A stretch of 64,000 nt of DNA, taken from the NCBI GenBank assembly GCA_963823555.1, contig CAWGMA010000001.1, forward strand, positions 960,001 through 1,024,000. Reading direction: 5' to 3'. Shown piece after piece: positions 1 to 64,000 of this stretch. Each line of letters begins with the position of its first letter. The stretch's first letter is position 1. This DNA comes from Candidatus Eiseniibacteriota bacterium. GTDB taxonomy: Bacteria > Eisenbacteria > RBG-16-71-46 > CAVPCR01. The notes under the pieces were generated by a model. It was given only the letters and a program-made list of their open reading frames with translations, was not told where the DNA came from and searched no databases. A program made the position numbers and the translations under genes.

Positions 1-399
1 GTCTCCAAGCTCGAGCTCGAGGCGGGGGAGAAGCCGTCGTTCACCATCGACACCGTACGGCGATTGAAGGCGGACGGGGCAGACGAGGTGGCTCTGATCC
101 TCGGTGCTGACAGTCTCGTCGAACTCGCCACATGGCGCGAACCGGATGCGCTGGCCAGGGAGTGCAGGCTTCTCGTGGTCGATCGCCCGGGATGGGACCT
201 CGAGACCGCCCCGGCCCATCTTGCCGGGCGGCTCGAGCGCGTGGCCGCGCCGCGCCTCGACATCTCCTCGAGCGTGATCCGCGACCGCGCGGCCGGCGGC
301 CTCTCGATCCGATACCTGGTTCCGGATGCGGTGCATGACTACATCCTGGGCCACCGCCTGTACCGCCGACCGGAGCCGCCCGCGGCGGGTCAGGCGTGA
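1..399 (+). CDS. nadD: Nicotinate-nucleotide adenylyltransferase, 5'-truncated by the window edge
   Basis: Frame is open from base 1: ...PSFTIDTV...LILGADSL..LATWREP...LDISSSVIR...YLVPDAV.DYI....LY, the C-terminal NadD motifs. Confidence 0.92.
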   Translation, partial: VSKLELEAGEKPSFTIDTVRRLKADGADEVALILGADSLVELATWREPDALARECRLLVVDRPGWDLETAPAHLAGRLERVAAPRLDISSSVIRDRAAGGLSIRYLVPDAVHDYILGHRLYRRPEPPAAGQA

Positions 400-1022
400 G
401 TGCCGAGCGCAAGCGGCCACTGGTCGTGGGCGTCACCGGCGGCCTTGGGGCCGGGAAGTCGACGCTGTGCCGGCTCCTCGCGGCACGCGGCATCCATGTC
501 ATCGATGCCGACCAGGTGGCGCGAGCCGTCACCGCGCCGGGATCCCCGGCGCTGTCCGAGATCGAGGCGGCTTTCGGTCCAGGGCTCATCGACGCCGCCG
601 GGCGGCTCGATCGCGCCGCCCTGGCGGCGCGCGCGCTCGCGGCTCCGGAGGGACAGGCAAAGCTCAACGCCATCCTCCACCCGAGGATACGGGCCGAGCT
701 GGCGAGCGAGGTCGAGCGCCTGCAAGAGGCCGGGACCGAAGCGGTCGTGATCGAGGCCACGCTGATTCTCGAGAGCGGCCATCGCGACTTCTACGACCTC
801 CTGGTGGTCGTGGTCGCTGCCAACGAGGAGAAGGTCCGTCGCGCCGTGGCCCGGGGCATGGATGCCGATGAAGCACGGCGCCGGCTCGATCTGCAGTGGG
901 GCGATGAGGTGAAGTCCCGAGCGGCTGACCACATCGTCATCAACGATGGTAGTCTCGAGGCGCTGGCTGCGGCCGCTGACGGGCTGGCCCGCAAGATCAG
1001 GAGCGAGGCGGCGCGACTCTAG
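396..1022 (+). CDS. coaE: Dephospho-CoA kinase
   Basis: VGVTGGLGAGKST P-loop, IDADQVAR, LDRAALA, LNAILHP, ADHIVINDG; GTGA overlap with the nadD stop. Confidence 0.95.
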   Translation: MSAERKRPLVVGVTGGLGAGKSTLCRLLAARGIHVIDADQVARAVTAPGSPALSEIEAAFGPGLIDAAGRLDRAALAARALAAPEGQAKLNAILHPRIRAELASEVERLQEAGTEAVVIEATLILESGHRDFYDLLVVVVAANEEKVRRAVARGMDADEARRRLDLQWGDEVKSRAADHIVINDGSLEALAAAADGLARKIRSEAARL

Positions 1023-1064
1023 TCGCGAGCCGCCGCACCTGCGCGCAAGGAGGTAAGGAAGCGC

Positions 1065-2166
1065 ATGGATCCGCAAGAGACCCAGGAACAGCTTGCCGAG
1101 CTGGATCAGAAGCTGCAACAGCTCAAGGAGTTTCTTTGAGGTCGAGCGCAAGCGGACGGACATCGCTCGCTGCGAAGAGGAGATGGCTGATCCCGGGTTC
1201 TGGGATCACCCGGATCGCGCTCGCGCCACCATTGGCACGCTGAAGACGGCTCGCGCCCTCGTCGAGCCGTGGGAGAAAGCCTGGCACCGTCTCGAGGAGG
1301 CGCAGGTGCTCTTCCAGCTCGGCACCCAGGAGGATGACGCCGCGACCCTCGACGAAGCCATGGCAGCGGTCAGCGCGCTGGCCCCTGATATCGATGCGCT
1401 CGAGCAGAAGAGCCTGCTCTCGGGCAGCGAGGACCACCTCGGCGCCATCGTCACCATCAACGCCGGTGCGGGTGGTACCGAGTCGATGGACTGGGCCGCC
1501 ATGCTCCTCCGCATGTACCTGCGCTGGGTCGAGCGCCGCGAAATGAGTTACGAGATCCTCGACACGAGCGAGGGCGAGGAGGCGGGAATCAAGAGCGCCA
1601 CGATCGAGGTCAGCGGGGACTTTGCCTACGGGTACTTGAAAGGGGAGAGCGGCGTGCACCGGCTGGTGCGGATCTCGCCGTTCGATGCCAGTCATCGCCG
1701 GCATACCTCTTTCGCCTCGGTGTTCGTGAGCCCGCGCGTGGACGACTCGATCGAGATCGAGATCAAGGAAGCCGATCTGCGCGTGGACACCTACCGCTCC
1801 TCCGGGGCTGGCGGACAGCATGTCAACAAGACCAGCTCGGCGGTGCGCATCACCCATCTACCGACCGGGATCGTGGCCGCCTGCCAGAACGAGCGCTCCC
1901 AGCATCGCAACCGGGACAAGGCGATGGAGATCCTCAAGTCGCGCCTGTACCTGCTGGCACTCGAAGAGGAGCGGAAGAAGATGGAAGCGATCGAGGCGTC
2001 CAAGATGGAGATCGCCTTCGGGAGTCAGATCCGCTCCTATGTGTTCCATCCCTACACCCTGGTCAAGGACCTCCGGACCGACGCCGAGACGTCCAATGTC
2101 ACCGCGGTGATGGACGGCGAGATCGATGCCTTCATCGAGGCCTGGCTCCGGCGGCGGATGAACTAG
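1065..2166 (+). CDS. prfB: Peptide chain release factor 2, translated via a programmed +1 frameshift at CTT-TGA (1134-1139)
   Basis: SD AAGGAGG then ATG 1065; 24 codons to CTT TGA; the +1 frame has SPF (RISPFD) and GGQ (GAGGQHVNKT). Confidence 0.97.
1125..1140 (+). promoter_or_regulatory. RF2 autoregulatory frameshift cassette (internal SD + CTT TGA G)
   Basis: AAGGAG TTT CTT TGA G: SD-like element 3 nt before the slippery CTT, followed by an in-frame UGA. Confidence 0.93.
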
Positions 2167-2215
2167 GGCCACCCAAGTCAGGAGGAAACATGACCGGTCG
2201 GGGGACTCGACGCTC

Positions 2216-4417
2216 ATGTCGGCCATCGCCCAGGGCTTCGCCGCGTTGCCGGTCGAGCCACCCGTACGCGTGGCGGCGAGCGAGAACCTCGCGCGCTGGC
2301 TCACGGGCCCGGAGTTCGAGGCCTATCGGCCTCTCCTCGACGAGCTCATCGCGACGGGGGCCTTTCCACTGCTCCTCGATTCCTTCTACCAGGTGCTGCC
2401 CTTCGGCACCGGGGGGCGCCGCGGCCCGGTCGGTCCGGGCCCCAACCGCTTCAACCCCTGGACGCTCGCCACCTCGGTGGCCGGCCACCTCGAGTTCCTG
2501 CGCGAGCGGTTCGGCCCCAGCGGGCTCCGGGTCGTGATCGGCTATGACTCGCGCCAGTTCCACGATCTGCGCGGCCTCTATCCCGCCGATCGCCTGGGTC
2601 CGCTGGCGGGCGTGAGCTCGCGCTCCTTCGCCGAGCTTGCGGCCCGCGTCTACACGGCCGCTGGCGTCGAGGTCTTCCTGAGCGAACGCATCATGGCCAC
2701 GCCGGAGCTCTCGTTCGCCATCCGCCAGCTCGAAGCGCATGGCGGGCTGGTGATCTCGGCGTCCCACAACCCGCCCGACGATAACGGCGGCAAGTTCTAC
2801 GACCACCGCGGGGGCCAGGAGATCCCCCCCGAGGACCAGGCCATGGTGGATCGCGTGGCCGGCGTGACGCGAGTCGATGCCAGCGGTGACGGGCGGCTCT
2901 TGAAGGCCATTCCCACGGGCGTTCACCGGGCCTACATCGAGCTCAACCTGGGGCTCAGCACCCGGCGCGAACGCGGCGGGGCCAAGGTGGTCTACACGCC
3001 ACTCCACGGCACCGGGACGACCACCGTCGGTGAAGTGCTGGCCGCGGCCGGATTCCCGCCCACGTACCCTGCGGGTCAAGCCGAGCCGGACGGTCGCTTC
3101 CCGACCGTGCCCTTCGGTGTGGCCAATCCCGAGGTGCCGGAATCGATGCAGCTTGCGCTCGATGAGGCGCGTCGGATCGGAGCCGATCTCGTGCTCGCCA
3201 CCGATCCCGATGCCGACCGCATCGGCGCCATCGTCAAGGCTGGAGAAGGGGAGTATCGCTTCCTCACCGGGAACGAGATCTGCGCTCTCGTCGTCAACGA
3301 GGCCCTCGCCGGACGGAAGTCCCTCGGGACGCTGCCCGCGCGCCCGATCGTCATGAAGACCGAGGTCACGTCGGATCTCGTGGCCCGGGTCGCACGCGCC
3401 CATGGGGCCGCCGTGATCGAGGACCTCCTCGTCGGCTTCAAGTACGTCGCGGCAGTCCTCGATCAGCTCGAGCGCCACGGGCAATACCGTGATGTGAAGG
3501 GCCGGCCCAGCGATTTCGTGGTCGCGGTCGAGGAGTCGCATGGCGTCCTCTTGACGAGCGAGATCCGGGACAAGGACGCCGCCGGCCCCGCGCTCGTGCT
3601 CGCTGAGATGGCGGCCCGCGTGCGCGCCGAGGGGCGTACCGTTCCCGACCTTCTCGACGACTTGCACCGTCGCCATGGGGTCGTTGCCAACCGTCTGACC
3701 TCGATGGTGATGCGCGGAGCGGCCGGGCAGGCGGCGATCGAGCGCATCCAGGCCGGGTTGCGGCAGAATCCGCCGGTTGCGATCGGTGGCGTCGCGGTGC
3801 GCCGGTTCATCGACCACTGGGATGAGGCTCCGGGCTCGCGGTTCGGTCCGATCGTGTCCGCGACCGACCGCGCCTCGCGCAACGTCCTCGTCTTCCATCT
3901 CGAGGGCGGCTCGCGGGTGGTGATTCGCCCGTCGGGCACCGAGCCCAAGAACAAGACCTACATCGAGGCGGCGAGTCCGCCGCTCGATCCTGGCACCGAT
4001 CTCGCCGCCGAGCGCGATCGGGTGATGGCCCGCGCCCGAGCTCTCGAAGAGGCTTTCGTGGCCCATTGTCTCGAGCTCATCGGGATCCGCCTCCCCACGT
4101 GGGCGCTCAAGATCTCGGGCCTCGTCGCCCTCGACGAGAAGGTCGACTTTGCCGAGCGCTTCGTGCGCGAGTACGAGGAGAAGGCGGCACGGCTCACCGG
4201 CGGGGGAGGGTCCGGAGCGGTTCCCCCGGAAGAGGTGGCCACGCTCGGGCGGTGGATCGATGGGCGGCTCAAGGCCTATGGCAAGGACCCGCGCCTCCTC
4301 GTGGCCGAGGCCTTGCGCGCCTACGTCGCAGCCGAGATCGAGCGCTCTCGGGCCGGCGGCGACCACGCGCGAGTTCGAGTGCTCGAGCTCATGGCTCGAG
4401 CGTTCGCCGCCGCCTGA
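2216..4417 (+). CDS. Phosphoglucomutase/phosphomannomutase family protein with a C-terminal extension
   Basis: FGTGGRRG, ISASHNP (phospho-Ser loop), DPDADR (metal loop), EESHG, RPSGTEPK. Confidence 0.92.
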   Translation: MSAIAQGFAALPVEPPVRVAASENLARWLTGPEFEAYRPLLDELIATGAFPLLLDSFYQVLPFGTGGRRGPVGPGPNRFNPWTLATSVAGHLEFLRERFGPSGLRVVIGYDSRQFHDLRGLYPADRLGPLAGVSSRSFAELAARVYTAAGVEVFLSERIMATPELSFAIRQLEAHGGLVISASHNPPDDNGGKFYDHRGGQEIPPEDQAMVDRVAGVTRVDASGDGRLLKAIPTGVHRAYIELNLGLSTRRERGGAKVVYTPLHGTGTTTVGEVLAAAGFPPTYPAGQAEPDGRFPTVPFGVANPEVPESMQLALDEARRIGADLVLATDPDADRIGAIVKAGEGEYRFLTGNEICALVVNEALAGRKSLGTLPARPIVMKTEVTSDLVARVARAHGAAVIEDLLVGFKYVAAVLDQLERHGQYRDVKGRPSDFVVAVEESHGVLLTSEIRDKDAAGPALVLAEMAARVRAEGRTVPDLLDDLHRRHGVVANRLTSMVMRGAAGQAAIERIQAGLRQNPPVAIGGVAVRRFIDHWDEAPGSRFGPIVSATDRASRNVLVFHLEGGSRVVIRPSGTEPKNKTYIEAASPPLDPGTDLAAERDRVMARARALEEAFVAHCLELIGIRLPTWALKISGLVALDEKVDFAERFVREYEEKAARLTGGGGSGAVPPEEVATLGRWIDGRLKAYGKDPRLLVAEALRAYVAAEIERSRAGGDHARVRVLELMARAFAAA

Positions 4418-4467
4418 AGTTCACTCCGCGGGCGCTCGATGGCGGCGCTTGCGGGCGAGGGGGGAGT

Positions 4468-5481
4468 GTGGCCCGGACGATTCTGGTCTCGGATGGCGGT
4501 CTCGGCATCGCCCGCGACATCGAGGATGCCGCGCTCGCGAACGTCCTGGCCGAGCCGCCGCCGGGGACCAAGCCCGCCGTCATCTGGGTGGACCTCGCCG
4601 AGCCGACCCCGGAGGACTACGCCTGGCTGTCGCGGCACTTCCATTTCCATCAGCTCGCCATCGAAGACTGTCAGCACGGCGTGCAACGGCCCAAGGTCGA
4701 GGAGTACGATGACTACCTGTTCTTCGTCTTTCATGCCATCACCGGACTCGGTGGTGGGGAGGATGAGAGGCGGGACGAGGATCTCGACTTCATCGAGCTC
4801 GATGGTTTTCTCGGCGAACGCTACCTGGTCACGGTTCACACCGAGCCGTTTCCGCTCCTCGACCAGTTTCGTGCGCGCATCCTGAGCAATCCCGCCTTGC
4901 TGGCGCGCGGAGCCGACGATCTCTTTCATGCCATTCTGGACGCGGCCGTCGATCTCTACTTCCCGCTCCTCGATCTCCTGGATGATCGACTCGACCGGCT
5001 GGAGGAAGAGCTCTTCAGCGGAGCCACGGCACGGACCCTCGAGGAGATCTTCGGCCTGAAGAAGCTCATCCTACGCTTGCGCCGGTTCGCCAATCCGCAG
5101 CGGGATACGCTGTCACTGTTCGTCCACCACGAGTATGCGGTCGTCGACGAACGCACCCGCTACTACCTGCGGGATGTCTTCGATCACCTCAATCGAATCA
5201 ACGATACCCTCGATGCCTACCGGGATCTGATCGCCGGCGCTGCAGACACCTATATCTCCCTCGTCTCCCAGCGCACCAACGATGCGGTCAAGGTTCTGAG
5301 CATCTTTGCCACCATCATGCTCCCGCTGGGCTTGATCGCCGGACTCTACGGCACCAACTTCAGGAATCTCCCCGGGGCGGGAGCCGAATACGGCTTTCTC
5401 ATCATGCTCGGGGGGATGGTCCTCATGTCCCTGGTCTTGCTCGGCATCTTCTGGCGGCGCGGGTGGTTCAGGCGGGGCTGA
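4468..5481 (+). CDS. corA: CorA-family divalent cation transporter (GTN signature variant)
   Basis: GTG 4468 after a G/A-rich SD; WVDL..P, FHQLAIEDC...QRPKVEEY, two C-terminal TM helices with YGTNF. Confidence 0.88.
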   Translation: MARTILVSDGGLGIARDIEDAALANVLAEPPPGTKPAVIWVDLAEPTPEDYAWLSRHFHFHQLAIEDCQHGVQRPKVEEYDDYLFFVFHAITGLGGGEDERRDEDLDFIELDGFLGERYLVTVHTEPFPLLDQFRARILSNPALLARGADDLFHAILDAAVDLYFPLLDLLDDRLDRLEEELFSGATARTLEEIFGLKKLILRLRRFANPQRDTLSLFVHHEYAVVDERTRYYLRDVFDHLNRINDTLDAYRDLIAGAADTYISLVSQRTNDAVKVLSIFATIMLPLGLIAGLYGTNFRNLPGAGAEYGFLIMLGGMVLMSLVLLGIFWRRGWFRRG

Positions 5482-5609
5482 GGGCGGCCCGGTGGGGAAG
5501 CCCCGGGCCGCGGTGGGGGGCAGGCCCGCCATCGGGCCGGGAGATGGCCGCCGGGACCGGAACGAGCCATTGGACCGGGAACTCGCCGCCGAGTTCCGTT
5601 CATTCTTCC

Positions 5610-5638
5610 TTGACCCGATGCCGGCCGAGATTCATGAT
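5610..5638 (+). promoter_or_regulatory. Putative sigma70 promoter P1
   Basis: TTGACC-N17-CATGAT in an intergenic region. Confidence 0.55.
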
Positions 5639-5653
5639 TCGAGGCCAGTTTCG

Positions 5654-5860
5654 CCGGAGCGCTGGTGGTTGTATCGTCGGCGCCAGCGGTCCCTTAGCAC
5701 CCCGGGCTCCCTCGCGGCCGTGAGGCCGGGGTGAGCCAAGGATCCGAGGATGGGTGGGGCGGGCGTGACCGTCGTGATCCGGCACGGATTCCCCCTTTGG
5801 CGGCGTTCGCACATGGCTGGGCCCTGGCCGCAGGAATCGCCCCCGCCGGCGGCTCCCCGG
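5654..5860 (+). ncRNA. Candidate structured non-coding RNA (long irregular hairpin, possibly 6S-like, or a cis-regulatory leader)
   Basis: Starts just downstream of P1 and ends just before P2; 5' GGAGC-GCTGGTGG pairs with 3' CCGCCGGC-G-GCTCC; internal CACCCCGG/CCGGGGTG stem; no convincing ORF. Confidence 0.4.
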
Positions 5861-5863
5861 GCC

Positions 5864-5892
5864 TTGACGCATCGACTGCAAGTCAATAGATT
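5864..5892 (+). promoter_or_regulatory. Putative sigma70 promoter P2 for the lipoprotein/barrel operon
   Basis: TTGACG-N17-TAGATT about 50 nt upstream of ATG 5945. Confidence 0.6.
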
Positions 5893-5944
5893 AGCGGTCT
5901 TTGTGTGTCATGCTGGGTGGCCAGGCCACCTGGTTGGAGGCTCG

Positions 5945-7231
5945 ATGCCGGTGTCATTTCCTCGAGTGGCAGGCGTCCAGGCGCCGCGCCGTCGGTCAAC
6001 CTCGCGGTTCGTGATCGGCTCCCACCTCGTATCGTCCGGTTGGTTCTTCGCTCTCGCTCTCGCCCTCGCTGCCGGTCCGGGCTGCAGCCTCGACGAGGGT
6101 CCGCAGAACCCGTCCTTTGTCGAAGTCATCCCCGTGACGAACGACGTCACCATCCCGGGCGGGGATATCGTGCCGCGCCGCTGGCTGATCGATGGCGTGG
6201 CGACCGATCCCGAGTGGAGTGAGGTCCCCTACACCTACATCTCAGTCGGTCCGGAGAACGGCAATCAGGGCGGCAGCTTCATCGTGGCCATGAAGGCGAC
6301 GCATGACTCGGAGCGCCTCTTCATGCTCCTTCAGTGGCCGGACGCCACCCAGGACCGCCTGGGGCCGCGACTGGCATGGAATCCGGAGCGCAATCTCACG
6401 CCCAGCGGCTGCGATACGCTGCTCCTCGGCTGTTCCTGGGATCTGATCGAGGCGGACGAGGATCGCGTGGCCGTGATGTGGGATATGGGTGATGCGCGCG
6501 ACAATGCCGGCACGTTCCAGGAGCGTGGGTGCCAGGTGGCCTGTCACGGCAACATGCATCCGATCAGCGGATCGGTCGACATCTGGCAGTGGCGGGCGGC
6601 GCGCACCAACCCGCTCAACTTCCCCTTGTCGGGGAGCTTTCGTGTCGGCTTCGCCGACGACGGATTTGCGAACGGCGCCGGTCGCGTCGATGATCCAGGC
6701 CTCAGCTTCTATCGCGACAACTACCGGTTCGTGCCCTGCGGGGATGGCTCGGAGCAGGCGGTTCCTCTCAAGCTCCCCGTCGCCCTCGATGCGAATCAAC
6801 AGCCCACGACTCGGATCAACGACAACATGCGGCCCTGTGAGTACATCTATGATCCGACGGGTTCCGCTCTCACGTGTAACTCGCGGGCGAATCCCTGCCG
6901 GCAGTTCGAGCAGGTGGATGTCCTTGAGTGGGTGGCGGGGGACGATCTCTCGGCAATGCTCCTGAACCGCCCGGTCAACAACGAGGCCCGTCGTAGCCGG
7001 CACGATGTCGAGGCGCGGGGGCGCTGGGAGGAGGTCGTGAGTCCTGGTGGTGACCAGCGCAAGGGGACCTGGACTCTCGAGATGAGCCGGATCCTGAGCG
7101 TCGGCAATGCCGAGGACATCCAGTTCGACCCGCAGCGCCAAGAGCCCTATTACCTGGCGATCGCGTTCATGAACAACAGCGGCCGGATCCACTCCGGAAC
7201 GCCGGTAGTCGAGCTTCGCTTTCAGCAATGA
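5945..7231 (+). CDS. Lipoprotein with an ethylbenzene-dehydrogenase-gamma/DOMON-like putative heme-binding domain
   Basis: SD GGAGG; lipobox-like LALAAGPGC; IDG....EW, LFMLLQWPD, EDRVAVMW, GCQVACH, VDIWQWRAART, WTLEMSRIL. Confidence 0.7.
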   Translation: MPVSFPRVAGVQAPRRRSTSRFVIGSHLVSSGWFFALALALAAGPGCSLDEGPQNPSFVEVIPVTNDVTIPGGDIVPRRWLIDGVATDPEWSEVPYTYISVGPENGNQGGSFIVAMKATHDSERLFMLLQWPDATQDRLGPRLAWNPERNLTPSGCDTLLLGCSWDLIEADEDRVAVMWDMGDARDNAGTFQERGCQVACHGNMHPISGSVDIWQWRAARTNPLNFPLSGSFRVGFADDGFANGAGRVDDPGLSFYRDNYRFVPCGDGSEQAVPLKLPVALDANQQPTTRINDNMRPCEYIYDPTGSALTCNSRANPCRQFEQVDVLEWVAGDDLSAMLLNRPVNNEARRSRHDVEARGRWEEVVSPGGDQRKGTWTLEMSRILSVGNAEDIQFDPQRQEPYYLAIAFMNNSGRIHSGTPVVELRFQQ

Positions 7232-7232
7232 C

Positions 7233-7769
7233 GTGATGAAGACGAGGATGGTGCTCATGACAAGACCGTTGGGGATGACGAGACGCCCGATCACGCGAGC
7301 TCTGCTCCTCCTCCTCGCCGTGGTGGCGCTCGCGGCCACCGGGTGCACCAAGCGCGTGGCGGTGAGCACGTCTGACGTCAACATCGCCGACGGCCGCGAG
7401 TTCGAGGTCCAGTTCAAGGGCGATCGGGTCGTCAGCGGCCGTTTCGTGAGCGGCTCCGAGGTTCGATTCGAACAGGGTGACAGCCTGTTCACGGCGGAAG
7501 TCGGCGAAGTGACCGATGAGTTCATCGGCCTCTCCAGTCCCGAGCTGGTGGTCGAGTCGGGGCGCGGCGGCGACTGGACCGATCTCAGGCTGGCCGCAGA
7601 AGATGCGCATTCCGTTGTCGAGCGGCCCCAGGTCGGCAATGCCCTGCTCGCCCGGGACGAAGTGGAATCCGTTTCGCTGATCACCATCGATCGCCGCCGC
7701 AGCGTCGTGGAGACCGTGTTCTGGGCTGGGCTCATCCTGGCGGTCGGCTTGGCTGCCACGGCGGAATAG
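7233..7769 (+). CDS. Hypothetical lipoprotein with a hydrophobic C-terminus
   Basis: LLLLLAVVALAATGC lipobox; operonic spacing; exact start uncertain. Confidence 0.7.
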   Translation: MMKTRMVLMTRPLGMTRRPITRALLLLLAVVALAATGCTKRVAVSTSDVNIADGREFEVQFKGDRVVSGRFVSGSEVRFEQGDSLFTAEVGEVTDEFIGLSSPELVVESGRGGDWTDLRLAAEDAHSVVERPQVGNALLARDEVESVSLITIDRRRSVVETVFWAGLILAVGLAATAE

Positions 7770-7796
7770 GAGACGGGTCGAATGGGGGAGGGACTC

Positions 7797-9236
7797 ATGC
7801 GCAGGCTTCTGGCCAGTCGCTTCGCCAGCCGGGCAGGTCGCTTGCTGGTGACCATCGTGCAGGTCCTGGCCATCGCCGCCGCCGCGGGACCACGGCCGGC
7901 AGCCGCGGAAGAAGGACCGGATCTGGCGATCGTCGGTGCGCGCGCCCGCGGCATGGGTAGCGCTTACACAGCGGTCAGCGATGGGATCGAATCGGTGGGC
8001 TGGAATCCGGCCGGGCTTGCTTTCATCCGCGGGCCCCGCCTCGCGGCCGACATGAGGCTCCACTTCGGTAGCGGCACGGTCACGCAGGGCATCCCGATCT
8101 TCAGCGGTGGCGGCGCCCCGGCTCCCGTCGACAACTTCACCGACACTCCGTCCAGCCGGTTCACCTACTACCTGATCGGTGGTGCGGCTCCCCTTCCGAT
8201 CAAGGGATGGGTGGAGGATTACGGGCTTGTCGGGTCCCTCGTCTACCGCCGCGTCATGGATCGGTTCATCGGCCGGGAGCAGCTGATCGAGTTCGATCCC
8301 GGCGGCGGGTTCACGATTCCCTTCGAGCACATCGTCGATGAACAGGGCGGTATCGACGCCTGGACGCTGTCGCTGGCCGGTCGCGCCCATGAGCTGGTGG
8401 CGCTGGGCTTCAACCTCAACTTCCTCACGAACACCTACTCCGCTACGGACGAGCAGGTCGTGGCCTTCCAGGGGCAGGAGTTCTACCGGGCCGAGACCCA
8501 GCAGCGCTCGGATTTCGGAGGCTTTTCCTTCGAGCTCGGGGCCACGATCGAGCCCATGACCGATCTCAAGCTGGCCGGCGTGATGCGCCCGAGTTACGAC
8601 TTGAAGCAGACGAACGGGCGCGGGCGGGTCCGACTGGAGGTCGCACCCGGAGCGGGCGTTCCAGAGGCTGATACGCTGATCCAGTACGAGGTGCCCGATA
8701 TCACGAGCGACGTGCCGTTCATGTACGGGATCGGCGCCGCCTACCGGCTGTCGACATCCCCGCTGAGCGGTCTCCTGATCGCGGCGGACTACCAGTATCG
8801 CCCCTGGAACGAGATGAAATCGGTCGCGGACACGGAACAGGGCCCCGTGGAGCTGGAAACCTTCAGCTATCCGACTCATACGGTCAGTGTCGGCGGCGAG
8901 TATGTCTTCAATCGCGACAGTGACGTCCAGGTGCCGCTTCGCCTTGGTTTCCACAGCGCGCCAAGCGTGCAGGCCAACGTGGACAGCCTGAGCACTGAAA
9001 TCGGCGCCGATGGTTATCGCAATTTCCGGGGGAGTCGCGTCGAAGGCAATACTTGGGCGTTCGGCGCCGGGATCCACTTCCCGAGCGTCGCCTTCGATGT
9101 TTCGCTCGACTTCACGAAGCACACCTTCTCCGAGTTCCTGTTCGGGAACGCGCCCCCGCCCGGGGTGCAGCTCGACATCGTGGAGCTCGAGGAGACCATG
9201 ACCAATCTCTACTTCTCTTCCACGCTCCGCTTCTGA
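7797..9236 (+). CDS. FadL/PorV-like outer-membrane beta-barrel
   Basis: Signal peptide; GARARGMGSAYTAVSD...WNPAGLA hatch motif; amphipathic strands; terminal Phe (STLRF). Confidence 0.8.
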   Translation: MRRLLASRFASRAGRLLVTIVQVLAIAAAAGPRPAAAEEGPDLAIVGARARGMGSAYTAVSDGIESVGWNPAGLAFIRGPRLAADMRLHFGSGTVTQGIPIFSGGGAPAPVDNFTDTPSSRFTYYLIGGAAPLPIKGWVEDYGLVGSLVYRRVMDRFIGREQLIEFDPGGGFTIPFEHIVDEQGGIDAWTLSLAGRAHELVALGFNLNFLTNTYSATDEQVVAFQGQEFYRAETQQRSDFGGFSFELGATIEPMTDLKLAGVMRPSYDLKQTNGRGRVRLEVAPGAGVPEADTLIQYEVPDITSDVPFMYGIGAAYRLSTSPLSGLLIAADYQYRPWNEMKSVADTEQGPVELETFSYPTHTVSVGGEYVFNRDSDVQVPLRLGFHSAPSVQANVDSLSTEIGADGYRNFRGSRVEGNTWAFGAGIHFPSVAFDVSLDFTKHTFSEFLFGNAPPPGVQLDIVELEETMTNLYFSSTLRF

Positions 9237-9261
9237 CCCGGGGCGACGCGACGAGGGTGCG

Positions 9262-10875
9262 GTGATACCTGAAACCTCAGCTCCAAGCGGGCGCGGCAGG
9301 CGGCCACTCGGGCCTTCCGTGGTCCTGGGTCTGGTCGGGCTCTGGCTCTTGCTCGCAGCCAGCGCTTCCCGGGCTCAGATCATCGAGGCCTGGTCCCTGG
9401 GCTCGGGATTCGATCCCCGGCCGAGTCTCCCCCAAGCTCGTCTCGAGGCCATGGGTGGCATGAAGGTGGCTGTTCCCGACGAGAACAACGAGGTCAACCT
9501 CCTCGATTTCGCCGGGAACCTCGTCGGGCATATCGACGACAAGCCGACGAGCCACGTCGATGCCTTCGGTGGGTGGCGCGGGTGGGTCGATCGCACGACG
9601 CCCGAGGACCCGGACCAGGACTTTCGCTACTACCCGACGGGCTTTCTCGCCAACGCGATCCCCAACCCACGCTACGCGCTGGGGGGATCCATGGCCTACA
9701 CGAGCTCGACCGCCGAGCGGCTGGTGTCGAACGAGTTCCTGCGCACCTTCGGGATGCCGGTCGTGAACCCGGAGTCGGGAAGCAGTCTCGATTCGGAGAT
9801 CGGATCCAAGATGTCCGGAGGGGACTTCGCGATCCACTACGCCCGGCGGCTCGCGGACCGGTTCGCCTTCGGGTTGCTGGGTGGGTATTCGCTCCAGGAT
9901 GAGCAACGGACCTCTCCGAACGTCTACCTTATCGACCACAAATCGCATGTCTGGTCGGTCAAGGGCAGCCTGGCTGGCCGCCTGTTCGAGGAGGCTGGAC
10001 CGTTTCAGAATTGGTCGCTGGGTGCCAATGGTCTCCTGGCCAGCACCCGGATCGATGGCCGCTCCGCCGATGACCTGCACACCGACGATTACGCCTGGGA
10101 CCGGAACAACGTAGGGTTCAACATCCACCTGCTGGGCCACACGCTCGAGTGGATCAAGGGCGGGCTCGATTTCCGTTATGGATCCTTCGAGGGCCTGGAG
10201 AGCGCCCAGTACAACTGGTCCTCGCAGTTCTCCCTGAACCCGACGAGTGAGACCATCTTGTTGGAGCGCAGCGTCTTCGACGAGGGGTTCCGGAGCAAGA
10301 GCTTCCTGACTCGCTGGGAAGGGCAGCCGCCGGGAATCCCGGCCTCGTTCGGGCTGGGGTTCCGAACCGGGCAGAGCGAATACTGGGTGCTCCCGGGAAC
10401 CAACGTGAATTCGTTCGTGACGGCGCGGAACCAGCGGATCACCGACTGGGAGCTCTCGGGGGGCGGCAGCTATTTCCTGCCGAAGGGACGTGGCCTCTTG
10501 GCCGGAGAGATGGCCTGGGGATTCCTGGATCGGGACGAGAGCATCACCCCGCCGACACAGAGGGTGGGGGCTTCCATGTGGGCGCTGGGTGTCGGAGGGG
10601 AGTATACGGTGACGCTGCCCGTCGTGGCCCGCGCCGGATACAGGCTGACGCTCGAGGACCAGAACCGAGACAAGGCCAATCCGGAAGGCGAGTTCACGGC
10701 CCATCGTCTGGCCCTGGGTGCCGGCTATCGGACCCCGTCGGCCAGGATACTGATCGATTTCGCCTTCAACTACGAATGGAAGAGTTCGGGGGCGGAGGAG
10801 GCGGGGGTCGCGGACGAGGTGGTCGAGGACCAGGACCGCAAGTCCGTGACCTTGCAGCTGCGGACGCTGTTCTAG
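9262..10875 (+). CDS. Outer-membrane beta-barrel protein, divergent FadL/PorV-like
   Basis: Signal peptide; ARLEAMGG...N.AG N-terminal motif; beta-strand pattern; terminal Phe (QLRTLF). Confidence 0.7.
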   Translation: MIPETSAPSGRGRRPLGPSVVLGLVGLWLLLAASASRAQIIEAWSLGSGFDPRPSLPQARLEAMGGMKVAVPDENNEVNLLDFAGNLVGHIDDKPTSHVDAFGGWRGWVDRTTPEDPDQDFRYYPTGFLANAIPNPRYALGGSMAYTSSTAERLVSNEFLRTFGMPVVNPESGSSLDSEIGSKMSGGDFAIHYARRLADRFAFGLLGGYSLQDEQRTSPNVYLIDHKSHVWSVKGSLAGRLFEEAGPFQNWSLGANGLLASTRIDGRSADDLHTDDYAWDRNNVGFNIHLLGHTLEWIKGGLDFRYGSFEGLESAQYNWSSQFSLNPTSETILLERSVFDEGFRSKSFLTRWEGQPPGIPASFGLGFRTGQSEYWVLPGTNVNSFVTARNQRITDWELSGGGSYFLPKGRGLLAGEMAWGFLDRDESITPPTQRVGASMWALGVGGEYTVTLPVVARAGYRLTLEDQNRDKANPEGEFTAHRLALGAGYRTPSARILIDFAFNYEWKSSGAEEAGVADEVVEDQDRKSVTLQLRTLF

Positions 10876-10992
10876 TCCGATCGGCGGGCGCAGGCCCGTC
10901 CGGACTGGGGCAGCACTGGCAAATGTCGCGAGAGGAGGCGGGTGTCGGTGGAAGCCGGCTCATGAGTGGGCAAGGGGTTTCATGGCCAGAAC

Positions 10993-11022
10993 TTGACCGC
11001 TGAGTGATGAGACCCTTAGACT
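10993..11022 (+). promoter_or_regulatory. Putative sigma70 promoter for the TBDR-CTD-PorV operon
   Basis: TTGACC-N18-TAGACT upstream of ATG 11112. Confidence 0.55.
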
Positions 11023-11111
11023 AGCCCCCGGCTGGCGTCCCCAACGACCCGTCCCCCCCCTTGCGGCATAGAAATCGAGCTTGCCCAAGGCAAGTGAGGA
11101 GCTTGTTCGCC

Positions 11112-13821
11112 ATGCGCGCTCGCGTCAACAGATGGCTCCCCCCGGCCGGACTGGCTCTCCTGGGTACCCTCTTCTTGCTGGTGCTTCCATGCACCTCGAG
11201 CCTGGCTCAAGGCGTCGGGGAGATCTCCGGGAAGGTGAGCGATGCCCGGAATGGGGAACCCCTGCCTTACGCCAACGTCGTCATCCTCGGCACCCAGATG
11301 GGTGCCATCTCGGGCGATGACGGCACATTCGTCATTCGCAACGTGCCTCCCGGAACCTACGAGCTCCAGGCCTCCTACATCGGCTACACGAGCATGGCCA
11401 AGTCCGGCATCGCCGTGGCTGCCGACGGCAAGGCCGCGGCCGACTTCCAGCTCCGCGACGAGGCCTTCCGGGAGCAGGAGATCGTCGTCGAGGCCAAGGC
11501 CGCGATGGTCTCCAAGGAGCGTGCCGACACGCACCACAACGTGACCAGGGAGACGCTGCGCCAGCTGCCGGTGGATGACGTCAACGAGGCGATCGCGCTC
11601 AAGGCGGGTGTCGTCTCGCAAGGTGGCGAGCTGCACTTCCGTGGCGGTCGTGGGGGAGAGGTCGCCTTCTACGTCGACGGCGTCCCGGTCCGCGATCCCC
11701 TTGGGGCAGACCGGCGTCGATATCGGGACCGCCGCTCTCCAGTCGAGCGAGGTCATCACCGGTGGGTTCGAGGCCGAGTACGGCAATGCCCAGTCCGGCG
11801 TCGTCAATCTCGAGACCCGCGAAGGGACCGAGGACTTCGGGGGCGAGTTCCGCTTCTATACCGACGACTATGGAGCTCCCGACCGCACGTTCAACAACTT
11901 CGATCGCGTCAGCCTCGGCTTCGGCGGCCCGACGCCGGTGCGGGGACTCACCTACTTCCTGTCCTATGAGGGCACGTTCGAGGATACGTACCTGAAGACG
12001 TCGGAGGATCGCAACCGCTACATCTTCATGGACTTCGTCTCGCTTGGCGATCGTCAGTACAACGACGTCAAGCTGCAGGGCAAGCTCGCCTACAAGATCA
12101 CTCCCAACGTCAAGCTCACCGGTGAATACCTGAACTCGAGTACGCGTTCCGACGCTTACATCCACCGCTGGAGCCGTGCCGGCTATGTCGAGACCCGGCA
12201 GTCAGTGGACTCCCAGGGCCGCGAGTTCACCGAGTACGGGCGCTTCAGCCTCTATCGTGAGAACGAGAACTTCGTGCCGTACAACGCGCCATCGCAGACT
12301 CCGAACCGCGACGAGGGTTTCGACCAGTACAAGGTCGTGTGGCGGCACAACATCTCCAACGAGACTTTCTACAACCTGCGGCTCTCCCGCGCCGCGTACG
12401 AAACCGATCGCCGGGTGCAGGGCCGGGAGCCGTGGGAGTACCTGCAGCAGCGGCCCTTCTACTGGGTCGACAACATCAACGACGTGTCCGAGACGTACTT
12501 CGTGACCAACGGTGACTACCCTCGCTTCTACACGCGGGATAACAAGGTCTACACGGTCAAGAACGACTGGACCAAGAAGCAGCAGAAGCACTTGATCAAG
12601 TGGGGCGTTCAGGGGATCTACAACGACCTGCTGGTCAACTCGCTGCGCTACCCGAACGAGATCAACGTCCAGGGCACCTACGGTTCGGACAAGACGGCCT
12701 TTCATTACTACAACCCGGAGGGCTCCCTCTACCTGCAGGATCGGTGGGAGCACGAGGGCATGGTGATCAACGCCGGCTTGCGCTACGACGTGTTCTCGGT
12801 CGGTGATCAGATTCCGGCCGGCGAGGTGACCGATCGCGTCAAGACCCAGCTCTCGCCGCGGCTCGGCATCGCCTTCCCGATCTCCGACCGCGACGTGATG
12901 AGCTTCACCTACGGGCGCTACTTCCAGGTGCCGGACCGCATCTTCATCTTCGAGGACCGCGGACCGCTGGCCATCGTCCGTGGCAACCCGGATCTCGATG
13001 CGGAGACCACGATCTCCTATCAGGCCGGTGTTCAGCACGTGTTCTCGCCCACCGTCGTCGGGCAGTTCGCGGTCTACTTCAAGGACATCTTCGGGCTCCT
13101 CACCACGCAGCGCCTGGTAGCGCCCGGCTCGCCCGACCTGGTGGCGACCTATGTGAACCAGGACTACGCTTCGTCGCGTGGCTTCGAAATCTCGATGACC
13201 AAGCGCTTCAGCCACAACTTCTCGGCCAACTTCGACTACACGTTCGGTATCGCAACCGGCGTGGCCTCGGATGAGGAGGAGACGCTCCGCAACTCGGACG
13301 AGCTCCTCTACCTTCCGATCTCGGAGCAAGCGCTCGACTGGGATCAGCGGCACACGATCAGCGGGACCATGTACATCTCCGATCCGGGCAACTGGTCGAC
13401 CAGCTTCGTCTGGCGCTACGGCTCGGGCTTCCCCTACACCCCGCGTAGCCGCTATCAGAAGGAGCTCGACCCGAAGGACACCAACACCGGCCGGCTGCCG
13501 TCCACGTCGACCCTCGACGTCCAGGCCGACAAGTTCTTCCGGATCTGGGGACAGAACTTCACGTTCTTCCTCCAGGCGCGAAATCTCCTCGACGCGGCGA
13601 ACATCACCGATCTCGAGCCGGACAACTGGCCTCCCGGTTTGACCTCGAGCGAGGATCTCATCGACTACTCGGCTTACTACACCGAGACGCAGCTCGCGGG
13701 TGGTGCTTACCTCGGCGACGATCTGGATGGGGATGGGCTCTCCGACTGGGTGCCGCTGGGGGATCCGCGGGTCTTCGGTGAGCCGCGAGTCATGCGAATC
13801 GGCGTGGGAGTGACTTTCTGA
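11112..13821 (+). CDS. TonB-dependent receptor with an N-terminal carboxypeptidase-regulatory-like domain; split by a +1 frameshift near 11697-11706
   Basis: ISGKVSD..NGEPLPYANVVI...GTYELQASYIGY and LHFRGGR..EVAFYVDG in frame 3; EVITGGFEAEYGNAQSGVVN, SPRLGIAFPIS, GNPDL..E and terminal RIGVGVTF in frame 1. Confidence 0.88.
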
Positions 13822-16688
13822 TGAATCAGATCCCGATGGCGACCCGGAAGCCATGGACCGGGCGGGGGGCCTCCGGAATCGTTCTCGCGGCTGCGCTCAT
13901 CGCGGGCGCCGTCTCGGGACTGGTCATGGATGCAGGGGCCTATTCCGACCAGGTCAAGGCCCCGGGATTCGACGGCCGGTACTACCCGGGGCTCGACGAG
14001 TACACCGGAGGGCGTGATCCGGAAGGAATCTTCGAGCGGAGCTGCACCTTCATCCACTCGGCCGGAAATCTCCTCCTCCACATGTCGAACGGGGGGTTCG
14101 TCGGCGACTTCTTCGGGCGCTTCTGCTCGCGTCCGTCGTGCGAGTGGCCTCCCGGATCGAACGACGAGTACCTGTTCATGGCCGGCCTCTGGGTGGGCGC
14201 CGTGGATGCCGACGGCAACCCGCACGTCTCCACCGGGGCCTATGAGACCGAGTTCCTGCCCGATTTCGAGGACCTTCGCGACCGTATCTACGTCAGCTAC
14301 GAAGGGGAGCGGGGTGGGGCGCGCTACTCGAGCTCGGGCAACGCAACCTCGGCCGACGATGACCGGGATGCCACCGACATCAACGACCAGCGTCACATCA
14401 ACGAGGACTTCCGCAACGGCAAGGACGACGATGGTGACGGCCTGATCGACGAGGACTTCGAGGCTATCTCCCAGCAGATGTTCTCCGCCGAGTACACCGA
14501 CTACGGCGAGGTCTCGACCCAGTTCTTCAACGAGCACGTGCCGCTCTTCCTCCGGGTCCAGCAGCGGAGCTTCTCCTGGTCCTCGGGCGGCGCCGAGAAC
14601 ATGATCGGTATCGACTACAAGATCTGGAACGATGGTGGTCGGTCGCTCAGGGACATCTACCTCGGCTTCTTCGTCGACTCGGACGTCGGCCCTGCCGACT
14701 CGGACGAGTACCCGAACATGTATCTCGACGACCTGGTCGGGTTCGCCGAGATCGACACCACGATCATCGATCTCCGGCCGTCCACTCCGGCGAACTGCCG
14801 GCGGACCCAGGTCAAGATTCAGGCGGGCTACATGCGGGATCTTCCCGACGCCACGCACTCGATCACCGACACCGGAGACGTCCCGGGCTGGTTCGGCGGG
14901 CTCTTCCTGGGGCACTCCACCGACCCGGCGGGCATCGTGGCTCCGCCCGATGTCGGCATCCGCACCTTCGTCTGGTTTGCCCAGGGTGGCGCCATTCGTG
15001 ACCCCGAGAACGACTTCGAGCGCTACGAGCTCCTCTCGCGCAACTCCCGCACCGAGGAGGGGCGCTTCATCCAGGAGACACCGGCCGATCCGCGCGATTA
15101 TCGCTACGTGCTCGCGGTCGGGCCGTTCTCGGAGCTCCTGCCCGATACCTTCCTCACCTTCCAGGTCGCCTTCGTCATCGGCGACGGCTTCGAAGGGCCC
15201 AATGGGCTCAAGGCCAACGCCGTCAATGCACAGCGCATCTTCGATGGTGATTTCTTCAACCTCGACGGTGATGCTCTCACCGGCACCCGCGGACGCGAGA
15301 AGTGCGTCTTCTGCGGCGGCGGCGGGCCGCTCTCGACCATCGATGACGACTGCGATCCGACCAATGCCGAGGTCAACTGCGAGCGCTCGGTCTGCACCTG
15401 GATCGACGGCGACTGCGAGAACCCGGCTCACGTCTGCACGGGGGCGGACGGCAAGGAAGCGCGGGTCAACTGGATCGGTGTGTCGCCGCCGCCCGCGCCG
15501 CCCATCGCCGTCTCCACGGCCGGTCGTGTGACCGGGATGGAAGATGCCGACGTCGACTGCCTGGGGGGGCCCATCCCGTATGCCGGTTCCAACGAGATCG
15601 CGATCGCCTGGGACAACCTCGTCGACAAGTCGGTGAACCCGATCACCGGCGAGAAGAACTTCAAGGGCTATCGCGTGTGGAAGGCGGCCAACTGGACGCG
15701 CGAGTCCTCGAGCGTGCCGACCGAGAGCTTCCAGCTCCTGGGCGACTTCTCGGAGGTCGCCGACTCGAGCTGCACCAGACTCACGGCCCTCAAGCCCGAC
15801 GCCACGGGGCCGCCCTTCGACAACAACGACTACGTGACCTGGGACTTCTGTCTCTCGAGCCACGAGGCGTTCGAGACCTATCTGAACGGGCTCGTCCGCC
15901 CCGAGGACAGCCCGTGTCCGATCTCGGTCATCGAGACCCGGAAGCAGAACGACCCCTTCTTCACCATGGGCGGATCACGGCCGGACCTGGTGGTGGATTC
16001 GGCTCTTGTCTTTTCGAAGGACATCGGGTCCTGTCCGCTGGGCTACCTGATCGATCGCTCCGGCGGCTATCAGCCCATCGACGCCACGACCTGCCGCGAC
16101 CGGTTCTTGCAGGTGGCGCAGCCGCAGGACATCGGCGGCGCGATGTACTACGTGCAACAGGACTCGCTCATCGGTACCGTATGTGACACGCTCTGGTGCA
16201 AGGGCTTCTACCAGTTCACCGACCGCAACGTGCTGCCGGGATACCCCTACTTCTACGTGGTGACCGCCTACTCGGAGACCGTCGAGGAGGTGCAGGGGGA
16301 GCAGCAGGTGGTCGAGCTCCACACCCGGCCCGCCTCGAGCGAGGAGTCCGCGGTGTTCCCGGCCTCGTCCGCCGCTGGAGACGCGGGCCGTGTCACAGTC
16401 GTTCCGAACCCCTATCTGGGTGGGGCCGGTTGGGATCTCAAGCCCAATCCGACCGATCCGACGGGGACCAAGATCGCGTTCAATCACCTGCCGCCGAGTT
16501 CGACGGTGCGGATCTTCACGCTGGCCGGCGACCTAGTGGAGATCCTCACGCCCGAGGGCCAGGAGGGCGGGACAAGCTACTGGGATCTCATCAGCCGCAA
16601 TGGGCAGGATGTCGTGTCGGGGATCTACCTCTACTCGGTGGAGTCTCCGTCAGGCAGCACGATCGGCAAGATGGTGGTGGTGCGGTGA
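13821..16688 (+). CDS. Large Cys-rich secreted protein with Ca-binding-like motifs and a C-terminal T9SS-A/FlgD-like sorting domain
   Basis: Signal peptide; EWPPGSNDEYLFMAGLWVGA; DDDGDGLIDED; FKGYRVWK; C-terminal VVPNPY...VRIFTLAGDLV...WDL...SGIYLY...GKMVVVR; TGATG coupling to the TBDR. Confidence 0.82.
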   Translation: MNQIPMATRKPWTGRGASGIVLAAALIAGAVSGLVMDAGAYSDQVKAPGFDGRYYPGLDEYTGGRDPEGIFERSCTFIHSAGNLLLHMSNGGFVGDFFGRFCSRPSCEWPPGSNDEYLFMAGLWVGAVDADGNPHVSTGAYETEFLPDFEDLRDRIYVSYEGERGGARYSSSGNATSADDDRDATDINDQRHINEDFRNGKDDDGDGLIDEDFEAISQQMFSAEYTDYGEVSTQFFNEHVPLFLRVQQRSFSWSSGGAENMIGIDYKIWNDGGRSLRDIYLGFFVDSDVGPADSDEYPNMYLDDLVGFAEIDTTIIDLRPSTPANCRRTQVKIQAGYMRDLPDATHSITDTGDVPGWFGGLFLGHSTDPAGIVAPPDVGIRTFVWFAQGGAIRDPENDFERYELLSRNSRTEEGRFIQETPADPRDYRYVLAVGPFSELLPDTFLTFQVAFVIGDGFEGPNGLKANAVNAQRIFDGDFFNLDGDALTGTRGREKCVFCGGGGPLSTIDDDCDPTNAEVNCERSVCTWIDGDCENPAHVCTGADGKEARVNWIGVSPPPAPPIAVSTAGRVTGMEDADVDCLGGPIPYAGSNEIAIAWDNLVDKSVNPITGEKNFKGYRVWKAANWTRESSSVPTESFQLLGDFSEVADSSCTRLTALKPDATGPPFDNNDYVTWDFCLSSHEAFETYLNGLVRPEDSPCPISVIETRKQNDPFFTMGGSRPDLVVDSALVFSKDIGSCPLGYLIDRSGGYQPIDATTCRDRFLQVAQPQDIGGAMYYVQQDSLIGTVCDTLWCKGFYQFTDRNVLPGYPYFYVVTAYSETVEEVQGEQQVVELHTRPASSEESAVFPASSAAGDAGRVTVVPNPYLGGAGWDLKPNPTDPTGTKIAFNHLPPSSTVRIFTLAGDLVEILTPEGQEGGTSYWDLISRNGQDVVSGIYLYSVESPSGSTIGKMVVVR

Positions 16689-16776
16689 TGGGCACGCGGA
16701 CCTGGCAGGAAGCCCGCCCGGCGGTGCCGGCCGCGGCATGCCGCAGAGGCGGTAGAGGAATCACGGAGGTGGCGTC

Positions 16777-17712
16777 GTGAAGCGTATTAGCCTGCTGACC
16801 CTTGTCCTCGTGCTCGCGGCCTCGCAGGCAGGAGCCACGGAGATCTTCGAGAAGGTGGGCACCATCGGGGGTCAGTTCCTGAAGATCGGGATCGGCGCGC
16901 GGGCCACGGCCATGGGCGAGGCCTTTACCTCCATTGCCGATGACGCGTCGGCCGTCTACTGGAACCCGGCCGGGATCGCGCGTTTGCAGGGGAACACCCT
17001 GAGCTTCAGCCATGCCGCCTGGCCGGCGGAACTCGACCTGAACCAGGGTGCCTACATCTTCTCCGTCGGATTCATCCCCGGCATGCTCGCCGTGCATGCC
17101 CGGGCCCTTTCGATGTCCCCGTTGCTGCGTACCGATACCACCCACCCCGATGGGGACGGCACCTACTTCGATGCCGGCGACTTCGCCTTCGGTGTATCGT
17201 ACGGGCGATCGTTCACCGACAAGTTCTCGGCGGGAATCACCGCCAACTTCGTCCAGGAGACGCTGGCCGACTACGATGCATCCACGGCCACCTTCGATTT
17301 CGGGGTGCTCTACGACACCGGCTATCGTTCCTTGCGCATCGGGATGTCCATCGCCAACATCGGCGCCGAGATGCAGTTCATCGAAGATTCGGTGAAGATG
17401 CCGATCATCTTCCGTCTTGGCAGCTCGATCATGCTCTACCAGCAGGGGGCCCATAATTTCCTGACCGCCGTCGAGTTCTCGCATCCGCCCGACAATGCCG
17501 AGCGCGGCAACTGGGGCGGCGAATACGCGTTCAAGGACTTCTTGTTCCTGCGTGGGGGATACAAGTTCAACTACGATTCGGAAGGCCTGACGGCCGGAGC
17601 CGGCGTCAAGTTCCCGGCTTCCTCCGCGGCCACGGCGAAGGTCGACTACGCGTTCAACGATTTCGAGACGCTGGGCAGCGTTCATCGTTTCTCGGTCGAG
17701 CTGGCGTTCTAG
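16777..17712 (+). CDS. PorV/PorQ-family outer-membrane barrel
   Basis: GTIGGQFLKIGIGARATAMGEAF..IADDASAVYWNPAGIA; FLRGGY; LGSVHRFSVELAF. Confidence 0.88.
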   Translation: MKRISLLTLVLVLAASQAGATEIFEKVGTIGGQFLKIGIGARATAMGEAFTSIADDASAVYWNPAGIARLQGNTLSFSHAAWPAELDLNQGAYIFSVGFIPGMLAVHARALSMSPLLRTDTTHPDGDGTYFDAGDFAFGVSYGRSFTDKFSAGITANFVQETLADYDASTATFDFGVLYDTGYRSLRIGMSIANIGAEMQFIEDSVKMPIIFRLGSSIMLYQQGAHNFLTAVEFSHPPDNAERGNWGGEYAFKDFLFLRGGYKFNYDSEGLTAGAGVKFPASSAATAKVDYAFNDFETLGSVHRFSVELAF

Positions 17713-17856
17713 AAGGCTCGCCACACCGCTGCCGGCCACTTTTTCTGCTTGCGCCGCCTCGGAGGAAGCAGCACGGTCATCCCGTAGCTGCTTCTTCTGT
17801 TTGCCTTCGGCTGGCGGCCGATACGGCCCGGGAGAGGGCGCTGGCAAGGAGGGGCC

Positions 17857-19358
17857 ATGCCACTCGCAACCCGCGGTGGGGGGACTCGCTGGGCCAGGGG
17901 GCGAGCTTCCTGTTCGTCCTGGGCGCCGCGCTCGCTGTGGCTGCCCCGGCCCTGGCCTTTCCCCTGCTCGGATCTGGCGACATTCGCTTTCGCTTCGACC
18001 ATGCCGCCTTCCGGTCCGGGACCGGGGGGGCCGAGTCCGAGTTCTACCTGGAGATCGACAACAGCGAGCTCGAGTTCGTTGTTGATAGCGGAGATCTGAT
18101 TGCCGAGGTCGAGCTCAAGGTCGATCTCTTCGCCGAGGGCAAGCGCGTCTTCCGGCGGGAGTACCCGCTCAAGTTCACCGAAGGCCAGGCGGCTCCCGAC
18201 GCCGCGGTCCCCGCCGCCGTGGCCGCCAAGACCCAGGTGCTGCATCTCCGCATCCCGGTGCCGGACGAAACCGATTCCGTGCACGCCGAGGTCGAGGATC
18301 AGAATGCGCGCAAGCGCGGCCTGGTCTACCTCTTCACCAAGACCCGCAAGGCCGGGGAAGCCGGTGGCCGGCTCAACGTGCGCCGCTTCCCCCCCGGGGA
18401 ACTCTCCGTTTCCGACATCCAGTTCGCCTATCCGTTCGGGCGGGAGACAACCGACCAGACCTTCATGAAGTCCGGGATCGATGTCGAGCCGAATCCCGGG
18501 CGCGTCTATGGCGCCGTGGAGCGGATCGTCTCCGCCTATTTCGAGGTGTACGACCTGGCACGCCCGACCGGGGGTGAACGGCGGGACTACGAGATCGCCT
18601 ACGTTGTTCGCGATCAGGCGGGTGAGCCCGTCCGGGACTGGTCGCGGCGGATCATGAGCCAGGCGCCGACCTGGGCTGACACCGTGAGCTTCGATGTCTC
18701 GGGTCTGCGGCCCGGCACGTACTTTCTCGGGGTCTCGGTCAAGGAGGAGATGAGCGGAGGGCGCGCCATCGTCGAATCCTCCTTCGATCTCGTGTGGGCG
18801 GCCGCCGCCTGGACCCGATGGCTCATCGAGACCGAGGCCATCGTCCCGTTCCTCATCGGTGGCGTCGAGCTCGACTCGTTTCTCGCGCTCGGCCCCGGCG
18901 CCAAGGAACGCTACCTCGAGGACTTCTGGGCTGCCCACGATGCGACGCCCGGGCAGGGGAACGCGACCCGCGAGGAGTTCAATCGCCGAGTGGCATGGGC
19001 GAACCGGAACTACTCCACGACACTCGAGCCCGGCATGCGCACCGATCGCGGTCGGATCTACATCAAGTACGGCGAGCCCGACGAACTCCGGCGTGAGGTG
19101 ATTCCCGTTCAGGGCAACGACATCAATGCGGCGCTCGACGAGCTCGATCGTTCCACCAGCGGCGAGCTCACCGGCAACCGGGCCATCGATCCTGAGGACT
19201 CCCGGGCCTTCGAGATCTGGCTCTACGACTATCGCGGCAAGGAGCTGTTCCCGACCAAGGACATGACAACCGGCCTCGGGCTCCAGTTCATCTTCGTGGA
19301 CGATCTTGGCGTCGGCGACTACCGCCTCATCCGCACCAACGACAAGAGCGACTTCTGA
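17857..19358 (+). CDS. GWxTD-domain protein (GMRTD variant); probable true start 17857 with a -1 frameshift in the signal-peptide G-runs (intact frame from about 17901)
   Basis: FW..HD.TP...N..REEF.RRV..AN......GMRTDRGRIYIKYGEPD; EIWLY; FIFVD..G.GDYRL; strong SD AAGGAGG before ATG 17857. Confidence 0.82.
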
Positions 19359-19379
19359 GTCGGCGAGCTCGCCGCGGGG

Positions 19380-19408
19380 TTGACACCCTACCGACCGCGG
19401 CCTACGCT
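19380..19408 (+). promoter_or_regulatory. Putative sigma70 promoter of pgk-tpiA
   Basis: TTGACA-N17-TACGCT. Confidence 0.7.
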
Positions 19409-19497
19409 CCCGATCGCTTCCTTTCCCCTCCGGCCGACAGTCGCGCCCGCGTGTTTCTGGTGCACGCGCTCGCCAGGCACCAGAGATGGAGATTGCC

Positions 19498-20739
19498 ATG
19501 ACTCATCCGGTGAAGACGGGCCTCGGCAAGCTGAGCGTCCGCGACCTCGACCTGCGCGGACCCGACGGCGCGGGCGGCAAGCGCGTGCTCATGCGGGTCG
19601 ACTTCAACGTGCCGCTCAAGGGCGGGAAGGTCGGGGACGACACCCGAATTCGCGCCACCCTGCCCACGGTCCACCTGCTCAAGGACGCCCGGGCGCGGAT
19701 CGTCCTGATGTCGCACCTCGGCCGGCCGAAGCAGCGGGACCCCGAGAAGTCCCTGGCTCCCGTGGCCGAGCACCTGGCCGGGCTCCTCGCTCAGCCGGTG
19801 GCGTTCGCGCCGGATTGCGTCGGACCGGAGGCCGAGCGGGAGGCGGCTGCGCTCGCGCCCGGGGGCCTCCTCCTGCTCGAGAACCTGCGCTTCCATCCCG
19901 AGGAGGAGGCCAACGATCCCGACTTCGCCCGTGCGCTGGGACGGCTGGGTGAGATCTACGTGGACGACGCCTTCGGTGCGGCACATCGCGCCCACGCTTC
20001 GACCGTGGGCGTGGCGGCAATCTTGCAGCCGGCGGCGGCGGGACTCCTTCTCGCCCGTGAGCTCGAGGTGCTGGGAAAGGTCCTCGAGTCGCCGGCGCGG
20101 CCTTTTGTCGCCATCCTCGGCGGGGCCAAGATCTCGGGCAAGATCGACGTCATCTTGAACCTCCTGCCGCGGGTCGATCGCATGCTGATCGGCGGGGCGA
20201 TGATGTACACGTTCCTCAAGGCCAAGGGGATCCCGGTCGGGCGCTCCCTGGTCGAGGATGACAAGCTCGACCTGGCGCGCGAGATCCTCGGCAAGGCGGG
20301 CGCCAAGCTCATCTTGCCCGTGGACACCCGCGTGGCGCCGGCGGCCGATGGATCGGGGGGCAACGGGTGGGTGGTGCCGGTCGGTCAGATCCCCGAAGGG
20401 GAGATCGGCGTCGATATCGGTGCCGCCACGGTCGCCCGCTTCAAGGAAGCGCTCGCCGATGCCCGCACGGTGCTCTGGAACGGGCCGATGGGGATCTTCG
20501 AGGTCGCATCCTTCGCCGATGGTACGCGCGAGGTGGCGAAGCTCCTGGGCGCTGCCACCGGGCGTGGTGCGACCACCATCGTCGGCGGCGGTGATTCGGT
20601 GGCGGCCATCGAGTCGGCCGGGCTGGCCGGAGAGATCTCGCACATCTCGACCGGAGGGGGAGCGTCGCTCGAGTTTCTCGAAGGCAAGGTCCTTCCCGGC
20701 GTCGCGGCGCTCACGGATGCGGACAAGGGTGTGCGATGA
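19498..20739 (+). CDS. pgk: Phosphoglycerate kinase
   Basis: RVDFNVP, SHLGRP, LLENLRF, DAFGAAHRAHAS, WNGPMG, HISTGGGASLEFLEGK. Confidence 0.98.
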   Translation: MTHPVKTGLGKLSVRDLDLRGPDGAGGKRVLMRVDFNVPLKGGKVGDDTRIRATLPTVHLLKDARARIVLMSHLGRPKQRDPEKSLAPVAEHLAGLLAQPVAFAPDCVGPEAEREAAALAPGGLLLLENLRFHPEEEANDPDFARALGRLGEIYVDDAFGAAHRAHASTVGVAAILQPAAAGLLLARELEVLGKVLESPARPFVAILGGAKISGKIDVILNLLPRVDRMLIGGAMMYTFLKAKGIPVGRSLVEDDKLDLAREILGKAGAKLILPVDTRVAPAADGSGGNGWVVPVGQIPEGEIGVDIGAATVARFKEALADARTVLWNGPMGIFEVASFADGTREVAKLLGAATGRGATTIVGGGDSVAAIESAGLAGEISHISTGGGASLEFLEGKVLPGVAALTDADKGVR

Positions 20740-21533
20740 GGCGGAAGCTGATCGCCGGAAACTGGAAGATGAACCTCGGTCCCCGGGCCGGAACCGAGCT
20801 CGCGCGCGCGGTGGTGCGCGTGCTGAGTGCCGGATCGGCCACGGATGCCGCATCCTTCAAGCCTCCGCAGGTGGTCCTGATCCCGCCGTTCGTCACGTTG
20901 CCGGCCGTGGCCGAGGCCATTCGCGGCTCAGCGATCGGTCTGGGGGCCCAGGACCTCCACTGGGAGCGGCATGGCGCCTTCACCGGTGAAGTGTCGGGAG
21001 AGATGCTCGTCGAAGTGGGGTGTCGCCACGTGCTCGTCGGCCACTCCGAGCGCCGCCACCTTTTCGACGAGACCGACGAGGTCGTCGCGCGCAAGGCACG
21101 CGCCGCACTCGGCATCGGGCTTTCTCCTCTCATCTGCGTCGGGGAGACCCTGGCTGAACGGGAGGCGGGGCAGACGGCGGAGGTGATCGAGCGCCAGATC
21201 CGGGCCGTGTTCGATGGGCTCGATGGCAAGCAGGCCATGGGCACCACCGTGGCGTATGAGCCGGTGTGGGCGATCGGCACCGGGAAGAACGCCACCCCGG
21301 ACCAGGCGGTCGAGGTGCATGTCCAGATCCGGCAACTCCTGTCCGGGTTCGTCGGGACAGGGGAAGCGGAAGCGCTGCGAATCCTCTATGGCGGGAGCGT
21401 CAACCCGCAGAACGCCGCCGGACTCCTCGGGAAGAAGGAGATCGACGGGGCGCTGGTCGGGGGGGCGAGCCTCAAGGCCGAGGAGTTCGGGCGGTTGATC
21501 CAGCTCGGAGCGGAGGTCCCACCCACCCGATGA
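20736..21533 (+). CDS. tpiA: Triosephosphate isomerase
   Basis: IAGNWKMN, GAFTGEVS, GHSERR, AYEPVWAIGTG, LYGGSV, LVGGASL. Confidence 0.98.
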   Translation: MRRKLIAGNWKMNLGPRAGTELARAVVRVLSAGSATDAASFKPPQVVLIPPFVTLPAVAEAIRGSAIGLGAQDLHWERHGAFTGEVSGEMLVEVGCRHVLVGHSERRHLFDETDEVVARKARAALGIGLSPLICVGETLAEREAGQTAEVIERQIRAVFDGLDGKQAMGTTVAYEPVWAIGTGKNATPDQAVEVHVQIRQLLSGFVGTGEAEALRILYGGSVNPQNAAGLLGKKEIDGALVGGASLKAEEFGRLIQLGAEVPPTR

Positions 21534-21631
21534 GGACCTGGCCCTCCTGGGCCCCCGGGCTGGAAGGGGGTGGTGGAGAGGGGTTTGCCGGGAGGGGACG
21601 CTGGCTTGAGAGGGGGCGGTTCAGTCCGGGG

Positions 21632-21661
21632 TTGAGGCGACCCGTAGCCCTGTGCTACCTT
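21632..21661 (+). promoter_or_regulatory. Putative sigma70 promoter of secG/tRNA-Leu
   Basis: TTGAGG-N18 with extended -10 TGcTACCTT. Confidence 0.45.
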
Positions 21662-21723
21662 TTTCCGGCTCGATTCCAGCAAAGCTCCCACGCCGCCACG
21701 TTTCGCCGGAGAGTGTTCGTCTG

Positions 21724-22197
21724 ATGTATATCGTGCTTCTTGTCCTCCATGTCCTGATCAGCCTCACGCTCATGATCTCCGTGCTCCTGCAGTCCGGTCG
21801 CGGCGGCGGGCTCGCCGGCGCCTTCGGTGGCGGCGGCGGGAGTCAGGCCATCTTCGGCGGCCGGGGCGCGGCCACCTTCCTCACCAAGGCGACGACGGTG
21901 CTCGGCGCCAGCTTCATGGTGAGCTCTCTCCTGCTCGCCATCCTGAGCAGTCATCGCGGGGAGGGCGGGAAGAGCGCGCTCGAGCGTGCCGCCGAGCAAG
22001 CAACGGAGGAGCCGGCCGGCCTGCCCGGACCTGGCGAGAGCGGATTCCCGGGATCGCTTCCCGAAGGTGGAGCCGGTGCTCCGACCGGAGGGCCGGCGGA
22101 GTCTCCAGCAGCGGGCACCTCGGCGCCGGCATTGCCCGGTGGCAGCGCTCCGCCGACGCCACCGCCCGCAGAGCCGCCCAGCGGCGGGGGTGGATAG
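21724..22197 (+). CDS. secG: Preprotein translocase subunit SecG with a Pro/Gly-rich tail
   Basis: VLLQSGRGGGLAGAFGGG...FLTKAT; two TM helices; tpiA-secG-tRNA-Leu synteny. Confidence 0.93.
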   Translation: MYIVLLVLHVLISLTLMISVLLQSGRGGGLAGAFGGGGGSQAIFGGRGAATFLTKATTVLGASFMVSSLLLAILSSHRGEGGKSALERAAEQATEEPAGLPGPGESGFPGSLPEGGAGAPTGGPAESPAAGTSAPALPGGSAPPTPPPAEPPSGGGG

Positions 22198-22281
22198 GGC
22201 GGGAGCTTCTGCGCGCGATCCACGAGGATCGCGTCACGTGATCGCGCCACCACCAGGCGCGTGATGAGAAATGAGCTTGGT

Positions 22282-22367
22282 GCCGGGATGGTGGAACCTG
22301 GTAGACACGCACGTTTGAGGGGCGTGTGGGGAAACCCGTGCGGGTTCAAATCCCGCTCCCGGCACCA
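22282..22367 (+). tRNA. tRNA-Leu (anticodon GAG)
   Basis: GCCGGGA/TCCCGGC acceptor stem + ACCA; D-loop with GG; CACGT-TTGAGGG-GCGTG anticodon arm; long variable arm GGG-GAAA-CCC; GGTTCAAATC T-loop. Confidence 0.97.
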
Positions 22368-22419
22368 CCTTTCCTAAGTTCCTGCCACTTCCTGCAGCCC
22401 ACTTCCGCACCGCCGGTGA

Positions 22420-22462
22420 AGTTTCCGCTGAAACATGGCAGGCCCTTGTTTCCGCGGAAACA
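22420..22462. repeat. Tandem pair of 16-bp palindromes (AGTTTCCGCTGAAACA; TGTTTCCGCGGAAACA)
   Basis: Copies at 22420-22435 (imperfect) and 22447-22462 (perfect palindrome). Confidence 0.75.
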
Positions 22463-22476
22463 TCGCGGTCGTGCTC

Positions 22477-24720
22477 TCACCGCACGACGAGGAGCCGCGC
22501 CGGGCGGGGAACCGCGGCGCCAGCTTCACCCGCGACCTCGATGAAGTAGACCCCCGACGGCAAGGACCTCGCCCCCACCAGCTCGGACCAGCGGACGGTG
22601 AGCCTCCCCGCCGGTCGCACCCCGAGCGCCCGCTCCCGCACCAGCCGCCCGGCGGCATCGTAGAGGTGGAGGACGGCGGGCCCATCCGCCGCCTGCGTCC
22701 ATTCGATCCGCCCCTCGGGCGTGACCGGATTGGGCTCCACCCTGAGCACGAGCGGCGGCACCGGGGCGGCGGGCTCGGCCGCCACCCCGATCGGGGCGGC
22801 GCAGCCGACCTCGAGCGCGCCGACGAGCCCGCACCCCGTGGGGGAGTGGGCCGCGGCGCAGGGTGAGGTCTCGGCGAGGGTGAAGTCGCCGCCGGCCACG
22901 TCGCAGAAGAGAGGATCTTCAGAGAAGCAGCCATTCAACCCGTACTGGTCGGCGATGCAGCCCACCCAGTCGCCGCCGGCGTTGCCATGGATGTCGGTGC
23001 AGGTGAGGACCGGGATCGTCTGGAGGCAGTTCACCGCCGCGCCCTGGGTGCCGAGAGCGATGATCGTGTTGTTGACGCTGATGGTGAGGAGCTCATAGGC
23101 GACATCAAGGCCGCTGCCGAATTCGGCACCGTTCCGGACGAACGTCAGGTGATCGAGGACGACCTCCCCCTGCACCTGGCCGGCCGTGATCCGCGCCCCG
23201 CCGCCGATCGTGGCCGTGTTGCCGTCGAACAGGCAACGCTCGACGCGAGCGGGCTCGCTCATGGGCTCGGGCCCCGAGCCGGTGCGCAGGTACAGGCCGC
23301 CACCCTGGGTGGACCAGTTGCCCGCGAACCGGCAGTCGCGAATGGTGGCCGTCCTCTGGCTTGTGCTCCGGTACAGGCCGCCACCATATTGCACCGCCGT
23401 GTTCTCCACGAACTCGCAGTCGGCGACGGTCAGAGTATCGCCCGAGGTGTAGAGGCCACCGCCGCCAATGGCGGCGTGGTTCCGCATGAAGGTGCAGCGC
23501 TCGATGACGGTCGATCGCGGCCAGCCCGAGGCGCGGAGGCCGCCGCACACGTGGTCGCTCGTGTTGTCGGTGAAGGTGCAATCCTCGATGCGAAGCGGCT
23601 CCCCGCTGACGCTGAGGCCGCCATAGGCACCCTCGGCGTGGTTCCCCGTGAACTCGCAGCGGGCGATGACGATGGGGTCATCCGAATGCAGGTAGGCGCC
23701 GCCACCGTACTGGCCGTTGCCGGGCCCGCCGCCCACGGCCTGATTCCCGGTGAAGACGCAGTCGGACATCGCGATTGCCGGTGCCTGTCTCCAGGTGATG
23801 CCGCCCCCGCCCCGGGGATCGGGGTTCCGGCGCGTGAGCGCCATGTTCTCCGTGAAGCTCGAGCGGGTGAGGGCGAGCGATGAGCTGTCGCCCCAGATGC
23901 CGCCGCCCGAGTAGCCGGCGAGGTTGCCCGTGAAGGTGCACTCGTCGACGGTGAGCGTCGAGCCCTCGAGGCAGTAGATCCCGGCCCCCTCCTGGCTCGT
24001 GTTGGCCTCGAATGCGCAGCCGGAGAGCGCGAGCACCGAGCTCCGGCAGTAGATGGCACCGGCGAGATTGAGGGCCGCGTTCTCCGTGAACGTGCAGTCG
24101 ATCGCGCTCGCGCTCGACCCCCCCGTCAGGAAGAGCCCGGCGCCGTGCCCCGCCATGTTGGCGCTGAACTCGACGCGCGTGAAGGTGGGGGTGGCTCCCG
24201 CCTCGGCGTACACCGCACCACCCCAGTTGTCGGCCGCGTTTCCCGTGAGGGTGCAATCCTCGAACACGGAGGCCGACTGGGCGAGGAAGACGGCGCCGCC
24301 GGTGTTGGCCTGGCAGGTGGTGACGATGCAGTCGCGCACGGTCGGGGAGGCACCCGAGATGTAGAACGCTCCACCGTAGCCCAGGGCGGAGCGGCCGCCG
24401 CGGATCGTGAAGCCCTCGACCACCGCCCCCGCCGGCTCCCCATCATCGAAGAGGAAACACTGCGCCGCGTTCCCGGCGTCGATCGTGGTCGCGCCCGGTG
24501 CGGTGGCCGAGCGCAAGACGACCGCCTTGCCGGCGAAATCGAGGTCCCGGTTGCCGGTCCCCGAGTAGGTCCCGGCGGCGACGAGGACGGTATCCCCGGA
24601 GGATGCCGCGGTGAGGCCGGCCTGGATCGTCGGCTGGTCGGCGGGGACGTGGATCGTGGCGGCGGAGGCGGCGCTGGCGGCGAGGAGGATGACCGCCAGG
24701 CAGAAGGTCACTCTGGCCAT
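22477..24720 (-). CDS. Secreted right-handed beta-helix (Pmp-like GGA/F..N repeat) protein with a C-terminal sorting domain
   Basis: Signal peptide; IHVPADQPTIQAGL; many C.F..N.A..GGG repeats; DPLFCD...DFTL...SPC; C-terminal VEPNP...LYDAAGRLV...SGVYF. Confidence 0.85.
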   Translation of the reverse strand: MARVTFCLAVILLAASAASAATIHVPADQPTIQAGLTAASSGDTVLVAAGTYSGTGNRDLDFAGKAVVLRSATAPGATTIDAGNAAQCFLFDDGEPAGAVVEGFTIRGGRSALGYGGAFYISGASPTVRDCIVTTCQANTGGAVFLAQSASVFEDCTLTGNAADNWGGAVYAEAGATPTFTRVEFSANMAGHGAGLFLTGGSSASAIDCTFTENAALNLAGAIYCRSSVLALSGCAFEANTSQEGAGIYCLEGSTLTVDECTFTGNLAGYSGGGIWGDSSSLALTRSSFTENMALTRRNPDPRGGGGITWRQAPAIAMSDCVFTGNQAVGGGPGNGQYGGGAYLHSDDPIVIARCEFTGNHAEGAYGGLSVSGEPLRIEDCTFTDNTSDHVCGGLRASGWPRSTVIERCTFMRNHAAIGGGGLYTSGDTLTVADCEFVENTAVQYGGGLYRSTSQRTATIRDCRFAGNWSTQGGGLYLRTGSGPEPMSEPARVERCLFDGNTATIGGGARITAGQVQGEVVLDHLTFVRNGAEFGSGLDVAYELLTISVNNTIIALGTQGAAVNCLQTIPVLTCTDIHGNAGGDWVGCIADQYGLNGCFSEDPLFCDVAGGDFTLAETSPCAAAHSPTGCGLVGALEVGCAAPIGVAAEPAAPVPPLVLRVEPNPVTPEGRIEWTQAADGPAVLHLYDAAGRLVRERALGVRPAGRLTVRWSELVGARSLPSGVYFIEVAGEAGAAVPRPARLLVVR

Positions 24721-24781
24721 GGTGGGCCTCATTGGCGGGTCAGCTCTGGAACGGGCTGCGGTTCAGCCGCGTATGCCATGA

Positions 24782-24825
24782 GTCATAGCCCCGTGTCCAG
24801 GGGCTGTCAAGGCTCGTGCTAAGAT
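24782..24825. promoter_or_regulatory. Putative divergent promoters (beta-helix gene / HtrA gene)
   Basis: Minus strand TTGACA-N17-TATGAC (24810-24782); plus strand extended -10 TGcTAAGAT (24817-24825). Confidence 0.4.
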
Positions 24826-24851
24826 CCCCGACCCAAGGAGAACCAACGGCC

Positions 24852-26059
24852 ATGTCGTTTGACCATCGTCCTTCGGCGCTCGTTCGCGTGTCGCCCCTGT
24901 TGCTCTTCCTTGCCGGCGTCGTCGCCGGCGCGATCTGGAGCCCGCGTGCGACGCCCGAGGCCCTGCGCGATCGCGCCGCGCTGGAGGCCCGGACGACCGA
25001 AGCCGCGACCACGGGCGAGGCGCCATCTCCCGGCTCCGTTCCCGTCGCCGCGACCGCGCCCCAGACCGTCCCTGATGTCGCGCGTCACGGGCTCTCGAAC
25101 GAGGAGCGGGAGACGATCGAGCTCTTCCGCGAGGCCTCGCCCGCGGTCGTCTACATCACATCGATGGTCGTCCGCCGGGACATGTTCACCTTGAACGTGC
25201 TCGAGATTCCCCAGGGCACGGGCTCGGGCTTCCTGTGGGACGGCGACGGTCACGTCGTCACCAACTACCATGTGATCCACGGCGCGACCGGGCGCAGGTC
25301 ACGCTCTCCGACAACTCGACCTGGGAGGCCAAGCTCGTCGGCACGGCGCCCGAGAAGGATCTCGCGGTCCTGCGCATCGAGGCGCCGCGCGAGCGCCTGC
25401 AGCCGATCCAGGTCGGGAACTCGGGCGATCTCCTGGTCGGCCAGAAGGTGCTCGCCATCGGCAACCCCTTCGGGCTCGACCAGACGCTCACGACCGGCAT
25501 CATCAGCGCGCTCGGGCGCGAGATCGAGTCGGTGACGAGGATCCCGATCCGGGACGTCGTCCAGACCGATGCCGCGATCAATCCCGGCAACTCGGGCGGT
25601 CCGCTCCTCGATTCCGCCGGTCGCCTGATCGGCGTCAACACCGCCATCTACAGCCCTTCGGGCGCCTATGCCGGGATCGGCTTCGCGATCCCGGTCGATA
25701 CCGTGAAGTGGGTGGTGCCGGACCTGATCACCCACGGCAAGGTCGTGCGCGCCACCCTCGGCGTTCATCTGGCCGCGCTCCAGGTAGGGCGGCGTCTGGG
25801 CATCGAAGGGGCTCTGGTGCTCGATGTCGTCCCCGGGAGCGGGGCTGAGCGCGCCGGGATCAAGCCCACCCGCCGTGATGCCCGTGGTCAGGCCTTGCTC
25901 GGTGACGTCATCGTCGCCATCGACGGCGAGGCGGTGAAGGACAACAACGATCTGATCCTGCTTCTCGAGACGAAGAAGGCAGGGGATCGCGTTCAGGTCG
26001 AGCTCATGCGCGACGGCCGGCGCGAGGCGGTCATGGTCACGCTCACCTCGTCCGACTAG
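24852..26059 (+). CDS. HtrA/DegP-family serine protease with one PDZ domain; split by a -1 frameshift near 25285
   Basis: GTGSGFLWD..GHVVTNYHV (frame 3); DLAVLRI, AIGNPFG, QTDAAINPGNSGGPL and PDZ (frame 2); SD AAGGAG. Confidence 0.9.
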
Positions 26060-26102
26060 ACGGGTCGAGCCGTGGTTCCCCTCCGGCCGCGTAAGAGGCT
26101 CG

Positions 26103-26531
26103 TCACTCTCCGGTGATCGTCACCAGGATCCGGCGCGATCGGCGCGGGCCATCGAAGTCGCAGAGGAACACGTTCTGCCAGGTGGAGAGCGCGAGCTCAC
26201 CGCCGCGGATCGGGATCACCTCGCTCGGCCCGACCAGCCCCGCCTTGATGTGGGCAGCCCCGTTGTCGTCGACGCGGTCGTGGCGCCATGAGCCTTCGGG
26301 GATGAGGCCCGAGAGGCAATCGATGACATCGAGCGTGATCTGCGGGTCGTCGTTCTCCTGCACCATGAGGGCTGCCGTGGCGCCATGGGCGTAGAGGGCG
26401 CAGATTCCATTCTCGACGCCGGCGCGGGCGACCTCCGCGCGTACGGCGGCCGTGACGTCGACGAGCTCCTGCTCGGCCCGGGTCGCAACCTCGATCTCGG
26501 CGGTGTGAATCTTCATCGGCCAATCGTCCAT
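26103..26531 (-). CDS. yjbQ: YjbQ/UPF0047 family protein
   Basis: VQENDDP, WRHD..DDNGAAHIKA, LSTWQNVFLCDFDGPR. Confidence 0.9.
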   Translation of the reverse strand: MDDWPMKIHTAEIEVATRAEQELVDVTAAVRAEVARAGVENGICALYAHGATAALMVQENDDPQITLDVIDCLSGLIPEGSWRHDRVDDNGAAHIKAGLVGPSEVIPIRGGELALSTWQNVFLCDFDGPRRSRRILVTITGE

Positions 26532-27826
26532 CAGGGAAGGAGACGACGCTTCTTGGCCGCCTGCGTGAGCTCCTCATGGAACTGCGGATGCGCGATCGCG
26601 ATCAGGGCCTCGGCACGCTCGCGGAGGTTCCTGCCGAAGAGATGCGCGACGCCGAACTCGGTCACCACGTAGTGGACGTCCGCCCGCGTGGTCACCACCC
26701 CGGCCCCCTCCTTGAGGAAGTTGACGATGCGCGACAGCTTGCCGTCGCGTGCCGTCGAGGTGAGGGCGATGATCGGCCGCCCGCCCTTCGACTGGGCCGC
26801 ACCACGGATGAAATCCACCTGGCCGCCGAAGCCCGAGTAGATCATGGGGCCGATCGAGTCCGAGCAGACCTGTCCGGTGAGATCCACCTCGAGGGCGGAG
26901 TTGATGGCCACGATGTTGTCGTTCTGGCTCACGAAGAACGGATTGTTGACGTACTCGCAGGGATGGGCCTCGAACATGGGGTTGTTATGCAGGTACTCGT
27001 AGAGCCGCTGTGATCCGAAGGCGAAGGTGAGGATCACCTTGCCTGGATGGAAGGACTTCTTGCGGCCGGTGATGATGCCCTTCTCGACGGCTTCCATCAC
27101 CCCATCGGAGACCATCTCGGTGTGGATGCCCAGATCCCGCTTTCCCTCGAGCTCCTTCAGCACGGCATCGGGCACGCCGCCGATTCCAAGCTGCAACGTG
27201 GCGCCGTCGGGAATCAGCGGTGCGATGTGCTTGGCGATCTGCGCCTCGACCGCGGTGATCTCCCTCCGCGGTAGCTCCGGGAGGGGAGCCGAGTGCTCGA
27301 CGATGTGAGTCATCTGGGACACATGGATGAAGGAGTCACCCAGCACGCGCGGCATATGCTCGTTGACCTGGGCGATGATGATGCGCGCGCAGTCGACGGC
27401 GCCCTTGGTGCCCAGGATCTCCACGCCGAAGCTGCAGAAACCGTGCTCGTCCGGCGGTGAGACCTGGATGATGGCGACATCGAGCGGAATGATCCCGTCG
27501 CGGAAGAGCCGCGGGATCTGATGCAGGAAGACGGGAACGTAATCGGCCCGGCCCTCGTTGATGGCGGCACGGTCGGCCGGTCCCACGAACAGGCTGTTGT
27601 GGCGGAAGCGGCCCTCGTGCTCGGGCTTGATCGGGTCCTTGCCGATCAGGAGCACGTGGTTGAGCTGGACATCGTGGAGCTGGCCATCCCGCTCGGTCAG
27701 GGCCTCGATCAGCGGGAACGGCGTGGCCGCATTCCCGCTGTAGTAGATGCGCTGGCCGCTCTCGACGATGGCGACCGCCTTCTCGGGCGTGGTGAGCTTC
27801 GCTTTGTAACTCTCGAACCAGGACAT
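26531..27826 (-). CDS. Acetyl-CoA hydrolase/CoA-transferase (4-hydroxybutyrate CoA-transferase-like)
   Basis: QVSPPDEHG, TLQLGIGGVP, LGIHTEM, EVDLTGQV, GFGGQVDFIRGA, VTEFG. Confidence 0.92.
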   Translation of the reverse strand: MSWFESYKAKLTTPEKAVAIVESGQRIYYSGNAATPFPLIEALTERDGQLHDVQLNHVLLIGKDPIKPEHEGRFRHNSLFVGPADRAAINEGRADYVPVFLHQIPRLFRDGIIPLDVAIIQVSPPDEHGFCSFGVEILGTKGAVDCARIIIAQVNEHMPRVLGDSFIHVSQMTHIVEHSAPLPELPRREITAVEAQIAKHIAPLIPDGATLQLGIGGVPDAVLKELEGKRDLGIHTEMVSDGVMEAVEKGIITGRKKSFHPGKVILTFAFGSQRLYEYLHNNPMFEAHPCEYVNNPFFVSQNDNIVAINSALEVDLTGQVCSDSIGPMIYSGFGGQVDFIRGAAQSKGGRPIIALTSTARDGKLSRIVNFLKEGAGVVTTRADVHYVVTEFGVAHLFGRNLRERAEALIAIAHPQFHEELTQAAKKRRLLP

Positions 27827-28963
27827 CTAGGACCGCACCTCCCCCCCCATGAGCGACTCGATCGGGCGGTAGTCGACTCCGAAAACGCTGGCAATGGTCT
27901 CGTTGGTGATGGTGCCGCGGTACATGGGTGTTCCCCGGGCCAGGGCCGGCTCGGCTGCGAGCGCCGCTTCGAGCCCGTGCTCCCCGATCGCCTCCAGGTA
28001 GTCGATGTGACCCAGGGTCAGCGCCTTGCTCGCCGTGCGCGGTATGTCGGCGGTCATGTTCGGCACGCAGTAGTAGACAACGCCCTCGAGGACGAACGTC
28101 GGGTTGTCGATCGTGGTCGGCCGGCTGGTCTCGAAGCATCCGCCCTGGTCGATCGAGAGATCGACCACGACCGATCCCGGACGCATGCCAAGGGCCATGT
28201 CCCTGGTCACGATGTAGGGGGAGGGGCCTCCAGGCGGCAGGAGGACCGCGCCGATCGCCACGTCCGCAATCTTGAGAAACCGCGTGATGGTGTCGCGATC
28301 AGGTTTGCTGGTGACGACCTGGCCCCTCGACTCGCTCTTCACCCGGCGGAGCTTGTCCAGGTCCTTGTCGAGGACGATGACGTGGGCTCCGGTTCCGAGC
28401 GCGGCCTCGGCAGCTGCGCGACCCGCCGTTCCAGCCCCCAGGATGAGCACGGTGGCCGGCGGCAGACCGGGTGCGGCGCCGAGGAGGACTCCCCGGCCGC
28501 CGCTTTCGCGCTGCAGGAGATAGGCCGCGGTGTGGATGGTCATCTGACCGGCCAGCTCGCTCATGGACTCGAGCACCGGGCGCCGCCCGTCCTCCTCCTC
28601 GATCGTCTCGTAGCCGATGGCCGTCAAGCGCCGCTCGCGCATCTCGGCGACGACGGCCCGCGGCTGCACCGACAGGTGCCAGAAGGCCATGTGGATCTGT
28701 TCCTCGGTGGTGAGGACGATCTCGTCCATGGTCGGCGCGGTCACGCCGAGGACGACCTGGGCTCGGCCGTACACCTCCTCGCGGCGAAAGACGATCTCCG
28801 CTCCGGCCTCGAGATAGGCCGCATCCGGGAAGTGGCTGGCATCCCCGGCTTGAGTTTCGATGAATACGCGGTGGCCCAGCGCGACGAGCGTGCGCACACC
28901 GCGCGGCGTCAAGCCGACACGGTGCTCGGTTCGATGCCGCTCGACAGGGACGCCAAAGTCCAT
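27827..28963 (-). CDS. ald: Alanine dehydrogenase-like protein (divergent)
   Basis: EHRVGLTP, IGYETI, MSELAG, GRGVLLG, DLSIDQGGCFETSRPTT, YCVPNM...PRTAS. Confidence 0.75.
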   Translation of the reverse strand: MDFGVPVERHRTEHRVGLTPRGVRTLVALGHRVFIETQAGDASHFPDAAYLEAGAEIVFRREEVYGRAQVVLGVTAPTMDEIVLTTEEQIHMAFWHLSVQPRAVVAEMRERRLTAIGYETIEEEDGRRPVLESMSELAGQMTIHTAAYLLQRESGGRGVLLGAAPGLPPATVLILGAGTAGRAAAEAALGTGAHVIVLDKDLDKLRRVKSESRGQVVTSKPDRDTITRFLKIADVAIGAVLLPPGGPSPYIVTRDMALGMRPGSVVVDLSIDQGGCFETSRPTTIDNPTFVLEGVVYYCVPNMTADIPRTASKALTLGHIDYLEAIGEHGLEAALAAEPALARGTPMYRGTITNETIASVFGVDYRPIESLMGGEVRS

Positions 28964-28980
28964 GTCCCACCCTCCTCCTT

Positions 28981-29499
28981 TCAGGCTACAGCGAAATCGA
29001 TCTGCGCTCGGATCCCAAGGTGATCGGGAGCAGCGAGCGCGGCTGCTCTTCCGGTGGTTGCAGATGCCGTTTGCCAGAGCATGATCAAGACCAGAATCGC
29101 GCGCCCGGTCCAGGCGATGGTGCGAATCCAGTTGGTGCCGACCAGTCGGGCGAGTGCCTGAGGGTCGAATCCCCGCTCGAGTCGACGATGCGCCGGCACC
29201 TGCAGGAAGGCCGTGGAGAGCCAGATCGTGACGAGCAGGAAGGCGCCGGTCCAGAGCACCGCATCCACAACGCCAGGAGGACGGAGGGCGAAGAGCACGC
29301 CGGCGGTCACTCCTTCGAGGATCATGAGCGGGCCGACCACACGCCCGGTGCGATGCTGGTGCTCGTGCTGGTGTCTAGCGAAGTGAGGGGAGTCGACGAG
29401 AGCAAAGAGAGGGTAATGAACGATCTGGACGAACCAGATGATGCCCGCCATGGCGAGGGTCGCCCCCGCATGGATGAGAAGCATGAAGGTAGGCGTCAT
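28981..29499 (-). CDS. Conserved hypothetical membrane protein (about 4 TM)
   Basis: GIIWFVQIVHYPLF, STAFLQVPAH..L, LVGTNWIRT; hydrophobic helices. Confidence 0.75.
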   Translation of the reverse strand: MTPTFMLLIHAGATLAMAGIIWFVQIVHYPLFALVDSPHFARHQHEHQHRTGRVVGPLMILEGVTAGVLFALRPPGVVDAVLWTGAFLLVTIWLSTAFLQVPAHRRLERGFDPQALARLVGTNWIRTIAWTGRAILVLIMLWQTASATTGRAAALAAPDHLGIRAQIDFAVA

Positions 29500-29653
29500 C
29501 CTCGCAATCCCCGCACCTCCGCCGCACCGCCGGCAGAATGAGGGTGGTCACTCCTGCTGCCGGCTGAAACCAACTGTGCAGCATAGCAGGCCCTGGTGGC
29601 GGCCGCGAGGTCGCCGTTGCGCATGACAGCGCCGGCCCGGAGGCGGAAGATCG

Positions 29654-29671
29654 TGACATGACCTCATGTCA
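29654..29671. promoter_or_regulatory. Perfect inverted repeat TGACATGA-CC-TCATGTCA, candidate upstream activator site
   Basis: About 135-150 bp upstream of the sigma54-type promoter; further TGACA half-sites nearby. Confidence 0.55.
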
Positions 29672-29805
29672 TGCGGCTCCCTCCGGCGGTGACGCATTGT
29701 CCGGGGCTGAGCTCGGGACCATGACACATCCCCGTGCCGGCGCCGCTCCTGCCCGGGCAATTCATATCCGCACAATATGATAGACAATCGCCCAGGGTCC
29801 GGATT

Positions 29806-29821
29806 TGGCACGAGCGCTGCA
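29806..29821 (+). promoter_or_regulatory. Sigma54 (-24/-12) promoter
   Basis: TGGCACG-AGCG-CTGCA with exact GG-N10-GC spacing, preceded by an AT-rich tract at 29759-29789. Confidence 0.72.
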
Positions 29822-29897
29822 ACTCGGAGAGGCTCGAGACAGCCGCGCCACGGCCCCGTCGCCATGGTTGCTGCTGGCCCCCCCCAGGAGGTGCTCC

Positions 29898-32657
29898 ATG
29901 ACCCCAGCGTTCCATGCCAGAGCAAGTCACGGTGGGCGCGGTGATCACCGGCATGCGCTCAGCATCATTCTGCCCGTCGCCCTCGTCGCCACGATGCTCT
30001 TGCTCCTCATCGTTTCCGATCCCGCCGGTGCCCGTCAGGAGATTCGCCAGGGGTTCTTCCTCGCCTATCCCTCGGCGGTCGGTTCGCGTCTCGACGACCT
30101 GCCCTCGAACGGCGGGCATTGCGGGGTCTGTCACTACCGCTTCAACGGCGGCGGACCGCGAAACCCCTTCGGAGCCGACGTCCAGGGACGCCTGGGCTCC
30201 TACCCCAGCACGCCGGAGGGATACCGCGATGCGGTTCTCTCCATCGCAGGCGAGGACTCGGATGGCGACGGATACGACAATGGCATCGAGATCACCGATC
30301 TGGCCAACTATCTCAACACCCCGACATTCCCCGGGCTCACCCCCGGCAATGCCGGCCAGACGAGCCAGGTCGCGCTCGGCGACATCCAGGACTACCTGGT
30401 CCCCGTCCCCGGGACGGACGAGACGCCTCCGGTCGTCACGGTCCTCACGCCGAACGGAGGCGAGGACCTGACCGGGCATGCGCCGTTCGCCATCACCTGG
30501 ACCGCCACCGACGAGAACGGTGTGGCTCGCGTCGACATCTCCTTCTCGACCGACGGCGGAACCACCTTCAAGCCGCTCGCGCTGGCGACACTCAACGATG
30601 GCTCGTTCACCTGGTTCGTGCAGGACTACCCGGGCGGATCGACGCTCGTACGGGTCGAGGCCTGGGACCCGAGTGACAATCACGGCAACGACCTGAGCGA
30701 TGCTGCTTTCACCATCACATCGCCGCAAACAGGTCTCGTGCCGACCACGCTTCGCGATTTCGACATGCCTGGCACGCAGCCGCTCGAGGCGGGCGCGATC
30801 CAGTCCGTGAACGAGTGCCGGCAGTGCCATGGCGGCTACGACCAGGCCGTCGAGCCGGTATGGAACTGGGAGGGCTCGCTCATGGCCAATGCGGCCCGCG
30901 ATCCCCTCTTCTATGCCGCGCTCGCCATCGCCAACCAGGACGCGCGTGACTCGGGAGACCTTTGCCTCCGCTGCCACACTCAGCAGGGCTGGATGGCCGG
31001 CCGCTCGACGCCTCCCGATGGGTCCGAGCTCGTCCTCGGCGATCGCGAGGGGGTGAGCTGCGATGTCTGCCACAGCATGGTGGATCCGATCTACGAGCCG
31101 GGGGTGAGCCCGCCCGAGGACCAGGCCATCCTGGCCGCGCTCGCCCTGATCCCGCCCGATGTGGCGAGCGGCATGACGGTGCTCGATCCCTCGAGCGCCA
31201 AGCGGGGACCGTTCACCGATCCCTTCCAGGCCAACCATGGCGTCATCCCCTCGCCTTTCCATCGCGAGGCGGCGATGTGCGGGACCTGCCACAACGTGTC
31301 GAACCCGGCTTTCTCGAAGCAGCCGGATGGGCGTTACGCGCCGAACGATTTCGACACGCCGGCCCCGAGCTTCGACCCCTACGAGCAGTTCCCGGTGGAG
31401 CGCACGTACGGCGAGTGGCTCATGAGCGAGTACAACACGCCAGGCGGCGTCTACCAGCCTGAGTTCGCCGGGGCCAAGCCCGACGGCTACGTTTCGACCT
31501 GCCAGGACTGCCACATGCGCGATGTGGTCGGCCGGGGCGCCGGACAGCCGGCGGGTGTGCCGATCCGGCCCGATCTTCCGCTTCACGACATGACGGGTGG
31601 CAACACCTGGATGGCGGACGTCATTCCGGACCTCTATCCGGGCGAGGTGACGCCCGCTGCGCTCGACGACGCCGCGATCCGGACGCTCTACATGCTCGAG
31701 CACGCTGCATCGCTCGAGGTCGAGGTGGCATTGCAGCAGGGGGTTCCGGTGGCGATCGTGACCGTGACCAACGAGACCGGTCACAAGCTCCCGACGGGCT
31801 ACCCCGAGGGCCGGCGCATGTGGATCAATGTGCGGGGCTACAACCAGAGCAACGAGCTCGTCTACGAATCCGGCGCCTACAATGCCGCGACCGGCGAGCT
31901 CTCGCATGACGACGATCTCCGCCTCTACGAGGCCGAGCTCGGGATCAGCCCCGGACTGGCCAGCGCGCTGGGGCTCGATGACGGGCCCTCGTTCCACTTC
32001 GTGCTCAACGATTCGGTCTACAAGGACAACCGGATCCCGCCGCGGGGCTTCACCAATGCCGGCTTCGAGCTGGTGCAGGCGACCCCGGTCGATCCCGACT
32101 GGCCGGGTCCGGGACCGCGCTACGAGGACGGGCAGTACTGGGATGTCGCCGAGTACGACCTGCCGGTGGCCACCGATCGGCTCGAGGTCGTCCTCTTCTA
32201 CCAGACGACGTCCAAGGAGTACGTCGAGTTCCTGCTCGCGGAGAACTCGAGCAACGAGGCCGGGACTACCATGCACAACGCCTGGACCGCGCACGGGAGG
32301 GCGGCCCCGGTGGCGATGGTGACCGAGATCGTCGATGTCGGTACGGTCGCTGTCGGCCCGGCCGGGACACCGCCCGTGGCCTTCGGTCTCGAGCGTCCGG
32401 CGCCGAACCCGTTCCGGGGAGCTGGAACGCTCGCCTACCGGTTACCGGCCGCAGGGCAGGTGGAACTCGCGATCATCGACGTCCAGGGGCGGCGCGTGCG
32501 GACGCTCGAGGCCGGGACCCAGGCCGCATCCGGCATCCACCGGGTCGCCTGGGACGGCCGCGACGACGCCGGCCGCGAGCTGGCCTCGGGGCTCTACTTC
32601 GTCCGGCTCTCGAGCGGCGGCCAGGTCGCGGTCGAGCGGCTGGTCCTCGTCAAGTAA
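29898..32657 (+). CDS. Hexaheme c-type cytochrome with an Ig-like domain and a C-terminal FlgD/T9SS-A-like sorting domain
   Basis: SD AGGAGG; signal peptide; CGVCH, CRQCH, CLRCH, CDVCH, CGTCH, CQDCH; C-terminal PNPF...IIDVQGRRVRTL...WDGRDDAG..LASGLYFVRL. Confidence 0.9.
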   Translation: MTPAFHARASHGGRGDHRHALSIILPVALVATMLLLLIVSDPAGARQEIRQGFFLAYPSAVGSRLDDLPSNGGHCGVCHYRFNGGGPRNPFGADVQGRLGSYPSTPEGYRDAVLSIAGEDSDGDGYDNGIEITDLANYLNTPTFPGLTPGNAGQTSQVALGDIQDYLVPVPGTDETPPVVTVLTPNGGEDLTGHAPFAITWTATDENGVARVDISFSTDGGTTFKPLALATLNDGSFTWFVQDYPGGSTLVRVEAWDPSDNHGNDLSDAAFTITSPQTGLVPTTLRDFDMPGTQPLEAGAIQSVNECRQCHGGYDQAVEPVWNWEGSLMANAARDPLFYAALAIANQDARDSGDLCLRCHTQQGWMAGRSTPPDGSELVLGDREGVSCDVCHSMVDPIYEPGVSPPEDQAILAALALIPPDVASGMTVLDPSSAKRGPFTDPFQANHGVIPSPFHREAAMCGTCHNVSNPAFSKQPDGRYAPNDFDTPAPSFDPYEQFPVERTYGEWLMSEYNTPGGVYQPEFAGAKPDGYVSTCQDCHMRDVVGRGAGQPAGVPIRPDLPLHDMTGGNTWMADVIPDLYPGEVTPAALDDAAIRTLYMLEHAASLEVEVALQQGVPVAIVTVTNETGHKLPTGYPEGRRMWINVRGYNQSNELVYESGAYNAATGELSHDDDLRLYEAELGISPGLASALGLDDGPSFHFVLNDSVYKDNRIPPRGFTNAGFELVQATPVDPDWPGPGPRYEDGQYWDVAEYDLPVATDRLEVVLFYQTTSKEYVEFLLAENSSNEAGTTMHNAWTAHGRAAPVAMVTEIVDVGTVAVGPAGTPPVAFGLERPAPNPFRGAGTLAYRLPAAGQVELAIIDVQGRRVRTLEAGTQAASGIHRVAWDGRDDAGRELASGLYFVRLSSGGQVAVERLVLVK

Positions 32658-32688
32658 GCTCCGCCAGCACAACGTCTCCTGCGCTCGA

Positions 32689-32720
32689 GGGGCGCGTTCC
32701 GGATCTCCGGAACGCGCCCC
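32689..32720 (+). terminator. Strong stem-loop after the cytochrome gene, probable terminator
   Basis: GGGGCGCGTTCCGGA-TC-TCCGGAACGCGCCCC, 15-bp inverted repeat; weak U-tract. Confidence 0.65.
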
Positions 32721-33167
32721 GCGCATTTCTGCGGCAAGAAACCCATTCCCTGCTCATGTTCCCGGGTGCCAGGCCGAATCAAGGGTGAGGGCAAAGGCGC
32801 GATCCGGGCCTTCCCCGGCGGCGGGGCGACTCGCCGGCCGCGTGGCGGACCGGATCCCGGCGCCGGAGCCCCCGGGGGAGGGCGCAGCGGGCGCGCACCT
32901 CCGACATTCCCGGTCCCGATCCGTCCCCGTACGGAGCAGCGGGCAGACGACGGCCGCCGGACGGCACTGCAGCATGCAATGTCGACTGACGGGCTGCCGA
33001 ATGTCTCATGCGACGTGCACGCTGTCGGGACTGCATCGGGTGGAGGCACCCGCATGTTGGAGTGTGAGACACATTCCGAGACAGCAGTGATCATTGGACG
33101 CAAAAACGTGCTGTTCAACGCCGAAAACTACTTGAGCGCCGTGGTACCGAACGGTATCGTTAAGCGC

Positions 33168-33340
33168 GTCGGATGGGTGAAGGCTCCACGATCCGCAAGG
33201 AAAGAGGAGCTCCCGGCGAGACCCCTCGGCGGGACACCTGGCCCGACTCCTACGATCACGCTTCGTGTCCCGGAAACGGTCGCACGACGCACCACGATAG
33301 AAGGGCAGCTCAATCGAGAGCTGTCTCCTCTCCCGGAGGT
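33168..33340 (+). ncRNA. Candidate structured 5' leader of flp (three-way junction plus hairpins, GNRA loops)
   Basis: GTCGG/CCGAC + TGGGTG/CACCTG close two hairpins (one with a GCAA loop); CCG-GAAA-CGG hairpin; GGGCAGCTC/GAGCTGTCT; CCTC can pair with the SD. Confidence 0.4.
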
Positions 33341-33347
33341 AAGAACC

Positions 33348-33515
33348 ATGCTTCGCAAGCTCAACACCCTGCTCCGTCGCGACGAAGGTAACGACATGAT
33401 CGAGTACGCGCTCATCGCTGCCTTCATCTCGATCGTCGCCATCGTGGCTCTGCAGGCCATCGGTCCGCTGGTCCTCGGGATCTACCAGGACGTTCAGGCG
33501 GCCCTCGGCGGCTAG
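33348..33515 (+). CDS. flp: Flp/Fap type IVb pilin
   Basis: SD GGAGGT; RRDEG/NDMIEYALIAAFISIVAI Flp motif, 55 aa. Confidence 0.92.
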   Translation: MLRKLNTLLRRDEGNDMIEYALIAAFISIVAIVALQAIGPLVLGIYQDVQAALGG

Positions 33516-33566
33516 ACCAGAGACCACTCTCGCGAACCTGGAAGATATCGGGGGCCCGAGATCAAC

Positions 33567-34118
33567 GTGTCTAATCTAAGCGCCACCATACCGGCTGGTC
33601 CGTTCTTGCTGGGTGCGCTCGTGCTCACACTCATCGCGGCAGGTTGGGATCTCGCCACCCGGCGGATTCCCAACCTGCTCACGATGACCGCCATGGCCCT
33701 GGGCGTGGCCGGTCATCTCGTGATGGGGCGGGAGACGGGACTCGCCTGGTCGTTGGCCGGTCTCTGCGTTGGTCTCGGGCTCCTCTTGGTCCCCGCTCTC
33801 ATCGGTGGCATGGGCGGGGGCGATCTCAAGCTGATGGGGGCGGTCGGTGCCATCGTCGGTCCCCTCGCCGTGTTCGAGATCGCGTTGGTGTCCGCGGTGG
33901 CCGGGGGAATCCTGGCGTTCGCGGTGGCGCTCCGGCGCAGGGTCGCGCGTGCGGCCTTTCGCCAGGCGTTCGCCCTCGTACGTCCCGGTTCCTCGTCGGA
34001 TGCCGCATGTTCCCCTGACGATGCCGCTCCAGCGCCCGGTGCCCTCGGCACCATCCCCTACGGAGTGGCGATTGGTCTTGGCACCTGGGTTTGCCTGCTG
34101 GGTCATGGGCCGCTCTGA
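33567..34118 (+). CDS. cpaA: A24 prepilin peptidase (TadV/CpaA)
   Basis: WDL.TRRIPN, GMGGGDLKLM, IPYGVAI. Confidence 0.9.
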   Translation: MSNLSATIPAGPFLLGALVLTLIAAGWDLATRRIPNLLTMTAMALGVAGHLVMGRETGLAWSLAGLCVGLGLLLVPALIGGMGGGDLKLMGAVGAIVGPLAVFEIALVSAVAGGILAFAVALRRRVARAAFRQAFALVRPGSSSDAACSPDDAAPAPGALGTIPYGVAIGLGTWVCLLGHGPL

Positions 34119-34320
34119 TCGTTCGTGATCGGCCCCTGGTCCAGCGCACGCAATGAATCAGGACGAAACGGACCCGATCTCCGCCTAACCCGCGGGGGGA
34201 CGGTCCGAGATGGCGTGCTCATCTAAGGCTCCGGAACTCGACGCGCCGAGGGCAGCACCCCCGGCGGCAGGGACCGTGTCCGGGCGAGCGCGCGGCCGGT
34301 AAGCGGCCGGGAGGATTTCT

Positions 34321-35193
34321 GTGCGCCACCGAGGTGGAGTCGTCGCTCTGGTCCTGGCCATCCTCTTTGGCCTCCTGGGCGGCGCGACGACCCTGATCTA
34401 TCTGCGCCAGGCCGGCGCCACCAACGCGTCCTCGTTCCCCACGCTGCCCGTCGTGGTGGCCACGTCCGATCTCACTTTCGGCACCGTCATCAAGCCGGAG
34501 CACGTGAAGGTCGTCAACTACCCGAAGGAAAGCGTTCCCGTTGGCGCGTACACGGACCCGGATTCCCTGGTCGGACAGACCACGAAGGTTTTCCTGAACT
34601 CACGCGAGCCGATCCTCGCCACCAAGCTGTCATCGGTCGGTGGCGGTCTTTCGGTCCGCATTCCCCTCAACATGCGCGCGACGAGCATGAACGTGAACGT
34701 CGTCTCCGGGGTCAGCGGGTTCGTGCTGCCTGGCGACCGCGTTGACGTGCTGGTCGTCATCGATCGCACCAATCAGCAGAAGGATGCGGTCACGCGCACC
34801 ATTCTCCAGAACATCGAGGTGCTTGCCGCCGGTCAGAAGACCGAGCAGAAGGGCGACGACCCGATCAAGGTGCAGTCGGTCACCCTGCTCGTCGATCCGG
34901 AGGGCGCCGAGCGGCTCGCGCTCGCGCTCCATGAAGGCAAGCTCCATCTCGTCCTGCGCAACCCGGCGGATCAGGAGATCGCCGACGTCAAGGCGTACTC
35001 GACGGGCGACATGCTCGGAGAGAAGGCCACGAAGCCGGCACCACGTCCCGTCGTGCGCAGGAGGGAGCCGCCGAAGCCCGCTCCGGTCGCCGAGGTCAAG
35101 CCACCCGAGAAGCAGACCGTCACGCTGATCAAGGGTGTCAAGGTCGAGGAGAAGGAGCCGGCGATGCTCGATAAGAACGGATCGAGTGACTGA
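34321..35193 (+). CDS. cpaB: Flp pilus assembly protein CpaB/RcpC
   Basis: N-terminal TM, SAF domain, GVSGFVLPGDRVDV, LQNIEVLA, VTLLV.P..AE.L.LA...G.L.LVLRN. Confidence 0.93.
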   Translation: MRHRGGVVALVLAILFGLLGGATTLIYLRQAGATNASSFPTLPVVVATSDLTFGTVIKPEHVKVVNYPKESVPVGAYTDPDSLVGQTTKVFLNSREPILATKLSSVGGGLSVRIPLNMRATSMNVNVVSGVSGFVLPGDRVDVLVVIDRTNQQKDAVTRTILQNIEVLAAGQKTEQKGDDPIKVQSVTLLVDPEGAERLALALHEGKLHLVLRNPADQEIADVKAYSTGDMLGEKATKPAPRPVVRRREPPKPAPVAEVKPPEKQTVTLIKGVKVEEKEPAMLDKNGSSD

Positions 35194-35299
35194 TTGAACC
35201 CCGGAGGCGGCTCCGTCCAGCCGCTGCCGGCGCTCGACGACGCGTAAGAGCAAGGAATCACCAGACCGCGGCAATGGCCGCAATCAGAGGGCTTACCTC

Positions 35300-36418
35300 A
35301 TGAGAACCATGATCCAGGCGCACGCCGTGCGTCGCCTTCCGATCGCGCTGCTCATCGGCGTGGCCGTGCTCGCCCAGGCCGCCGTCGCCAGTGGAGCGGC
35401 ACCCGAGCAGCTGTCCGTCACGCTCAAGAAGTCGACGCTTCTCGAGCTCGGCCTGCCGGTCGAGACGGTCTCGATCACCGACACCGATATCGCCGACTTC
35501 GTCGTGGCAGCGAAGACCCAGGTTCTGATCCACGGCAAGAAGGAAGGGACGACGTCCCTCGTGGTCTGGGTCCAGGGCGGCAGCCACCGGAGCTTTGATC
35601 TCGTCGTTCAGCGCGGTCCGGCTCCCAAGCAGGTTCAGCTCAGCGTCCGCGTCGCCGAGGTCAACCAGACCAAGCTCACGCAGTACGGCATCGACTACCT
35701 CGTGCGCTCCTTCGAGGGGCCGCGTAGTGACCGGGCGGCCGGCGTCTACCCGGGGAACGTCGCCAAGCCGGCGATCCCGCTCGCCGCGGGTTCGCTGCCC
35801 GAATACCCCGACGACTCCGACATCGTGCTGCGCTGGATCAAGGGTTCGGAGCAGTACGAGATGATCCTGCATGCCCTGCAGCAGAACGGTTTCGTCAACG
35901 TGCTCGCCCGTCCCGATCTGATCTGTGTCGATGGCAAGGAGGCGAGCTTCCTCGCCGGCGGCGAGATTCCGGTGCCGGTGGCTCAGACCTCCTCGGCCGG
36001 TGGGACCACGGTGACGGTGGAGTGGCGCGAGTTCGGCACCCGGCTCAACTTCAAGCCCACCATCGTCGACGACAACGTGGTCCATCTCCGCGTGGAACCG
36101 GAGGTCTCGATTCTCGACTACACCAACGCCGTCGTCATCGGAGGCTACGTCGTGCCGGCGCTGCGCACGCGGCGCGCTGACACCGAGGTCGAGCTCCGTG
36201 AGGGCGAGAGCTTCGTCATCGGCGGTCTCGAGTCGCAGGCGGAGCGGAGGATCGAGGACAAGATTCCGATCATCGGGGACATCCCGCTCCTCGGCTATCT
36301 CTTCCGCAGCATTGACAAGCAGATGGAGACGAGCGAGCTCATGATCGTGGTGTCGCCGAAGATCGTGAACCCGCTCCGGTCGGATCAGGTGCCGCCGCTA
36401 CCAGGAGAGAAGAAGTAG
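35300..36418 (+). CDS. cpaC: Tad secretin CpaC/RcpA (short form)
   Basis: QVQLSVRVAEV, ASFLAGGEIP, EFG..L.F.P, VEPEVS, IGDIPLLG.LFRS. Confidence 0.9.
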   Translation: MRTMIQAHAVRRLPIALLIGVAVLAQAAVASGAAPEQLSVTLKKSTLLELGLPVETVSITDTDIADFVVAAKTQVLIHGKKEGTTSLVVWVQGGSHRSFDLVVQRGPAPKQVQLSVRVAEVNQTKLTQYGIDYLVRSFEGPRSDRAAGVYPGNVAKPAIPLAAGSLPEYPDDSDIVLRWIKGSEQYEMILHALQQNGFVNVLARPDLICVDGKEASFLAGGEIPVPVAQTSSAGGTTVTVEWREFGTRLNFKPTIVDDNVVHLRVEPEVSILDYTNAVVIGGYVVPALRTRRADTEVELREGESFVIGGLESQAERRIEDKIPIIGDIPLLGYLFRSIDKQMETSELMIVVSPKIVNPLRSDQVPPLPGEKK

Positions 36419-36523
36419 GGGGCAGGTAAAGGGCCAGGCGGCGCTTCGAGTCCGCCTGACGTCGATCGCGGTCCGCGACCGCTCCGGCCGCCGGATCCCG
36501 CGATCATCGAGAGAGAGGTCATC

Positions 36524-37864
36524 GTGGAGCTGAAAGTCCTCGTCGTTGATGCCGACCAGTCGATCCGGCAGTCCATCCGCAACATGCTCCAGAGCCATGG
36601 TGATGTCGAGATCGCCGGCGAGGCCGAGGATGCGGCCGCCGCCCGGCGTCTGGCCACCGAGCGGCGTCCGGATGCGGTCCTGCTCGAGATCGGTGAGCGT
36701 GCGGAGGAGGCCTTTGCCCTGGCGGAGTGGCTGAGGGTCGAGCAATCGGATGCGGCCGTGGTGATGACATCCTCCGCGGTGCGCCCGGAGGTCATGCGCC
36801 GGGCGATGCGCGCCGGTGCTCAGGACCTGATCGCGCGGCCCGTGGATGCCTGTCAGCTGCAGCAGGCTCTCGACCACGCCATGCAGCAGAAGGCCCTGCG
36901 TCTCCGCGCCCTCGGCGCCCGGGGGATGGTCACCGCGGTGCTCGGGGTCAGCGGTGGCATCGGAACCACCACCATCGCCACCAACCTGGCTGTCGGCATG
37001 GCCCCGGACTTCGGTCCGGTCGTTCTCGTCGACTTCGACTTCGACATGGGGGCGGTGCCGAGTTTCCTCGATCTCGGACCGGAGCGCACCTACCTGGATC
37101 TGCGCCGGACCAGCGAAGGCCTCGATGCCGATGGACTCCGGCAGTTCACCCCGCGCCATCGCACGGGGGTCTTCATGCTCGCCGGCCCGCAGAAGCTGGA
37201 GGAGCTCGACGAGGTCACGCCCGACGACATCGGGAAGGTGCTCAACCTGTGCCGCTCCGCCTTCCGGCAAGTGGTGGTGGATGGAGGGCACGGTCTCGAC
37301 GAGCGCCGGATCGAGGTTCTCGATCGGGCGGATCGCATTCTCCTCGTGACCCAGTTGAGTGTGGTGTCGCTGCGCAATGCGCGCCGGGTCATCGAGCTCA
37401 TGGGCCGCCTCGGATATCAGGACGGTCGCATCAAGCTCGTGGCCAACCGGGTGTCCAAGAGCAGCGGGGTCACGTCGGAGGACGTCGAGCGCAGCCTCGG
37501 CCAGAAGCTCGATTTCCAGGTCTTCAACGACTACCCGGCGGCGATCGACGCCATCGACACCGGCGTGCCCATGGTGGAGGGCAGCCGGAAGTCGCGGGCT
37601 GTGGCCGATCTCCTGGCCATGGCGCGCGACCTGGCCGAGGCGACACCGTCCAAGGCTGCGGCCAAGATCGGAGCCGCGGCATTGGCTGGCGGGGCCGCCC
37701 GCGGATCCACCACTGGAGCCAAGGCGGCCGGGCTCGCGGCCGATGCTGCGGGAGCGAGCGGGCGTACGGGTGGGGGCTCCGCGGAGCCCCGGCGTGAGGA
37801 ACGGACGGAAGGGGTTCTCCGGCGCTTCATCTTCGGCGCGCCGGGAACCAAGGAAAGGGACTAG
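36524..37864 (+). CDS. cpaE: CpaE/TadZ (pseudo-receiver plus MinD/ParA-like ATPase)
   Basis: AMRAGA.D; GVSGGIGTTTIATNLA; LVANR. Confidence 0.88.
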   Translation: MELKVLVVDADQSIRQSIRNMLQSHGDVEIAGEAEDAAAARRLATERRPDAVLLEIGERAEEAFALAEWLRVEQSDAAVVMTSSAVRPEVMRRAMRAGAQDLIARPVDACQLQQALDHAMQQKALRLRALGARGMVTAVLGVSGGIGTTTIATNLAVGMAPDFGPVVLVDFDFDMGAVPSFLDLGPERTYLDLRRTSEGLDADGLRQFTPRHRTGVFMLAGPQKLEELDEVTPDDIGKVLNLCRSAFRQVVVDGGHGLDERRIEVLDRADRILLVTQLSVVSLRNARRVIELMGRLGYQDGRIKLVANRVSKSSGVTSEDVERSLGQKLDFQVFNDYPAAIDAIDTGVPMVEGSRKSRAVADLLAMARDLAEATPSKAAAKIGAAALAGGAARGSTTGAKAAGLAADAAGASGRTGGGSAEPRREERTEGVLRRFIFGAPGTKERD

Positions 37865-37867
37865 GTC

Positions 37868-39289
37868 ATGGCTCTCAAGGACCGACTGGCGTTTCGCGGC
37901 AAGCCCGGCCCCGAGGACAAGAAGCCTCCGCAGACCGATGGGGCGCTCGCGCTCAACCGCGAGCGGGATCGCGGGCGCGAGGCGGCGCGCGAGCGAGACC
38001 GGGAACGCGAGCGGATGGCGGTGTTCGATCCGCTCCTCGACCGCCTGCGCGGCGCCATCCTCGAGCGTCTGAACTTCCTGCGCGTGGGGGAGATGTCGAA
38101 GGAAGACCTTCGGCGCCAGATCCGCCACGTGGTCGAGGTCCTGATCGGTGAGATGAACCTCGATCTCAACGAATCGACCCGGGCCCAGATCCTGGAGAGC
38201 ATCGAGGACGAGATGCTGGGGCTGGGACCGATCCAGCAGTTCATGCGCGATCCGATGATCTCCGACATCCTGGTCAACGGGGCCAAGCAGGTCTACATCG
38301 AGCGCTTCGGCAAGCTCGAGATGACCGATACCACGTTCCGGGACGATCAGCACGTGATGCAGATCATCGAGCGCATCGTGTCGCAGGTCGGCCGGCACAT
38401 CGACGAGTCGTCGCCGATGGTCGACGCCCGCCTCGAGGACGGCTCGCGCGTGAACGCGATCATTCCCCCGCTGGCGCTCGACGGGCCGATGCTCTCGATC
38501 CGCCGGTTCGGCACCCGCACCTTCGACATGGAGGATCTGCTCGAGTTCGGAACCCTGACCCGCCCGATCGCCGAGTTCCTGCAGGGAGCCGTGCGGGCGC
38601 GCGTCAACATCCTGATCTCGGGCGGCACCGGGTCCGGAAAGACGACGCTCCTGAACGCGCTGTCGGCCTTCGTTCCGGCCGACGAGCGCATCGTCACCAT
38701 CGAGGACTCGGCCGAGCTCCAGCTCCTGCAGCCGCACGTCGTCCGCCTCGAGACCCGGCCGCCCAACATCGAAGGCCGGGGGCGGGTCACGCAGCGCGAT
38801 CTCGTTCGCAACGCGCTCCGCATGCGTCCCGACCGCATCATCGTCGGTGAGGTCCGTGGCGACGAAGCGCTCGACATGATGCAGGCGATGAACACCGGCC
38901 ACGACGGCTCGATCACCACCATGCACGCCAACTCGACCCGCGACGCCCTCTCCCGTCTCGAGACGCTGGTCATGCTCTCCGGCTTCCAGATCCCCGACCG
39001 CGCCATCCGCGAGCAGGTGGCTTCCGCGCTCGAGCTCCTGGTCCACGTCAGCCGCATGTCGGATGGCACCCGCCGCTTGACCAACGTGAGCGAGGTCGTG
39101 GGTATGGAGGGTGACGTCGTGACCACGCAGGACATCTTCGCCTTCCACAAGCAGGGGGTGGGGGAGGACGGCAAGGTACTGGGCCGGCATCTGGCGCTCG
39201 GCGTGCGGCCGGTCCTGATGGAGCGACTCAAGACCGCCGGCGTGCATCTCGATCCCGAGATGTTCGCCCATCCGGATGAGGTGCGCTGA
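37868..39289 (+). CDS. cpaF: Tad assembly ATPase CpaF/TadA
   Basis: GLGPI, ISGGTGSGKTT, TIEDSAEL, LRMRPDRIIVGEVRG, AMNTGHDGS. Confidence 0.97.
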   Translation: MALKDRLAFRGKPGPEDKKPPQTDGALALNRERDRGREAARERDRERERMAVFDPLLDRLRGAILERLNFLRVGEMSKEDLRRQIRHVVEVLIGEMNLDLNESTRAQILESIEDEMLGLGPIQQFMRDPMISDILVNGAKQVYIERFGKLEMTDTTFRDDQHVMQIIERIVSQVGRHIDESSPMVDARLEDGSRVNAIIPPLALDGPMLSIRRFGTRTFDMEDLLEFGTLTRPIAEFLQGAVRARVNILISGGTGSGKTTLLNALSAFVPADERIVTIEDSAELQLLQPHVVRLETRPPNIEGRGRVTQRDLVRNALRMRPDRIIVGEVRGDEALDMMQAMNTGHDGSITTMHANSTRDALSRLETLVMLSGFQIPDRAIREQVASALELLVHVSRMSDGTRRLTNVSEVVGMEGDVVTTQDIFAFHKQGVGEDGKVLGRHLALGVRPVLMERLKTAGVHLDPEMFAHPDEVR

Positions 39290-40245
39290 TGTTCTTCATT
39301 CTCACCGGGGCGCTGGCCTTCCTGGCCATTGTCTTCCTGACGATCGGGTTCTCCTCGTTCGGCAAGAACCAGCGGGAGGAGGCCATCCGGCGCCGCCTGG
39401 CGCTGGGGGACGGGCCGGTCGACGCCCTCGATTCCTCGATCTTCCGCGCCGATCAGATGAGCTCGATCGGGGCCGTCAACCGGATCCTGAATCAGCTGCA
39501 CATCGCCCGGCGGGCCGGAAGCCTGCTGACGCAGGCCGGGATGTCCATGAAGGTGAGCGTCTTCTTCTTCCTGAGCCTGGTCTCGGGGGTCATCGCCGGC
39601 TATGTCGCGATGCTCTTCCTGCATGAGTTCTCGCTCGCGCTTCTCGTCTTCGTCGCGGCGGGTCTCATTCCACTGGTCGTCGTGCTGGGCAAGCGGGCGC
39701 GCCGGATGAAGCTCTTCAGCGAGCAGTTCCCGGATGCGCTGGACATGATCGTCAATGCCCTCAGGGCGGGCTTCGCCCTCGGCGGGGCGATCCAGATGGT
39801 GGCCGAAGAGGCGCCGGAGCCGGTGGCCACCGAGTTCCGCATCCTCTTCGAGGAGCAGAAGCTCGGGCTCGACATCCGGCAGGCCATGGTCAACTTCTCC
39901 GACCGCAACGCCTCGACGGATGCGGCGATCTTCGCCACGGCGATCATGATCCAGCGGGATACGGGCGGCAACCTGGCCGAGGTGCTGGAGAAGATCGCCT
40001 ATGTGATCCGCGATCGCTTCCGCATCCTGGGCGATGTCCGGACCTTCACGGCACAGGGGCGACTGTCGGGGTTCATCCTCGCCCTGCTGCCGATCTTCCT
40101 CGGCATCGCGATCTCGATCATCAGCCCCGGCTACATGGATCACCTGTTCGAGGATCCGATGGGCTCGGTGCTGATCACGACGGCGGTGATCCTTCAGGTC
40201 GTGGGTTTCCTCACCATCCGGAAGATCGTCAACTTCAAGGTCTAG
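39289..40245 (+). CDS. tadB: TadB (T2SSF-family inner-membrane protein)
   Basis: QFPDALD.IV.ALRAG, IQRDTGGNLAEVL, TAQGRLS. Confidence 0.93.
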   Translation: MFFILTGALAFLAIVFLTIGFSSFGKNQREEAIRRRLALGDGPVDALDSSIFRADQMSSIGAVNRILNQLHIARRAGSLLTQAGMSMKVSVFFFLSLVSGVIAGYVAMLFLHEFSLALLVFVAAGLIPLVVVLGKRARRMKLFSEQFPDALDMIVNALRAGFALGGAIQMVAEEAPEPVATEFRILFEEQKLGLDIRQAMVNFSDRNASTDAAIFATAIMIQRDTGGNLAEVLEKIAYVIRDRFRILGDVRTFTAQGRLSGFILALLPIFLGIAISIISPGYMDHLFEDPMGSVLITTAVILQVVGFLTIRKIVNFKV

Positions 40246-40267
40246 AGCCGGAGCGCGGGAGCAAACC

Positions 40268-41193
40268 ATGAATCTCGTCTTGAGTCTGGCCTTCCTCGCC
40301 ACCGCCTTCCTCTTGGCGGCGGTGGCCACCCGCTCGCTGATGGTGCGGCGGAGCGCCACTGTCGAGCGGCGTTTGCGCGAGATCGCGCCGGGCGCCGATG
40401 GTGAGGGGGGGCGCCGCTCAGGGAGCCCGCCGGGCCCCTGACGCGGCTCCTCATGTTTGCCGCCACCTTCATGCCGGGCTCGCTCCGGGGGCGGGGCCTC
40501 CGCGAACAGCTCGCCGGCGCCGGGTTCTACAACATCGATGCCGTGCCCATGTTCGTCGGCTCGAAGCTGGTGGGAGCCGCGGTGGCGGCTCTCCTCTGCT
40601 ACGAGATCGGCGTGCTCCTGCACCACGCGCCATCCCAGCAGGCGCTCTACGGCCTCATGGGCGGTGTCGCCGGTTTCCTGGCCCCCTCGATCTGGGTGTG
40701 GTCGCGGGCCACGAGCCGGCGCGAGGCCATTCGCCTTGCGCTCCCCGACGCGCTCGATCTCCTCGTGGTCTGTGTCGAGGCGGGACTCGGCCTCAACGCC
40801 GCGCTCGTGCGTGTGGGCCGGGAGCTGCGCTGGAACTGCCGCCCGCTCTCCGAGGAGCTGGCGCTCATCAACCAGGAGATGCGGGCCGGCTTGCCGCGCA
40901 ACGTGGCGCTACGCAACTTCGCCGGCCGGGTGCCGGTCCCGGATATCCAGTCGCTGGTGGCGATGTTCGTCCAGACCGACCGCTTGGGCACGTCGATCGC
41001 GCGCTCGCTCCGTGTGCACGCCGATTCCTTGCGCACCAAGCGCCGGCAGCGCGCCGAGGAGAAGGCCCGGGCGGCGACGATCAAGCTCATCTTCCCGCTC
41101 GTGTTCTTCATCTTCCCGGAACTCCTGGTCGTGATCCTGGGACCGGCCGGCATCCGGCTCTGGAACACGCTCCGGGAAGTGGTCGACAAGTAG
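40268..41193 (+). CDS. tadC: TadC; split by a -1 frameshift, probably in the G7 run at 40405-40411
   Basis: N-terminal TM from ATG 40268 stops at 40439; the downstream frame has LPDALDLLVVCVEAGLGL, QTDRLGTSI, RRQRAEEKA, KLIFPL. Confidence 0.88.
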
Positions 41194-41270
41194 TGAAGGT
41201 CGTGGTGCTCGGCCGCGAGACATCGCGAGCCGGGCGCTCCGGCGCCAGGGCGCCGGCGGAGGCTGCAACG

Positions 41271-41693
41271 ATGCTCAAGCGCAAGCCAGGTCTCGCAAGT
41301 ATTCGCACCCGGATCGGCGGGGCGAGGGGCAACGCCATGATCGAGCTCGCGCTCCTCCTGCCGCTCCTCCTTCTCGTGCTCTTCGGGATCACCGAGGTCG
41401 GGCGCGCGATCGCGACCACGGCCACGCTCAACGCCGCCGCCCGGGAGGGAGCGCGCATCGCCGCGGTCACCGCCCCGAACGTCGCTGCCGTGAACACCCG
41501 GATCAACGAGGTGCTGGCCGCGGCCGCGGTCACGCCGAGCTCGATCACGGTCGAAGGGCCGGTCGGGACCTCGGAGCAGACGGTCACGGTCACCGTGCGT
41601 TCAGACTTCGATGTGCTCTCCGGCACCATTCTCGACTCCTTCGCGGGCACCATCACGCTTCGCGGCGTGGCGGTCATGCGCCACGAGAGCTAA
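41271..41693 (+). CDS. tadE: TadE-like pseudopilin
   Basis: SD GGAGG; RG/NAMIELALLLPLLLLVLFGI.E...AAREGAR. Confidence 0.9.
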   Translation: MLKRKPGLASIRTRIGGARGNAMIELALLLPLLLLVLFGITEVGRAIATTATLNAAAREGARIAAVTAPNVAAVNTRINEVLAAAAVTPSSITVEGPVGTSEQTVTVTVRSDFDVLSGTILDSFAGTITLRGVAVMRHES

Positions 41694-41761
41694 CCGGCCG
41701 TACACGGGCCGGTGCCCACGATCCCGGCCCGTCCAGTTCGCGCCAGAGTGATGAGGACGCC

Positions 41762-43009
41762 ATGAACGAGAACCAGGCAAGGGAAAGACAGACGGGAGCC
41801 GGCGCTCCCGCCGGTGCCCATCCGAGCAAGCAACGCCCCGGCGATCGCTCCCGGCGCGAGCGGGGGGCGATCATCGTCCTCATCGCGCTCTCGCTCGGCG
41901 TTTGCATGGCCTTCTCGGTCCTCGCCATCGACATCGGCCTCATGCTGCTCACGCGGACGCAGTTGCAGAACGCCGCCGATGCCGCGGCGCTCGCCGGCGT
42001 CTCCGCACTCCGGGACGGCAACCAGGTCGTGGCCACCCAGCGGGCGATCGCGGTGGCCGGACAGAACATGGCCTGGCAGGACGGCATGGAGCCGGTCGTC
42101 ATCAACGACGCCGACGTCACCTTTCCCGATTCCAGGCGTTGCCGCGTGACCACGCATCGGACCCACGACACCGGGGATCCGCTTCGCACCTTCTTCGTGC
42201 GGGTGCTCGATGCCGGGAACGATCGGCAGGCCGACGTGACGGCAGTCGCCGAGGCCGAGTACTACTTCATCTGCGGGACGGGTTGCCTGAAGCCGTGGTC
42301 GATCCCCGATCGCTGGGACGACACCGATGGCGACGGCGAGTACGATGGCGAGGAGCCCTACGACGACGTCAACGGCAACGACCAGTGGGATCCCGGGGAG
42401 CCGTTCACCGATCGCAACGGCAACGGCCAGTGGGATCCGGAAGAACCCTACGACCCGGTGGGGACCGGCTATCAGCCCCCGGGCGACGTCGGCCTCCAGA
42501 TCGGGCTCAAGATCGGGAACCCGCACGAGGTCATCACGCCGGGCTTCTTCCATGCCGTGGATTTCCCGCCGCTCCACAGCCCTTACGGCGCGCCGGAGTC
42601 GGGCGCCAGCATCTATCGCTGGAACATCGCCAACTGCTCGCCGTACTCGATCGAGGTGGGCGATACCCTCGTCGTCGAGCCCGGGAACATGCAGGGGCCC
42701 ACGCGCCAGGGCGCCCAGGATCTCATCGACGAGGATCCCGGGGCCTACTGGGACAACGCGAGCGGCACGGTCGAGGGATCCGCTTATGCGGAGAGCCCGC
42801 GCATCGTGAAGATCCCGTTCTTCTCGCCGTCCTCGACTCCCGATCCCGGCCGCCAGTACGTGGTCATCGCCAAGGTCGGCGCCTTCTTCATCGAGAGCGT
42901 GCAAGGAAACGGGACCGTGAACGGGCGCTTCATGGATCTCTCGACGACGGGGACCGGGTGCGAGCCGGGGCAGACCGGCTTCCTCTACGGCTACCGTCTC
43001 GTCGAGTAG
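41762..43009 (+). CDS. tadG: TadG-like pilus-associated protein with DxDGD/DxNGN repeats
   Basis: ERG/AIIVL..., AIDIG......TQLQNAADAAALAG. Confidence 0.85.
   Translation: MNENQARERQTGAGAPAGAHPSKQRPGDRSRRERGAIIVLIALSLGVCMAFSVLAIDIGLMLLTRTQLQNAADAAALAGVSALRDGNQVVATQRAIAVAGQNMAWQDGMEPVVINDADVTFPDSRRCRVTTHRTHDTGDPLRTFFVRVLDAGNDRQADVTAVAEAEYYFICGTGCLKPWSIPDRWDDTDGDGEYDGEEPYDDVNGNDQWDPGEPFTDRNGNGQWDPEEPYDPVGTGYQPPGDVGLQIGLKIGNPHEVITPGFFHAVDFPPLHSPYGAPESGASIYRWNIANCSPYSIEVGDTLVVEPGNMQGPTRQGAQDLIDEDPGAYWDNASGTVEGSAYAESPRIVKIPFFSPSSTPDPGRQYVVIAKVGAFFIESVQGNGTVNGRFMDLSTTGTGCEPGQTGFLYGYRLVE
42314..42454 (+). repeat. Three 45-nt (15-aa) coding repeats, putative Ca-binding loops
   Basis: WDDTDGDGEYDGEEP / YDDVNGNDQWDPGEP / FTDRNGNGQWDPEEP. 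Confidence 0.85.
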
Positions 43010-43092
43010 CCCCGGCGGCACGGTCGGCAAGGCATGGCGCGGGTCTTCGGGCCCGCGCTTTGCATTTGCGTCGCAGTTTCCCGTCGGGGTCG

Positions 43093-44547
43093 TTACAGGG
43101 GCAGCCGGAGCAGGGCCTCGTCGTGGTAGACGACGGGGTAGCGTTCCTTGAGACTCGTGATGAGGGTCCTGTAACGCGCCTCCTCCCGCTCCTGGACGAG
43201 GTCGCGGCGCGCCTTCTCTTCCATCTCCGTGGCGGGGAGCGGCGCTCCATCCGGAGCCCGGAACCGCTCGGGATGAGCGGCGGCGTGGGAGCGGATCTCC
43301 TCGGCGCTCGGCGGCTCGGGCAGCATGACCTCGGCCTGGTACATCCTCTGGATGAGAGCCCGCTCGCGAATCCGCTCGAGCTCGGGAGCAAAGCCGGTCA
43401 TCTCGAGGTAACCGCGCTCGCGGGCCAGGTCGGAGTAGGCGTGGTGGCGGAAGTACTGATCGAGATCGCGGTCGACGCGGTCGCGCTCGGTGCGCGTGAT
43501 CACGGTCTGTTGCGGCTGATCGGCCATGTAGTCCGAGTAGTCGCCGATCGTGAAGCGGCCGCCGTCATAGGTGAAGATCGCGAGCTCGCGCTCGGGCGTC
43601 GTGAAGCCGAAGCGGTCCCGGCCCGGCCCGGTCGCTGCATCCGGCGCGCCGGCTGCCTCCCACTCCTGCATGCGGGTGAGGAAGAGCGCGACGACCGAGT
43701 CATGGACCGTGAAATGGAGGCGGGACTTCATCTCGGGCAGGAAGGCGCGCTGGCCCTGGCTGAACATGGCTTCGGCGTAGGCGCGGCGCACCACGGTATC
43801 GAGCGAATCGCGCGGGGCGGGGTCGGGAGTGATCGAATCGAGGCGAACCAGATGCCAGCGCTCGGACGCCGGGAAGGGCCCGCCGACCTGACCCGGCTCG
43901 AGCGCAAAGGCGACTTCCTCGAAGGCCGGAGGCATGGCGCCCCAGCTCACAGGAGGCAGCTCGCCCCCGGCGGCGGCGGTCTGCGAGTCGAGCGAATGGG
44001 CACGCGCGAGATCGGCGAAGGACTCGCCGGCGGTGATCCGGGCGAGGAGCGAATCCGCACCGCTCTCGGATGCGGTGGCGATGTGTCGCAGATGCAGGAT
44101 CTGCGAGCGCCGCCGCACGGCCTCGGCCACGGCCGCTTCGTCGAGGACGATCTTCTCCCGGATCTCTATGTCCTCGAGGGCGGCGATCAGGCGATCCCGT
44201 TCGAGCCGGTCGAGCTGGCGGCGGAGCGCCTCATCCTCGTAGCCGCGGGCCTCCGCTTCGAGGACCAGGAGCTTGGCCTGCACGATGGGCTCGATCAGCT
44301 GCTTCCGATCGGCCAGGGCGTCCCCGCTCGGCTTCGCGAGCTCCAGGCGATCGGTGTGCACGAGGAGGTCGGCGGCCGTGATGGGGCGGGGGCCGACCTC
44401 GACGACGACCGTCTCCCGGTTGACATCGGCCTGGCCGACCCCGACGAGAGCGGCCGAGGCCATGGCCACGAGGGTCACGGCGACCCCGGCCAGGGCACCG
44501 CCAGGCACGGTCCGGGCGCCGGATCGTGCGGGCTCGATTCGGGGCAT
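43093..44547 (-). CDS. Parvulin-type peptidyl-prolyl isomerase (SurA/PrsA-like foldase)
   Basis: Signal peptide; LRHI, GESFADLARAHSLD..TA..GGEL, FEEVAFAL.PGQV.GP......WHLV. Confidence 0.85.
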   Translation of the reverse strand: MPRIEPARSGARTVPGGALAGVAVTLVAMASAALVGVGQADVNRETVVVEVGPRPITAADLLVHTDRLELAKPSGDALADRKQLIEPIVQAKLLVLEAEARGYEDEALRRQLDRLERDRLIAALEDIEIREKIVLDEAAVAEAVRRRSQILHLRHIATASESGADSLLARITAGESFADLARAHSLDSQTAAAGGELPPVSWGAMPPAFEEVAFALEPGQVGGPFPASERWHLVRLDSITPDPAPRDSLDTVVRRAYAEAMFSQGQRAFLPEMKSRLHFTVHDSVVALFLTRMQEWEAAGAPDAATGPGRDRFGFTTPERELAIFTYDGGRFTIGDYSDYMADQPQQTVITRTERDRVDRDLDQYFRHHAYSDLARERGYLEMTGFAPELERIRERALIQRMYQAEVMLPEPPSAEEIRSHAAAHPERFRAPDGAPLPATEMEEKARRDLVQEREEARYRTLITSLKERYPVVYHDEALLRLPL

Positions 44548-44701
44548 GTCCTTCCTTTCCGGTCGTTGCCAGGGGGCCCGAAGGCCCGGGACCGAGCTTC
44601 CGGGGAGGGTCCCCGTGGGACCCGGCAGGTCAAGCGCCCTGGACCCCGGCGAGGGCGCGGCGGGTACGCTACTTGCGAACAGCCCGGGTTTCGAGCCCGA
44701 T

Positions 44702-44729
44702 TTGCGGCCTCGCCCCGGCCCCGTATAAT
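44702..44729 (+). promoter_or_regulatory. Putative sigma70 promoter of the moxR-bat operon
   Basis: TTGCGG-N16-TATAAT. Confidence 0.6.
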
Positions 44730-44839
44730 GCCAGGCCACCCCCGGTGCCCGTCGCGCCGGGGCGTGGTTTTGAAACCCATCCCGCGCCGTGACCTTAGAA
44801 CCTCCGGGCACTGCCCCGGAGCGGGGAGAAGAGGAGAGC

Positions 44840-45826
44840 ATGGAGGCCGGAATCCAGGTCATCAACGAGCGCGTACGGGCCGAGAGCGCTTTCGTCCAGG
44901 ATCTGCTCGGCGGAGTCGGGCAGGTCATCGTCGGCCAGCGAGCCATGGTCGAGCGGCTCCTGATCGGGCTTCTGACCGGGGGACATGTGCTCCTGGAGGG
45001 AGTGCCCGGTCTCGCCAAGACGCTTGCAGTGCGCACGCTCGCCCAGCTCGTCCAGGCCAAGTTCTCGCGTATCCAGTTCACTCCCGATCTCCTGCCCGCC
45101 GATCTCACCGGGACCATGATCTACAACCCTCGTGAGGCGACTTTCTCGCCGCGCCTGGGCCCGATCTTCGCGAACCTCATCCTTGCCGACGAGATCAACC
45201 GGGCGCCGGCCAAGGTGCAGTCGGCCCTGCTCGAAGCGATGCAGGAGCACCAGGTGACGATCGGAGAGCGTTCCTACCCTCTCGATGATCCCTTCCTCGT
45301 GCTCGCGACACAGAATCCGATCGAGCAAGAGGGGACGTATCCCCTCCCCGAGGCCCAGGTCGACCGCTTCATGCTCAAGATCAAGGTGACCTATCCATCG
45401 CCGGAGGAAGAGCGACAGATCCTCGATCGCATGACCGGCGCTCCGATCCCCGCCCCCAAACCGGTGGTGGATCCGGCCGCCATCCTGCGCGCCCGCGAGG
45501 CGGCGGCATCGGTCTATGTCGATGAGAAGATCAAGGACTACGTGATTCACATTGTCTTTGCGACCCGCGAGCCGGAGCGCTATGGGCTCGATCTGAAGCC
45601 GTTGATTGCCTATGGCGCGTCGCCGCGGGCCACGATCTACCTGACGCAGGCGGCCAAGGCTCATGCCTTCCTGCGCGGGCGAGGCTATGTGACCCCCGAG
45701 GACGTCAAGGCGATCGCTCTCGATGTCTTGCGCCATCGAGTCATCGTCACCTACGAGGCCGAGGCCGAGGAGGTCACGGCCGAGGACATCGCCCGCCGCG
45801 TGCTCGATCGGGTCGAGGTCCCGTAG
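44840..45826 (+). CDS. moxR: MoxR-family AAA+ ATPase
   Basis: LEGVPGLAKT, RIQFTPDLLPAD, LADEINRAPAKVQSALLEAMQE, ATQNPIEQEGTYPLPEAQ.DRF. Confidence 0.96.
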   Translation: MEAGIQVINERVRAESAFVQDLLGGVGQVIVGQRAMVERLLIGLLTGGHVLLEGVPGLAKTLAVRTLAQLVQAKFSRIQFTPDLLPADLTGTMIYNPREATFSPRLGPIFANLILADEINRAPAKVQSALLEAMQEHQVTIGERSYPLDDPFLVLATQNPIEQEGTYPLPEAQVDRFMLKIKVTYPSPEEERQILDRMTGAPIPAPKPVVDPAAILRAREAAASVYVDEKIKDYVIHIVFATREPERYGLDLKPLIAYGASPRATIYLTQAAKAHAFLRGRGYVTPEDVKAIALDVLRHRVIVTYEAEAEEVTAEDIARRVLDRVEVP

Positions 45827-45854
45827 GCTCGAACGGCGCCGACGCCACGATCCC

Positions 45855-46748
45855 ATGATTCCACGCGACATCATCCGCAAGGTGAGACGGCTCGAGATAT
45901 CGACCCGACATCTTGTGAACGACGTCTTCGCCGGCCAGTACCACTCCGTGTTCAAGGGCCGGGGGATGGAGTTCAACGAAGTCCGGCAGTACCAGCCCGG
46001 GGACGATATCCGGACCATCGACTGGAACGTCACGGCGCGCACGGGCGATCCGCATGTGAAGCGCTATGTCGAGGAGCGCGACCTGACCGTGATGCTCCTC
46101 GTCGATCTATCGCGCTCGCAGGCCTTCGGCACCCGCTCGCAGCGCAAGAACGAGGTGGCGGCCGAGCTGTGCGCGTTGCTCGCGTTCGTCGCCATCCGCA
46201 ACAACGACCGAGTTGGATTCCTTTCCTTCACCGACCAGGTCGAACAATTCATCCCGCCGGCCAAGGGCCGCCAGCACGGTCTGCGCGTGATCCGGGAGGT
46301 CCTGGCCGCGGCTCCGGAGCGCACCGGCACCGACCTGAACGTGGCCCTGGAGCGCATCGGGCGCGTGCTCAAACGGCGTGCCGTCGTCTTCGTCATCTCG
46401 GACTTCATGGCCCCGGATTTTGCGAGTGCGTTCCGGACCGCCTCCCGGCGCCACGACATCGTCGGCATGCGGCTCATCGATCCGCGCGAGCGGGAACTCC
46501 CCGCCGTGGGTTTGTGCCTGGTCGAGGATCTGGAGACCGGAGAGCGGATGTGGATCGATACCGCGAACCGGCGGGCGCGCAGCGCCTACGAGAACGCGGC
46601 GCGGGCGCGTGAGGAGCGGACCCGCCGTCTGTTCGCCGCGAGCGGCAGCGATCTGGTCGAGATCCCGGTGGATGCAGACGGCGCCTATGTCGGTCCACTC
46701 ATCCGATTCTTCGGACGGCGTGCGGCGCGCGTGAGGCAGGGACGTTGA
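45855..46748 (+). CDS. DUF58 domain protein
   Basis: G.YHSVFKGRGMEF.EVRQYQPGDDIR.IDWNVTAR. Confidence 0.93.
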   Translation: MIPRDIIRKVRRLEISTRHLVNDVFAGQYHSVFKGRGMEFNEVRQYQPGDDIRTIDWNVTARTGDPHVKRYVEERDLTVMLLVDLSRSQAFGTRSQRKNEVAAELCALLAFVAIRNNDRVGFLSFTDQVEQFIPPAKGRQHGLRVIREVLAAAPERTGTDLNVALERIGRVLKRRAVVFVISDFMAPDFASAFRTASRRHDIVGMRLIDPRERELPAVGLCLVEDLETGERMWIDTANRRARSAYENAARAREERTRRLFAASGSDLVEIPVDADGAYVGPLIRFFGRRAARVRQGR

Positions 46749-47788
46749 GAGTCCGGTTCGCCATACTGGCGGCCGTCGCCACAGGGGTCATCGTGGCGGC
46801 GACCATCGCCGCTCAGACAGCGGGGACGGGGCTTCGCATCGAAGCCGACCACGGCCGCTTCCAGGTCGGCGAGCCGGTGCGGCTCCGTCTCTCGGTGGAG
46901 GCTCCGCCGGGCACGGAGGTCCTGTGGCCCGGAGCGGGCGCGGTGCTCGGGCCGTTCGAGTTCCTCGCGCACGAGGTGTTGCCTCCCGACACGCTGGCGG
47001 CCGATCGCGTGCGACAGGCCGCTGATCTCACCGTCACCGCGTTTGCACGCGGCGAGGTCACGCTGCCCCCGCAATCGGTGACCCTCAGGCTGCCTGACGG
47101 AAAGGTGGTGACCGCGGTTTCGGATAGCCTCACCCTCGGCATCGAGAGCGTGCTCCCGGACTCCGCGGCCGGCCTCGATTCGCTGGACATTCGCCCCCTG
47201 AAGGCTCAGGTCGAGCTTCCAGGAGCAGGGCGGCGGCGACTCCTGATGGCGCTCGGCCTCCTCGCCCTGGCCTTGCTCCTCCTGATCGGGATCCTCGCGT
47301 GGCGCCGCCGCCGCCGGCGGATCATGGCCGTTGCCGCGCCCCCGCCCGACCCGAGGCCGGCGGATGTGATCGCGCTCAGCGATCTCGAGGCGTTGCGTGC
47401 GGCCGGTCTGGCCCGCGCCGGCCGGCTGAAGGAGCACTACACCCGCCTGACCGATATCCTCCGTCCCTATCTCGAACGTCGCTTCGGCATTCCGGCCGTG
47501 GATTCGACCACGAGCGAGATCCTGGCGGCGCTCGGCGGCGCGACCGGTCGCGCCGAGGCGGGAATGCGGCCGGAGACCATGGCCGAGCTCGAGGAGCTGC
47601 TGGGGGGAGCCGACCTCGTCAAGTTCGCGCGCCATCGTCCGCCGGCCGCGGTGGCCGAAGGCGAGATCGATCGAGCTGCCGACTTCGTCAAGACCACGGC
47701 AAGCCGGCCCGAGCTGGCCCCGAATGCGGCCGCTGGAAGCGGGGTCCCCGCCGGGGCTGCGGTCGCGAGCGCGGAGGAATCGCGATGA
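46745..47788 (+). CDS. Bat-operon membrane protein (BatD-like N-terminal Ig domain)
   Basis: Signal peptide, Ig-like region, DIRPLK, TM + RRRRRR, TTSEIL, ADLVKFAR; usual position between DUF58 and batA. Confidence 0.78.
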   Translation: MRVRFAILAAVATGVIVAATIAAQTAGTGLRIEADHGRFQVGEPVRLRLSVEAPPGTEVLWPGAGAVLGPFEFLAHEVLPPDTLAADRVRQAADLTVTAFARGEVTLPPQSVTLRLPDGKVVTAVSDSLTLGIESVLPDSAAGLDSLDIRPLKAQVELPGAGRRRLLMALGLLALALLLLIGILAWRRRRRRIMAVAAPPPDPRPADVIALSDLEALRAAGLARAGRLKEHYTRLTDILRPYLERRFGIPAVDSTTSEILAALGGATGRAEAGMRPETMAELEELLGGADLVKFARHRPPAAVAEGEIDRAADFVKTTASRPELAPNAAAGSGVPAGAAVASAEESR

Positions 47789-48771
47789 GGCTCGCTTATC
47801 CGTGGCTCCTCCTCCTGTTGCTCTTGATCCCGCTCATCCTCTATCGCGAGCGGGAGCGCCGGCGGCGGGTGGAGGCGCCGCTCAAGATCTCGGACACGAC
47901 GGCGCTCCAGCGCTCGGGTGCGAGCTGGCGCACGGCGGTGGCGCGTCTGCTCATGCCGCTCGAGCTCCTGGCCCTGGTGCTCACCGTTCTCATCCTCGCC
48001 CGCCCGCAATCCGATGTGCGCGAGCGCGAGGTGGTGAGCGAGGGCATCGACATCGTGCTCGCCGTCGACATCTCCGGCAGCATGAAGGCCGAGGATTTCA
48101 AACCGAACCGGCTGGTCGCGGCCAAGGAGGTGGCCAAGAAGTTCGTGGCCGGGCGGCAGGGCGACCGCATCGGCCTCGTCGTGTTCTCCGCCGACAGCTT
48201 CACGCAATGCCCGCTGACCCTCGATTACGGCGTGCTCACCGATCTCATCGACCAGGTGGACTTCGGCATGATCGATGATGGCACCGCGATCGGCATGGGT
48301 ATCGCCAACGCTGCGAATCGCCTCAAGGATGCCAAGGGCAAGTCCAGGGTGGTGATTCTCCTCACCGACGGGGTCAACAACGCCGGGCGTATCGACCCGC
48401 TCACGGCGGCGCGGCTGGCCAAGACTCTCGGCATCCGGGTCTACACGGTGGGGGCCGGGGTCGAGGGCGAGGCTCCCTATCCGGTGGACGATCCGGTCTT
48501 CGGCCGCCGCATGGTGATGATGCGCTCGACCATCGACGAGGAGACGCTCAAGAAGATCGCGTCCACCACCGGCGGCGAGTTCTTCCGGGCCCGGGACACA
48601 GGGACCCTGGAAGCCATCTACAGCCGGATCAGCGACATGGAGAAGACGAAGGTCGAGACGCGGGAGTACGTGCGCTACGACGAGCTGGGGCCGATCATGC
48701 TGGTGCCGGCATTCGTTCTGCTCGGGCTCGTCCTCGTCCTCGAGTCGACGTTGCTCATCAAGGTGCCTTAG
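47785..48771 (+). CDS. batA: BatA-like VWA membrane protein
   Basis: LAYPW.LLLL, LARPQ, DISGSM (MIDAS), PLTLDY, DGTAIG, LLTDG.NNAG. Confidence 0.9.
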   Translation: MRLAYPWLLLLLLLIPLILYRERERRRRVEAPLKISDTTALQRSGASWRTAVARLLMPLELLALVLTVLILARPQSDVREREVVSEGIDIVLAVDISGSMKAEDFKPNRLVAAKEVAKKFVAGRQGDRIGLVVFSADSFTQCPLTLDYGVLTDLIDQVDFGMIDDGTAIGMGIANAANRLKDAKGKSRVVILLTDGVNNAGRIDPLTAARLAKTLGIRVYTVGAGVEGEAPYPVDDPVFGRRMVMMRSTIDEETLKKIASTTGGEFFRARDTGTLEAIYSRISDMEKTKVETREYVRYDELGPIMLVPAFVLLGLVLVLESTLLIKVP

Positions 48772-48786
48772 GGGAGAGCTCCGTTC

Positions 48787-50580
48787 ATGCGATTTGCCGC
48801 GCCCGAGTTCCTCATGCTCCTGTGGGTCGTCGGAGCCCTGGCCGTGCTCAGGCTCGTCGCCCGCGTGCGCCGCGGCCGCCGAGCCCGGACCTTCGCCACC
48901 CCTCAGCTCTACTCGGGCCTCGCCGCCGAGCTGGGCCCCGGCCGGCGCGGGCTCCGGGATTTCTGTCGCCTCCTGGCGCTCGCCTTTCTCGTCCTGGCCC
49001 TGGCGCGGCCCCAGTTCGGACAGCGACTCGCGGTTCTGAAGCGCGAGGGCATCGATGTCGTCGTCGCCATCGACACCTCGGCCTCGATGCTGGCCGAGGA
49101 TCTCAAGCCCAACCGGCTCGAGACCGCCAAGCGCGCGGTCATCGGGCTCGCGCAGCGACTGCGCGGAGACCGGCTCGGGATCGTGGTGTTCTCGGGGTCC
49201 GCCTTCATCCAGTGTCCGCTCACGCTCGACGCCAAGGCGGCGCGGCTCATGATCGACGCGGTCGGCTCGGAGACGGTGCCCGATCCCGGCACGGCGCTCG
49301 AGGCCGCCATTGACCGCGCCAACGATGCCTTCGCCTCGGAGGAGAAGCGCTTCAAGGCGCTCATTCTCTTCACCGATGGCGAGGAGACGGCCGGCGATCC
49401 AATGGCAGCGGCCCGCCGGGCCGCGGACAAGGGCGTCCGCATCTTCACCGTCGGGCTCGGTGCCGAACGCGGGGAGCCCATTCCGCTCCGGAACCCAAGG
49501 GGCGAGATCGTGGGTTACAAGAAGGACCGCGCCGGGGAGGTCGTGATCAGCCGGCTCGACGAGGAAGCCCTCAAGCGGCTGGCCGAGATCGGTGGTGGGC
49601 GTTACTTCCGTGCCACCCCGGCCATGAGCGAGCTCGACGGGCTGTACGCGGAGATCGACGCCATGGAGAAGCGCGAGATCGAGGGGGGTTTTCACGCCCA
49701 CTACGAAGACCGTTTCCACTGGTTCGCGGTCCTCGCCTTCGGGTTCCTGGCGTTCGCACGACTTCTTGGCGAGAGACGGAATATCCCGCTCCGCGCCGCC
49801 GCCGGCGTGGCGATGATCTTGCTCTTCGCACCGTTGCCTGCTCTGGCGAAGGCCTCCGCCCCGGACGAGGTGGCGGCGGGGAATCGCGCCTACGCGCACG
49901 GCGATTTGAAGAAGGCCGCCGAGCACTATCTCGAGGCCCTCGGGGCCGAGCCGGAGAACCCCGGTATCCACTACAACCTCGGCAACACGCTCTATGGCGA
50001 GGGGCAGTATCCCGACGCGGACGCGGCCTATGGTACGGCCAGCGGTCACGCCGATTCACTGCTCAAGCAGTCCCTGAGCTACAATCTCGGCAACTCGCTC
50101 TTCCGCCAGGGTCGCTACCGTGAGGCGGTCGAAGCGTACAAGAAGGTGCTCGCGTCGAATCCAGGCGATGAGGATGCGCGCTGGAACCTGGAACTCGCCC
50201 TGGCGCGGATGCAGGAGCAGGAACAACAGCAACAGCAACAGCAACAGCAGCAGAACCAGCAGCAAGACCAGCAGGATCAGAATCAAGACAGGGAAAGCCA
50301 GCGCGACGAGCAGAACGAGGACAAGAAGCAAGAGCAGCAACCGCAGGCCCAGAGCCAGTCGCCGGAGAACCAGCAGGACGAGGAGGAGCAGCAGCCTCAA
50401 TCCGCCCAGGAGCAGAACGCAGCGAGCGGAGATGAACCGGCAGACCAACAGGAACAGCCCGAGATGAGCGCCGCCGAGGCGGAGCAGTTGCTCGAGGCGC
50501 TGGGCAACGAGGAGAAGGAGCTCTTGCAGGAGCGCTTCCGGGCGCGAGGTCGCAAGGTCGATGTGGAGAAGGACTGGTAA
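48787..50580 (+). CDS. batB: BatB-BatC fusion (VWA + TPR + Gln-rich linker)
   Basis: DTSASM, LFTDGE; TPRs with YNLGN; poly-Q tract; C-terminal EKDW. Confidence 0.85.
   Translation: MRFAAPEFLMLLWVVGALAVLRLVARVRRGRRARTFATPQLYSGLAAELGPGRRGLRDFCRLLALAFLVLALARPQFGQRLAVLKREGIDVVVAIDTSASMLAEDLKPNRLETAKRAVIGLAQRLRGDRLGIVVFSGSAFIQCPLTLDAKAARLMIDAVGSETVPDPGTALEAAIDRANDAFASEEKRFKALILFTDGEETAGDPMAAARRAADKGVRIFTVGLGAERGEPIPLRNPRGEIVGYKKDRAGEVVISRLDEEALKRLAEIGGGRYFRATPAMSELDGLYAEIDAMEKREIEGGFHAHYEDRFHWFAVLAFGFLAFARLLGERRNIPLRAAAGVAMILLFAPLPALAKASAPDEVAAGNRAYAHGDLKKAAEHYLEALGAEPENPGIHYNLGNTLYGEGQYPDADAAYGTASGHADSLLKQSLSYNLGNSLFRQGRYREAVEAYKKVLASNPGDEDARWNLELALARMQEQEQQQQQQQQQQNQQQDQQDQNQDRESQRDEQNEDKKQEQQPQAQSQSPENQQDEEEQQPQSAQEQNAASGDEPADQQEQPEMSAAEAEQLLEALGNEEKELLQERFRARGRKVDVEKDW
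50224..50253 (+). repeat. (CAACAG)4 + CAG repeat encoding poly-Gln
   Basis: caacagcaacagcaacagcaacagcagcag. Confidence 0.85.
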
Positions 50581-50581
50581 C

Positions 50582-52418
50582 TTGCGTTCAAGCAGACAGA
50601 AGACGGGGAGCTTGCGGACGAGGTTCTGGCTGCCGGTTCTCCTTCTCCCGCTGGCGTTGTCGAGCGCGACGCGTCCTGCCGCCGCGATCGAGGTCGAAGC
50701 CCACCTCGATCGCGACCAGGTGGCACTGAGCGAGCGTCTCACGCTCACGGTCACCGTGAACGGCGGGGGTGGCGGCGCGCGTCCGGAGCTGCCGGAGCTC
50801 CCCGATTTCGCCGTCTACCCGGCGGGAACCTCGCGCAACTTCTCCTTCGTGAACGGGAAGATCTCGAGCGCCACGGTCTTCACCTACATCCTGGCTCCGA
50901 AGCGGGAGGGCACCTTCGAGATCCCGCCGATCGCTGTCGTCGAAGGCGGGACCCGCGCCACCTCGCGGCCGCTCGCGGTCACCGTGGCGGGGGCTGGGGC
51001 GTCTCCGTCGCCGGGGGGAACCTCCGCCCCGCCGCCCGCCGCTCGTGGCCCAGCGGGATCCGGATCGGATCCGAAGGCGATCTTCGTGACGGCAGAGGCC
51101 GATCCGAAGAACCCCTACGTGGGCGAGCAGGTGACCCTCACCGTGCGCTTCTATCAGGGCGTGAGACTCCTCGAGCGTCCGGACTACCGCCCTCCGGTTT
51201 CGACCGGTTTCTGGGTCGAGAGTCTGCCCGGGGAGCGCACCTACTACACCGAGGTCCAAGGACGCCGCTACCATGTGACCGAGCTCAAGACCGCGCTCTT
51301 TCCCACCGAGTCCGGAGACCTCACCATCGGCCCGGCCAGGGTGGAGTGTCTGATCGAGACCGATCCCTTCGGTCGGGATCCCTTCAGCTGGTTCCGCGGT
51401 GGGGTCGGCATGGGCGAGCCGCGAAGCGTCGAGTCGCGGCCGATCGCAGATCGACGTGCGCCCGATTCCCAGGTCCGGGAAGCCGGCCGGCTTCACGGGT
51501 GCCGTGGGCCGCTATTCGATCAAGGCTGCCCTCGACCCGATACAGGTGCGCGTGGGCGAAGCGGCGACGTTGACCGTGACCCTGACCGGGCAGGGGAACA
51601 TTCGCGCCGTGGCCGATCCGGAGCTCCCCGAGGTCCCTGGAATGCGCAGCTTCGATTCCGGGAGCACGATCGAGGACAAGCGTGAGGGCGGCACCTTCGG
51701 CGGCGTGAAGAAGCTGACACGCGTCTACGTTGCCGAGTCCTCCGGACGCTATGGGGTACCAGCCATCCGCTATCCGGTCTTCCGTCCGGATCGGGGTGAG
51801 TTCGAGATCCTGACCACGAAGGCTCTCGATCTGGAGGTGATCGAGGGCGACGGCACGGTGCCGCTGGTTCCCGGGGCGCCGCGGGCGGTGGTCGCGACAT
51901 CAGGAGGCGCCAACCTGCGTTTCATTCGCCTCGGTGATCCCGGGTTCGAGCGCGCGCGGGGTCCGTTGTGGACTCAGGCCGGGTTCTGGCTCGTGCAGAT
52001 CGTTCCCCTTCTCGGCCTGGTCGGAGCGTTCCTGTTCGCGCGCCACAAGGAACGCGAGGAGACCGACCAGGGCTACGCCCGTCTCCGGCGCTCCGGGAAG
52101 GAAGCTCGCCGACGCCTGCGCCACGCGCGGTCTCTCCTTGCCAAGCATGATCAGAAGGCGTTCTACGGCGCGGTTTCTCAAGCTCTCCTCGGCTACGTCG
52201 CGGATCGCACCAATCGTCAGGCGCCGGGACTCACGGTCGATGATGTCCGCTTTCTCCTCCATGCGCGCGAGGTCGAGCCGGCTCTGATCGACCGGTTCGC
52301 CGCCTGCCTCGAGCGCTGCGATTTCGGGCGCTTTGCTCCCGCCGCGGGAGGAGAGGGGAGGGAGGTCCTGGCGGAGGCCGAGGCCCTCCTCACCAGCCTC
52401 GGGCGGGCGGGGCTGTGA
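50582..52418 (+). CDS. batD: BatD-like protein; split by a +1 frameshift near 51446-51449
   Basis: Signal peptide; F.IPPI.V, PYVGEQV in frame 2; FTGAVG.Y, G.GNI and C-terminal TM in frame 3; start uncertain. Confidence 0.82.
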
Positions 52419-53314
52419 AGGTGCTGAGGGGCGTGAAGGTGATGGCTGGATGGGGCCGGAGGCTTGTTCCTGGCCGCCCGGGAGGCCGTCGAGCCGAGCC
52501 GGGTCTTCTGATGGTCTTGATTCTCGCCCTCGCCCCCGCCGCCGGAGCCCAGACGCCCGGGGTGGAACCGGATCTCTCCCCCCCGGCGATCGCTGGTAAA
52601 CCAAGTGGGGGAGCGGTCCTCGGCGATCCGAGAGAACAGTTTTCGGCTGCCAACCGTCTGTACGAGGAGGGTCGCTTTGCCGAGGCTGCGGGCGCCTACC
52701 AGGCCATCGCCGCGGCCGGATATGCCTCGCCCGCCCTTTACTTCAATCTGGGCAATGCCTTCCTCAAGGCAGGGGAGCTCGGGGAAGCGATCGTCTATTA
52801 TGAGCGGGCCCGGGCCCTGGACCCCCGGGGCGAGGACATCCGCACCAACCTGGCCTACGCCAGGAGCCTGACGGTGGATGTGATGCCCGATGAGGGAGGA
52901 TCGGCCTTTCTCCTCGGCCTCGTCCGGATCCGGGACGCAGTGGCCCCCGAGGAGGCCTTGTGGGTCGCTGTGGCCGCCTTCTGGCTGACGGCCGGGGCCT
53001 TGATCCTGGGTCAGCTCCGGGGTTCCTGGCGCCGGGTGGCGCGGGGAGTGGCCCTCGGCGGTCTGGCTTTGCTCGTGCTCGCCGGCGGGCTCGCGGCCAT
53101 CCGGATCCATGCGGTCTCGGGGAACCCGCGGGCCTTCCTGATCGAGCCCGAGGTGCAGGTCCGGTCCGGTCCCGGTGCGCAGTTCTCGACGCGATTCACG
53201 CTCCACGAGGGGACCGGGGTCCAGGTCTTGCGCGAAGCGGGTGATTGGCTGGAGATCGAACTGACCGCGACGATGAACGGCTGGGTACCCAAGGGATCGC
53301 TGCTCGAGCTCTGA
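52415..53314 (+). CDS. batE: BatE-like TPR + SH3 membrane protein
   Basis: AN.LY..G, YFNLGNA, YYERA..L.P, two TMs, VRSGPG...F.LHEGT, GWV. Confidence 0.85.
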   Translation: MKVLRGVKVMAGWGRRLVPGRPGGRRAEPGLLMVLILALAPAAGAQTPGVEPDLSPPAIAGKPSGGAVLGDPREQFSAANRLYEEGRFAEAAGAYQAIAAAGYASPALYFNLGNAFLKAGELGEAIVYYERARALDPRGEDIRTNLAYARSLTVDVMPDEGGSAFLLGLVRIRDAVAPEEALWVAVAAFWLTAGALILGQLRGSWRRVARGVALGGLALLVLAGGLAAIRIHAVSGNPRAFLIEPEVQVRSGPGAQFSTRFTLHEGTGVQVLREAGDWLEIELTATMNGWVPKGSLLEL

Positions 53315-53402
53315 TCCGGCTCACCACTCGATTCCCGCGGGCCCCACGACCGCCCCTGAGCAACCGGGGCAAGGGGAGTGCGCGCGACCCGGACGCCGGT
53401 TC

Positions 53403-55832
53403 GTGATCCGCGCGGTGCCAATGGACCTCGGGTACGTCCTCATCACCGTCAGCTTCGCCGTCGCCGCGGTGGCGTTCATGCTCGGTCTGGTGATCGTGCG
53501 TGAGGCGCCGCGCCAGCGGCTCAACTGGATCACCGCGGGCATGCTCGTCTGTGGTGGCGCCGGTGCCCTTCTCGGCGCGGTGGACTTCATCGCGGCCATG
53601 CGCGAGGTCAAGGTCCTGCGCGCCCAGGGCAGCCTCGTTCGCAACTTCGCCTTTCTCTGGGAGTTCTTCTTCCCGACTTTCCTCCTGTTCACTCTCTACT
53701 TCCCCACGCAACGGCGCATCGTGCGCCGGTTCCCTGGGATCAGCTGGCTGCTCTTCCTTCCTTACATCTTTCACTTCGTGCTCCTGCTCGCCGGCTCCGC
53801 AACCGGCGGCCGTTTCCGCTTCGAGGGCATCGCCGAGCGTGGGGGAGCGCTCGGGGCCGCGGCGGATTTCGTCGGGCTGGCGCTCTATCTCCTCTATCAG
53901 CTGAATGCCGCGCTCTTCCCCCTGGTGAACCTGGCCGCGATGCTGGGTGCTACCTGGCTACTATCCTCTTCCTATCGCACCACCGAGAATCCGCGCCTGC
54001 GGGTCCAGGTTCGTATCGTCCTGGGCGGGCTGGGAGGATGCCTGGCCCTGTATTCCGTCGCCGTCCTCTTGCCGGTCATGACCGGCATCGACTTGAACCC
54101 GGTGCTGCGCGCGACCCTGATCGTTGCCGGACTTGCTCTCGGCAGCCTGTCGATCGCCTACGCCATCGTCCGCTATCGCTTCCTCGATGTGCAGATGCTG
54201 GCCCGCCGCTCCATCCTCTACGGCGCGGCCACGGCCGTTGCTCTTGCGCTCTACATCATCGTGGTCCGGCAGCTGAACGTCGCCATCGCCGGCCTCATCG
54301 GCATCGAGGCCGACTACATCCAGACGGCGGTCCTCGTGGTCGCGCTCTTGCTCTTTCAGCCGCTAGTCGGCCGCCTCGAGGAACTCCTGGAACAGGTCAT
54401 GCTCGGGGATCGATCTGACTACCGGAACCTGCTGCGCGAGCTGTCACGCGATGTCTCGACCGTGCTCGATCTGGGTGAGCTCGGGAACAAGGTCGGGGCC
54501 ATGCTCGCCTCGAGCATGATGGTCGACTGCGGCTGCCTGTTCGTACGTTCCGCGCCGCCGGCGCCCCTGACGCACGTGGCTGGATTCGGTGGGCAGGAGG
54601 TGGACTCCACCCTCGTGCGCGTGCTCGAGGAGCGACTCGCCGAGGATCCCGAGAGCGAACTCGTCGACGTCGACGAGCTCCTGTCCGGCACCGGTCTCGT
54701 GCCTTCGGTGCCGCTGTTCCTTGTGCCGCTTCGCCATCGAGGCGAACTCCTGGGGATGCTCCTCCTCGGGCGGAAGGTGACGGGCACCGGCTTCAACGCC
54801 GAGGATCGTGCGCTCCTGGCCGCCCTCGGCGATCAGATCGGGGTCGCCATCAAGAACGCTCACCTCCATCGTGAGTCGGTGGTGAAGACCCTCCTCGAGG
54901 AGGAGCTCGGCTTCGCTCGCCATGTTCAGCGCAGCTTTCTTCCGGATCGGTTTCCACCGATGGCGCCGCTCGACGTCTGGGCCCGCAACGTGCCCTCCAA
55001 GTTCGTGAGCGGCGACTACTATGACGTGGTGCCCATCGGCGAGTCGGAAATCCTGATCGCGATCGGCGATGTCTCCGGCAAGGGGGTGCCGGCTGCTCTT
55101 CTCATGTCCATGCTTCGCGCGTCATTGCGCACGCAGGCCCGGGGCCCGATCTCCCTCTGCGACATCATGTGCAGCTTGAACCAGCTCATTCTCGAGTCGA
55201 CGAGCGACCGCGAGTTCGTGACCCTGTTCCTGGCCCGTGTCGATTGTCGTCACCTCCGTCTGCGCTACTCGAACGGAGGACACAATCCGCCCTTGCTCCG
55301 GCGCGGAGACGGTCGCGTGGAGCGGCTCGAGCGAGGCGGGCTCTTGCTCGGTGCGTTCGGTGGCGCGGAATTCGAGGAGGGCGAAGTCGATCTCAGCGGC
55401 GAGGATCTGCTGGTTCTCTACACGGACGGACTCACCGAGGCGGTCGACACGACGGGGGATATGTTCGGCGAGGAGCGCCTGGAAGCCGAGGTCAGGGCGC
55501 TCGACCCGCGCCAGTCCGCCCGCGAGTCGCTCCAGACGCTCGAGGAGGCGTGCCGGCGTTTCTCCAATGGGGCCGAGCTGGAGGATGATCTGACCGTGCT
55601 CGTGCTCCGGGTCGGGGCGGAGGGGGCCGGGGTGGAGGGAGCCGGGGTGGAGGAAGCCGGGGCGGTGGCGGTGAAGGCGGCGGTGGTGGGGGAGGGGGCC
55701 GGGGAGGGGAAGGCCATCCTCTCTCCGGCGTCGGTCCTGGACGCAGACGGGTCCCAGGCGCCAAGAGGAGCTCGTTCTGCGGTCCGGAGCGTCGGTCCTG
55801 GCGATGGCCCAAGCAGCGTTGCCCAGCCATGA
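53403..55832 (+). CDS. Membrane-bound GAF + PP2C (SpoIIE/RsbU-like) phosphatase
   Basis: Multiple N-terminal TMs, GAF-like region, VSGDYYD, IGDVSGKGVPAAL, NGGH.PP, YTDGLTEA, EDDLT. Confidence 0.9.
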   Translation: MIRAVPMDLGYVLITVSFAVAAVAFMLGLVIVREAPRQRLNWITAGMLVCGGAGALLGAVDFIAAMREVKVLRAQGSLVRNFAFLWEFFFPTFLLFTLYFPTQRRIVRRFPGISWLLFLPYIFHFVLLLAGSATGGRFRFEGIAERGGALGAAADFVGLALYLLYQLNAALFPLVNLAAMLGATWLLSSSYRTTENPRLRVQVRIVLGGLGGCLALYSVAVLLPVMTGIDLNPVLRATLIVAGLALGSLSIAYAIVRYRFLDVQMLARRSILYGAATAVALALYIIVVRQLNVAIAGLIGIEADYIQTAVLVVALLLFQPLVGRLEELLEQVMLGDRSDYRNLLRELSRDVSTVLDLGELGNKVGAMLASSMMVDCGCLFVRSAPPAPLTHVAGFGGQEVDSTLVRVLEERLAEDPESELVDVDELLSGTGLVPSVPLFLVPLRHRGELLGMLLLGRKVTGTGFNAEDRALLAALGDQIGVAIKNAHLHRESVVKTLLEEELGFARHVQRSFLPDRFPPMAPLDVWARNVPSKFVSGDYYDVVPIGESEILIAIGDVSGKGVPAALLMSMLRASLRTQARGPISLCDIMCSLNQLILESTSDREFVTLFLARVDCRHLRLRYSNGGHNPPLLRRGDGRVERLERGGLLLGAFGGAEFEEGEVDLSGEDLLVLYTDGLTEAVDTTGDMFGEERLEAEVRALDPRQSARESLQTLEEACRRFSNGAELEDDLTVLVLRVGAEGAGVEGAGVEEAGAVAVKAAVVGEGAGEGKAILSPASVLDADGSQAPRGARSAVRSVGPGDGPSSVAQP
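55614..55662 (+). repeat. 15-nt G-rich tandem repeat (x3+) in the phosphatase tail
   Basis: GGGGCGGAGGGGGCC / GGGGTGGAGGGAGCC / GGGGTGGAGGAAGCC. Confidence 0.7.
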
Positions 55833-55981
55833 AGCATGCGCTAAGCTCATCGGTCCGTCATGGTGGTCGGGGTGCGGATCCGGCGCTAGGCCGGCTCCGT
55901 CCGGACCACAATCGCGGCCTGCCAACATGGATCCTCCGTGGTCCATCGGCGCCTGCGAGTGCGAGCCGAGTGGGGGTATGC

Positions 55982-56317
55982 ATGAAGATCTCCCGAGCAG
56001 ACAAAGCCGATGTCGTGGTGCTCATGATCTCGGGGAAGCTCATGGGTGGGCCCGATGCCGATGCGTTCGACGAGCACATCAAGCTGATCCTGGGTGAAGG
56101 GCGGCGCAAGATCCTGGTCGACCTCGGGGACGTGTCGTGGATCAACTCCACCGGGCTCGGCATTCTCATCGCCGGCCATGCTCGGGCGGAGAAGGTTGGC
56201 GGCGAGATGAAGCTGTGCAAGGTCTCGCGGCGGGTGGAGAGCATTCTCATGGTGACTCGGCTCAACATGATCTTCGAGAGCTACGCCGACGAGGCACAGG
56301 CTCTGGCCAGTTTCTAG
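55982..56317 (+). CDS. STAS-domain anti-sigma factor antagonist (RsbV/SpoIIAA-like)
   Basis: LMISGKLMGG, VDLGDVSWINSTGLG with the phospho-acceptor Ser. Confidence 0.9.
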   Translation: MKISRADKADVVVLMISGKLMGGPDADAFDEHIKLILGEGRRKILVDLGDVSWINSTGLGILIAGHARAEKVGGEMKLCKVSRRVESILMVTRLNMIFESYADEAQALASF

Positions 56318-56755
56318 ATGCCCATGAGCGTTAAAATGACCGATCGGCCAGGCGGTGCGGTCGAGCTGGTGATCCCGGCCAAGCTCGAATATCTCGATCT
56401 CGTCGACAACGTCGTCGAGGCCGTCAACGAGCTCATGAGCTTCGATGAGGATGCCCGCACCGCCGTCTCGATCTCGGTGGTCGAGGCTGGTACCAACGCC
56501 ATCCAGCATGGTTGCGGTCAGAATGGCCAGAGTCGCATCCACATGCACTTCGAAGTCGAATCCGATACTCTCACCATCATCGTGCACGACCCCGGCCCGG
56601 GTTTCGATCCAGCCGGTGTTCCCGATCCAACCAGTCCGGAGAACCTGGTGCGTGAGCGCGGGCGCGGCATCTTCATCATGCGGCAGATGATGGACGAGGT
56701 CGATTTCAGTTTCGAACGGGGGACCACCGTGCGCCTGGTCAAGCGCCGCCGCTAG
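56318..56755 (+). CDS. Anti-sigma factor Ser/Thr kinase (RsbW-like HATPase)
   Basis: EAGTNAIQHG, D.GPGFDP, RGRGIFIMRQMMDEV. Confidence 0.9.
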   Translation: MPMSVKMTDRPGGAVELVIPAKLEYLDLVDNVVEAVNELMSFDEDARTAVSISVVEAGTNAIQHGCGQNGQSRIHMHFEVESDTLTIIVHDPGPGFDPAGVPDPTSPENLVRERGRGIFIMRQMMDEVDFSFERGTTVRLVKRRR

Positions 56756-56785
56756 AGCGCATCCCGGGTGGCGGTTTCTCACGCC

Positions 56786-56962
56786 ATGGACAGCCTGCAT
56801 CCGGCGCTCCTCGCCGTCCTCCTCCTCTTCGTCGTCTACGTCCTCACCCGCCCGCGGCGAAAGTCTCCCTCCGGGCGCCTGCCCCGCCGCTTCGCTCCCC
56901 CCTGGCGTCATCGCGAGACCAGGTCCGATCGGAGCTCGCGCCGGATCTCCTTCCGGCGCTAG
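56786..56962 (+). CDS. Small single-TM basic protein (hypothetical)
   Basis: ALLAVLLLFVVYVL followed by an Arg-rich tail; GC3-rich codons. Confidence 0.45.
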   Translation: MDSLHPALLAVLLLFVVYVLTRPRRKSPSGRLPRRFAPPWRHRETRSDRSSRRISFRR

Positions 56963-56992
56963 GTCGCCGCTCCCGCAACCGCCGAGCCGGGA

Positions 56993-57901
56993 CTAGGATC
57001 CCGCTGGCCGCTTCGGTCGAGCCACCCGCTTTCCCTGAGCGGTCTGACGCGGGGTGTCCTCGCGGCCGACGTGGATGAGATGGTGGCGGTCATCATCATC
57101 CAGTTTCCCGGAGAATCCGTAGCCGGATTGCTCCTTCTGGTGCCGGAGGGCAAGGCTCAGGGCGAACCCTCTCTCATTGGACACCGAGGCCGCCACATGG
57201 ACGCCGGGCAGGCACTCGCTCTCGATGCCATAGCGCAGCATGAAGTCATCGTGGCCGTCCTCGCGGAAATAACCCTCGGCCGCGAGATTGAGCCGGGGAC
57301 CGAGCACCGGGATGTTGATGCCGGGAGCGATGATCCGACCGAGCTTGCCCCCGACGTAGCGGGGTTCATTGAGGTGGAGGGCGCGGATGGCGAAGGAGAA
57401 GTACTTGTGCGGGCGCGTCGCAGCGGAGAAGCCGAAGGTGAAGGCGTTCGGGTCACCCGGGACGCTGTTGGCGAGGAGCGCCACGTCGCTCGCCATCACC
57501 CAGCGCCCCTTCTGAGCGTTGATGCCGATGGCATACATGTCCTCGCTGAAGGACGGTCCGTCACCCGCATGCTCGAGATGCCGGTACTCGAGCATGAAGC
57601 GCTTGGGCTGCCAGAGGATGAACCCGCCGGCGAAGCGACTGCCGTCGAGCTCCACGGCCACGAGGCTCCGGCTGTCGGGAATGAAGGCGGCAGCGGCGGG
57701 GAGCGTCAAGCCAGCTGCTGGACCATCGGCGGTGGCGAGGAAGCTGCCGCGCCCGACGGCGAACGGCATGCCGTCGATGGACCCCAGCTGGGCGCGGGCC
57801 GGCACGGGTGCGATGATGGCGGCGAGCAGAACGATGAGGGCCACGATCGGGCGGTGCCGTGGCATCCCTGCTCGGGGGGCGTGGGCAGGCGCTTGGCGCA
57901 T
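56993..57901 (-). CDS. Hypothetical exported beta-strand-rich protein (probable OM barrel, distant PorV/FadL-like)
   Basis: SD GGAGGA; signal peptide ending PARA; amphipathic strands (LRYGIE, FSFAIRALHLNEP). Confidence 0.6.
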   Translation of the reverse strand: MRQAPAHAPRAGMPRHRPIVALIVLLAAIIAPVPARAQLGSIDGMPFAVGRGSFLATADGPAAGLTLPAAAAFIPDSRSLVAVELDGSRFAGGFILWQPKRFMLEYRHLEHAGDGPSFSEDMYAIGINAQKGRWVMASDVALLANSVPGDPNAFTFGFSAATRPHKYFSFAIRALHLNEPRYVGGKLGRIIAPGINIPVLGPRLNLAAEGYFREDGHDDFMLRYGIESECLPGVHVAASVSNERGFALSLALRHQKEQSGYGFSGKLDDDDRHHLIHVGREDTPRQTAQGKRVARPKRPAGS

Positions 57902-58040
57902 GGAATCCTCCGGGTGGCCTTCCGAACTGGCCGGCCGGGCGCTGGCTCGAGTCGCCGGGCCCCGGAGCGGGGACCGGTTTAGTAGACTATCGGCACTTTC
58001 CCCGGAGATCATGATGCCGATGTGGATTCGCCCTTCAGCT

Positions 58041-59165
58041 ATGCGGCTCGCCCTGGTCCTCTCGGTCCTCGCCGGCCTCGTCACGCTCCCGGCCGGTGCC
58101 CGGATGCTCCAGGTGACCGCGGGCGACCCTGGCGCCCTGGCCCAGGCTCTCTCCACAGCCAGAGCCCGCGATACGCTCCTCGTCGCTCCCGGGCGCTACC
58201 GAGGCGGGGTCACCATTCCCGATGGCGTGATCGTCATCGCAGTGGCCGGCCCCGACTCGACCGTGATCGACGGTGAGGGCAAGGGGCCTGTCGTTCTCTT
58301 CGAGCAGGTGAGCGGCGCGACGTTGCTCGAGGGATTCACGGTGACCGGAGGGCTTCTCTCCGGGGCCGAGGAAGATGGCGCTGGCGTGCTCTGTATCCGG
58401 GACGCGAGCCCCCGGCTCAATCACAATCGCATCGTCGGCAACCGGGCCCTCGGAGAGGATGCTCGCGGCGGCGGCATCGCCTGTCTCGACGGGTCGAATC
58501 CGGTGATCGCCAACAGCGTGATCAGGGACAACGAGTCCGCGATCGGGGGCGGCATCTACATCGGCAAGCGACGGGGTTGGGTATCGGCTCCGGTGGTGAG
58601 TGCCAATCGAATCCTCATGAACCGGGCCCGGCGCGAAGGCGGCGGCGTGGCTGTCACCCATGGCTCGGAGCCGGTCATCAGCATGAACGTGATCGCAGGC
58701 AACCGGGCTGGACGAGGAGGGGGAGGACTCAGCATCGATCGCGGCCAGCCCCGCATCGAGGAGAACGTTGTCTGGGGGAATGCCGACTCATCAGGGGTGG
58801 CGGCGGGGATTCTATTGATGAACTACGCGGCGCCGAGGGTCGAGCGCAACATCATCGCCAGGAACGAGGGTGGACCGGGCGTGAGTTGCGACGAGCAGCT
58901 CCAGGAGTGGCAGGAGTTCCGCTGCAACGATGTGTGGGGGCACGAGGGTGGGGATTTCGGATCAGGGTGCGCTGTGTATCCAGGAAATCTGAGCGCCGAT
59001 CCCAGGTTCTGCGACCCGGAGGGCGGGGATTTCCGGTTGCGTGCCGATTCGCCCTGCCTCGCCGCGCCCGGGTGCGAGCGGCTGGGCCCGTCCGGCCTCG
59101 GCTGTTCGGTCGAGGGCCTCGCGGAGCCCGGTGCATCCCGGGCCACTCCTGGCTCGAGACCATAG
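58041..59165 (+). CDS. Secreted right-handed beta-helix protein lacking a sorting domain
   Basis: Signal peptide; DTLLVAPG.Y, N.A..GGGI repeats, NLSADPRFCD...DFRL..DSPC. Confidence 0.82.
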   Translation: MRLALVLSVLAGLVTLPAGARMLQVTAGDPGALAQALSTARARDTLLVAPGRYRGGVTIPDGVIVIAVAGPDSTVIDGEGKGPVVLFEQVSGATLLEGFTVTGGLLSGAEEDGAGVLCIRDASPRLNHNRIVGNRALGEDARGGGIACLDGSNPVIANSVIRDNESAIGGGIYIGKRRGWVSAPVVSANRILMNRARREGGGVAVTHGSEPVISMNVIAGNRAGRGGGGLSIDRGQPRIEENVVWGNADSSGVAAGILLMNYAAPRVERNIIARNEGGPGVSCDEQLQEWQEFRCNDVWGHEGGDFGSGCAVYPGNLSADPRFCDPEGGDFRLRADSPCLAAPGCERLGPSGLGCSVEGLAEPGASRATPGSRP

Positions 59166-59521
59166 CGCCGCGGCCGAGCCGCGTGCTCGCGACTCGAGCG
59201 ACGTCCCATCATGCTCCGGAAGTCCTCCTCCTGCCAGACACCATCGACGAAGCGGTAGAACGTCACGCGGTATGACATCTCGGTCTCGGAGTACACGAGT
59301 TCCTCCGAGGCGCCGGCGCTGGCCCGCTTGGAGTAATGGGCGCGGCGCTCCAGGACGACCGGGCGCGATACCCGCTCGAGCCGCATCATCCCGCCCGGAC
59401 CCTCGAACTCGATCTTCTCGACTCGCCCGGGGCCTGGATCGAGCGGATGCTCGACGTCTCGAGTGACCTTGAACGTGTCCCGGATGCGTTCGGTCAGTTC
59501 AATCCAGCGCTCGTCGTTCAC
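58823..59521 (-). CDS. Conserved hypothetical protein (~105-aa core; ORF runs on antisense into the neighbour)
   Basis: SD AAAGGAGG + GTG; globular-looking core IEFEGPGGMMRLERVSRPVVLE...YS. Confidence 0.7.
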   Translation of the reverse strand: MNDERWIELTERIRDTFKVTRDVEHPLDPGPGRVEKIEFEGPGGMMRLERVSRPVVLERRAHYSKRASAGASEELVYSETEMSYRVTFYRFVDGVWQEEDFRSMMGRRSSREHAARPRRYGLEPGVARDAPGSARPSTEQPRPDGPSRSHPGAARQGESARNRKSPPSGSQNLGSALRFPGYTAHPDPKSPPSCPHTSLQRNSCHSWSCSSQLTPGPPSFLAMMLRSTLGAA

Positions 59522-59907
59522 CGACAGGACCTCCTTTCCGGGTCAGCCCCGGTCGTGCCAACGACCACCCAGGCCATGGCGCAGGGCTCCTCCGGGCGCG
59601 AATCAAATTGCCAAACCAGAAGGAAAATGGTACCTTAGCTCTGCTTCCGGAGGGTCGATTGTGCCCCATTCGGTGGGGAGAGTCGAAGTCCTTTTGTACT
59701 CGCACGGCCGGTCCGGCAAGGGGTTTCATCCGGCGGCATCTTATTGAGGGCATGCCGCCGGTGTGAGTTCTTGGCGACGCACGACCTCGTGCTGGGGCGA
59801 CCGGGACCGGTTCGGACCTCCGGCTGTCCGGTTCACGAGCCAATCATCATCGTTTCGTCGCCTCGAGGAGCTTAAGCCATCCGGGATCCCGGTTCCGGTC
59901 GAGCTCT

Positions 59908-62500
59908 GTGCGACCCGTGACGACGTCCGCTGCCCGCAGCGCACGCTCCAGGTCCAACCGCCTGACGTGGCTGGCCACGGGACTGTGCTTGCTGGTCATC
60001 GGCGTCCCGCTCACGGTCAACGCGTTCGGCTCCGCCTACCGGGCCGGGTTCCAGGTCGTGGGCCTCGCTCTCGGCCTGCTCGTGATTTCAGACTCCCGGC
60101 TAGCTTCCCGCCTCCTCGCAGGGCGCCCACGAAGCGTGATGCTGCCGTTCGTTGCGTTGTGGGTCTACATGATGGCTCGTGTCTCCGTCACGCCCGATCT
60201 GCCGACGGCCACGGCCCAGGTTCTGGATCGCACCGTGTTCCTGGTGCTGATCGCCATTCTGGCGTCGGGGATGATCGGAGAGCGGAGGAGAATCGTCGTT
60301 CGCGCGGGACTTCTCGGCATGGCGGTCGTGGCCGCCTGGGGAATCCTGCAGCGATTCGGCATTCACCCATTTCTCGATCCATCGATCTGGGAGCCGAGCC
60401 GGCCCACCCGGCCTCTCGGCACGCACAACTTGATGGGGGTCTACCCGGCAGCCTGGTTGCCGGTGGCCTACGCCGTGGCGCTCCAGGCGTCGCCGCGGCG
60501 GAAGATGATCTGGGGAGCCGTGGCTCTGCTCGGACTCGCTTGTTTCCTGCTAAGCGAGTCGCGCGGAGCATGGCTGGCCATGATCATCGCCCTGGCCATC
60601 ATGCTGCCCTGGCTCCTCCGCGGCGGCGGCCGTCAGATCGCAGAGGTCGTGGGGCGCGACCGGAGGGGCGCGTGGATTCTCCTGGGAGCGACGGCCGCGG
60701 TGGCGATCGCTTGCGTGGGCTCGGTCGCCACGCGGCTGGGAACGCCCGAGCAGTCGGGACTGCTCGGGGAGTCGGTTTCAGATCCTGACGGCTCGGGCCC
60801 CGTGGATGCACTGGGGACCGGGCGACAGGGGGGAACCGTCTCGGAGGGGGGGAGCGCCGCCGGCTTCGGCCTCGGCGCTGACGAGTTTCGAGCGGCGCAA
60901 GCTGGTCGGGCAGACGGCCCTGACGCTCATTGGCGAGCGCCCGCTCATCGGTCATGGGACCGGGAGCTTTCGTCTCGCGTTCTACACGGCACGACCGCCG
61001 ATCATGCAGCGGCTAGAAGCCGAGACCGGCGAGACGGCCGTCCATGCGCATTCGGATCCGCTCGAGCTGACCGCTGAGCTCGGGCTGTTCGGGTTCATGC
61101 TTGCGGCCATCGGGTTCTTTGCCGCCGGACGGCGCGCGCTCGCAGCCATCGACCTGCGGCCAACCGCGGTGGATGGCGTCGCGAAGGTGGCGGCCGGTGA
61201 CTTCCTGGTTGCCGCGGGGATTGTGGCGGGCGGGCTGGCGCTCGGGCTGCATGCCTGCGTGGACTTCCCGCTCGTGGAGGTACCGACCGCGCTGGTGGGG
61301 GTCCTGTTCCTCGGGCTTGCGTCCGGAGAGCGGCCCCTCGGGCTCGGGAAGGTGAAGGACCCGGATCCCTCGCCGCCGGCTCATGCAGCGCCCGTGGCGC
61401 GGATGGCCGTGGCGGGAATCCTGGTTGTCGGGATCGCGGTTGCCTTGGCGATGGCCGCTGCGGATCGTGCCTACCATCGAGCCTATGCTGAGCTCGTACG
61501 GGGCGAGGTCGAGGCCAGCGAGAAGTGGCTCGAGCGGGCGATGCGCTGGGCTCCCGATCGAGCGCGGGACTGGGTGGCCTACGCGGAGGTAGCGCGTCAT
61601 CGGGCGCGGCTTTCAGGGTCGGCGGAAGCACGAACCCAGGAGTCCATGGTGGCGGCGGAACGGTTCACGAGCGCAGCGGAACTCGAGCCCCAGATCGGGG
61701 CGCGGTGGCAGCGTGCCGCCTTCGCACTCGATGAGGCGCGGCGTATGGGGGCAGCGGCGAGCGCGGATTCGGTGCAAGCGCTGGTCGAGCTGGCCCTGGC
61801 GCGCAATCCGTACTTGGGGCCGGCCCGCGCCCTCGAGGCGCGGCTGGCGCGCGAGGCGGGCGCTCTCGACCGGGCGGAGGTTGTGCTCGCCGCAGGCGAG
61901 GAGATGGTGCCCGGTCAGCCGGCACTCCTGCTCGAGCGGGGCCGCCTGAACGTGGCCACGGGCGACACCACGGGTGCGCTCAGCGCTTTCGCGCGCGCGG
62001 CACGCAGCGGCGATGCGGAACGAGCCGGAGCGGCGCTCGATGGGCTGGCTGGAGTGGCGCGCGGCGGCCATGTCGAGGTGGCGCGCGAGGCGGAGGCGAT
62101 TTTGGAAGGCCTGGCGGTGGACGATGGGCTTGCAGCCTCGGTTCGTGGTGGCGCCGCCAGGGTGCGCGGTGATCTGGCCGCGGCTCGGGGCGATCGCGAG
62201 CTGGCGCGCAGGATGTACCTAGAGGCCACGACGGCGGGAGGAGCACGTCCCGAGGCGGAGCTGGGGCTTGGCAACCTGGCCTATGCCGAGGGCCGGCTCG
62301 ACGAGGCGGAACGTCACTATCGTTCGGCGCTGGCCGGCCGGCCCGACATGGCCGAAGGCTGGCAGAACTTGGGTAGCGTGGCCATGGCCCGGCGCGACAC
62401 CGCGCTGGCGCTCAGGCTCTACCGGCGGGCCATCGGGCTCGCACCGGGCAATGCGCAACTAGAGGGCTACATTGAAGAGATTTCGGGCCGGCACCAGTGA
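59908..62500 (+). CDS. O-antigen-ligase (Wzy_C)-family membrane protein with C-terminal TPRs; split by a +1 frameshift in G-runs near 60828-60852
   Basis: LGTHNLMG.Y and SESRGAWLA (frame 1); PLIGHG.GSF, HAHSDPLELTAELGLFG, HACVDFPL and TPRs (frame 2). Confidence 0.82.
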
Positions 62501-62727
62501 TGTGCGTGCCGGTCCATCACTCATGGGTCGAGCTGGATCGTCCGGCTCGGTCCGCAGAACACCCGATCGGGCGTTGGAGCGCGATCATCTTGGTGGCTGA
62601 AGGAACAGCGGTTCGGGGAGACAAAGGGTCAAGGCGCGCCTGCGCGAGCGGGGCGACGTCGCGATGCGAGAGGCATCAAGAGGGCGCCGATGTGGTGCCA
62701 GATTTGCTCGCGAGGAGGAAGCATCTC

Positions 62728-64000
62728 ATGCAGTCGGTTCGAAGGACAGCGTTCAGCCTCCTGGCGGTCGCGCTACTCTGGCTCGTGGCCGTCCCCGTGG
62801 TGGGAGCCCAGGAGGCGCTATCGGGCCCCCCGGTCGCCAGCGGTCCGGGGACCCTCATTCCGGGACCTGATCCCGGCGAGTCCGTCGCCTGCACCCCGGT
62901 GATCGGTGTGGATCCCGATCCCGTGGCCTTCGGCGATGTTCCCGTCGGAGAGACGTCCACTCTCGATGTCCAGATCACCGACCTCGAGTCCGATACCGAG
63001 TGCGGGATCACGATCTCGTCGATCGAACTCACCGTGGGATCCGGGTTCTTCGAGATCCTGGGTCTGCCCACGTTGCCTCAGACCTTCCCGGCGGGCGTGC
63101 CGTTCACGTTCCAGGTGCGCTTCGCGCCGCCACAGGCCGGGCAGCTGAATGGGGTCATGACGATCACCTCCGATGATCCGGTGACGCCGGTCAAGGAGGT
63201 CAACCTGAACGGCCGGGGAACCGCCGGCAATCAGCCCCCGACCTGCAACGCCGATGGCCCCTACGTGGGCGTCGTCGGGGTGGCGGTCTCCTTCGATGGT
63301 TCGGGTTCCGAGGATCCGGACGGGACCATCACGAGCTACGAGTGGGACTTCGGTGACGGCTCCTCCGGCACCGGTGTCTCCCCGACCCACGTCTACGCCA
63401 CGGAGGGCACCTTCACGGTGACCCTGACCGTCACCGATGACGGTTCCCCCCCATTGAATTCGGAGTGCTCGAGCAGCGCTTCGATCACCGGGGGTACCGC
63501 GGACACGATCACCGTCACGGCACCGAACGGCGCCGAGGAGTTCGCGCCCGGAGATGTGACCTCTGTCACCTGGGAGAGCGAAGGCGACATCCTCTTCGTC
63601 GATATCGAGCTCTCGCTCGATGGCGGCACCTCCTATGAGGCGATCGGCGTCAGCGAGGAAAACGACGGGAGCTTCGCCTGGACCGTTTCCAATACGCCCA
63701 CCGAGAACGCGCTGATCCGGGTCAAGGATGCGACCGACGGCGTTCCGTCCGACGTTTCGGATGCTCCATTCACGATCAACGGCGTGATCCTGACCCGGCC
63801 GAACGGGGGGGAGACGCTGCGCATCGGCGATACCGAGAACATCATCTGGGACGTGTTCGGAACGCTGACCACGACCGTGCGTCTCGAGCTCTCGACCGAC
63901 GGCGGCTTCAGCTTCACCGACATCGTGGCCTCGACCGACAATGATGCGCTCTACGAGTGGACGGTGGCCGGGAACCCGACCGTCGAGGCGCTGGTTCGCA
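62728..64000 (+). CDS. Secreted multi-Ig protein (ASH/choice-of-anchor-D-like, PKD and PNGGE Ig-like repeats), 3'-truncated; absent from the ORF track
   Basis: SD GAGGAGG, ATG 62728, signal peptide; VAFGDV.VG, FDGSGS.DPDGTITSYEWDFGDG, PTHVY, PNG.E...LS.DGG repeats; no stop before the window end. Confidence 0.85.
   Translation, partial: MQSVRRTAFSLLAVALLWLVAVPVVGAQEALSGPPVASGPGTLIPGPDPGESVACTPVIGVDPDPVAFGDVPVGETSTLDVQITDLESDTECGITISSIELTVGSGFFEILGLPTLPQTFPAGVPFTFQVRFAPPQAGQLNGVMTITSDDPVTPVKEVNLNGRGTAGNQPPTCNADGPYVGVVGVAVSFDGSGSEDPDGTITSYEWDFGDGSSGTGVSPTHVYATEGTFTVTLTVTDDGSPPLNSECSSSASITGGTADTITVTAPNGAEEFAPGDVTSVTWESEGDILFVDIELSLDGGTSYEAIGVSEENDGSFAWTVSNTPTENALIRVKDATDGVPSDVSDAPFTINGVILTRPNGGETLRIGDTENIIWDVFGTLTTTVRLELSTDGGFSFTDIVASTDNDALYEWTVAGNPTVEALVR

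Follow-up and report, generated by a model that had tools for sequence, protein, structure and literature searches.

Can a cytochrome that binds six c-type hemes be carried across the outer membrane by a T9SS, and what would it do once outside? The question is raised by a gene at 29898-32657(+) in a 64,000-nucleotide stretch (the window) of a Candidatus Eiseniibacteriota genome. A sequence-only reading of this DNA had proposed a hexaheme cytochrome that is exported by means of a sorting domain and acts at the surface as a redox protein, a possible new route to extracellular electron transfer. Our results treat the two halves of that proposal differently. We infer export on good grounds. The case for extracellular electron transfer is weak, in part because the heme-binding core folds like an enzyme and its active-site pocket is conserved yet altered.

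Architecture of the gene and its product

The features of the locus, with the basis for each, are as follows.

29886..29891 (+), Shine-Dalgarno AGGAGG, 6 nt upstream of the ATG (sequence)
29898..32657 (+), whole gene, 919 aa product, P0001 (ORF)
29898..30032 (+), predicted Sec signal peptide, residues 1-45, cleavage between A-G-A and R (hydrophobicity; conservation at -3/-1/+1; pLDDT pattern)
30033..30413 (+), N-terminal monoheme domain, residues 46-172, H-C-x-x-C-H at 74-79, temptin-C-like (PF24784, below cut-off; Atlas)
30420..30725 (+), Ig/Fn3-like spacer, about residues 175-276 (Big_7; 3PDD fold match)
30726..32339 (+), pentaheme PHC core with its own Ig-like domain, residues 277-814 (5ZE8 fold match; hhalign)
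30816, 30963, 31059, 31278 and 31500 (+), starts of the core CxxCH motifs (sequence)
30882..30884 (+), Met329, likely His/Met heme ligand (conservation; alignment mapping)
31398..31403 (+), Glu501-Arg502, in a loop matching the MccSep heme 2 Cys ligand loop (conservation; mapping)
31800..31802 (+), Tyr635, at the site of the MccSep selenocysteine U325 (conservation; alignment)
32370..32654 (+), type A CTD / FlgD-Ig sorting domain, about residues 825-919 (profiles; fold matches; PorV model)
16777..17712 (+), PorV/PorQ-family barrel (NF033709, 202.7 bits, cut-off 90)

The signal peptide, six CxxCH motifs, Ig-like spacer and type A CTD that had been read from the sequence were all recovered by profiles, hydrophobicity and motif counting. 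The motifs, at residues 75, 307, 356, 388, 461 and 535, account for all 12 cysteines, and shuffled versions of the protein (n = 20,000) never contained more than one. The term hexaheme holds for their number but not for a single domain, as one motif lies in the N-terminal domain and five in the PHC core, with the Ig spacer between the two. The Sec signal peptide typical of T9SS cargo is predicted from the sole strong hydrophobic stretch of the protein (about residues 19-45), which ends in A-G-A before R46, with an A-x-A-R pattern conserved among homologs. In the whole-protein AF2 model (mean pLDDT 90.9), residues 1-19 have low pLDDT and are followed by a single helix at 19-39.

The spacer matched Big_7 at residues 178-248 (26.9 bits vs. 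a cut-off of 24.1) and the fold of 3PDD (Z 11.8, rmsd 1.7 over 92). The N-terminal monoheme domain, which carries a D-x-D-x-D-G acidic loop and occurs in 80/119 homologs, resembles Temptin_C at a score below cut-off (PF24784, 22.5 bits vs. 27, E 1.7e-4). In the Atlas it scored 0.94 to the Temptin_C cluster (184/256 features), with only 5 of the 10 best family matches in agreement, and it was below cut-off for NF041762. No promoter or terminator consensus was found at the gene, which is adjoined by genes for an alanine dehydrogenase and a CoA transferase and by a tad cluster.

Probable export across the outer membrane

The C-terminal domain exceeded the cut-off in both profile searches that had been suggested for it, type A CTD (TIGR04183, residues 836-916, 32.9 bits vs. 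23) and FlgD_ig (residues 850-906, 53.9 bits vs. 27), and fell just under that of PF18962 (25.9 bits vs. 27). Its fold matched the CTDs of PorU (6ZA2, Z 11.8) and mirolase (8QB1, Z 9.4), PorZ (5M11, Z 9.2) and FlgD (3OSV, Z 9.0). A flagellar FlgD identity was rejected because the same domain closes 261 unrelated ORFs and T9SS CTD structures score equally well or better. Like T9SS type A cargo (RgpB, PorU, PorZ and mirolase; TIGR04183/PF18962), the protein ends in a seven-strand sandwich with a D-x-x-G-R loop and a terminal strand, and is predicted to bind PorV. Unlike the type A cargo of Bacteroidota, its passenger is a c-type multiheme and its host has no detectable GldM.

The predicted PorV-CTD complex scored 0.90, vs. 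0.09 for the best of three controls, with run agreement of at least 93% and partner pLDDT of at least 87. The pass mark was attained by 116/157 solved pairs and 2/215 mismatched pairs. Similar complexes have already been solved, and memory of them may be the source of the pass. Contacts in the model include CTD residues 860-869 and 916-919, which match the two motifs that parts of PMC11285876 describe as required in P. gingivalis CTDs.

The genome also encodes translocon components expected of a host of T9SS cargo. SprA (TIGR04189, 450.8 vs. 200), PorU (NF033707, 475.2 vs. 420) and, directly downstream of PorU and outside the window, a PorV-family gene (190.7 vs. 90) all pass curated cut-offs, so the translocon on which the sequence-only reading had staked its export claim is present. 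PorV occurs in 41/41 phylum genomes. The cytochrome c maturation genes sought alongside the T9SS core were found as well; CcsB (TIGR03144, 230.4 vs. 187.6), ResB (246.4 vs. 24.6) and four PF01578 matches give the host the system needed for a c-type holo-cytochrome. There are 261 CTD ORFs in the genome, and 263/266 CTD domain matches are C-terminal. As had been noticed, further CTD proteins lie in the window, at 13821-16688(+), at 22477-24732(-) and in an ORF that starts near 62476 and runs off the end. The PorV-like barrels described there come down to one over cut-off (16777-17712(+)), while the candidate ORFs 7782-9236 and 9262-10875 score only below the PorV-type cut-off. This PorV-family gene lies about 12 kb from the cytochrome gene, a proximity that is no evidence of linkage.

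Of the GldKLMN/PorKLMN energy chain, GldK, GldM and GldN were sought by profile and none passed its cut-off, which leaves room for divergent homologs. GldM was detected neither in the host nor in the phylum genomes (0/61), and the same search was positive in 2/2 Bacteroidota. In the host genome GldK appeared only below cut-off, GldN was not found in a search run without a positive control, and PorP was not found. According to parts of PMC10994853, F. johnsoniae needs the motor for release, and without it substrates remain trapped on the translocon. The protein could thus stay in the periplasm, where MccSep, a characterized PHC relative, resides by fractionation as a soluble tetramer (10.1101/2025.11.18.688581). 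A few distant members of the family (e.g., P0355, P0363 and P0376) are tailless, as a periplasmic location would allow. We consider such retention improbable given the number of CTD proteins and the PorU over cut-off in the host, and given the tails found elsewhere in the family.

Those tails were surveyed at 80 homolog loci, of which six incomplete ones were left out, so that 74 other genomes remained. CTD and SprA occurred together in 40 genomes, CTD without SprA in 1, SprA without CTD in 9 (two of them with PF18962 over cut-off) and neither in 24; that is, CTD-bearing members had SprA in 40/41 genomes. The Fisher p of 5e-11 overstates this association, which follows phylum, and the core tree (FastTree) forces at least four tail changes. 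The family is present in 65/151 genomes of this phylum, and its hosts include Bacteroidota, Planctomycetota, Verrucomicrobiota, Zixibacteria and others, with 50-60% sequence identity across phyla. The core was present in 109/150 homologs among the matches listed; counts from a 50%-cluster library, inflated by Ig-repeat proteins, were not used as family size. Members from other phyla bear other tails or fused modules. Dockerin was matched by 9/33 tails at E<=0.01, four of them above the cut-off; P0252 has an IPTL-CTERM above its cut-off, and CBM96 and malectin also occur. These non-CTD tails are modules of extracellular type as judged by their profiles. Bacteroidota members in hosts with SprA and GldM carry the canonical CTD. 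For example, a pentaheme member (TIGR04183, 40.9) is encoded by the cultured flavobacterium Gilvirhabdus luticola MJ-SS3 along with SprA, GldM and a CcsA-family gene, which makes the proposal directly testable.

Taken together, the presence of SprA, PorU and PorV, the tracking of CTD with SprA, the Gilvirhabdus member and the PorV-CTD model therefore make it likely that the protein is exported outside the cell. If so, cytochromes gain a further route over the outer membrane, and searches for extracellular redox proteins that depend on resemblance to Mtr/Omc or on a linked porin would miss this family. The family would also bear on the question of how SprA, PorV and PorU can operate where no motor is detected. 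A literature search, whose reach left out most subscription journals and bioRxiv supplements, found no description of T9SS-exported cytochromes. The words "cytochrome" and "heme" are absent from a T9SS cargo review (PMC11205867), and these words and "peroxidase" are absent from five supplementary files of PMC12618676.

The pentaheme core and its pocket

The core has the arrangement that defines the PHC fold, five CxxCH motifs in one domain and then an Ig-like beta-sandwich. It matched 5ZE8, the low-potential pentaheme cytochrome c552 (LPC) of Thermochromatium tepidum, with Z 22.8 and rmsd 2.8 over 340 residues at 22% identity, and no other of the 48,161 chains gave a clear match; AvECN and MccSep were absent among the fold matches listed. 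By hhalign the core matched the small PHC family at 99.9%. A single-sequence PDB search returned only FlgD and a weak OcwA match, so that profiles were needed for PHC relatives, and modeling the core by itself in AF2 gave a poor result (pLDDT 57.1, 5ZE8 Z 12.7). While the pentaheme and Ig-like fold is shared, the solved LPC chain has 385 residues and lacks the N-terminal heme domain, spacer and CTD, and the protein described here contains large insertions. PtdA, the sPHC and lPHC of cable bacteria and GSU2801 likewise join a pentaheme to a C-terminal beta-sandwich and are of unknown function in the portions of the sources consulted; unlike our protein, they are described there as periplasmic or conduit linked, with no sorting tail mentioned.

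The same layout of five CxxCH motifs and an Ig-like domain is found in the Geobacter sulfurreducens polysulfide reductase MccSep/ExtKL (GSU2937-2936; 9WT8, NF040886), in which heme 2 is catalytic (10.1101/2025.11.18.688581). In both proteins a loop after a conserved G-H bears a key residue, which is catalytic in MccSep. However, the protein scores only 26.1 bits against NF040886 (cut-off 250), and the active-site residues differ. MccSep has a His/Cys239 heme 2 (loop C239/C240) and Sec325, whereas here all 12 Cys belong to CxxCH motifs, V500/E501 occupies the position of the distal Cys ligand and Tyr635 that of the Sec/Cys. This mapping is a transitive sequence alignment, made in place of a coordinate superposition, and carries a one-residue ambiguity between V500 and E501. 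A Cys at position 548 (87/105 homologs; Ala here) was rejected as the equivalent of C239, which precedes heme 5, whereas 548 follows it.

Conservation of the altered pocket is strict. Glu501 and Arg502 are invariant (105/105 and 80/80), as is Tyr635 (105/105, 80/80 and 119/119), and E501, R502, Y635, E637, R639 and R640 are all invariant in 80/80. Met329 is conserved in 105/105 and 79/80, and likely gives one His/Met heme; 5ZE8, MccSep and the small PHC paralogs have His at this position, and 5ZE8 has Cys241 at that of Glu501. In this clade the fold of the newly solved sulfur-respiration enzyme MccSep may support a third active-site chemistry.

The conserved candidate ligands M329, H447, H455, H563, H629 and H700 could, from their pattern in the alignments, fill every heme and leave no open site. 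Such closed hemes, a stand-alone gene with no conserved partner and hosts spread over many phyla would fit an exported protein without catalytic activity that buffers or senses redox state, shielding the many surface enzymes as a heme capacitor or by trapping radicals. Yet the identity retained across phyla and the invariant charged pocket exceed what a capacitor needs, and we hold this role to be quite improbable. Even less credence goes to a nanowire formed by polymerization of the CTD-free core. The PHC fold is reportedly related to the archaeal wire AvECN, on which, in parts of PMC11976967, four hemes of small PHCs are said to superpose, but the bulky N-terminal domains, the dockerin, PKD and GSDH fusions at both ends of members, the conserved pocket and the tetrameric state of MccSep make assembly of this kind very hard to credit.

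Possible electron partners and activities

MtrC and OmcA are lipoproteins exported by the T2SS and, with the wires OmcS, OmcZ and AvECN, are multihemes outside the outer membrane. The protein studied here differs from all of them in fold, in having no lipobox Cys and in having no conserved porin partner. OmcA/MtrC family profiles gave no score near cut-off, and PF22113 on the whole protein scored 25.5, below its cut-off of 30.

A surface cytochrome could nonetheless serve respiration, passing electrons that reach it through a separate porin-cytochrome conduit on to minerals, humics, electrodes or partner cells. The evidence for export serves this alternative equally well. At least two CxxCH motifs occur in each of 37 ORFs of the host genome, among them a 14-heme gene that adjoins ResB/CcsB and a barrel-like ORF without annotation, and a DmsE-type gene with 36 motifs. 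DmsE/MtrA-type matches at E<=1e-15 were found in 19/34 hosts, and PtdA is presented as a PHC protein of a proposed porin-cytochrome operon, ptdABCDEFG, in the part of 10.1101/2023.11.21.568154 consulted. Against this, no porin or multiheme neighbor was conserved in 81 loci (the two largest neighbor clusters were rejected as opposite-frame shadows of the gene itself), only 5/34 hosts pass the DmsE/MtrA cut-off and 15/34, Gilvirhabdus included, have no match in these incomplete genomes. The case for mineral-directed electron transfer is weak because of the missing conduit neighbors and decahemes, and the invariant nonligand residues suit catalysis better than relay; we regard this alternative as unlikely.

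We give an even chance to a holo-cytochrome that is exported by the SprA/PorV translocon and probably acts as a redox enzyme, either bound to the surface or set free. Such a protein would enter the periplasm by Sec, receive its hemes from CcsB/ResB and then fold. PorV would catch the CTD inside SprA, release would follow, and PorU would likely cut off the CTD and anchor the protein. Outside the cell, partner enzymes or small reductants would supply electrons to the N-terminal heme, from which the heme chain would lead them to core heme 2, where Glu501, Arg502 and Tyr635 would replace the Cys/Sec pair of MccSep and a small oxidant would be reduced. Bacterial diheme peroxidases combine a distal Glu with a His/Met entry heme. 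Peroxide or oxygen chemistry at heme 2 would be the single most likely activity, if a doubtful one overall, followed at a lower probability still by reduction of sulfur or nitrogen oxyanions. In favor of the enzyme reading, though at only 5/80 loci, diheme genes of the CcP/MauG family are found no more than 6 kb away, and three of them have a CTD-type tail.

The electrons would most likely come from GSDH-type sugar-dehydrogenase propellers, either exported alongside the cytochrome or fused to it. Fusions are rare, however, at about 1-8% of members as called by domain match (4/49 distant representatives scanned; 4/302 core-bearing proteins with a custom HMM). More broadly, and tentatively, the T9SS may serve holo c-type cytochromes throughout the FCB group as an unrecognized way out of the cell, even in phyla without recognizable GldLM. 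It would deliver hexahemes, CcP/MbnH-type dihemes, monoheme choice-of-anchor-V proteins and GSDH propellers as an extracellular electron circuit, whose hub would be this large PHC clade with its new Glu/Arg/Tyr heme site, and which could link the extracellular oxidation of sugars to oxidants or minerals. The host genome carries two stand-alone GSDH+CTD genes, one of them directly upstream of a monoheme choice-of-anchor-V+CTD gene.

Domain layout and pentaheme fold of the cytochrome

29898-32657 (+): gene for a hexaheme cytochrome with a C-terminal T9SS type A sorting domain (CTD); 919-aa ORF, clear Shine-Dalgarno upstream
Its product, P0001, runs from a signal peptide through a monoheme domain (46-172) and an Ig spacer to the pentaheme core and the Ig domain belonging to it (277-814 together), and ends in the CTD (825-919)

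The sequence-only reading saw a signal peptide, six CxxCH motifs, an Ig-like spacer and a CTD in P0001, and that observation is real. Specifically, Big_7, FlgD_ig and TIGR04183 all scored above their own cut-offs, the last two over the tail, and a conserved A-x-A directly before R46 closes the hydrophobic N-terminal segment, a predicted signal peptide. The motifs, at residues 75, 307, 356, 388, 461 and 535, use all 12 cysteines, and more than one CxxCH arose in 0 of 20,000 shuffles. The AF2 model reached a mean pLDDT of 90.9 from an alignment of 105 sequences. The monoheme N-terminal domain is weakly placed (Temptin_C below cut-off; Atlas 0.94) and optional, being found in 80 of 119 homologs.

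Among 48,161 chains, the sole clear fold match of the core was 5ZE8, the pentaheme c552 of T. tepidum (Z 22.8, rmsd 2.8, 340 residues; Foldseek E 7.5e-14), a member of the pentaheme cytochrome family with an Ig-like fold (PHC). The polysulfide reductase MccSep (9WT8) was also reached from core profiles, weakly. As a bridge for mapping sites we used a small PHC paralog from the source genome, whose family profile matched 5ZE8 (E 3.4e-30), 9WT8 (E 1.7e-11) and the P0001 core profile (99.9%). In MccSep the catalytic heme is reported to be heme 2, with Cys239 as ligand and Sec325 alongside (preprint 10.1101/2025.11.18.688581). In P0001, by contrast, these sites align with V500/E501, with a one-residue ambiguity, and Tyr635; furthermore, Met329 aligns with a position conserved as His in other PHCs. 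P0001 is thus a PHC-fold protein but, with the sites mapped by sequence alignment, not an MccSep. E501, R502, Y635, E637, R639 and R640 are kept in 80/80 genome loci and M329 in 79/80, while Y635 is kept in 119/119 homologs; in distant representatives His or Phe can replace Tyr635, and the residue at the Glu501 site is variable.

Two PHC paralogs of the source genome have no tail. One, L089:5207-6358(-), has Met at the Sec site and adjoins a cytochrome b-multiheme fusion; the other, L090:3334-4731(+), has Thr there and adjoins a beta-propeller lipoprotein.

The PHC fold and the CTD tag are each known on their own. We found neither their combination nor the clade with the changed active site in the literature searched, which was mostly outside subscription papers and bioRxiv supplements, nor by term searches of PMC11205867 and 10.1101/2025.05.29.656830.

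Tails across lineages and the export machinery

The core was matched in 7352 of 8000 scored candidates and the family was found in 65 of 151 genomes of the phylum. The relative closest to P0001 among named ones comes from Candidatus Eisenbacteria, with 84% over the core and neighbour genes in common. Of the best 119 homologs, 85 have a C-terminal CTD, and a CTD together with six motifs is seen in 64. Tail type follows lineage, with taxon labels kept as recorded even where they look wrong (e.g., Bifidobacterium, Alphaproteobacteria): CTDs occur in Eisenbacteria, Krumholzibacteria, Latescibacteria, Zixibacteria, Ignavibacteria, Gemmatimonadetes and Bacteroidota; in Planctomycetota dockerin/EF-hand-like tails predominate (PF00404 matches 9/33 non-CTD tails), and Verrucomicrobiota have a tail without annotation. 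C-terminal tails without a family match recur (L019, L035, L039, L043, L069, L072, L075; P0298, P0306, P0308, P0338, P0379), members of the Verrucomicrobiota clade closing with an F-Y/M-R-x-x type of sequence and others with a short Y-x-P-hydrophobic one; we take these to be candidate lineage-specific sorting signals.

Across all 80 host genomes searched for the pore SprA, after removal of 6 truncated proteins, CTD and SprA occurred together in 40 cases, CTD without SprA in 1, SprA without CTD in 9 and neither in 24. The tag is thus nearly confined to SprA-bearing hosts, with kinship inflating the association statistic. Two of the nine have a Bacteroidota-type CTD by Pfam, and the core tree (FastTree, 75 rows) carries 6 changes of tail label, at least 4 of them forced.

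The source genome (4.62 Mb, 92.5% complete) encodes SprA (TIGR04189, 450.8 vs cut-off 200), PorU (475.2 vs 420), whose gene is followed directly by one of the PorV family, and, for cytochrome c maturation, CcsB/ResB. Our own CTD profile matched 261 of its ORFs, 263/266 matches being C-terminal. CxxCH occurs in four of these ORFs, P0001 and three others:

L121:454-1962(+): CcP/MbnH-type diheme protein
L122:389-1279(-): monoheme choice-of-anchor-V protein
L123:372-1544(-): monoheme choice-of-anchor-V protein

For this T9SS-like set, GldM was detected neither in the source genome nor in any of 61 phylum genomes by a search positive in 2/2 Bacteroidota controls; in the source genome GldK scored below cut-off only, and GldN and PorP returned nothing. 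Peptidase C25 has 21 matches there, far above the single PorU, six of them tandem within ~26 kb (C1:490795-516153). In F. johnsoniae the motor is reported to be required for substrate release from the translocon (PMC10994853; PMC12635249), and SprA beyond Bacteroidota is already published (PMC12611786; PMC11285876). Gilvirhabdus luticola MJ-SS3 partly closes the gap: it carries a pentaheme member ending in a canonical CTD, together with SprA, GldM and a CcsA-family gene.

Modelling paired the source genome's PorV with the P0001 CTD at 0.90 (best control 0.09), past a mark reached by 116/157 solved and 2/215 mismatched pairs, with run agreement of at least 93% and partner pLDDT of at least 87; predicted contacts lie on the beta3-beta4 loop and terminal strand. 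Since like complexes are already solved, the score indicates likeness rather than binding. The proposed CTD-dependent export of a holo-cytochrome agrees with the CTD profiles, SprA/PorU/PorV, CcsB/ResB and tail-SprA association, with the undetected GldM on the other side. What was observed is the sequence with its domains, the fold match, the host genes and the distributions; P0001 is likely exported, and its heme loading, CTD cleavage, heme ligation and substrate are predictions.

Gene neighbourhood and proposed redox role

The P0001 gene has a solitary position, with housekeeping genes on one side and a tad cluster on the other. A role in mineral respiration is not supported as the main reading: no porin or multiheme gene is a conserved neighbour across 81 loci, and a DmsE/MtrA-type decaheme matches in 19/34 hosts (over cut-off in 5), with no match in Gilvirhabdus. 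The source genome has conduit-like clusters of its own, so the extracellular electron transfer proposed from sequence is possible there; it cannot be a family-wide rule. A CcP/MauG-family gene recurs near 5/80 loci.

Domain fusions point to carbohydrate-linked redox outside the cell. A sugar-dehydrogenase-type beta-propeller (GSDH) is fused to the core in 4/49 scanned distant representatives, among which CBM96, malectin and a lysyl-oxidase-like domain also occur, and in 4/302 core-bearing proteins by our own HMM; 3 more GSDH fusions form a non-random set, having been selected for their long frames. Two GSDH+CTD proteins are encoded in the source genome, one of them by:

C1:846282-848378: GSDH+CTD gene directly upstream of a monoheme choice-of-anchor-V+CTD gene

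Given these fusions, the GSDH+CTD genes and the lack of conserved conduit neighbours, we favour an exported redox enzyme. Electrons would pass from partner proteins along the heme chain to the Glu/Arg/Tyr pocket at core heme 2. Diheme peroxidases work with an entry heme of His/Met ligation and a catalytic heme lined by Glu; by that analogy peroxide chemistry is a first guess. Sulfur or nitrogen oxyanions come second, given that the relatives act on sulfur compounds and that the pocket is rich in Arg.

Several further loci were recorded. L127:554-9508(+) is a 2985-aa open frame with two tandem GSDH + pentaheme units, one CTD and 10 CxxCH (duplication or lost stop). L085:2400-14265 is a candidate porin-cytochrome conduit with a barrel-like ORF (no family match), 14-heme, 4-heme, ResB and CcsB genes on one strand, facing 9-heme lipoprotein, NrfH-like and 11-heme/cytochrome b genes. 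L086:4970-12802 encodes a DmsE-type cytochrome with 36 motifs and further CxxCH-bearing, apparently frameshifted frames. In the window, the Flp/tad pilus cluster directly downstream of the P0001 gene (33200-43009; pilin, A24 peptidase, CpaB, secretin, ATPase, TadE/G) has neighbours in common with no locus but that of the closest relative, L005. An outer-membrane cluster at 5750-17712 comprises an EB_dh-domain protein, a BamG/PorV-like ORF, a TonB-dependent receptor, a CTD protein with no further Pfam match and a PorV/PorQ-family barrel. A DegP-like protease (24816-26059) and a TonB-dependent receptor (11061-13821) each seem to be divided between two frames, and BatD between two ORFs (50561-52418), probably by assembly frameshifts.
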